A stretch of 32,000 nucleotides of DNA from Kiritimatiellia bacterium (GTDB taxonomy: Bacteria > Verrucomicrobiota > Kiritimatiellia > RFP12 > UBA1067). A program made the position numbers and the translations under genes. Of this stretch, positions 1 through 32,000 are shown one piece after another. Position 1 is the first letter of the stretch; each line of letters opens with the position of its first letter. The stretch is from the NCBI GenBank assembly GCA_035353175.1, contig DAOPZC010000022.1, positions 29,730-61,729 on the forward strand, in the 5' to 3' direction. A model generated the notes under the pieces. The model ran no database searches. It was not told the origin of the DNA and saw only the letters and a list, made by a program, of their open reading frames with translations.

Positions 1-2
1 TC

Positions 3-1070
3 GAGGGAACGACCCTGGTGACCGCGCCGCTGATCTTTTTTAACCATACGCAGCGCAGCATCGAGGCCACCTGGAAATACATGCTCGTGGGCTCCGTGGG
101 CATCGCGCTCGCGCTGTTGGGCACTTTCTTCCTGGCTTACGCGGCTTTGCATGCGGGGATGGAGACCTCGCTGGTGTTGGAGGATCTGCTCACGCACGCG
201 CCTCAGCTCTCCAAGCCGTGGCTCCACGCGGCGTTCGTGCTGCTGCTCGTGGGGTACGGCACGAAGATGGGGCTGGCGCCGATGCACACGTGGAAGCCGG
301 ACGCTTACGGTGAGGCCCCGGGCGTGGTCGGCGCCATTCTGGCCGGCGGTGTGACCAGTTGCGCGTTTCTCGCGATGTTGCGCACGTACCACATTTGCTT
401 TGCGGCGGGCGAGGGCGCCTATGTGTCGCGGCTGCTGCTCTTCATGGGCCTGCTTTCCATGGCGGTGGCCAGCCTCTTCATGGTCGGCCAGCGCGATTTC
501 AAGCGGATGCTGGCCTATTCCAGCGTCGAGCACATGGGCATTCTCGCGCTCGGCCTCGGCCTCGGCGCGCCGGCGCTTTTCGGCACCCTGCTGCACGTCG
601 TGACCAACGGGTTGACCAAAGGCGTGCTCTTCCTCTCCGCCGGCAACATCCACCGCGCGTACGGCAGCAAGAACACCGAGCAGGTGTGCGGCGCGATGCG
701 CCGGCTGCCGCTCTCCGGAACCCTTTTTCTCGCGGGCTTCCTCGCCATTACCGGGTCGCCGCCTTTTGGGCCGTTCATCAGCGAGTTCTCCATCCTCAAC
801 GGCGCGTTTGATGCGGGCCGGATGGCCACGGGCGGAATTTTCCTTTTCTTGTTGCTCGTGGTGTTTATCGGCATGGGCGCGACGGTCCTCAAGGTCGTGC
901 AAGGGCGGGCTTCGCTCGAGGCCCGCAATACGCCTTACCGGGACACGTTTCTCACGGGGGCTCCGATTGTGGGGCTGATGGTTCTCGTGCTGCTCATCGG
1001 CCTCTATATCCCCGCGCCGCTCGCCGGGTTGATTCGCGATGCGGTTCTTTTCCTGGAGGGCCAGCCATGA
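3..1070 (+). CDS. 5'-truncated Mrp/NuoN/HyfF-type antiporter-like membrane subunit of a complex-I / group-4-hydrogenase-like module
   Basis: The frame is open from the window edge, with no stop before the GTG at 18. The protein is polytopic and hydrophobic and carries the antiporter-subunit signature 'GYGTKMGLAPMHTWKPDAYGEAP'. Its stop overlaps the next start (ATGA at 1067-1070). Confidence 0.8.
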   Translation, partial: EGTTLVTAPLIFFNHTQRSIEATWKYMLVGSVGIALALLGTFFLAYAALHAGMETSLVLEDLLTHAPQLSKPWLHAAFVLLLVGYGTKMGLAPMHTWKPDAYGEAPGVVGAILAGGVTSCAFLAMLRTYHICFAAGEGAYVSRLLLFMGLLSMAVASLFMVGQRDFKRMLAYSSVEHMGILALGLGLGAPALFGTLLHVVTNGLTKGVLFLSAGNIHRAYGSKNTEQVCGAMRRLPLSGTLFLAGFLAITGSPPFGPFISEFSILNGAFDAGRMATGGIFLFLLLVVFIGMGATVLKVVQGRASLEARNTPYRDTFLTGAPIVGLMVLVLLIGLYIPAPLAGLIRDAVLFLEGQP

Positions 1071-2599
1071 ACGATTCCCGTCCCGAACTCGCCACGCTGG
1101 CCAACGGCCAGGCGATCAAGCGCTCCGAGATCCCCGTGTTCGGCCCCGAGGTGTTCGGCCATGCCATTCTCGACGGCGTGGCCGCCCGTCAGCGGGTGAG
1201 CGCGTTGTTCGGCGCCGCGTCGCCGGTCCCCGGCGCGGTCCGGCTTTATGCGGTTCTCGCGGATGACGAGCAGAACCAGCTTTTCGCCGCGGCGACCGAT
1301 ATCGCCGGCGGCGAATTCGCTTCGTTGACGCCGCGCTGTCCCCAAGTCCACCTCTTCGAGCGGGAGATCGCCGAGCAATTCGGGTTGCGTCCTGTCGGAC
1401 ATCCGTGGTTCAAGCCGGTGCGGTATTGCCGCTCGTGGACCGGGCGGGACGCGTGGAGCCGTCCGGCCGACCAGCCGATCTTGCCGGCGGTGGGCGACTT
1501 CTATCGTGTCGACGGCGAACAGGTCCACGAGGTTGCCGTCGGCCCCGTCCACGCGGGCGTCATCGAGCCCGGCCATTTCCGTTTCCAGTGTCACGGCGAG
1601 CAGGTGTTTCACCTCGAGATCGCTTTGGGGTTCCAGCACCGCGGCGTGGAGGAGGCCTTGGTCGGCGGCCCTGACGCGCGCACGATCCATTTTTCGGAAA
1701 CGCTGGCCGGCGACTCCACCGTGGCGCACGCCACCACCTACAGCCAAGTGACGGAAGCCTTGGCGGGATGCCAGACGAGCGCCCGCGCCCAGGCGATCCG
1801 GGGAATCGCCTTGGAGCTGGAGCGTCTGGCCAACCATATCGGCGACTTGGGTGCGTTGGCCGGCGATGTCGGCTATCTGCCCACCGCCAGTTTCTGCGGC
1901 CGCATCCGCGGCGATTTCCTCAACATGACGGCGCTGCTGTGCGGCAGCCGCTTCGGACGCGGCCTGATCCGTCCGGGCGGGATCGGATTCGAGATGGATG
2001 CCGAGCGCATCGCCGAACTTGGCCGCCGCCTCGATGCGGGCGAGAAAGACGCGGCGGTTGCGATCAATCTCCTGTGGCATACCCAGTCGGTCATGGCGCG
2101 GTTCGAAGACGTCGGCCCGCTGCCGCGCAACATCGCCTCCGAGTTGGGAATTGTCGGGCCTGCGGCGCGGGCCTCGGGACTCGAAAGGGACATCCGGCGC
2201 GACCAGCCGTCCGGCATTTTCTGCTTCTCCCACATCCCGATTTCCACCTGCGATACCGGCGACGTTTTTGCGCGCGCCTATATGCGCTGGCTGGATATTC
2301 AGCAGTCGGTCGGCTTTATCCGAGACCAGCTTAAAGCGTTGCCCTCGGGCGCTTCCCGCGTGCCGGTCAAGGCGATCGCTCCGGACAGTTTCGCGGTCGC
2401 GCTCAACGAGGGGTGGCGCGGAGAAGTCTGCCACGTGGCCCTCACCGATGCCCAGGGGCGCTTTGCCCGCTACAAAGTTGTGGACCCGTCGTTTCACAAC
2501 TGGCCCGGACTCGCCTACGCGCTGCGCAATCAGGAGATTTCGGACTTTCCGATCTGCAACAAAAGTTTCAATCTGTCCTATTGCGGACACGATTTGTAA
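1067..2599 (+). CDS. NuoC/NuoD-fused, HycE/HyfG-like large subunit (group-4 [NiFe]-hydrogenase-related) lacking the canonical Ni-Fe cysteine ligands
   Basis: The gene is ATGA-coupled to the upstream gene. It has the large-subunit core 'VGPVHAGVIEPGHFRF...HLEIALGFQHRGVE'. The position of the RxCGxCxxxH motif reads 'ETLAGDSTVAH'. The C-terminus reads 'FNLSYCGHDL*' instead of DPCxxCxxR/H. Confidence 0.8.
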   Translation: MNDSRPELATLANGQAIKRSEIPVFGPEVFGHAILDGVAARQRVSALFGAASPVPGAVRLYAVLADDEQNQLFAAATDIAGGEFASLTPRCPQVHLFEREIAEQFGLRPVGHPWFKPVRYCRSWTGRDAWSRPADQPILPAVGDFYRVDGEQVHEVAVGPVHAGVIEPGHFRFQCHGEQVFHLEIALGFQHRGVEEALVGGPDARTIHFSETLAGDSTVAHATTYSQVTEALAGCQTSARAQAIRGIALELERLANHIGDLGALAGDVGYLPTASFCGRIRGDFLNMTALLCGSRFGRGLIRPGGIGFEMDAERIAELGRRLDAGEKDAAVAINLLWHTQSVMARFEDVGPLPRNIASELGIVGPAARASGLERDIRRDQPSGIFCFSHIPISTCDTGDVFARAYMRWLDIQQSVGFIRDQLKALPSGASRVPVKAIAPDSFAVALNEGWRGEVCHVALTDAQGRFARYKVVDPSFHNWPGLAYALRNQEISDFPICNKSFNLSYCGHDL

Positions 2600-2616
2600 G
2601 GACAGGAGACAAAGCC

Positions 2617-3396
2617 ATGGTCAAGGCGATCCTCGCCCGGCTGCAACAGAAACACCGCACGATGAAGTATCCCGACGGAGCGCCGCCGCCGTTGCCCGAC
2701 CGTTTCCGCGGGCGGCCGCTGATCGACGCCGCAAAGTGCTCCGGCGGCTGCCGCGCCTGTGCCGACGCGTGCCCGACTGGCGCGCTCAGTCCGCAGGATC
2801 CCAGCCGCATCGATCTGGGGAAGTGCCTGTTCTGCACCGATTGCGCGAACGCCTGCCCTAAGCAGGCCATCACGTATTCCGGCAACTACCAGCTTGCGGC
2901 CCGCAACCGTGCCGACCTGATCGTCCCGCGCGAGCGGGAATCCCTGGAGGTCAAAGGCGCCGCGCTCGATGCGCGGCTCAGGAAAATTTTCGGACGGTCG
3001 CTGAAATTCCGGCAGGTCAGCGCCGGCGGATGCAACGCCTGCGAGGCCGATTCAAACGTGCTCGGCACGGTCGGTTGGGACCTGGGCCGGTTCGGCATCC
3101 AGTTCGTCGCGTCGCCGCGCCACGCCGACGGCCTTTGGGTCACGGGGCCGGTCTCGCAGAACATGGCGCTCGCGCTCAAGAAGACATACGACGCGGTGTC
3201 GGACCCCCGCATCGTCATCGCGGTCGGCTCGTGCGCGGTCTCGGGGGGCCCGTATCTCGGCCATGCGGCGGTCCATAACGGCGCCGACGCGGTCGTGCCC
3301 GTGGACCTCTACGTTCCCGGCTGCCCGCCGCACCCGCTCTCCATCCTCGACGGCCTGCTCCGTCTGATCGGCCGCATCGAAGACGGCAAACGTTAG
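2617..3396 (+). CDS. fused 2x[4Fe-4S] ferredoxin (NuoI/HycF-like) and NuoB/HycG-like small subunit
   Basis: An AGGAG lies 8 nt upstream of the ATG at 2617. Ferredoxin motifs are 'CSGGCRACADACP' and 'CLFCTDCANACP'. These are followed by NuoB-type cluster motifs 'GGCNACE', 'VGSCAVSGGPY' and 'VPGCPPHP'. The longer ORF-track start at 2413 overlaps the upstream gene. Confidence 0.8.
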   Translation: MVKAILARLQQKHRTMKYPDGAPPPLPDRFRGRPLIDAAKCSGGCRACADACPTGALSPQDPSRIDLGKCLFCTDCANACPKQAITYSGNYQLAARNRADLIVPRERESLEVKGAALDARLRKIFGRSLKFRQVSAGGCNACEADSNVLGTVGWDLGRFGIQFVASPRHADGLWVTGPVSQNMALALKKTYDAVSDPRIVIAVGSCAVSGGPYLGHAAVHNGADAVVPVDLYVPGCPPHPLSILDGLLRLIGRIEDGKR

Positions 3397-3397
3397 G

Positions 3398-3883
3398 ATG
3401 TCTGTCATGAGGATCACGCTTCTGAATGCCCAGCGCGGGTTCCGGCTCGATATGGCCGCTCTCAAGCGCTTGACATTGGCGATCGGCGCGTTGGCGCAGG
3501 CGCGGACGCCGGATGAGCCGCCGTGGCAGGACGTCACCGTCCACCTCCTGGACGACGTCGGCATCGCGCCCGTCAATGCCGCGATCATGGCCCACGCAGG
3601 GGCCACAGACGTGATCACGCAGCGCTACGAACCGGTCCCCGGCGAGCCGGACGGCTTGGTGGGGGAGCTGTTCGTCAACGTTGAGCGCGCCCGCCGCGCG
3701 GCGCCGAAACGCGGCGTCTGGTCCGCTGACCGCGAACTCGCGCTCTATCTTGCGCACGGCTTTGACCACCTGACCGGCGCGGATGATGCGACTCCAGCTG
3801 AACGCGCGCGCATGCGGCGCCGGGAATTGGGCTGGCTCAAGCGGCTTGCGTTGACAGCATTGTTTCAAACGGGTAAGCTGTAA
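3398..3883 (+). CDS. YbeY-like (rRNA maturation endoribonuclease family) protein with a variant metal motif
   Basis: The protein is 161 aa and starts 2 nt after the upstream stop. The motif 'HGFDHLTGADD' aligns to the YbeY consensus HGxLHLxGYDH, with the third His replaced by Asp. Size and layout are typical for YbeY. Confidence 0.5.
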   Translation: MSVMRITLLNAQRGFRLDMAALKRLTLAIGALAQARTPDEPPWQDVTVHLLDDVGIAPVNAAIMAHAGATDVITQRYEPVPGEPDGLVGELFVNVERARRAAPKRGVWSADRELALYLAHGFDHLTGADDATPAERARMRRRELGWLKRLALTALFQTGKL

Positions 3884-3913
3884 CGCCAACCGCACTGCAA
3901 TGGAGATTTTGTT

Positions 3914-5635
3914 ATGAACGGAGCGTTGCTGCTCGCGCTGTCGCTGGTACTTTTCGGGGCCGCTTATCATTTCTACGGCCGGTTCATCGAGCGGGTGCTG
4001 GGCGTCGATCCTTCGCGGCCGACTCCGGCCCACACGCACAAGGACGGCATCGACTATCTGCCGACGCATCCGGCGATCCTGTTCGGCCATCATTTCGCAA
4101 GCATCGCGGGCGCCGGTCCGATCGTGGGACCCGTTCTGGCCGCTCAGTACGGCTGGGTCGCCGTGGTCCTCTGGGTTGTGTTCGGCTGCATTTTCATCGG
4201 CACGGTGCATGACCTTGCCGCGATGTTCCTTTCGATCCGCCACCAGGGGCGTTCGATCGGCACGGTCATCGAGTCGCTCATGGGCTTCTGGGGACGCCAG
4301 GTTTTCCTTTTCTTCTGCTGGTTCACGCTGGTTCTCGTCGTGGCCGAGTTCACGCGCATTGTGGCCGCCACGTTCGTGGAGACTCCCGCGGTCGCGACGG
4401 CGTCTCTGCTCTTCATTCTGCTGGCGATCGGTTTCGGTACGCTCGTCTACCGCAGCGGGATGAACATCTTCAGGGCGTCGGTCATCTTCGTCCCCCTGAC
4501 CTTCGCATGCGTCTATTTCGGCACGCTGGTGCCTCTCGACCTGGTCAAACAATTCGGGTGCGACGTTGCGACGGCCAAGCAGATTTGGGTCATCATTCTG
4601 CTGGGCTACTGTTTCGCCGCTTCGGTGCTGCCGGTCTGGCTGCTTCTGCAGCCGCGCGACTATCTCAATTCGTACCTGTTGTACGCGATGATGCTGTTGG
4701 GTTTCCTTGGAATCTTTGTCGCGGCGCCGCATATCCATCTCGATGCGTTCACCGGCTGGCTTGCGGTGAACCCGGATACCGGCAATAAAGACCCGCTGCT
4801 GCCGCTGCTTTTCGTCACGGTGGCGTGCGGCGCCTGTTCCGGTTTCCATGCGCTGGTCGCGACCGGCACGACGGCCAAGCAGGTCGACAAAGAGAGCCAC
4901 ATGCGGCCGGTGGCTTACGGCGGCATGTTGGTCGAAGGCGCGCTCGCCATCGTCGCGCTGATCGCCGTGGGCTGGATGACGCAATCGGAGTACAGCGCCG
5001 CGATGAAGGCGCAGGGGGCCGTGACGCTTTTCGCCAGCGGCGTGGCCGGGTTCACCGACAAACTCGGCATGCCCCATCATGCCGGCATCGTCTTCATCTC
5101 GCTGGCGCTGGCGGCTTTTCTGATGACCACGCTCGACACGGCCACGCGCTTGGCTCGTTTCACATGGCAGGAACTTTTTTTGCCGCGCGAGAAGGCCGGC
5201 GGCGAGCAGCCCGGCGAACTGAGCGGAAAGCCTTTGAGCCGGCTGTTCGCCAACCGTTACACGGCGACGCTCTTTGCGGTGGTGGCTTCGGGCTGGCTGT
5301 TGCTGGGCGGCGGGTCCAAGAGCATCTGGCCGATCTTTGCCTCGTCGAACCAGCTTTTGGCGGCGCTCACGCTATTGGGGACGGGACTTTGGCTGTTGCG
5401 CCATAAACGGCCGATCGCCATCGTGCTGGTCCCCATGATTTTCATGATTCTGACCAGCGGTTCCGCGGTCGTAACGATTTTCTGCCGCAGCTTGAACAAA
5501 TGGCAGGCGCATGGCTTTAAGACGGGCGGCGTGACGACGATCACGGCTGCGATTCTGATCATCATGGCGGTCGCGCTGATCGTGTTGGGCGCCGTGAGTT
5601 TCAGGAAGTCGCTGAAGGAAAATCGCGAGGTGTAG
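3914..5635 (+). CDS. cstA: carbon starvation protein A (peptide/pyruvate transporter family)
   Basis: The N-terminus 'YHFYGRFIERVLGVDPSRPTPAH...GHHFASIAGAGPIVGPVLAAQYGW' is the characteristic CstA signature. The protein is a polytopic membrane protein of 573 aa. Confidence 0.9.
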   Translation: MNGALLLALSLVLFGAAYHFYGRFIERVLGVDPSRPTPAHTHKDGIDYLPTHPAILFGHHFASIAGAGPIVGPVLAAQYGWVAVVLWVVFGCIFIGTVHDLAAMFLSIRHQGRSIGTVIESLMGFWGRQVFLFFCWFTLVLVVAEFTRIVAATFVETPAVATASLLFILLAIGFGTLVYRSGMNIFRASVIFVPLTFACVYFGTLVPLDLVKQFGCDVATAKQIWVIILLGYCFAASVLPVWLLLQPRDYLNSYLLYAMMLLGFLGIFVAAPHIHLDAFTGWLAVNPDTGNKDPLLPLLFVTVACGACSGFHALVATGTTAKQVDKESHMRPVAYGGMLVEGALAIVALIAVGWMTQSEYSAAMKAQGAVTLFASGVAGFTDKLGMPHHAGIVFISLALAAFLMTTLDTATRLARFTWQELFLPREKAGGEQPGELSGKPLSRLFANRYTATLFAVVASGWLLLGGGSKSIWPIFASSNQLLAALTLLGTGLWLLRHKRPIAIVLVPMIFMILTSGSAVVTIFCRSLNKWQAHGFKTGGVTTITAAILIIMAVALIVLGAVSFRKSLKENREV

Positions 5636-5638
5636 CAA

Positions 5639-6808
5639 ATGGCGAAGGAATTGGCGTTCGTTCTCATCAACCCGTATCCGATCCGCAAGTCGCGGACCGG
5701 CGGAATCATCGCACGCTATCTCGTGCGCACGGATCTCAAACTGGTCGGCGCGCGGATCATTGGCGCGTCTTCAGGGTTGGCCAACGAGTTTGCCGACTAT
5801 CTGAAAAACTACGATCCGGACGATCCCGAGAAATGCGAGCTGTTCTCCCAGTACGTGCGACGCGCTTACACCCCCGACGAGGATTCCGGACGGCCGCACC
5901 GCTCCATGCTCCTGCTCTTTGAAGGGGAGGATGCGGTCCGTAAGATTTTCGAGGTGACCGGTTCCATCCGGCAGCAGTGGTGCAGCGGCCAGAGCGTCCG
6001 GGACACGTATGGCGACCTTGTGCGCGAGCCTAAGACCAATCGGGTGGAATATTTTGAGCCCGCGGTGCTGGTCGGCGCTAGCAAGAAGGTCGTCGGCGAG
6101 ATTCTCGCGATCTGGCTCAAACACCTGCCGGAAGACGCCGGCATTGTGCGCGGCGCGATGGACGTGCCCGGCGGCGAGGATGTCCAGGAGACGCTGGTGA
6201 TGCTCAAGCCCGACAACTGGAGGCAGCCATCGCTGCGCGCAGGCAACATTATGGACCTGCTCTCCAACTCGGGGCTGCGCATCGTCGGCGTGAAAAAGTT
6301 TTCCATGTCCGTGGCCCAGGCAGAGGAGTTTTACGGCCCCGTGCGTGATAGCCTGAAGAAAGTTTTCATGCGCTTCGGCGCGGACCGCGCGGCGCAGGCG
6401 CTTTCGCGCGAGTTCGGATTTCCTGTCGACGCCGCCCCGCTCGATGATCTGTGCGACTATCTCGCGCCGCTTTTCGCCGGACGCGAGTTTGAGAACATCG
6501 TGGAGTTCATGACCGGACGACGCCCCTCGAACTGTCTGCCTGAGGAGCGCACCTTGCCCGGCACCGAAGAATGCCTTGCCATCGTCTACGAAGGCGTCGA
6601 TGCGGTGAACAAGATCCGCGATATCCTCGGCGCGACCGATCCGCTCAAGGCGCGTCCCGGTTCGATCCGGCGCGAGTTCGGCACCAACATCATGGTCAAC
6701 GCCGCGCATGCCTCGGACTCGGTCGAAAACGCCCGCCGCGAGATGCGTATTCTCGACGTCGTGCACGATCCGCATTTCGAAGACCTGATCAAGGCGTATT
6801 ACGCCTGA
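5639..6808 (+). CDS. tandem nucleoside-diphosphate-kinase-like protein (degenerate N-terminal NDK fold plus C-terminal NDK domain retaining the catalytic His)
   Basis: The C-terminal half reads 'TLVMLKPDN...GLRIVGVKKF...AEEFY...ILGATDPLKARPGSIRREFGTNIMVNAAHASDSVENARREM', which follows the NDK pattern including the NxxH[GA]SD site. The N-terminal half reads 'FVLINPYPIRKSRTGGIIARYL...LLLFEGEDAV...VRDTYGD' and lacks the His motif. Confidence 0.75.
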   Translation: MAKELAFVLINPYPIRKSRTGGIIARYLVRTDLKLVGARIIGASSGLANEFADYLKNYDPDDPEKCELFSQYVRRAYTPDEDSGRPHRSMLLLFEGEDAVRKIFEVTGSIRQQWCSGQSVRDTYGDLVREPKTNRVEYFEPAVLVGASKKVVGEILAIWLKHLPEDAGIVRGAMDVPGGEDVQETLVMLKPDNWRQPSLRAGNIMDLLSNSGLRIVGVKKFSMSVAQAEEFYGPVRDSLKKVFMRFGADRAAQALSREFGFPVDAAPLDDLCDYLAPLFAGREFENIVEFMTGRRPSNCLPEERTLPGTEECLAIVYEGVDAVNKIRDILGATDPLKARPGSIRREFGTNIMVNAAHASDSVENARREMRILDVVHDPHFEDLIKAYYA

Positions 6809-6819
6809 TTTCTCCCTTT

Positions 6820-6904
6820 GGGCGCGTGGTGAAATTGGCATACACGCAGGATTTAGGTTCCTGTGCCGCAAGGCGTGAGGGTTCGACCCCCTCCGCGCCC
6901 ACCA
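6820..6904 (+). tRNA. tRNA-Leu, anticodon TAG (class II, long variable arm), encoded CCA
   Basis: Hand-folded cloverleaf. The acceptor stem is GGGCGCG/CGCGCCC and the 3-bp D stem is GTG/CAC with a GG loop. The anticodon stem is CAGGA/TCCTG with loop TT-TAG-GT. The variable arm is GCC-GCAA-GGC. The T arm is GAGGG-TTCGACC-CCCTC. The discriminator is A, followed by CCA. Confidence 0.9.
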
Positions 6905-7381
6905 TATAAGTTATAATGTTAATGTTAAGGCCATTATGGATAATATTTCGGCGGTTTAAGGTGTGCGCATAAGTCTTTAAAGTGCCCCCAGTCAGGCATA
7001 TAGTGGCAGGGATTGGCGGCCAGTATGTCATCAGAATGCCAACAAGTTGGCCCTCCATAATGGGGTATCACCCTTTCCCTTTATTTCGGTCAGAAAGTAC
7101 GTTGGGCAAAGCGCGAATGAAGGCGAAATCGATTTTCTTGATGGAGGCGTCGAATTGGTTCCACGGCACGGGGTGGGGCGGATGTGCGGAGGGAGGATGA
7201 CGGGGGGTAGGTCCAGACGGTCAACCAGCGCTCGGCGCACCAGCGAACGTGCTCCATGCGCCCGAGGGTCTCGACTTGGTAGGCGGCGATGGTCTGGGGC
7301 TGGCGACTAGGGCGCATCCGCATGGGCCTTTCATTCTGGATTCCTGCTGCCGTCTGCTTCCTTCTGCCGATTGCCCGCGTG

Positions 7382-16905: not shown

Positions 16906-17249
16906 CACCATAGATGTCAGCATCAACCGCGTACCTTGCGCGTGTGGTGCGTATCAATGGCTGATCGAATCTACCTCTGCTGAACACGCTTACCTATCAA
17001 GGAGGCAGCCCAGCCCACCCGGCAGGACGTGCTCAAGCTGAAGTCAGAAGGGCGAGAGGAGCAGCGAGATCCAGTACGGCACAAAGGACATGCGCCTGCC
17101 GAGGCGCAAAGAAAAGTTGTGCCGCTCTGCCGTTTTTACGGTAATCCGCCGTTGACAATGGATGCCCAAAGCCCTAATCTCAATACCAAACTGATCAAGG
17201 GTGAAAGTTCTGTTATCCCTATAGAAACCCGCAAGATGAGGGCTATGAG

Positions 17250-17624
17250 ATGAAATTCATTTTTCCATTACTGAGTTTCCTTTTTCTCCTAATCACGTAT
17301 TCGGGAATCCGTAGGCAGCACGACTCTCACCGAGGAAGGTGTCCATGGGAGCCCGCACCTGATCGCAGTCCTATGACACTGGAACGTATGTGCGATCCGG
17401 ATGTGGGCTACGATGAGAAACTCGGTGCGGATTTCGAAGAAGCGGGACTTTGGATGACTCGGGGCGGCTGGCTGCGAGCGATCGTCTTCCTGTTTTTGGT
17501 TGCCGCCATTGTCTGGCTGGTTTGTACCAGAACCGAATATCCGTGGTATATGCGGTTGCCCCTCAGCCTACCCTGCGGTGGCGCCGCAGCAATGGCTCTC
17601 TACAATTTTCTTCACCGAAAATAA
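17250..17624 (+). CDS. hypothetical small membrane protein
   Basis: The protein is 124 aa. It has a hydrophobic N-terminus 'FIFPLLSFLFLLITY' and a further hydrophobic segment 'AIVFLFLVAAIVWLV'. It lies in the lower-GC part of the island. I recognise no homology. Confidence 0.4.
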   Translation: MKFIFPLLSFLFLLITYSGIRRQHDSHRGRCPWEPAPDRSPMTLERMCDPDVGYDEKLGADFEEAGLWMTRGGWLRAIVFLFLVAAIVWLVCTRTEYPWYMRLPLSLPCGGAAAMALYNFLHRK

Positions 17625-17747
17625 CCCCCCAACCCTTTCGGACTACTTGCCTCGGCTGGCTCATAATCAGGTTGCGGCGACAATCGTTGGTGTTTGGGTT
17701 GCAACTTGGACGCTCTGGAAAATCCTATAGCCTTATACGAGGTGTAC

Positions 17748-18455
17748 ATGAGTATTTTGAACAAGATCTTTGGAATAAAGAATGTTGCTCAACCGCGATA
17801 CAGTGGCGTTTTGAACTGGGAGCAGTTGCCGCCAATATCCACGATTGCGCTGCTTGATGCGGATGCTTTCAATCGAGCACCGGGGATTATTCACGGCATG
17901 CTTGGCTTTCGGGAGATTCTTGCCGATGCGGTCAAAACGGTTTTTCCTTGTGACCGACCAGACGTTCTCAAGGAGATGCTCGCAAGGAAGGGCCAGTTCT
18001 TGCTGTCTTTTGATGCCAGCGCCGGACTCGCCGCAAGTCGCCTTGGTTTTGCGACCAGTGCCCTTTGCACAGAGCATGGAATCGAGATTATTGAATCCAA
18101 TTCTGACGGACTCGGGATACCTGCACTCTATTCTGCGACACTGAGTGATGTGTTCGGTGAGTTTCACATCATCGTTGATGCGAACCTCACTAAAGAACAT
18201 TGGCAGTACCTATCGGCCATTATTGCGAAAGACAGGTGTCCGGCTCGTATGGGGTTTGGCAAGTCATCCGATGGTCGTTATGTGGCTGCTGTACTTCACA
18301 ATGATGTGGTGAAGGCGCACGACCTCGTTAGCATCGATGCTGGTCGGTCATTCGATGACTTTTGCATTGGTGCGATCACTCGAATGAGAAAGGAGAAAGT
18401 TCCATACGACATTATCCCCATGGGGCAGGTTCTCGCTCAAAGGTCCGGTAAATAG
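17748..18455 (+). CDS. hypothetical protein
   Basis: This is a 235-aa ORF from the ATG at 17748, where the ORF track begins at 17694. The composition is globular. It lies in the lower-GC segment. No motif was recognised. Confidence 0.5.
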   Translation: MSILNKIFGIKNVAQPRYSGVLNWEQLPPISTIALLDADAFNRAPGIIHGMLGFREILADAVKTVFPCDRPDVLKEMLARKGQFLLSFDASAGLAASRLGFATSALCTEHGIEIIESNSDGLGIPALYSATLSDVFGEFHIIVDANLTKEHWQYLSAIIAKDRCPARMGFGKSSDGRYVAAVLHNDVVKAHDLVSIDAGRSFDDFCIGAITRMRKEKVPYDIIPMGQVLAQRSGK

Positions 18456-18639
18456 CAAGCGCGCTCTCGTTGAGCAATAAGGGGACATATATGAATGGTG
18501 TTATGTCAGGAAAATGCGTTTGCCCGCTCGGCATGCTGCAGAAACTGGTCGATAAAGGATAACGTGCCGCTGCTGCCGAACCGCAAGGAGCCTAGGGAGG
18601 GTTAAGTTGATGTATAGCCTACAGGGTCATGCGATACTG

Positions 18640-18699
18640 CTCGCGAGGACGCTCGCCCTCCATGTGAAGCCAGGCGATTATTTGGAGCGTCCTCGCGAG
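18640..18699. repeat. perfect 15-bp inverted repeat (CTCGCGAGGACGCTC / GAGCGTCCTCGCGAG) with a 30-nt spacer
   Basis: The arms lie at 18640-18654 and 18685-18699. The repeat sits in the 0.7-kb non-coding gap between convergent genes. Confidence 0.6.
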
Positions 18700-19151
18700 C
18701 CGCAGCAGGTCGGCCATACATTTTCTGAAAATGCTCTAGGGCAGTGAACCATCGTCCGACGAATTACCAGTTGCTCACGAGTCCACGCCGCCAGTTCAAG
18801 GGAAACCCGCACCGCACGTCGTACAAAAGAAACCACCCACCTTATCTTAGCGCCATTCGCGACAGATATTTGGAACACTTTGCCACCTCCGCGCGTCACT
18901 TGTGTGACAGGGTTCCATGCTCTGGTTACGAGCACAATCCGAATTCGTTGGAAATTGCGGCCGCGATATCGCTGTAGATGACCTTAGCAAGTGCAGCAGA
19001 GTCTGTGTTAGTCCCGAGCCACTGCTGTGCTAGCCCTAACCTCCCTTTTGAGATCCATGAGTTTGGAGTTCGCGATAACCAATGACTGTTGACCAATGAC
19101 ATTCGTCTTCAGCCCTCCGTCTTCTCGAACCAACGTGGAAAAACAGTCTTT

Positions 19152-20954
19152 CTACAAGCGGCCAAGCATTCTATATTTCAGGCGACGGAGTTGCTGGATC
19201 CGTTTCTCAAGCAGCCAAGCCCGCCAGTCATCCTCCGGCACAAGTTCGTTGTAAGGGATGGCAGTCTCAAATGAACGGCAGTATGCCTCCCAGGCCTGCT
19301 GTGTGGCTTGAAAGGCCGCCGCGGCGGGAGGTATGTCGGATTTCTTTGCGGCCAGCAACGCGCCCAATTCATCGCACAGTCGCCGGTACTCTTCCCGAGT
19401 CTGGCGCGCATCGGACGGGATCGGCGTCAACATCTCTTCCCCAATGAGCGCCAGGTCAATCGCCAGATCCTGCCGCAGCGCGTTTTCTTGGCGGGCGCGA
19501 TCCGAGAAACTGTTCCGGTCGGAAAAGACCTCTTCGTTGGCGACCTGCAGCGCGATGAAGCGCACGCCTTGTTCATAGAGTTCTGGGTATCTACACCCAA
19601 CCAGACGCTTGCGCTCATAATAGTCGAGCCAACGGCGGATCTCACGCGGCGAATCGAAGTCGATACCCAGATCATCGCCGAAAAAGCCCAAGTCTCCATC
19701 TCGCCCCATGCCGGAGTTATCCTGCGCGTAAAGATAAGCCCGCCGCAGGTTCGCCAATAAACGATCGAGCCCGCCGCCGGATCGGACAAGGATACACTGG
19801 AAGATGTCCCACCGGAAAGCGGGGTCATGCGCGTAGTGCCAGGCGAGACTGATATGGTATCCTGGCTCCCCGTCGCCCCAGAGGTCGAGGTCGACCCCTT
19901 CTTCCTCCAGATATGCCCTCCGATCGCCCCAGCCCGAAGGGGTGTTGGCGCTGAGAAACAGGACCAGTTGAATCTGGGGCTCCTGACTGAGCCGCAAGTT
20001 GGGATTGGCCATTTTGGCGCTCTGATAGATTTCGTTCGCAAGCGCGGGATCCGCCGTGAAAAAACTCCGCGGATTGAAGACCAGCAGGTCCAGTATCAGT
20101 TCGAGGCTCTGACGCTCTCCCTGTCGTGCCCGCGGCTCCAATCGCCGGATCTCCCGTTTCTGCTCTTCGATCAAACTCCGCGCATGGGCTGGCGCCGCCC
20201 AGCACTGGACGGTTCGATAAGGATACTCATTTCTTATCAAGCATCGGCTGGGGTATTTATCACGATTATTAATATCGAATTGATCAGCCATGCAGGCCGG
20301 TCGGAGCACCCCATTCACAGATCGGTTGACCTCCTCGTAAGGCATATCCGGCAACAGCCGTGTCATCAGGCTGACCAAGCAACGGTGGGCCGTTTCTGGC
20401 TCTCGGGCCGGATAATCACGATGCGGGTCTTCCTCGGAGGTGTTCTGTTCCGCGTCATGCGTGCTCGACGGGGCCTCCAGTTGACGCTTGCAGACTCGCT
20501 CAATAAACGCGACAACGTCTTCGCACTGTTGCTCCTGAATCTCGATGACGCTGAGTGCGGATCCCGACCCCGTGCAGTCATTCCACTCTAAAGCACGACG
20601 CTCGGCATGACGCTTCGCGGCTCCATACGCCTCTTCGGCCAACAGTTTAACCTCGTCGGGATACGGCGCCGCGCACGCGCGCAAACGCTGCCGTCGCAAC
20701 GGCTCCTGGACGCGGATGGCCTCGGCAGAGAGGCGACGCAATTCGGCGAAGCAGAGGTCCCGCCCGGAGTCCGCCGAGCTGTCGTCCGCCCTTTCGTCGT
20801 CCTCACTGCCCGAGCCGAAGCCCACCTCCCCGTCCTCATGCCTGAAAAAACACGACTGAACTGAAGCGGCCAGGCCCGCAACCAAGAGCGCGCCGACAAG
20901 CGCCCACAGCGCGAGCCGTCGCAATTTCCGCAGCGTTTGACTTTTGTCGTTCAT
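19152..20954 (-). CDS. signal-anchored/secreted hypothetical protein with a possible C-terminal DUF1311 (LprI-like) region
   Basis: Starting from the ATG at 20954, the protein begins 'MNDKSQTLRKLRRLALWALVGALLVAGLAASVQSCF', which is an N-terminal TM or signal segment. The C-terminal 'FQATQQAWEAYCRSFE...WRAWLLEKRIQQLRRL' resembles the DUF1311 QxaWxxyrdxxC...R...L pattern. The ORF-track extension to 21242 is translated REP sequence. Confidence 0.6.
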   Translation of the reverse strand: MNDKSQTLRKLRRLALWALVGALLVAGLAASVQSCFFRHEDGEVGFGSGSEDDERADDSSADSGRDLCFAELRRLSAEAIRVQEPLRRQRLRACAAPYPDEVKLLAEEAYGAAKRHAERRALEWNDCTGSGSALSVIEIQEQQCEDVVAFIERVCKRQLEAPSSTHDAEQNTSEEDPHRDYPAREPETAHRCLVSLMTRLLPDMPYEEVNRSVNGVLRPACMADQFDINNRDKYPSRCLIRNEYPYRTVQCWAAPAHARSLIEEQKREIRRLEPRARQGERQSLELILDLLVFNPRSFFTADPALANEIYQSAKMANPNLRLSQEPQIQLVLFLSANTPSGWGDRRAYLEEEGVDLDLWGDGEPGYHISLAWHYAHDPAFRWDIFQCILVRSGGGLDRLLANLRRAYLYAQDNSGMGRDGDLGFFGDDLGIDFDSPREIRRWLDYYERKRLVGCRYPELYEQGVRFIALQVANEEVFSDRNSFSDRARQENALRQDLAIDLALIGEEMLTPIPSDARQTREEYRRLCDELGALLAAKKSDIPPAAAAFQATQQAWEAYCRSFETAIPYNELVPEDDWRAWLLEKRIQQLRRLKYRMLGRL

Positions 20955-20995
20955 GTTTTGTTTCTTTCTCCGCTCACAATCCGTGCGACCTTTCG

Positions 20996-21104
20996 CAGCG
21001 GGTTCGTAGCCCCCCTGTACTTTTCTGATCTCCCCGTTTGCCTCAGCGGGTTCGTAGCCCCCGCTGTACGTGTGCCCCGGTACAGCAGGCGCTACGAGCC
21101 TGCT
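20996..21104. repeat. REP cluster: two forward REP copies plus one inverted copy (a REPIN-like doublet)
   Basis: A slightly decayed copy, CAGCGGGTTCGTAGCCCCCCTGTAC, lies at 20996-21020. A second copy, CAGCGGGTTCGTAGCCCCCGCTGTAC, lies at 21044-21069. An inverted partner, GGTACAGCAGGCGCTACGAGCCTGCT, lies at 21079-21104. Each unit is itself a hairpin (AGCGGG/CCCGCT and CAGCAGGC/GCCTGCTG). Confidence 0.8.
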
Positions 21105-21733
21105 ATTTCTTCGAATTCCGGCCTCAGCCACTCCACGCAGCGTGTCCACGGCCAGTCGGCCCAGTTCTTCGTCAAGCCGGCCTTGACCGGATTCTCGCAG
21201 ATGTACCGCGCGACGCCGATCACCTTGGCCTCGTCGCGGCACCAGTGGTCGAAGCCCTCGCGTGCCCAGAAGGCGCCCGTGCGTCCCAGTATCCGGTTGG
21301 CTTGCCGCGCCACGTAGCTCTTATACTGACCGAGGTCCGCCAACAACTCTCCGCTACGGCCCTCACCGCTCCGCATCAGCAGGTGCATGTGGTTCGAAAG
21401 CACCGTGACGGCGTACACCTGCCAGCCGCGCGGCTTCTCAAGCCATTCGAGATTCGCCAACACGATTTCAGGCACGCCGGGTTGCGTGAGCCAGTCGCGC
21501 CGGTTGTCCACGGCATGCAGGCAGCGTTCCACGTGCAGGAATTGCCGCCGCGCCAGTTCCGTCAACCGCTCCTCATTCGCATCGGCTTTCGCGAGGGCGG
21601 CCCGTTCCGACTCCAGGTCGGCGACGACAGCTTTCGGAATCGTGCCCGCGAGCCGCAGCGTCACAAAGTAGGCATGGTCTGCCACCAACCAGTGCGGCAG
21701 GTTGCCGCGTGTGAAGCGCAAGGTCTCGACCAT
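21092..21733 (-). CDS. REP-associated tyrosine transposase (RAYT; IS200/IS605 TnpA-like Y1 HUH enzyme)
   Basis: The protein contains 'NLPHWLVADHAYFVTLRL', the HUH motif 'LSNHMHLLM', and the catalytic-Tyr region 'ARYICENPVKAGL'. It is flanked on both sides by REP doublets. The start ATG at 21733 was chosen because the upstream ORF extension is REP sequence. Confidence 0.85.
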   Translation of the reverse strand: MVETLRFTRGNLPHWLVADHAYFVTLRLAGTIPKAVVADLESERAALAKADANEERLTELARRQFLHVERCLHAVDNRRDWLTQPGVPEIVLANLEWLEKPRGWQVYAVTVLSNHMHLLMRSGEGRSGELLADLGQYKSYVARQANRILGRTGAFWAREGFDHWCRDEAKVIGVARYICENPVKAGLTKNWADWPWTRCVEWLRPEFEEIAGS

Positions 21734-21755
21734 GGATACTCCTTGTGTGCTTGGG

Positions 21756-21855
21756 CAGCGGGCTTGTAACGCCCGCTGTACTGGCCCTGGTACAGCAGGC
21801 GCTACGAGCCTGCTGCTGTCCATTCGTTCTCCTCAGCGGGTTCATAGCCACCGCG
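21756..21855. repeat. REP cluster: REPIN-like doublet plus one more forward REP
   Basis: CAGCGGGCTTGTAACGCCCGCTGTAC lies at 21756-21781. The inverted GGTACAGCAGGCGCTACGAGCCTGCTG lies at 21789-21815. CAGCGGGTTCATAGCCACCGCG lies at 21834-21855. Confidence 0.8.
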
Positions 21856-21917
21856 TCGGGAAGGTCGAGGAGATGAACACGCGTAACTTGCTCCGGGCGA
21901 ACTGGTTGCGGGATTCT

Positions 21918-24900
21918 TCATTGAGCGCTATCAACAACAAACGGATTGAACTTCAGGGCGCCGTGGCAGTGAGGGCAGGGGGCGAGGAGGCGTGGGTTCT
22001 CGTACGCGGAGTCGGGGAGCCAGAGGCCCTTGCGGATTTCCTGAGCGCCTTCCATTCCGATCTCCACAACCGGTTCTGGCGGCTCGAACAGCTTGCCGCA
22101 ATGGAGACAGCGGCAGGTGAGATGATCGTCCCACCGGTCGGGAGTGGCCACTGAGGTACCTTCGGCCTGTCTGCGGACTTCACCGAACATCCATAAGCGG
22201 GCAGGCGTGATGATCGACGGCCGGGAGGGCTGGAAGTTGACCGGCGTGAGAAAATGCATCTGTCCGTCGCCGGTGCGGCAGATTATGCGTTTGACCGACG
22301 GCGAGAACACAACGAATCGAATGTCAAACCCGGCATGGTAAACCGCCAGACAGGCACCGGTTTCCAGGTCCCAGACCCGCAGGGTCTGGTCGTTACTGCC
22401 CGAGACGGCACGCCGCCCGTCGGGGCTCACACTCACGCTCTCGACCCAGTCCCTGTGGCCTTCGAGGGTGCGCAGGCAGGCACCGGTTTCCAGGTCCCAG
22501 ACCCGCAGGGTCTTGTCATTACTGCCCGAGACGGCGCGCCGCCCGTCGGGGTTCACACTCACGCAATTGACTTGGTCCGCGTGGACTTCGAGGGTGCGCA
22601 GGCAGGCGTCGGTTTCCAGGTCCCAAACCCGCAGGGTCTTGTCAGTACTGCCCGAGACGGCACGCCGCCCGTCGGGGCTCACGCTCACGCACTTGACGTA
22701 GTCCGCGTGGCCTTCGAGCGTGCGCAGGCAGGCGCCGGTTTCCAGACTCCAGACCCGCAGGGTCTTGTCCCAACTGGCCGAGACGGCGCGCCGCCCGTCG
22801 GGGCTCACGCTCACGCTTACGTACCCGAACGAGCCCGCGTGGACTTCGAGGGTGCGCAGGCAGGCGCCGGTTTCCAGGTCCCAGACCCGCAGGGTATTGT
22901 CGAAACTGCTCGAGACGGCGAGCCGCCCGTCGGGACTCACGCTCAGTCTATTGACGAAGGATCTGTGGCCTTTGAGGGTACGCAGGCAGGTGCAGGTCTC
23001 CAGGTCCCAGACCCGCAGGGTCTTGTCGTAACCGCCCGAGACGGCGCGCCGCCCATCGGGGCTGACGCTCACGCAATTGACTTGGTCCGCGTGGACTTCG
23101 AGGGTGCGCAGGCAGGCGCCGGTTTCCAGGTCCCAGACCCGCAGGGTCTTGTCCCAACTGGCCGAGACGGCGCGCCGCCCGTCGGGGCTCACGCTCACGC
23201 TTACGTACCCGAACGAGCCCGCGTGGACTTCGAGGGTGCGCAGGCAGGCGCCGGTTTCCAGGTCCCAGACCCGCAGGGTCTTGTCATTACTGCCCGAGAC
23301 GGCGCGCCGCCCGTCGGGGTTCACACTCACGCAATTGACTTGGTCCGCGTTGCCTTCGAGGGTGCGCAGGCATTGGCCGGTTTCCAGGTCCCAGACCCGC
23401 AGGGTCCTGTCGGCACTGGCCGAGACGGCGCGCCGCCCGTCGGGGCTCACGCTCACGCTATTGACGAAGATTCTGTGGCCTTCGAGCGTGCGCAGGCAGG
23501 CGCCGGTTTCCAGGTCCCAGACCCGTAGGGTATTGTCGCGACGGGAAAGAGTTCCCGCTCCCGAGACGGCGCGCCGCCCGTCGGGGCTCACGCTCACGCT
23601 CCAGACCCATTCCGCGTGGCCTTCGAGGGTAGCTAGGCATTGGCCGGTTTCCAGGTCCCAGACCCGCAGGGTCTTGTCGAAACTGGCCGAGACCGCGCGC
23701 CGCCCGTCGGGGCTCACGCTCACGCTATTGACCGTGTGCGCGTGACCTTCGAGCGTGCGCAGACAGGCGCCGGTTTCCAGGTCCCAGACCCGCAGGGTCT
23801 TGTCGGCACTGCCCGAGACGGCGCGCCGCCCGTCGGGGCTCACGCTCACGCTATTGACCCAGTCCCTGTGGCCTTCGAGGGTGCGCAGGCAGGCGCCGGT
23901 TTCCAGGTCCCAGACCCGCAGGGTCTTGTCATTACTGCCCGAGACGGCGCGCCGCCCGTCGGGGTTCACACTCACGCAATTGACTTGGTCCGCGTTGCCT
24001 TCGAGGGTGCGCAGGCATTGCGGTCTCAAGGGGCGGGCGGGAGGCTGGGGCGTGCGCTTCAACCATGGCAACTTGCGTCCTGGAAGGAGGATTTCGGCTT
24101 GAACGGCCACCGGACCAGTATCAGCCCAGTTGAACGCCAAGGGTAGGACATCCTTGGGGAACTGCGAGAGAGGCGCCAAGTGTCCCGACACGAAGTTCGC
24201 GAAGTGCCGGAGGCGGGCGGCGCGTAGGGAGGATTCTTCAGGAATGGCGTGTTGGGCTTCGTCCCGCAGCGCGCCGGGCAGCGGCGGATAGGGCGGTTCG
24301 GGCCGCGTTTCGCCGCGTTCCTTGGCGAACCACCAGTCGCAGCGAACGAACGCGTAGTCCCGCAGCGCCTGGTTGAAGGCGAACATGGCCGCGTCGCGTT
24401 TGGCCAGCCGCTCGTTCTCCTCACGGAACTCGGGCAGTGCCGCCAGAGCGGCGTTGTAATCAGTCATCAGTTCATAGATCAAGCCGGATCGGGCTTTGGT
24501 CTCGACGCAGTCGAGATCGCATAGCACATCCACCAGCGGGTCCCATCGGTCGGCGCCAGGAGTCAACTCGGCGACCCGGTGCAGATGAAACGGCAGTTCG
24601 CTGGTCTTGCGGCTATTGGCGGGATCGGACCGCTCCGGGGCGCGGGCTGACTGACCGTCCTCTACCGATGGCGGCAGTAACCACGGTTGCCCGTCAAACC
24701 AGCCGGCCATGGTCTCGTGCAGGGGCAGGCGGGAGACGGCGTCCGGCAGGCAATAGGTCTGCACGGCTTCGCCGAAACTGCGATGGTAGAACCCGAACAG
24801 GGACGCGCCCTGGTTGCGGCGCTCGGTAAGGTAGAAGGCGATGTCGCCGTGCAGCCGCACCCAGATGGCGACCGGCAGGGCCTTGATGCGCTCGGCTTCG

Positions 24901-27056
24901 GGTTTGACCCGTTCGGTGGGCGAGCGTGCAATGACGTCGGCCATGACCACGGGATCGGCGCCAAGCACAGCGATCACTTCGTCCTCCGCCAGTCCGTGCC
25001 GGGCCGCGGCGAGATAGCCCAGCGCGCGCTTGACGATGACCTCGCCGTGCTCCCCGCCCCGGGACAGCCGTTGCAGGACGGTGGCGAGCAGGTCGGGCAG
25101 ACCGGACGGCAGCGGGTGGGGCTTGTGCCATGCCGGCCAGCGGGCGGCTTCCTCGGCCGCCACGCGCAGCCAGAGCGCGTTGCCCTCTACCGCGAAGGCG
25201 TCGAGGATAGGCCGGCGCTGGGCGTCGTGATCGAGCGTCCGCCCCGCCGCGTCCAGCCAGCGGTCGAGCAGCGCCGCGCCGTCAGCCGGCGCGAGCGGGT
25301 CGAGCCGGACGGTTTGCGCGCCGGGCGCGAGGCGGGCGAGGTTGCGGGAGATAGTGGCGCGTGGGTCGGCAAGTACAGCAGGACCTATGGGACTGCTGTT
25401 CTCGTGTGGCAGCGGGTTCATAGCCCCCGCTGTAAGTGCTCCGGCTTCATCGGGACCTTCAGAACCGCTGCTCTGATTATTAGCCAGCGGGCTCGTAGCG
25501 CCCGCTGTACGCGGTTCCGCCGCCGAAACGACGATGCGGACGTAAGGCGGGAGTTTCTGCGGTAGCCACGACAGAGAGGCGGCGAGGTTGGCATCGCGAA
25601 ACTGGTCGAGGGCGTCGAGGAAGAGCCGGATGGGACGTTCCGCCGTCGCCCGGCCCAGCGCCTCGTGAAAGGCATTGGTCAGAGGATTGATCTCGGTCGG
25701 GATTTCGCGTTCGTCGGGTTCCTTCTCCTTGGGTTCGCGGGACGGTCCGGAGTCAACAGGCGGGACGCCTGTTCCAATTTGTTCGACCTGGCGGGGGTAT
25801 AGTGCCCGAATCCGGGCGACCAGGTCGCGGAGCAGCTCGATCAGGTCGGACGATCCGGGAGTGACGCCGATGAAACGGGAGAGGACCTGGGGATGGTGAT
25901 CGGTTGTTTGCGTTTCGCCCTTCGCTTCGCCCCGGCATTCCGCAATCGCCTGGGCCATGAGGGCGGATTTGCCGGAGCCGGCCGGACCGACGATGGCGAG
26001 CGGCTGGTCCGGGCCGGAAGCGAGATATTCGCGAATCCGGCGCAGCGGTTCCGCGCGGCCGATGAAGCCGGCGCGGCGTTCTTCGGCGAAGTCGCGGTGC
26101 GCGGCTTCCTCCAATTCTTCCGGCGGGACTTCCTCGAGACCGGCGATCTGGGTCTCGAGGACTTGGCACAGCCGCCCGTAAACTTCCGTGGCGAACGCGG
26201 CGAGATCTGCATCGTTGAATGCGCCCTCGTCGCGCCACGGCACCTCGTAGGGATGGACGTTGGCAGGACCGAGGTGGTCATCCAGATCGGCGCACAGGAC
26301 ATCCAGCCGGCGGCGGGAGTCGGTATCCGGCGTGTCGTCGGGCATACAATCGGTAAACGCCGGATGCGGCGTTGACGGAGGATTGACGATCCGTCGGCGA
26401 AAAGCATGCACATGTTGGCGCGCATCCGTCCCGGGCAGGGCCAGCGCGCCGTGGATGATCTCCTGGTGCGTGGCGGAGAGGCCGATGGCCGTACAGCAGG
26501 CGTTGCTGGCTTGCCGATCTTCTCGCGCGGCGGTCCCGCAGGTCACGCTGCACTGCGCCAACGCGGCCAGCAGCGGCATTTCGACCTCTGCCTGCCAGAC
26601 TGCGAAATCCTCGAACCGCCCCGTTCGCGGTTGCAGCACATACTCCGCCGGCACGGCGTTATCATCCCGCCGATACCAAGCATCCAGAATCTCTGCGTTC
26701 TTTACGCTCTTTGTGGTTAATTCCCTCTCAAGCCCCTCGAATACCTCCGTCGGTATCGTCTCCGGCAGCGGTCGCCATCCATACCGGTCGCCCAGCAACA
26801 CGAGGAAATTCGGCTTGATCCGCCCCTCCTGACACCGCTTCAACTCGCGCAGACAGATCCGCATCGTGCGGTTGTCCTTGCCCGCCTCCTCGGGCACGCC
26901 CCATCGCAAGTCAATCGCCTGAAACCGCAGTCCCTTTGACAGGCAAAGCCGCTGCAGCTTAGGAAACACCTCTCGCTGCAACAGGTCACGCTCTGCCTTG
27001 AAGTCTGAGAAGGTCGAACTGACAAAAAGGCGGATAGTTCGATGAGCGGCGGACAT
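21918..27056 (-). CDS. STAND NTPase paralogue: DUF4062-like domain, NACHT module, helical region, 13 near-identical plus 1 degenerate WD40 repeats, C-terminal CxxC...CxxC zinc-ribbon-like tail
   Basis: The N-terminus 'IRLFVSSTFSDFKAERDLLQREVFPKL...FQAIDLRWGV...NFLVLLGDRYGWRPLP' is about 60% identical by eye to the 10847 gene. Walker A 'GPAGSGKS' lies at 25965-25988 and Walker B is 'IRLFLDALDQF'. The repeats follow 'LRTLEGHxxxVxSVSVSPDGRRAVSGSxDKTLRVWDLETGAC'. The tail reads 'CRCLHCGK...CPHCHG'. The start ATG at 27056 is preceded by a G-rich SD. Confidence 0.9.
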   Translation of the reverse strand: MSAAHRTIRLFVSSTFSDFKAERDLLQREVFPKLQRLCLSKGLRFQAIDLRWGVPEEAGKDNRTMRICLRELKRCQEGRIKPNFLVLLGDRYGWRPLPETIPTEVFEGLERELTTKSVKNAEILDAWYRRDDNAVPAEYVLQPRTGRFEDFAVWQAEVEMPLLAALAQCSVTCGTAAREDRQASNACCTAIGLSATHQEIIHGALALPGTDARQHVHAFRRRIVNPPSTPHPAFTDCMPDDTPDTDSRRRLDVLCADLDDHLGPANVHPYEVPWRDEGAFNDADLAAFATEVYGRLCQVLETQIAGLEEVPPEELEEAAHRDFAEERRAGFIGRAEPLRRIREYLASGPDQPLAIVGPAGSGKSALMAQAIAECRGEAKGETQTTDHHPQVLSRFIGVTPGSSDLIELLRDLVARIRALYPRQVEQIGTGVPPVDSGPSREPKEKEPDEREIPTEINPLTNAFHEALGRATAERPIRLFLDALDQFRDANLAASLSWLPQKLPPYVRIVVSAAEPRTAGATSPLANNQSSGSEGPDEAGALTAGAMNPLPHENSSPIGPAVLADPRATISRNLARLAPGAQTVRLDPLAPADGAALLDRWLDAAGRTLDHDAQRRPILDAFAVEGNALWLRVAAEEAARWPAWHKPHPLPSGLPDLLATVLQRLSRGGEHGEVIVKRALGYLAAARHGLAEDEVIAVLGADPVVMADVIARSPTERVKPEAERIKALPVAIWVRLHGDIAFYLTERRNQGASLFGFYHRSFGEAVQTYCLPDAVSRLPLHETMAGWFDGQPWLLPPSVEDGQSARAPERSDPANSRKTSELPFHLHRVAELTPGADRWDPLVDVLCDLDCVETKARSGLIYELMTDYNAALAALPEFREENERLAKRDAAMFAFNQALRDYAFVRCDWWFAKERGETRPEPPYPPLPGALRDEAQHAIPEESSLRAARLRHFANFVSGHLAPLSQFPKDVLPLAFNWADTGPVAVQAEILLPGRKLPWLKRTPQPPARPLRPQCLRTLEGNADQVNCVSVNPDGRRAVSGSNDKTLRVWDLETGACLRTLEGHRDWVNSVSVSPDGRRAVSGSADKTLRVWDLETGACLRTLEGHAHTVNSVSVSPDGRRAVSASFDKTLRVWDLETGQCLATLEGHAEWVWSVSVSPDGRRAVSGAGTLSRRDNTLRVWDLETGACLRTLEGHRIFVNSVSVSPDGRRAVSASADRTLRVWDLETGQCLRTLEGNADQVNCVSVNPDGRRAVSGSNDKTLRVWDLETGACLRTLEVHAGSFGYVSVSVSPDGRRAVSASWDKTLRVWDLETGACLRTLEVHADQVNCVSVSPDGRRAVSGGYDKTLRVWDLETCTCLRTLKGHRSFVNRLSVSPDGRLAVSSSFDNTLRVWDLETGACLRTLEVHAGSFGYVSVSVSPDGRRAVSASWDKTLRVWSLETGACLRTLEGHADYVKCVSVSPDGRRAVSGSTDKTLRVWDLETDACLRTLEVHADQVNCVSVNPDGRRAVSGSNDKTLRVWDLETGACLRTLEGHRDWVESVSVSPDGRRAVSGSNDQTLRVWDLETGACLAVYHAGFDIRFVVFSPSVKRIICRTGDGQMHFLTPVNFQPSRPSIITPARLWMFGEVRRQAEGTSVATPDRWDDHLTCRCLHCGKLFEPPEPVVEIGMEGAQEIRKGLWLPDSAYENPRLLAPCPHCHGALKFNPFVVDSAQ
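22350..24014 (-). repeat. tandem array of 13 coding repeats (126, 132 or 141 nt each) encoding WD40 blades, with long exact internal duplications
   Basis: The total length is 1665 nt (555 codons): 10 units of 42 aa, 2 of 44 aa and 1 of 47 aa. An exact repeat of ~144 nt occurs at 22751-22894 and 23135-23278. A further exact repeat of ~135 nt occurs at about 23237-23372 and 23881-24020. Confidence 0.9.
25410..25510. repeat. two direct REP copies embedded in-frame inside the NACHT-WD40 CDS
   Basis: CAGCGGGTTCATAGCCCCCGCTGTAA lies at 25410-25435 and CAGCGGGCTCGTAGCGCCCGCTGTAC at 25485-25510. They belong to the same family as the units flanking the RAYT gene. On the coding strand they translate as 'TAGAMNPL' and 'TAGATSPL'. 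Confidence 0.8.
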
Positions 27057-27057
27057 A

Positions 27058-27210
27058 CTACACCCCCCCTCGATTCTCGCGGTCGAACCAGACCTGGAAC
27101 CCGGCGGCGGCGTCCAGCCGGTTGGCGTTGAGATGCGTCCAAGCCTGGGCAAGTTCGTTTTGCGTGTTGGCGTCCATGCTGTTGCTCGTCAGGTGCGGGT
27201 TGATGAACAT
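27058..27210 (-). CDS. candidate 50-aa small ORF directly upstream of the NACHT-WD40 gene (not in the ORF track)
   Basis: My hand translation is 'MFINPHLTSNSMDANTQNELAQAWTHLNANRLDAAAGFQVWFDRENRGGV*'. About 43 of 50 codons end in G or C, matching the local coding bias. An AGGA lies 8 nt upstream of the ATG. The TAG stop is separated from the NACHT ATG by 1 nt. Confidence 0.4.
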   Translation of the reverse strand: MFINPHLTSNSMDANTQNELAQAWTHLNANRLDAAAGFQVWFDRENRGGV

Positions 27211-27292
27211 GGGGCGATATCCTAGATGTCATGCGTTCTGTGCTTGGGCTTATTCAGCTTTACGTAATCAGTTTGTTTCAAAAAGGCGCGCG

Positions 27293-29113
27293 TCACAGGT
27301 TAAGGGAGGTTTTCTTGCAGATCTTTTGTTTGACCGCGTGGAGGAAGTCGGGGATCTTGCGTACGGTCTGGCGATCATACTCCTTGATATCGTCGGGGAG
27401 TTCGTTCCAGGGCACGATGCACGCACTTATTTTTCGCTTCTTGTCGCTGATTTCGCCATAGACCCACCCGTCGAGTAAGCGTTCCGCGTTCCACCGGTTG
27501 TGCTCCATCTCAGCCAGCAATTCGACATCGGGATCTTCAAGTTCATTGACGGCTCCCCGTGGATCTTTGATGTCTGCACGTTCGAGGCCGATCGCGCGCA
27601 ACTTCATGTCGATGTGGTCGGCCTGCTGGCGGTTCGAGTCCTTGAAATACTCGAACAAGTTCTTCCAATCCTGAACGGACGGTTCATCCTCAGGTTTTTT
27701 CTTGTCTCTCTTTAACGCTGCGATTTTGTTGATTTGATAACTCGTGTGGATGGCCTGAGCGAGGGTCTCGTTCAGCTTGTTCTCGAGCAACTCGTCGCTG
27801 CAACAGTCTTCAAGCATGCCGAAGGCGTGCAACGCAGAGTCCTTGCCGGCCGTGGCGGTCTGAAAGACGGAGGCAAAGCCGGTCTTGCTGGACATGCGGA
27901 CGAACATCGGCACCTGCAAGTGCTCGAGCTTGGCTTTCATGAGCAGGGCGACTTCAAGTCCCAGCGCGTCGCGGTCGAAGCAGGCCGCAACGCTGACGAG
28001 GGTTGACGTATCGGCGCACCAGGTCTCAAGCAGCTGCCGGGCTCGAAGCGACTCCATTTCGAGCTCGTGGAACTCGATCTCGCATGTTTTCTCGAAGTTC
28101 GGATAACGGAACAGCAAGGCCTGCTTGCGCCGCTCGGCGTGCTGGTCGATGACGGAAATCTTGAGCGGTTTCCCGTTGGCGAAGTGCCCGAGTTGAGCTG
28201 CGCGCAGCGCGACGGTCCTGCCCATGCGGCCGAAGCCGAGGATCACGAGGTGGGCCTGTCGGGGCTCGTTCTTCTTGATTCCCCCGCGATCCAGGGGCGT
28301 CAGATTCGGGTTCTGCAGAAGCTTCCGCGCGGCGGTGTCAAACAGGTCGAAGAAATGGATTTCGCAGCGCGGGTCATCTCTGAACGCCTGGGATGCCTGC
28401 AACGAGGCGCGTGTGTCGATATCGCCCAGGTGGATGAAACACTTGACGGGGTCCTGAAGGAGACTTCGACCGCCTCTCTTCAGAATGAGTGCGTGGGCTT
28501 CGTTGATGATGGCCATGTTCGTGCTGTCCTCTTCGGAAAGCGCGATGACGTGACTGGCCCGGTCAACACGTGCCTTGCTCAGGGTTGCGGGTTTCAGCAG
28601 GTCTCCCGTCACCACGGTGACTCCTTTTTCCCGGCAGGCCTCGGCGCCAGCGTCATTCGCGGAGGGGGAAACAACGACCACCCGTTGTCGCCGGGGCTTG
28701 GAATGGGCCGTTTCTTTGCAGGCTTGCGGGTTGCGGTAGCATTGGACCAGCTGGAGGGTTTTGGAGCCGAGGCCACAGATGACGACGTGCCGCGGCCAGG
28801 GGATTTGAAGGCGGATCTGCCGCATCTCATCGCGGAAGAACCGGAGAAAGGTCAACACCGCTGTCATTCCAAACAGCAGGAAGGCCATCCAGCGTGCGCA
28901 TTCCAAGGTTAAGGGCATGTCATCCTGGGACACCATGTGCATGAGAAGCAGCTGGATGCTGTGGTAAAAAGCGTTCAGCCATGCTCGGGCTCCTGGCGTG
29001 GAACCGTCAGCGAACCAATAGCCGAAGGTTCCTAAAACAATCGTGATCGGTGCCCCGATGAAAACCACCCACCACTGCCATCTCGCCTTCCCGTTTCCTG
29101 ATTGGCTACTCAT
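27293..29113 (-). CDS. membrane protein: MthK-like 2TM pore module with a degenerate selectivity filter, two Rossmann/RCK (TrkA-N-like) domains, and a C-terminal RyR domain
   Basis: TM1 is 'WWVVFIGAPITIVLGTFGYWF'. The pore-helix-like stretch 'AFYHSIQLLLMHMVSQDDMP' occupies the position of 'xxTxTTVGYGD'. TM2 is 'ARWMAFLLFGMTAVLTF'. It is followed immediately by 'RHVVICGLGSKTLQLV' (compare MthK 'RHVVICGW...') and a second Rossmann motif 'HLVILGFGRMGRTVA'. The C-terminal 'ELLAEMEHNRWNAERLLDGWVYGE...KISACIVPWNELPDDIKEYDRQTV' matches the RyR pattern. The ATG at 29113 overlaps the upstream gene's stop by 8 nt. Confidence 0.75.
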   Translation of the reverse strand: MSSQSGNGKARWQWWVVFIGAPITIVLGTFGYWFADGSTPGARAWLNAFYHSIQLLLMHMVSQDDMPLTLECARWMAFLLFGMTAVLTFLRFFRDEMRQIRLQIPWPRHVVICGLGSKTLQLVQCYRNPQACKETAHSKPRRQRVVVVSPSANDAGAEACREKGVTVVTGDLLKPATLSKARVDRASHVIALSEEDSTNMAIINEAHALILKRGGRSLLQDPVKCFIHLGDIDTRASLQASQAFRDDPRCEIHFFDLFDTAARKLLQNPNLTPLDRGGIKKNEPRQAHLVILGFGRMGRTVALRAAQLGHFANGKPLKISVIDQHAERRKQALLFRYPNFEKTCEIEFHELEMESLRARQLLETWCADTSTLVSVAACFDRDALGLEVALLMKAKLEHLQVPMFVRMSSKTGFASVFQTATAGKDSALHAFGMLEDCCSDELLENKLNETLAQAIHTSYQINKIAALKRDKKKPEDEPSVQDWKNLFEYFKDSNRQQADHIDMKLRAIGLERADIKDPRGAVNELEDPDVELLAEMEHNRWNAERLLDGWVYGEISDKKRKISACIVPWNELPDDIKEYDRQTVRKIPDFLHAVKQKICKKTSLNL

Positions 29114-30023
29114 AGTCGTGTTCCTCTGCTCGTTCGCTGTTGGAGCCGGACCGTAAGACGTCGGACGGCTGAATGAAGGTGACAAATTCCCGCAGCGAGG
29201 CCGGATCATCCGGCAGGATTATACCGCGGCCGTCATTCGGGCCTGCATTGGCAACCAGGGCGGCGAAACGCTTGGGGGCGAGTTCGTCACCATCTGTCGC
29301 AGCGACGCGTGCGCCCAGCGCCCAGGCCAGCGCCAACTCCTGCGCGGAGACGACACCGCCACCGAGGCACAGAAGAGTGACTGCAGAGGGGGGAATGCCG
29401 CTGACGAACAAGTCGTTCCACATTTGAAGCGGCTCCAGAAGCGAGAAGTCGCTGCCGACGGTGCGGACGATGTGGGGGAAGTCGAACGAGGCCTCGGCAT
29501 GTGCGGGAAGGTAGCCGACCAGCTCTACGTGCGCTTTGCCAGACGCATTTGCGTGCGCGGCGCAACGCGCGGCCAGTCCACAAACCCCGGCGCCGGTGCC
29601 GCCGGTGATGAGGTAGCCTTTATACGTAGAGAGCGCGTCTTGGAGGGGCGCTTCGTACGCGGCCAGCCGGGTGCCGCTTTGCGCATCGGTGCTTCCCGCG
29701 AGGATGAGGACTTTATTGCCAGTTCGGAACGTGAACCGGCGTTCCAACGGCGCCCGCTTAAAACGTGCTCCGCGTTCTGATGTCAGGGCTTGCCGCGCCT
29801 TGATGAAGAGGTCGGAGGCCTGATCGAGCACAGGGGCAAAGGGGTGATTTGCGCCGAGAGAAGCTTTGACGCGATCGAGCGCACGACGGATATCTGTACC
29901 GGGATGGCGCGAGTTCTTGACGGCGAGGCAAAGCTCTTCAAAAGCGGCAATCTCACGCAAAAAGCGGCCGTGCTTCTCGGAGTCATCCGGAAAGGGTTGA
30001 GCATCGGTACTGATCATCTCCAA
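29106..30023 (-). CDS. SLOG-superfamily-like (LOG/DprA/TIGR00725-type Rossmannoid) protein with an N-terminal helical extension
   Basis: The two glycine-rich motifs typical of SLOG domains are present: 'YLITGGTGAGVCGLAARCA' and 'LLCLGGGVVSAQELALAWALGARV'. The start is either the TTG at 30023 (GGAG 5 nt upstream) or the ATG at 30017. The gene overlaps the downstream gene by 8 nt. Confidence 0.5.
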   Translation of the reverse strand: MEMISTDAQPFPDDSEKHGRFLREIAAFEELCLAVKNSRHPGTDIRRALDRVKASLGANHPFAPVLDQASDLFIKARQALTSERGARFKRAPLERRFTFRTGNKVLILAGSTDAQSGTRLAAYEAPLQDALSTYKGYLITGGTGAGVCGLAARCAAHANASGKAHVELVGYLPAHAEASFDFPHIVRTVGSDFSLLEPLQMWNDLFVSGIPPSAVTLLCLGGGVVSAQELALAWALGARVAATDGDELAPKRFAALVANAGPNDGRGIILPDDPASLREFVTFIQPSDVLRSGSNSERAEEHDYE

Positions 30024-30198
30024 GGATTCTCCGAGTGGGTCTTACTGTCCGTGATACTCATGCGGATATCACACGGCATCGTTCGCCGATAAAAACTGTA
30101 TGTTCAAAGAGTAATGGAAAAACCGGTAAACGACAATAAACAAAACACCCGGATCGCGTGTGCGTTTTAGGCAAGCACAGAGCTATCCTTAAGGGCGG

Positions 30199-30981
30199 TC
30201 AAACCGGGCCCACCCTCAAACGCGCGGCCGGATCCTGACGGTAGTACTGCCTGAACTCCTCGTACAGGGCAAGGTGTTCGCGCTGGAGTTCAACCGGGCG
30301 CTCGAAGAAGAGCTCCGTGACCACGGCGAAAAACTCCGCAGGTTTTGTGGTGCCGTAGGCCGAGATCAACGACGGCGTGCCCGCCGCGACATCCACTTGC
30401 AGGCGCTCGTATTCCGAAGCCAGCACCTGGGCCCAGTCTCTGTACAGGGATATGTTGTCAAGGACAGGCGAGCCGTTCATGGCGTCGTCTAAGAGGTCAA
30501 GCTGGTGTGCGAACTCGTGGAAGACCACGTTCGAGCCGTCGCCGGGCTGCTGCGCACCGGCGAGCGCGTCGGGCCAGGAGAGGGCGACCGCGCCGCCGCT
30601 GGAGGAGAGCCCCGCGACGGGAAGGTGCGTGACCGATACGATGCCCGACAGTCCTTGTTCCTCCTGTTCAAACCCGAAACTCTCCGGATATATGAGAATG
30701 CTGACCAACTTCTCATAATAATCGTGCCGGAGGTTGAGCAGCAGCAGGCATGCCTGGGCGGCAATCGTGACCTTGATCTCATCGGTGACGGTCATGCCGT
30801 TACAGCCCTCGAAATGCTTCTCGCGGATGAACACCTTGATCAGGTCGTCCAAGTGCTTGCGTTCGTCCGGATGGAGGCATCGGCAACAGGCAACGTTCCG
30901 GTCAATAATCTGCGACCATTCTTCGGGGAAAGGCTGTTGGACAAGTTCGTGCCTGCGGTGATCACGGAACGGATGAAGCAT
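30199..30981 (-). CDS. mtfA: MtfA-like zinc metallopeptidase (peptidase family M90)
   Basis: The protein contains 'FPEEW...DEIKVTIAAQACLLLLN...YPESF', the zinc motif 'HEFAHQLD', and 'YGTTKPAEFFAVVTELFFERP'. The start ATG at 30981 was chosen because the ORF-track extension overlaps the upstream gene. Confidence 0.8.
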   Translation of the reverse strand: MLHPFRDHRRHELVQQPFPEEWSQIIDRNVACCRCLHPDERKHLDDLIKVFIREKHFEGCNGMTVTDEIKVTIAAQACLLLLNLRHDYYEKLVSILIYPESFGFEQEEQGLSGIVSVTHLPVAGLSSSGGAVALSWPDALAGAQQPGDGSNVVFHEFAHQLDLLDDAMNGSPVLDNISLYRDWAQVLASEYERLQVDVAAGTPSLISAYGTTKPAEFFAVVTELFFERPVELQREHLALYEEFRQYYRQDPAARLRVGPV

Positions 30982-30997
30982 GACGGCATCTCCTGGT

Positions 30998-31726
30998 CTA
31001 ATAACGAGCGAACACCGTCCGCAGGAGCTGAGTGGTGCGGGCGGCCGGATCTTTGCGGATCCTGATTTCCTCGTCGGCGAGAATGGTGAAAAGACCGTCA
31101 ATGGCTTTTTCCGTCACAAAATCGTCCAGAGACGGGGTCTGCGGTTTGGGTACCAAGGGGATTTGCGCGTAGCGATCCAGGAGCGACTTGTAGGCACGGG
31201 CGGCGCCGGACTGATCGGTATACGTGGCGATGATCGGCTTATACAGATCCCGCAAGCGGCCGCTGGTCTTTTCACGGAAATAATCGGTGGCGGCCGTTTC
31301 TTTGCCGGCAAGGATTGCCTTGGCGTCTGCGAAGGTCATTTGTCTGATGGCTCCTACGAACACGGGTGCGGCTTGGGTCGCGGCTTGTTCTGCGGCCACG
31401 TTCATTTTCTTTTCAAAATCCTCGACGAGGGAACTGAGCCCAACGGCGCGCATGGTTTTCCCCACCGTCTGGAGTTCCCGGGGAAGGGGAATGCGGATGC
31501 GCGCATTGTTGAGGTATCCGCCGGATTTTGAGGTTTGGGTGACGGTGTTCCGGGTGCCAACAGTCAGGGCTTCTTTGAGCCCAGCAACAATCGTCTCGAC
31601 GGAAAGAGGCCCTCCGGAAGAGCTCCCCAGAAACGTCTCAAGTTTGGTGATGTTCAGACTGCCGCAGCCGGCGAGGGCGGTGGAAAGACCCGCTGCGAGA
31701 AGGCCGGCATAAAGGTTTTTTTTCAT
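30998..31726 (-). CDS. DUF4197-family lipoprotein
   Basis: The signal peptide carries a lipobox, 'LSTALAGC'. The body 'VAGLKEALTVGTRNTVTQTSKSGGYLNNARIRIPLP...' matches my recollection of DUF4197. Confidence 0.65.
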   Translation of the reverse strand: MKKNLYAGLLAAGLSTALAGCGSLNITKLETFLGSSSGGPLSVETIVAGLKEALTVGTRNTVTQTSKSGGYLNNARIRIPLPRELQTVGKTMRAVGLSSLVEDFEKKMNVAAEQAATQAAPVFVGAIRQMTFADAKAILAGKETAATDYFREKTSGRLRDLYKPIIATYTDQSGAARAYKSLLDRYAQIPLVPKPQTPSLDDFVTEKAIDGLFTILADEEIRIRKDPAARTTQLLRTVFARY

Positions 31727-32000
31727 TTCAGGCGTTCCTTTGCTGTTTCGGAGGATTGACGGTTAATCCGGATCGCGTCGGAGAGAACGGAAAAGGAAGT
31801 GCATTGGTTTGAGTGGCAGCGGTTGAATCAGGTGGACATGTTTGGAATTTAGCGCAATGCGGGTTATTTTGCCAGAGGGAAAAGAGAGCGCAAAAAGCGG
31901 GTTGGTCCTCCAGGAAATCCACTGGACGATCTGCCTTGGGATTGTGTACACTGCCGTCGTGGGACTCGAGGATGTGGACTTACCCCATTTTTCAGCCTGA

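Follow-up and report, generated by a model that had tools for sequence, protein, structure and literature searches.

A bacterial NLR-like (STAND) protein that combines a DUF4062 TIR-like domain with a homogenised WD40 array and a four-cysteine tail

We analysed a stretch of 32,000 nucleotides from a Kiritimatiellia bacterium (GCA_035353175.1, DAOPZC010000022.1:29730-61729; the whole stretch is referred to as the window). We observed that positions 21918-27056 of the minus strand form a single intact open reading frame of 1712 aa, the product of which presents the tripartite order of NLR-like proteins, namely effector, NTPase and C-terminal repeats. We interpret it as a bacterial NLR-like (STAND) receptor, built in the same way as human NWD1 and TEP1. 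Taken jointly with the mechanism and the mode of array evolution proposed below, we estimate the probability of this reading at approximately 0.6. A sequence-only reading of the same DNA had described a NACHT protein with a repetitive WD40 sensor and a cysteine tail. This outline was borne out, as we found a STAND/NACHT-type NTPase, then 13+1 blades and a tail with four cysteines. The features discussed in this study are listed below.

21918..27056, minus strand: complete coding sequence, 1712 aa; ATG at 27056, stop codon at 21918-21920; N-terminal start MSAAHRTIRLFVSS...
26382..27041, minus strand: DUF4062/TIR-like domain, aa 6-225 (Pfam PF13271 and TEP1 match)
26460..26462, minus strand: candidate catalytic glutamate E199 in the motif S-A-T-H-Q-E-I (invariant in homologues, TEP1-like motif)
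25545..26066, minus strand: STAND P-loop NTPase core, aa 331-504 (Pfam AAA_16 and Walker motifs)
25965-25988, minus strand: Walker A motif GPAGSGKS, aa 357-364
25602-25628, minus strand: RLFLDALDQ, which contains the Walker B motif LFLDALDQ, aa 478-485
24018..25544, minus strand: helical, winged-helix and linker region, aa 505-1013 (weak HTH_NWD1 match and homologue conservation)
22353..24017, minus strand: 13 WD40 repeats, R1-R13, aa 1014-1568 (TRF period 126, 13.0 copies, score 2136)
23201..23232, minus strand: hypervariable patch of R7, the sole difference from a near-identical metagenome contig over 20 kb
22182..22352, minus strand: degenerate 14th blade, aa 1569-1625 (AF2 strands at fragment residues 570-604 and 620-624)
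21921..22181, minus strand: C-terminal tail, aa 1626-1712, 87 aa (homologue alignment and AF2)
10847..15310, plus strand: paralogue 1, with DUF4062, NACHT, HTH_NWD1 and a diverged propeller-like C-terminus, without the tail (Pfam)

The choice of the start codon fits the homologues, all of which have 5-7 residues ahead of RTIRLF. The protein P0002, encoded on a JGI metagenome contig, was the same protein except in repeat R7. Searching Pfam with the protein identified DUF4062, AAA_16 and 13 WD40 repeats; these matches, together with the repeat boundaries, placed DUF4062 at aa 6-225, the NTPase at aa 331-504 and the WD40 region at aa 1014-1625. PADLOC (2023 models of bNACHT, Avs and others) assigned no known defence family to the protein or its neighbours. 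It returned a HEAT-ARM_XIII match, which was driven by the WD40 repeats and was uninformative, and one marginal P-loop match. Nor did NCBIfam yield an informative match for the protein, its tail or the neighbouring genes.

The N-terminal domain was absent from the sequence-only reading, and we regard it as the key to function. It matched DUF4062 (PF13271) with 36.6 bits against a cut-off of 24.7, and the TIR-like domain of human TEP1 (PDB 11gz) with E 3.8e-18 for the single sequence and 2e-20 for the profile. DUF4062 was demonstrated experimentally to be a TIR-like NADase, both in bacterial Swarozyc and in TEP1 (bioRxiv 10.64898/2026.05.01.722283), and the catalytic glutamates of the family are E1008 in TEP1 and E97 in KpSwz. 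In the window protein E199 was invariant in 120 of 120 homologues, and its surroundings, S-x-T-x-x-E-[IV] and then ...F-R, resemble SVTEME(1008)V...IYFRD of TEP1. Judging by this motif, E199 may be the equivalent of E1008; alignments to TEP1 end before the residue or misplace it owing to an insertion of approximately 95 aa, which is conserved and lies inside the DUF4062 domain (aa ~100-193). The profile alignment ended at residue 97, short of the catalytic Glu. One phmmer alignment placed E122 opposite E1008, and we dropped this candidate because E122 is not conserved. TEP1 R954 and R976 aligned with R63 and R91, and the position of R908, mutation of which lowers the activity of TEP1, is occupied by Ser17. 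Two of the three active-site Arg equivalents and the catalytic-type Glu are therefore conserved.

Human TEP1, NWD1 and NWD2 share the domain order of the window protein, and TEP1 shares the N-terminal match and the Glu motif described above. The window protein differs from them in the absence of TROVE and vWA domains and in the presence of homogenised blades, the TIR-like insertion, the four-cysteine tail and Ser at the R908 position. Since its DUF4062 domain is homologous to the NADase domain of TEP1, the likely function of the protein is ligand-triggered oligomerisation that would switch on NAD+ hydrolysis. The same logic of activation, running from WD40 through NACHT to TIR, has already been proposed for TEP1 (bioRxiv 10.64898/2026.05.01.722283). 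Swarozyc and Evangelion, two bacterial anti-phage systems, likewise use a DUF4062 TIR-like NADase as effector, which a sensing region switches on; NAD+ depletion and abortive infection were shown for them by experiment. Those proteins are short and consist of DUF4062 and a small auxiliary domain, with neither NTPase nor WD40, whereas the window protein represents the 'TEP1-like' branch, which the Swarozyc and Evangelion papers touch on in passing.

The NTPase core matched AAA_16 with 53.7 bits (cut-off 32.6). It did not pass Pfam NACHT (PF05729; 15.1 bits, cut-off 26.7) or NPHP3_N (23.8 bits, cut-off 24.8). Many homologues carry PF05729, and paralogue 1 passes it at 34.4 bits. The Walker B motif fits the hhhhD[AG][LF]D[EQ] type of NACHT-clade STAND NTPases. 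Membership of the NACHT clade is thus supported by AAA_16, by the Walker motifs and by the homologues that pass PF05729. In the region that follows, the match to HTH_NWD1 was weak (13 bits), and it was clear in paralogue 1 (46.4 bits). This region contains a low-complexity insert and a segment ...LCDLDCVETKA...DYNAAL..., the latter conserved in homologues. Many tail-bearing proteins of ~900 aa start within this segment.

Ten of the 13 WD40 repeats are 42 aa long, R4 has 47 aa and R7 and R10 have 44 aa each. After R13 we found a divergent 14th blade, CLAVYHAGFDIRFVVFSPSVKRIICRTGDGQMHFL, with a conserved strand ...IITPARLWMFG that comes after strand C of the last blade and is kept in the tail-family alignments. 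Thirteen blades and a degenerate closing one had been read from the sequence before, and this count stood; the description of the 13 as 'nearly identical' was slightly generous, as mean pairwise identity of the repeats was 80% in protein. At the DNA level it was 86-87% overall, with 86% for the 42 codons that the repeats share, and rose to 93% when the 33 scaffold codons were compared. R1 and R6 were 100% identical in DNA, R12 was 98% identical to both of them, and R7 was 98% identical to R10. TRF also reported a period of 384 bp; a three-blade segmental duplication does not account for it, since R7 and R10 are alike and R8/R11 and R9/R12 are not.

The AF2 model of the array (pLDDT 84.6, pTM 0.48) had a low-confidence break at the R7/R8 junction. 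Foldseek found as the top match 2YMU, the cyanobacterial WRAP protein with 14 blades (E 3.4e-58, 589 aligned columns, 39% identity), and then tandem propellers and Apaf-1. The earlier suggestion that the blades are enough for two 7-bladed propellers agrees with the position of the break and with the two-propeller top match, and the model supports an arrangement of the 14 blades as two such propellers. Apaf-1 (TMq 0.57 over 642 columns) likewise has a STAND NTPase followed by two WD40 propellers, which sense a protein ligand in Apaf-1 and may do so here, and its logic of activation is the one proposed for TEP1. In contrast to the window protein, it has a CARD effector and an NTPase of the NB-ARC and not the NACHT type; its blades number 7+8 and have diverged, and it lacks the tail.

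Highly repetitive WD40 sensors with a likely immune role have been described before from bacterial STAND proteins, so the array is not unprecedented; the sequence-only reading had made no mention of this. The closest example is WRAP (Npun_R6612 of Nostoc punctiforme, 2YMU), in which 14 blades of very high mutual identity lie C-terminal to a STAND NTPase and form two 7-bladed propellers. A WRAP-type array is recognised by a median blade identity above 60% in a STAND context (PMC9218822), and the mean here was 80%. The near absence of synonymous differences, by which very recent amplification is recognised in WRAP, was not seen, as pS between repeats was about 0.13-0.16. Across the blades of WRAP there are just 10 point differences, and synonymous changes are absent; in the window protein the blades share 80% identity, pS is about 0.15 and the differences are focused on five top-face codons. 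The window protein further has an effector domain (DUF4062) and the four-cysteine tail, and its phylum is Lentisphaerota-like, not cyanobacterial.

We aligned the repeats by codon for entropy and dN/dS, as the sequence-only reading had proposed, and found that the differences are concentrated, not random along the repeat. Nine of the 42 columns held 68% of the pairwise amino-acid differences, and 79% of column entropy fell in the D-A loop, the start of strand A and the B-C turn. The hypervariable codons are columns 10, 11, 13, 29 and 31 (ungapped numbering, beginning at CLRTLEG). Three variable sites had been pointed out beforehand, namely the stretch that follows LEGH, the x in VxSV and the position preceding D[KRNQ]TLRVW. 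All three were recovered, with the correction that the second lies immediately after the V and not two residues after it. The K/N/R/Q residue after D in D[KRNQ]TLRVW was variable as well. The loop, strand start and turn that carry most of the entropy make up the top face in established WD40 geometry, and it is at top-face positions that WD40 repeats in general vary most. The variable sites are thus predicted to line the top, ligand-binding face, in line with the earlier proposal; this placement was read off predicted secondary structure and textbook WD40 geometry rather than computed coordinates.

The fungal HET-E and HET-D proteins have positively selected codons 7, 9, 25 and 27, which flank conserved codons 8 and 26 (Paoletti et al. 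2007). By spacing, these four correspond to our columns 11, 13, 29 and 31, which hold entropy ranks 2, 4, 1 and 5 of 42; the chance of all four falling within the top five is about 4.5e-5. The HET-E/NWD-like pattern noted earlier therefore holds position for position at four codons, and shuffling of such repeats may generate new specificities. Like HET-E, HET-D and HNWD of Podospora anserina, the window protein has WD repeats of 42 aa behind a NACHT-type NTPase; these repeats are ~80-90% identical, undergo concerted evolution within the array and have the same four hypervariable codons flanking conserved V and D. Its effector is DUF4062 and not HET, it is bacterial and not fungal, and it carries the four-cysteine tail; the number of repeats varies widely in the fungal proteins and appears to stay at 13+1 in the two closest orthologues of full length, and an allorecognition phenotype is known on the fungal side only. 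The protein resembles HET-E/HNWD in its working, and is outside that family for want of the HET domain.

pN was 0.51 at the four codons taken from HET-E/D, and pS was 0.13 for the remaining 38. The Nei-Gojobori ratio was 1.42 on nine columns that were picked after the fact. Both are simple pairwise counts on recombining, non-independent repeats, and may point to an excess of non-synonymous change at the variable codons. The same pattern could also come from a recently amplified WRAP-type propeller whose blades are drifting apart, so that the top-face differences would reflect relaxed constraint and not selection for diversity or shuffling. Highly repetitive propellers do arise continually, with 10,474 of them catalogued (PMC9218822), and synonymous divergence between the blades is above zero. 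Of the 14 arrays of the family that we examined, nearly all have columns 10, 11, 13, 29 and 31 at the top by entropy, and these columns are also the most variable in the less homogenised array of Oligosphaera ethanolica, as would be expected if they were the least constrained. However, non-synonymous divergence at the four codons chosen a priori is ~3.8 times the synonymous divergence of the remaining repeat, which exceeds the expectation of neutral drift, and hypervariable codons with up to 8 alleles, 2-3 nucleotides apart, stand beside invariant neighbours. The O. ethanolica orthologue, moreover, has 13+1 blades too, which indicates that the window array is an old array that has been homogenised and not a new amplification. 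We consider drift after recent amplification unlikely, and favour selection for diversity at the top face as the more probable reading.

Homogenisation was also seen in comparison with this nearest species. DNA identity was 87% within the array and 80% to the repeats of the O. ethanolica orthologue; each repeat was closest to one in its own array, and no positional orthology was observed between the two. Exact copies of 147-148 bp were shared by the non-adjacent blades R1/R6 and R7/R10. A scan of genomes for further alleles gave the 88% orthologue of O. ethanolica and more distant relatives only, and a scan of metagenomes gave only relatives at 64-70% identity. The O. ethanolica orthologue lies among DUF4062-NACHT-TPR and TIR-propeller genes and adjoins a transposase, in a context that is not syntenic with the window.

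Over 20,084 bp shared with the near-identical metagenome contig, all 13 differing alignment columns fell within the R7 patch. The window carries there the version of R10, and the other version was found in two independent assemblies only. This alternative contains bases (CTT, TAC-GTC-AAT) present in no other repeat, and these unique bases, together with the two independent assemblies, lead us to accept it as real. A 32-bp patch that is the sole difference across 20 kb might point to movement of cassettes between blades. P0001, a protein with 8 repeats that lacks R2-R6, comes from a near-identical assembly, a MEGAHIT k141 contig. We do not regard it as a true allele: the missing 645 bp are exactly the spacing of two copies of a 148-bp exact repeat, longer than k, and collapse at this repeat is a sufficient explanation. 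L008 and L009 differ by a block of 62 aa, and L009 has an irregular junction with a broken blade.

All three differences (the patch in R7, the absence of R2-R6 from P0001 and the block of 62 aa) may be artefacts of short-read assembly, in which case they would be no evidence of repeat shuffling in nature; we see the odds of this as even. With 8+1 blades, P0001 would suit neither a single 7-bladed propeller nor a pair of them, the R7 patch of the window is the same as that of R10 and lies in an exact repeat of 147 bp, and the junction in L009 is irregular as mentioned above. Against this, the alternative R7 allele is real by the evidence given, the R7 version of the window could be a genuine conversion from R10, and the homogenisation relative to O. 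ethanolica is independent of the assemblies in question.

The C-terminal tail, ...TCRCLHCGK...(40 aa)...CPHCHG..., with final residues ...PRLLAPCPHCHGALKFNPFVVD, contains two CxxC knuckles, C1650/C1653 and C1694/C1697, with a helix between them. All four cysteines were invariant in 19 full-length homologues. In the AF2 model (pLDDT 77.9, core 85-94) both CxxC lie at strand ends. The tail had been called a zinc ribbon beforehand; the two invariant knuckles agree with this, but no fold or profile match was found. Pfam gave sub-threshold zinc-ribbon matches only (E >= 0.07) and NCBIfam none, and Foldseek with the tail-only model gave a best PDB match at E 1.3 and a best viral (BFVD) match at E 0.11. 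Matches to C2H2 zinc fingers (PDB profile, E 5e-5 to 1e-3) were set aside as unspecific, covering 20-30 residues around one CxxC. In most C2H2 matches of the tail no stretch passed by itself. From its conserved cysteines the tail is probably zinc-binding. The literature was also searched for the KFNPF motif, with no relevant result.

A profile of the tail matched 928 clusters among 1.84 billion representatives. The tail was nearly always C-terminal to WD40 arrays, and the heads of these proteins were either DUF4062 or canonical TIR (TIR_2). Since the module of WD40 and tail occurs behind TIR_2 in other proteins, the two NADase-type heads appear to be interchangeable on the same sensor. Short 'stand-alone' tail ORFs (49-90 aa) were set aside, as most of them resemble fragments of disrupted or collapsed genes. 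The tail had been said to be missing from paralogue 1, and accordingly neither the tail profile nor the repeat profile matched that gene (window 10847-15310).

We propose the following mechanism. The N-terminal DUF4062 TIR-like NADase would be the effector, the NACHT-type P-loop NTPase would serve as the switch and oligomerisation module, and two 7-bladed WD40 propellers, completed by the four-cysteine tail, would form the sensor. The ligand, for which a protein from a phage or some other invader is the most plausible candidate, would bind the hypervariable top face of the propellers, release autoinhibition and permit nucleotide-dependent oligomerisation. This would bring the DUF4062 domains together and switch on NAD+ hydrolysis, and the loss of NAD+ would lead to growth arrest or abortive infection. 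Recombination or gene conversion within the array would keep the blades alike while five top-face codons per blade stay different, and the outcome would be a modular binding surface open to re-assortment.

The protein could instead be a non-immune signalling or scaffolding STAND protein, similar to NWD1 or NPHP3, with a DUF4062 domain that is silent or acts on another substrate and propellers that bind an endogenous partner. Full-length human NWD1, NWD2 and NPHP3 share the architecture and were inactive as NADases in vitro, the R908 equivalent here is Ser, a second, non-repetitive paralogue lies nearby, and neither PADLOC matches nor recognised defence genes adjoining in the window were found. 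On the other hand, the protein keeps a catalytic-type Glu together with equivalents of two of the three active-site Arg residues, and hypervariable residues on a binding face together with homogenisation within the array are hallmarks of conflict genes. Relatives with canonical TIR heads on the same sensor, and the surroundings of the O. ethanolica orthologue described above, also speak against such a role. We therefore regard it as improbable, to about the same degree as drift, and favour the immune NADase receptor.

A bolder proposal is that the array re-assorts in natural populations by short gene-conversion tracts and that the tail is a zinc-binding domain which closes or gates the second propeller. 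We hold this combination to be tentative and rather doubtful. If it were true, the bacterium would possess a HET-E-like, fast-diversifying recognition repertoire coupled to a TIR-like NADase, and the tail would represent a zinc-binding domain that has not been described before and is specific to the WD40 sensors of bacterial NLRs.

In summary, it was only in 2026 that DUF4062 was shown to be a TIR-like NADase, both for bacterial defence and for TEP1, a human vault protein. Full DUF4062-NACHT-WD40 proteins of bacteria with a diversifying face may serve as tractable models for the WD40 trigger of the TEP1/NWD type. The unannotated four-cysteine tail, with about 900-930 protein clusters, adds a small but concrete item to the known parts of bacterial NLRs. 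The fungal rule of 'homogenised repeats plus hypervariable contact residues' would be extended by this protein to a bacterial NADase receptor.

The gene at window 21918-27056 (-) is a single unbroken ORF. Its architecture, its homology and its pattern of variation were observed directly, and its best-supported reading is an NLR-like receptor with a propeller sensor and a TIR-like NADase. The in-frame ATG at 27056 gives a protein of 1712 aa with the N-terminus MSAAHRTIRLFVSS..., and this start fits all close homologues, in which 5-7 residues stand ahead of RTIRLF. The N-terminal domain was identified as DUF4062 (Pfam, 36.6 bits, cut-off 24.7). It is followed by a P-loop NTPase (AAA_16, 53.7 bits; Walker A GPAGSGKS, Walker B LFLDALDQ) and by a helical, winged-helix and linker region. 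The Pfam NACHT model was sub-threshold on this protein; it passed on paralogue 1, the second NLR-like gene of the window, and on many homologues.

Tandem Repeats Finder detected a period of 126 bp in 13.0 copies at 22347-24017. Splitting the protein at CL[RA]T gave the following array:

aa 1014-1568, window 22353-24017 (-): 13 WD40 repeats, R1-R13

Ten of the 13 repeats are 42 aa long, R4 has 47 aa, and R7 and R10 have 44 aa. R13 is succeeded by a 14th, divergent unit and then by a C-terminal extension. Thus the 13 similar blades and degenerate 14th blade described in the sequence-only reading were recovered. Mean pairwise identity of the repeats was 80% for protein and, for DNA, 86% over the 42 shared codons and 93% over 33 scaffold codons. 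R1 and R6 are identical in DNA, R12 is 98% identical to both, and R7 is 98% identical to R10.

We aligned the repeats and computed entropy for the 42 ungapped columns, counted from CLRTLEG. The spread of differences was far from even, as 68% of pairwise amino-acid differences were confined to 9 of the 42 columns, in agreement with the earlier claim of a few variable positions. The list of variable places in that claim was right, except that the residue after V was described off by one. The highest entropy was observed, in order, in columns 29, 11, 10, 13 and 31. Codons of these columns have up to 8 alleles, 2 or 3 nucleotides apart, and the codons adjoining the hypervariable ones are invariant, synonymous sites included.

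The likeness to fungal HET-E, also proposed earlier, extends to single positions. Paoletti et al. 2007 (PMC1805685) reported strong positive selection on four codons of the HET-E/D repeat: 7 and 9, which flank conserved codon 8, and 25 and 27, which flank conserved codon 26. In the window repeat, 18 residues separate the conserved V from the conserved D, the same distance as between codons 8 and 26, and therefore the fungal codons map to columns 11, 13, 29 and 31. These columns hold entropy ranks 2, 4, 1 and 5 of 42 (P ~4.5e-5 by chance for four pre-specified columns all within the top five), so the hypervariable columns match the fungal selected codons position for position. Non-synonymous divergence at the four codons was 0.51 per site, while synonymous divergence in the other 38 codons was 0.13. 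Nei-Gojobori dN/dS was 1.42 for the nine columns, picked post hoc, and 0.37 for the remaining ones; all these figures are crude pairwise counts from recombining, non-independent repeats. The apparent excess of non-synonymous change points either to diversifying selection or to old diversity retained during homogenisation of the scaffold, neither of which is proven.

We modelled aa 1000-1712 with AlphaFold2 from an alignment of 19 sequences (mean pLDDT 84.6). The model divided the repeat into the following elements:

strand D: CLRTL
D-A loop: EGHxxx
strand A: VNCVSV
A-B loop: xPDGR
strand B: RAVSGS
B-C turn: xDK
strand C: TLRVWD
C-D loop: LETGA

By this assignment the variable columns fall in three places: where the D-A loop ends, on the opening residues of strand A, and on the B-C turn. 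The top face of a WD40 propeller is made up of these three elements, and its bottom face of the A-B and C-D loops. The A-B and C-D loops of the array are nearly invariant. We therefore read the hypervariable columns as the predicted top face, as had been proposed, on the basis of predicted secondary structure and textbook WD40 geometry. The top Foldseek match was 2YMU (E 3.4e-58, 589 columns, 39% identity), the 'highly repetitive propeller' of Nostoc Npun_R6612, and the matches ranked after it were tandem double propellers and Apaf-1. The sole low-confidence stretch within the modelled array, aa 1313-1320, is the exact R7/R8 junction. Together, these matches and the break make two 7-bladed propellers, the arrangement suggested earlier, the best-supported prediction.

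The nearest genome is that of Oligosphaera ethanolica DSM 24202, with 88% protein identity over the N-terminal part. Its orthologue likewise carries 13+1 repeats, which are less alike internally (67% protein, 76.5% DNA), and its tail is shorter. Window repeats were 87% identical to one another and 80% to the O. ethanolica repeats; repeats at the same position were no closer than others (80.2%), and the nearest relative of each of the 13 was another window repeat. Therefore the blade number is old, and the array was homogenised in the lineage of the window. Recent exchange between non-adjacent blades is evident from two exactly copied stretches, one of 148 bp in the R1/R6 region and one of 147 bp in the R7/R10 region.

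We found the same locus on two metagenome contigs, L005 and L006. Over 20,084 bp, L005 (JGI 3300010352) shares 99.94% identity with the window; all 13 differing alignment columns fall at window 23201-23232, the patch of R7 that covers the D-A loop and strand A. The window's version of the patch is identical to R10; L005 and L006 have a unique sequence there, absent from the other blades, so this allele is real. L006 (ENA, MEGAHIT k141) lacks exactly 645 bp, corresponding to R2-R6. The two copies of the 148-bp exact repeat stand 645 bp apart, and the repeat is longer than k, so assembly collapse is the simplest explanation. The sole difference between L008 and L009, metagenome contigs of ~65% identical relatives from two samples, is a 62-aa block inside the WD40 array, and L009 has an irregular broken-blade junction (RVTFS-GH-CLRILEGH); this reflects either array instability or misassembly. 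In general, the differences between assemblies are compatible with repeat instability and inseparable from assembly error.

With the N-terminal 1013 aa as query we obtained >2,200 homologues. The best 120 of these had a modal 13-14 detectable repeats; many arrays were 60-80% identical internally, and ~30 proteins had the tail. The five most variable columns of the window array also lead in nearly all of the 14 family arrays examined. Thus the gene is a typical, though strongly homogenised, member of a large family.

The tail (...TCRCLHCGK...CPHCHG...) was present and its profile had no match in paralogue 1 (10847-15310), as noted from the sequence. A conserved strand, IITPARLWMF, comes directly after strand C of blade 14 and probably completes the last blade. 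The 87-aa tail module then consists of a CxxC, a 15-residue helix, a short helix and a second CxxC, and ends in PRLL..CP.C..LKFNPF.VD; its four cysteines do not vary across 19 full-length homologues. The tail matched no model of Pfam or NCBIfam, and neither PDB nor BFVD gave a significant neighbour for a tail-only structure model (pLDDT 77.9; core 85-94). Run against 1.84 billion representatives, the tail profile matched 928 clusters at E <= 1e-3, of which 715 reached <= 1e-10, nearly always at the extreme C-terminus behind WD40 repeats. Two kinds of head occur in these proteins, DUF4062 and canonical TIR_2, the latter in some cases with a zinc ribbon, and an NPHP3_N/AAA_16 NTPase comes next; many tail-bearing proteins of ~900 aa begin within the helical linker. 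As the tail is kept behind WD40 repeats with differing heads, it belongs to the sensor module and is independent of the effector. Our best guess is a zinc-stabilised cap closing or gating the second propeller. Several ORFs of 49-113 aa consist of only the last ~45 tail residues, and in P0219 a DUF4062 N-terminus is fused directly to these residues. The short ORFs look like collapsed assemblies or disrupted genes, and a few, on contigs >100 kb, could be real small proteins.

The DUF4062 domain matched the TIR-like domain of human TEP1 (crystal-structure sequence 11gz) with E 3.8e-18, and 2e-20 as a profile. Work from 2026 established DUF4062 as a TIR-like NADase, both in bacterial Swarozyc and in TEP1, with catalytic residues E97 and E1008, respectively (bioRxiv 10.64898/2026.05.01.722283). 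The Evangelion DUF4062 defence family is the subject of a second preprint, in which TEP1-like proteins of bacteria that contain NACHT and WD40 are also mentioned. The numbering of 11gz is valid, as its residues 908, 954, 976 and 1008 are R, R, R and E. TEP1 R954 and R976 aligned to R63 and R91, and R908 to Ser17; the alignments stop ahead of the catalytic Glu because of a conserved ~95-aa insertion. The motif S-A-T-H-Q-E199-I...HAFRR resembles TEP1 S-V-T-E-M-E1008-V...IYFRD, and E199 is invariant among 120 homologues. We infer that E199 is the catalytic candidate.

The neighbourhood of the gene contains the following features:

27293-29209 (-): TrkA_N and RyR protein, 638 aa, immediately upstream
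21092-21823 (-): REP-associated tyrosine transposase (RAYT)-like ORF, 243 aa, directly downstream
10847-16905 (+): paralogue 1 and TPR protein
7382-10138 (-): AAA protein with two RyR stretches, 918 aa

RyR-domain proteins thus stand on both sides of the NLR-like gene pair, and PADLOC assigned no defence family to the gene's window neighbours, both RyR proteins included. The RAYT-like ORF scored 78.3 bits with NF047646, just below the 80-bit cut-off. Paralogue 1 (DUF4062, NACHT, HTH_NWD1 and a diverged propeller-like C-terminus) is convergent with the gene and ~6.6 kb away. It is followed by the TPR gene; on near-identical L005 the two calls overlap by 4 bp, which suggests an operon. A 50-aa ORF called on L005 (window 27058-27210, -) stops 2 nt ahead of the gene's ATG; it is possibly spurious, as it lies in another frame and had no Pfam match. 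At 5639-6808 (+) there is a 389-aa protein with a nucleoside diphosphate kinase domain in two stretches (best residues 312-371), far longer than a standard NDK. The O. ethanolica orthologue is flanked by DUF4062-NACHT-TPR (NPHP3-like) and TIR_2-beta-propeller proteins, beside a Mu-type transposase/integrase; this NLR-like gene cluster (L001, 1350-19032) is non-syntenic with the window.

Highly repetitive WD40 propellers of bacterial STAND proteins (WRAP) have been published (PMC9218822), and it has been remarked in print that repeats of bacterial NLRs have 80-90% internal identity and may diversify in the fungal manner (bioRxiv 10.1101/2020.01.06.895854). To this we make modest additions: the position-for-position match to fungal selected codons in a DUF4062-headed bacterial receptor, the sole inter-assembly difference pinned to one hypervariable patch, and a Cys4 tail family that was without annotation. 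In summary, the propellers would bind and sense a ligand through a diversifying top face, and oligomerisation of the receptor would switch on a catalytically active TIR-like NADase, which may serve an immune role.

Follow-up and report, generated by a model that had tools for sequence, protein, structure and literature searches.

Organization of the Locus

In the window, that is, the whole stretch of 32,000 nucleotides analyzed, two adjacent genes on the minus strand encode a stand-alone SLOG protein (gene 1) and a channel-like membrane protein (gene 2), the features of which are listed in Table 1. The corresponding open reading frames extend over 29106..30023 and 27293..29209, and within the latter the gene 2 product begins from an ATG at 29113 with the N-terminus MSSQSGNGKARWQWW. 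As displayed by the junction ...GAC T ATG AGT AG C..., the gene 2 ATG and the gene 1 TAG stop have 8 nt in common (ATGAGTAG), so that the overlap reported in the preliminary description is borne out by both coordinates and sequence. A Shine-Dalgarno-like AGAGGAA is located upstream of the gene 2 start, and the SLOG protein is translationally coupled to gene 2. The NCBI model of gene 2 (P0012, 591 aa) starts 15 codons further in and thereby loses the conserved W12/W14 motif, W14 of which is kept in 79/106 homologues. Neither gene was covered by any PADLOC model. As previously described, the next gene, of NACHT-WD40 type, lies on the same strand and begins at 27056, after a gap of 236 nt.

This neighbouring gene matches the Pfam families DUF4062 (5.1e-9, residues 9-96), AAA_16 (4.3e-14), nSTAND1, NPHP3_N and WD40 (1.5e-151), and the glutamate motif CLxE[IL]xxC conserved in DUF4062 is present. 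DUF4062 has been described as a TIR-like NADase yielding ADP-ribose (bioRxiv 10.64898/2026.05.01.722283). The DUF4062 enzymes characterised to date work by NAD+ depletion and require no separate effector. The protein is probably both sensor and signal generator, and a counterpart occupies the same position at loci L001, L003, L008, L048 and L056. Moreover, a 23-kb part of the window contains a pair of DUF4062-NACHT genes together with three to four genes encoding RyR domains. The X-AAA-RyR architecture found here often neighbours gene 2 homologues (L007, L017, L028, L060), and RyR neighbours of the same size as this protein were detected with the RyR profile at L073, L074, L079 and L080.

Table 1. 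Coordinates of the genes and domains in the window, with the evidence for each.
Feature	Position	Strand	Evidence or remark
X-AAA ATPase-RyR protein, 918 aa	7382..10138	-	Pfam RyR 6.1e-24 (2 stretches), AAA 1.8e-5
Second DUF4062-NACHT-HTH_NWD1-beta-propeller gene, same island	10790..15310	+	Pfam DUF4062 3.6e-13, NACHT 7.1e-9, HTH_NWD1
DUF4062 + STAND NTPase (NACHT/NWD1-like) + ~13 WD40 repeats, 1712 aa	21918..27056	-	Pfam
Gene 2, channel-like: 2TM-P-loop-like region + RCK1 + RCK2 + RyR	27293..29113	-	606 aa; Pfam, AF2 model
Gene 2 RyR Repeat12-like domain, 446-600	27314..27778	-	Pfam, profile, Foldseek
Gene 2 RCK2 / second Rossmann domain, 286-445	27779..28258	-	Pfam
Gene 2 RCK1 / TrkA_N, 108-270	28304..28792	-	Pfam
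Gene 2 TM2, 68-92, then MthK-collinear linker	28838..28912	-	L70, E71, R74, W75 conserved
Gene 2 loop at selectivity-filter position, 56-67, LLMHMVSQDDMP	28913..28948	-	Alignment of homologues
Gene 2 short pore-helix-like helix, 42-55	28949..28990	-	Model and conservation
Gene 2 TM1, helix 9-35	29009..29089	-	DSSP; G28, G31 conserved
Gene 1, stand-alone SLOG, LSDAT_prok lineage	29106..30023	-	305 aa from TTG; database model P0001 = 303 aa
Gene 1 SLOG Rossmannoid core, residues 104-292	29148..29714	-	Family alignment, strand/helix pattern of model
Gene 1 N-terminal three-helix region, residues 15-81	29781..29981	-	DSSP helices 15-36, 41-56, 63-81

The SLOG Protein

The core of gene 1 carries the glycine loop GGTGAGVCGL (141-150) and the string GGGVVSAQE (221-229). 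In the family alignment A1, G141, G142, T143, G146, G222, G223 and E229 are invariant, and in the wider alignment A3 only G136, G141, G142, T143 and G146 are still so. A profile built from close relatives finds proteins annotated as PF18171 LSDAT_prok with E-values of 1e-54 to 1e-81, and 29/44 family members match LSDAT_prok. Furthermore, the AF2 model (pLDDT 89.4) retrieves in Foldseek structures of the SLOG superfamily only, namely MoCo carrier, PpnN, LOG and TRPM2/4/5/3/8. On the evidence of profiles and predicted structure, gene 1 therefore belongs among the SLOG proteins, in the LSDAT_prok ("SLOG in TRPM") lineage, which agrees with the SLOG-type assignment proposed earlier and narrows it to the TRPM-related branch. 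The N-terminal helices (residues 15-81) are homologous to the last TPR-like helices before SLOG in large RelA_SpoT-TPR-SLOG-RyR relatives, as aligned with P0009-P0011, and a fused RyR domain occurs in 94/144 of the best SLOG-family representatives.

Of the Pfam families anticipated in the preliminary description, TrkA_N and RyR were recovered in gene 2; Ion_trans_2 gave no gene 2 match even at E<=10, and in the direct scan of gene 1 LDcluster4 (SLOG cluster 4) was sub-threshold (15.2 vs 26.3 bits). A direct match of gene 1 to AlaDh_PNT_C was judged spurious.

Membrane Region of the Channel-like Protein

The AF2 model of gene 2 (pLDDT 92.8, pTM 0.90) displays TM1, a short helix, a loop of 12-15 residues, TM2, two RCK/TrkA Rossmann domains and a two-repeat, R12-like RyR domain. 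This architecture is uniform across more than 140 database proteins and 159 genome matches. The observation of the gene pair is confirmed as real and well beyond chance. The MthK layout previously attributed to gene 2 is confidently predicted, with helix, short helix, loop and helix leading into the RCK domain and a numbering nearly identical to that of MthK. Within the short helix, Y50 is found in 104/106 homologues and Q54 in 91/106. The string 'LMHMVSQDD', described earlier as replacing the selectivity filter, is present at residues 57-65; the family consensus of this loop reads L-H-x-P-H-x-E..P-W, with no T-V-G-Y-G. Indeed, the K+ filter signature occurs in 0/106 homologues (one chance GLG), and the loop length of 12-15 residues is conserved among them.

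Profile comparison of gene 2 with MthK gave 2.8e-11 over query positions 21-202. For profile A6, restricted to the TM region and beta1, residues 81-135 of MthK 3rbz were matched at query 73-124 (E 0.0057), MthK being the only PDB sequence matched at E<0.1. For the pore-helix/filter region, similarity to K+ channels or any PDB channel is undetectable by sequence. Taken together, profiles and model indicate that gene 2 encodes an inner-membrane protein of the MthK/GsuK/BK layout, with TM1, re-entrant helix, loop, TM2 and two RCKs per chain; the protein may conduct ions.

RCK and RyR Domains

The string 'RHVVICG' (108-114), the second Rossmann domain and the C-terminal RyR domain are all found as first described. 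Pfam assigns TrkA_N (2.9e-13, 111-208) and Slo-like_RCK (1.2e-5), Sacchrp_dh_NADP in the second Rossmann domain (8.5e-5, 290-376), and RyR (1.4e-15, 530-597; 57.8 bits vs a cut-off of 27.4). The dinucleotide motif of RCK1 is degenerate (G114-L-G116-S-K-T119, S149), most homologues having GxGxxG and E/D. That of RCK2 is intact, the residues G293, G295 and G298 of G293-F-G295-R-M-G298, and D323, being counted in 106/106, 105/106, 104/106 and 101/106 homologues, respectively. The gene 2 profile matches TrkA at 1e-18. In Foldseek the model matches the TrkA ring (9e-8; the tandem-RCK ring aligns over ~420 columns), full-length MthK (2e-6), Slo1, GsuK and nucleotide-bound RyR3 R12 (~190 columns).

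The RyR domain has a divergent first repeat (H456, F/Y459, D499, H500) and a canonical second one (E537, H538, W541, D580). The gene 2 profile finds RyR1/2/3 at ~1e-25, and phage RyR proteins and PHROGs also match the domain. RyR domains of the PF02026 family bind 2'/3'cADPR, or cleave it, via H75, W78, H100 and D117 (PMC13232231). Gene 2 homologues retain the ligand residues H538, W541 and D580, with spacings of +3 and +42 as for H75/W78/D117, and the position of the phosphate-binding H100 of RyDEP is S/N/T. Accordingly, profiles and model define the C-terminus as a two-repeat RyR (R12-type), a predicted nucleotide-binding domain. The best reading of sequences and models is that gene 2 and its SLOG partner would constitute a membrane effector of STAND/TIR-like immune sensors, gated by a NAD-derived nucleotide and not selective for K+.

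The same residues could also suit a regulator, in which RyR and/or SLOG would sequester NAD-derived signals at the membrane, or degrade them, thus setting a threshold for, or switching off, the NADase-STAND sensors, with the two TM helices as a mere non-conducting anchor. The RyDEP catalytic dyad positions H75/D117 are conserved as H538/D580, and SLOG keeps an acidic residue in its PGGxGTxxE-like motif (LOG-like hydrolase), E229 being invariant in A1; the TM region is also without a detectable channel signature, and NAD+ depletion alone suffices for killing by DUF4062 proteins. However, an anchor would have no need of the TM1/short helix/loop/TM2/RCK geometry, the loop length, Y50, Q54, E71 and R74, which are conserved across phyla, and two RCKs per chain are a hallmark of gating rings. 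Phage RyR proteins tested mostly bind without cleaving (PMC13232231). Furthermore, RyR is found fused to several kinds of effector-like module (channel-like, RelA_SpoT, AAA), as would be anticipated for a domain that senses, and a regulatory role is considered improbable.

Genomic Context of Relatives

Among 80 loci with gene 2 relatives, 37 have further RyR, SLOG, DUF4062 or TIR genes, and DUF4062 or TIR is present at 18; the partner genes are on the same strand as the relative in 52 of 57 cases. Pfam confirmed DUF4062-NACHT-TPR/WD40 or TIR-STAND proteins among the neighbours. The link to defence is hence stronger than was apparent in the preliminary description, given the adjacent DUF4062 (TIR-like NADase) and the relatives repeatedly flanked by DUF4062 or TIR STAND genes. 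At the remaining 43 loci none of the partner genes scanned for (RyR, SLOG, DUF4062, TIR) was found. The pair recurs in other genomes: the stand-alone SLOG and channel occur together at L001, L082, L083/L084 and the P0022/P0132 contig, limited to one close subclade. Outside it, SLOG resides in RelA_SpoT-TPR-SLOG-RyR neighbour proteins, and three close homologues of gene 2 (L087-L089) have no SLOG or other recognisable adjoining partner, with housekeeping genes around. The order at L083 is SLOG, channel and TIR_2 protein, and L090 carries on one strand DUF4062-TPR, channel, NUDIX, RelA-SLOG-RyR and TIR-NB-ARC-TPR.

A cation channel or transport regulator with a housekeeping role, under NAD(H)/ATP control (Kch/MthK/TrkA-type), beside which the immune genes lie incidentally, would explain the RCK/TrkA_N domains and a layout shared with ordinary K+ channels and transporters. 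It would also accommodate the roughly half of loci without scanned partners, some with housekeeping neighbours, and the annotation of relatives in sources as 'NAD-binding protein' or 'Kch'. We nevertheless regard it as quite unlikely: the K+ filter is absent from every homologue, and the rare domains RyR, TIR, DUF4062 and LSDAT SLOG directly adjoin on the same strand at the 37 loci, in many phyla and archaea. Moreover, the phyletic distribution is patchy, with several paralogues per island, and the GC content departs from that of neighbouring genes (0.55-0.60 vs 0.64-0.69).

Regarding the signal, RelA_SpoT domains are present in many of the partner proteins, and an alarmone-type nucleotide is therefore conceivable. 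The effector logic would be retained, but the ligand would be a pyrophosphorylated nucleotide from RelA_SpoT-type partners and not ADP-ribose-like; in the window, where RelA_SpoT genes are absent, the pair would respond to a product of SLOG or to a generator located elsewhere. RelA_SpoT lies N-terminal to SLOG in 92/144 of the best gene 1 relatives; L033, L070, L013 and L057 have only RelA_SpoT-TPR-SLOG-RyR and channel, with flanks free of DUF4062 or TIR; and the structures that best match gene 1 include PpnN, a LOG-like enzyme of which a crystal structure with (p)ppGpp exists. Adenine nucleotides, common ligands of RCK domains (TrkA/KtrA), count in the same direction. On the other hand, DUF4062 or TIR genes without RelA_SpoT are present both in the window and at the loci most closely related to it (L001, L083), the ligands so far shown for RyR domains are ADPR-type and adenine, and RelA_SpoT is equally readable as a toxSAS-like effector under SLOG/RyR control. 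The NUDIX genes at L013 and L090 also fit ADPR chemistry, and an alarmone signal appears unlikely.

Proposed Mechanism and Comparison with Known Systems

Repeated adjacency to genes for NAD-cleaving immune sensors suggests that the pair most likely serves as membrane "executioner" in an anti-phage system not described so far. We give somewhat better than even credence to the SLOG and channel-like proteins being the effector that receives the signal at the membrane in an NLR-like, NAD-based immune system, and the interpretation first offered is supported overall. Counting against it are the pore-helix and loop region devoid of sequence similarity to PDB channels, the 43 loci lacking scanned partners and the three close homologues amid housekeeping genes, the missing PADLOC model, S/N/T in place of H100 of RyDEP, the degenerate RCK1 motif, the DUF4062 enzymes that need no separate effector, and the RelA_SpoT domains of partner proteins. 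During infection, a phage cue would be sensed through the WD40 repeats and the STAND protein would oligomerise, after which its TIR-like DUF4062 domain may cleave NAD+, releasing ADP-ribose or a product related to it. The nucleotide would bind in the H538/W541/D580 pocket of RyR and/or to the SLOG protein, itself docked on the ring at the cytoplasmic side, with RCK2 as a possible further dinucleotide site. The RCK ring of a tetramer could then pull the inner helices open, and the resulting non-K+-selective ion flux would collapse the membrane potential, with arrest of growth or abortive infection as the outcome. In this clade SLOG would have split off as a separate subunit, with RyR on the channel, and in most relatives SLOG is fused to RyR (RelA_SpoT-TPR-SLOG-RyR).

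MthK, GsuK and BK channels resemble gene 2 in TM1, pore helix, loop and TM2 followed at once by RCK, TM2-linker-beta1 being collinear with MthK; two RCK domains per chain are shared with GsuK, Slo1 and TrkA. Gene 2 differs from MthK/GsuK/BK in having no TVGYG in any homologue, no Ion_trans_2 profile match, an added C-terminal RyR, a separate SLOG subunit and an immune, not ion-homeostasis, gene context.

Thoeris systems likewise place a TIR-type NAD-processing protein beside an effector, one domain of which can read signals derived from ADPR. In type I (TIR + SIR2-SLOG ThsA) SLOG is the signal-reading domain of ThsA, and in type X (TIR + ion-channel ThsK) the effector is a membrane protein or ion channel. 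Some gene 2 homologue loci even contain canonical TIR_2/ThsB_TIR genes. In contrast to the small ThsB, the TIR-like domain at this locus is DUF4062 on a giant STAND-WD40 sensor, and the effector unites RCK and RyR domains with a K-channel-like pore and a SLOG acting in trans. The searched text and supplements of the Thoeris survey make no mention of RyR, TrkA, PF02026 or PF02254. The earlier statement that no experimentally described system of such composition was known holds for SLOG with an RCK-RyR channel in the literature searched; the general idea of TIR plus ion channel is not unprecedented, since type X Thoeris has been experimentally validated (10.64898/2025.12.03.692087).

TRPM2 shares with gene 1 a SLOG of the LSDAT lineage, its MHR1/2 binding ADPR (PMC13143021), and R12 of RyR1-3 is homologous to the gene 2 RyR repeat domain with conserved ligand residues; NUDIX genes at some related loci recall the NUDT9-H of TRPM2. 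Here, however, the pore module is 2TM K-channel-like and not that of a 6TM TRP channel or RyR, SLOG is a separate polypeptide, and the proteins are prokaryotic in an immune setting. The likeness is functional analogy with shared sensor domains, not orthology. Phage RyR proteins (RyDEP glycosidase, sponges) share PF02026, the two-repeat fold and the H/W/D ligand residues, but are small, soluble and anti-defence, whereas the gene 2 domain forms the C-terminal end of a membrane protein of the host and has S/N/T at the H100-equivalent position of RyDEP. Finally, Swarozyc and Evangelion, DUF4062 defence proteins, and bacterial NACHT/NLR-like proteins resemble the neighbouring gene in the DUF4062 glutamate motif, NACHT-like STAND and WD40. 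Swarozyc/Evangelion-type systems act by NAD+ depletion alone, and their papers mention no link to channel-like, RyR or SLOG genes. The layout of the neighbouring gene is NWD1/TEP1-like.

Organization of the gene pair

The SLOG protein (gene 1) and the channel-like protein (gene 2) are encoded by overlapping minus-strand open reading frames, and their coordinates, 8-nt overlap and distance of 236 nt from the NACHT-type gene coincide with those of the preliminary description. The junction of the two genes reads ATGAGTAG; 8 nt are common to the stop of gene 1 and the start of gene 2, just 5' of which a purine-rich ribosome-binding motif is located. Translational coupling is classically associated with such a start/stop overlap next to a ribosome-binding motif. 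For gene 2, the start that gives a product of 606 aa is preferred over the 591-aa NCBI model, since W12 and W14 are kept in homologues. The downstream STAND gene starts at 27056 on the same strand, and a terminator/promoter scan, which constitutes weak evidence, displayed no minus-strand terminator-like site in the 236-nt gap. Judged from the sequence, co-transcription of genes 1 and 2 with the STAND gene is possible.

Fold and family of the SLOG protein

In TRPM channels, the MHR1/2 region is an LSDAT SLOG, and ADPR binding there opens TRPM2 (PMC13143021). The previous assignment of gene 1 to SLOG was upheld by its fold and by the profile of its relatives, but not at the Pfam gathering threshold for gene 1 itself. 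In direct scans, no match to PF18171 LSDAT_prok was obtained at E ≤ 10, and LDcluster4 scored 15.2 bits, below the 26.3-bit cut-off. The single-sequence search gave 11 relatives, including one SLOG-RyR fusion and TPR fusions, while the core profile retrieved 41 proteins, many of which were already annotated as PF18171 LSDAT_prok (“SLOG in TRPM, prokaryote”); the E-values for the PF18171 proteins were 1e-54 to 1e-81. When family members were scanned one by one, 29 of 44 matched PF18171. Membership of gene 1 in LSDAT_prok is thus supported by transitive homology via its relatives, its own Pfam score being below threshold. The AF2 model (pLDDT 89.4) begins with a unit of three helices and continues as a Rossmannoid core. 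All 47 Foldseek matches against the PDB at E ≤ 0.001 belong to the SLOG superfamily, among them the MoCo carrier 2iz5, PpnN (a nucleosidase that binds (p)ppGpp), LOG, and TRPM2/3/4/5/8, which match by their N-terminal domains. An AlaDh_PNT_C dehydrogenase match from the Pfam/NCBIfam scan was spurious, as settled by the profile and fold searches. The glycine loop GGTGAGVCGL is located at 141-150 and a second motif, GGGVVSAQE, at 221-229. Residues G141, G142, T143, G146, G222, G223 and E229 are invariant in the first family alignment (A1); in the wider alignment (A3) G141, G142, T143 and G146 are still invariant and the other motif residues are at least 90% conserved. Profile and model place gene 1 among the SLOG proteins of the TRPM-related LSDAT_prok lineage, and it is a putative binder of a nucleotide or an ADPR-type ligand.

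An exhaustive search with the SLOG profile gave 1,013 representative clusters. The best 144 of these comprise 78 RelA_SpoT-(TPR)-SLOG-RyR, 16 SLOG-RyR and 14 RelA_SpoT-SLOG proteins together with 36 SLOG domains alone, and the RelA_SpoT-SLOG-RyR architectures were confirmed by Pfam. Stand-alone gene 1 is therefore a minority “split” form; in its family, fusion to RyR is usual. Proteins of the RelA_SpoT-TPR-SLOG-RyR type (approximately 820-870 aa) make up most of the 1,013 clusters and were also seen at six loci of gene-2 relatives (L006, L033, L050, L051, L057, L070); no description of this family was found in the literature searched.

Fold and pore region of the channel-like protein

The RCK, second Rossmann and RyR domains proposed for gene 2 were all recovered, with Pfam matches to TrkA_N (2.9e-13), Slo-like_RCK (1.2e-5) and RyR (PF02026, 57.8 bits against a cut-off of 27.4). 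In the AF2 model, for which 106 homologues served as input (pLDDT 92.8, pTM 0.90), helix 9-35, short helix 42-55, the 12-residue loop 56-67 and helix 68-92 (TM2) are predicted with pLDDT of about 87-95; after these come a linker helix, the two Rossmann/RCK domains and, at the C-terminus, a helical domain. Foldseek matched the model to the tandem-RCK TrkA ring, full-length MthK, Slo1, GsuK and human RyR3 Repeat12 with nucleotides. About 190 columns align to RyR3 R12, so that both repeats are covered. The family profile likewise matched RyR1-3 (about 1e-25), TrkA (1e-18), GsuK (1e-16) and MthK (2.8e-11, query 21-202). When a profile from TM1 through beta1 (A6) was compared with the whole PDB, only MthK was found at E < 0.1, the match being confined to TM2, linker and beta1. 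An MthK layout, with the RCK directly after TM2 and collinear with MthK 3rbz, is supported by both profile and model. Of the 2TM-P-loop arrangement claimed previously, the order of helix, short helix, loop, helix and RCK was reproduced in the predicted model, but channel-family matches were not: no match to Ion_trans_2 or any other ion-channel family was obtained at E ≤ 10 in Pfam, and the TM-only profile (A5) gave no relevant match and no channel among PDB sequences. Homology of the pore loop to K+ channels consequently cannot be claimed from sequence.

The reported replacement of the selectivity filter was found throughout the family, as all 106 homologues are devoid of a TVGYG-like signature and the window protein has MHMVSQ at this position. 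A canonical K+ channel was thus rejected, and K+ selectivity is very unlikely. Where the filter signature would stand, the homologues have a loop of conserved length after a conserved Y50-x3-Q54-L-[FL]-x-[LM]-[H/E/D] segment, and TM2 starts with the likewise conserved E71 and R74. The constancy of loop length, Y50/Q54, E71 and R74 argues that the region at the pore position is probably functional, not a mere anchor.

Candidate ligand sites

Phage PF02026 RyR proteins bind 2'/3'cADPR, and one hydrolyses it, via H75, W78, H100 and D117 (PMC13232231). Phage RyR families also match gene 2. Residues equivalent to H75, W78 and D117 of RyDEP, the phage RyR-domain glycosidase, are H538 (104/106 homologues), W541 (103/106) and D580 (98/106), with the same spacing of +3 and +42. 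At position 563, equivalent to the phosphate-contacting H100, the 106 homologues have S, N or T and never H. Instead of acting as an effector, the proteins may be threshold-setting sponges or hydrolases whose TM part serves only as an anchor; the retained RyDEP residues H538 and D580 speak for this account, and the conserved pore-position region speaks against a mere anchor. A further candidate site is provided by RCK2, in which GxGxxG is intact and accompanied by the ribose-binding Asp D323. The GxGxxG of RCK1 is intact in most homologues and degenerate in the window protein.

Genomic neighbourhood of the gene-2 relatives

The 159 matches to gene 2 span Verrucomicrobiota, Planctomycetota, Acidobacteriota, Myxococcota, Chloroflexota, Bacteroidota and several archaea. 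From these, 80 genome loci were fetched, none of them from Bacillus or Vibrio, and their neighbour genes were clustered and scanned with home-made domain profiles. At least one partner gene was present in 37 of the 80 loci, and the scan recognised none in the other 43. Among the close homologues examined in addition, the channel genes of L087-L089 are solitary, with no partner gene recognised. Gene 2 may be a housekeeping cation channel regulated by NAD(H)/ATP, an account favoured by the 43 loci and opposed by the strand bias of the partners: 52 of 57 lie on the channel-gene strand, many directly adjoining.

The partners comprise other RyR proteins (18 loci of 80), DUF4062 (14), RelA_SpoT-SLOG-RyR (7), TIR (5) and SLOG (4). 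DUF4062-NACHT-TPR/WD40 giants adjoin the channel gene in L001, L003, L008, L043, L048 and L056, L005 has a stand-alone DUF4062, and L012, L058 and L074 have TIR_2/ThsB_TIR proteins, all by Pfam. Genes of this TIR type are present in the homologue loci L083, L012, L074, L058, L050 and L090, whereas the window has a DUF4062-STAND gene and not a ThsB-type TIR. In L090, DUF4062-TPR, a CHAT protein, the channel, NUDIX, RelA_SpoT-SLOG-RyR and TIR-NB-ARC-TPR are encoded in this order on one strand. The ligand may also be an alarmone-type product of the RelA_SpoT partners instead of ADPR; the seven RelA_SpoT loci are relevant to this alternative, and the DUF4062 and TIR loci to the ADPR-type ligand.

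The pairing of SLOG and channel genes was confirmed at particular loci but not as a general rule. The pair recurs in L082-L084, with the order SLOG, channel and patatin in L082 and SLOG, channel and TIR_2 protein in L083, and is absent from L087-L089. A SLOG gene of the gene-1 family occurs in the flanks of 11 of the 80 loci, with the same stand-alone arrangement only in L001; a universal pair was therefore rejected.

Three different output modules carry a fused RyR domain, often with SLOG as well: RelA_SpoT, an AAA ATPase and the channel-like protein. Fusion to varied outputs is the behaviour of signal-sensor domains in CBASS, Thoeris and type III CRISPR. These fusions provide the strongest indirect argument for the mechanism proposed below, with which the use of RyR as a sponge in phages is in keeping.

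Several further neighbours were observed. X-AAA-RyR proteins (about 850-950 aa) adjoin gene-2 homologues in L007, L017, L028 and L060 (Pfam), RyR-profile neighbours of the same size occur in L073, L074, L079 and L080, and a database contig (P0021) carries a 916-aa RyR protein. NUDIX is a separate gene between the channel and RelA_SpoT-SLOG-RyR genes in L090 (9786-10202) and is fused at the N-terminus of the RelA_SpoT-SLOG-RyR protein in L013 (3805-6786). This set of NUDIX, SLOG and channel recalls the domains of TRPM2 (SLOG, pore and NUDT9-H). A neighbour family of about 230 or 630 aa recurs in 9 loci, such as L028 (12317-14200, minus strand), L032, L080, L038 (7076-7771) and L073 (2250-2960); Pfam gave nothing for it save a weak SLATT_3 match in the long form (E 0.0058).

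Proposed mechanism and relation to known systems

The downstream gene had been described as NACHT-WD40, of which the STAND and WD40 parts were found while an N-terminal DUF4062 domain (PF13271, 5.1e-9) had been missed. C-terminal to this domain are a NACHT/NWD1/NPHP3-type STAND NTPase and approximately 13 near-identical WD40 repeats. The glutamate of the CLxE[IL]xxC motif, invariant in 8/8 aligned DUF4062 domains, is a putative catalytic residue. A preprint of 2026 reports DUF4062 as a TIR-like NADase with a role in anti-phage defence, its products being ADP-ribose and nicotinamide (10.64898/2026.05.01.722283), and a second preprint deals with a DUF4062 defence family; neither mentions RyR, TrkA, SLOG or channels.

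With moderate confidence, genes 1 and 2 are read as a membrane effector of the DUF4062-STAND sensor that would be opened by an ADPR-type nucleotide. The analysis itself shows how the proteins are built, that the two genes are coupled, and that gene-2 relatives are recurrently linked to partner genes. During the first stage, the STAND sensor would be triggered and its DUF4062 domain would turn NAD+ into an ADPR-type nucleotide. During the second stage, the RyR domain and/or the SLOG subunit, possibly also RCK2, would sense this nucleotide. Subsequently, the RCK gating ring would open a non-selective pore. During the final stage, the membrane would depolarise and infection would be aborted. DUF4062-NACHT proteins, thought to act solely by NAD+ depletion, would thereby gain a second arm in membrane depolarisation.

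PADLOC defence models matched neither gene. A survey of TIR systems gives type X Thoeris as validated, with an “ion channel” effector and an unknown signal, together with SLOG-patatin and SLOG-4TM candidates; RyR and TrkA are not mentioned in the portion of the survey available (10.64898/2025.12.03.692087). A plasmid search with a type X TIR sequence for loci of ThsK, the type X ion-channel effector, yielded type II (TIR + Macro) loci only. Membrane effectors that respond to a nucleotide signal and are encoded beside a TIR-type enzyme are already known in concept. The earlier remark that no experimentally described system of this composition was known agrees with the sources searched, in which the composition was not found, and it appears to be new: a degenerate K-channel pore joined to tandem RCK and RyR R12 domains, a trans-acting LSDAT SLOG, and linkage to a DUF4062/TIR STAND gene.

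A broader joint reading is advanced only tentatively and is regarded as doubtful, namely that bacterial and archaeal cation channels gated by the ADP-ribose family, RyR as a general host receptor, and the ancestry of TRPM/RyR regulation belong together. A degenerate K-channel pore would here carry as receptors the LSDAT SLOG of TRPM2 and the R12 of the ryanodine receptor, later found on animal Ca2+/cation channels. RyR would be the general host receptor for TIR/DUF4062 NADase signals, whether on a channel, RelA_SpoT or an AAA ATPase, and phages would have taken a copy of it for use as a sponge or glycosidase. If so, the ADPR/cADPR regulation of TRPM and RyR channels would descend from prokaryotic immune effectors.

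To our knowledge, no host receptor with an RyR domain has been described for cADPR signals; under the mechanism proposed above, gene 2 would supply one, as the counterpart of the phage RyR proteins reported in 2026 to bind or cleave cADPR. The sensor modules of TRPM2 and RyR stand together on a prokaryotic channel-like system beside a predicted ADPR-producing enzyme. It would offer a small bacterial model for the gating of an ion pore by SLOG and RyR repeats, a question that is open for cADPR/RyR and partly solved for TRPM2. The module also links to two large uncharacterised families, RelA_SpoT-TPR-SLOG-RyR (about 1,000 representative clusters) and X-AAA-RyR.

Composition of the island

The island at 7.0-30.0 kb of the window additionally contains an X-AAA-RyR gene, a small RyR-like ORF and a second DUF4062-NACHT gene, so that the 23 kb hold two NADase-STAND sensor genes and three to four RyR-domain genes in total.

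Genes of the island and its flanks
Feature	Position	Strand	Remarks
Gene 1, SLOG protein, 305 aa	29106-30023	-
Gene 2, channel-like protein, 606 aa	27293-29113	-	ATG at 29113 taken; ORF 27293-29209
DUF4062-STAND-WD40 gene	21918-27056	-
X-AAA-RyR protein, 918 aa	7382-10138	-	unannotated N-terminal half, AAA ATPase, two RyR stretches
Small ORF, 109 aa, after the X-AAA-RyR gene	7090-7419	-	RyR profile match, no Pfam family
Second DUF4062-NACHT-HTH_NWD1-beta-propeller gene	10790-15310	+	divergent from the AAA-RyR gene
TPR protein, 617 aa, between the two STAND genes	15052-16905	+
ORF, 253 aa, between the two STAND genes	17694-18455	+	no Pfam match
ORF, 696 aa, between the two STAND genes	19152-21242	-	no Pfam match
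Peptidase_M90 gene flanking the module	30199-31101	-
ORF, 389 aa, with C-terminal nucleoside diphosphate kinase (NDK) domain	5639-6808	+	far longer than typical NDK

Peptidase_M90 is also found beside the 60%-identical homologue in L081 (3698-3985), where the channel, a weak-TIR protein and the M90 peptidase occur in this order and gene order differs from that of the window; it may be a shared insertion-site marker rather than a functional partner. The N-terminal extension of the 389-aa NDK ORF may be real or an artefact of ORF calling. The G+C content of the channel gene is 0.55-0.60 (27001-29000) versus 0.64-0.69 for the STAND gene (22001-27000), which is consistent with a mosaic island with parts from different sources. 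The WD40 region of the STAND gene (22347-24017) consists of 13 tandem copies of a 126-bp unit (82% matches) with a higher-order period of 384 bp, a pattern suggesting that the repeats of this presumed sensor part have recently expanded or turned over.
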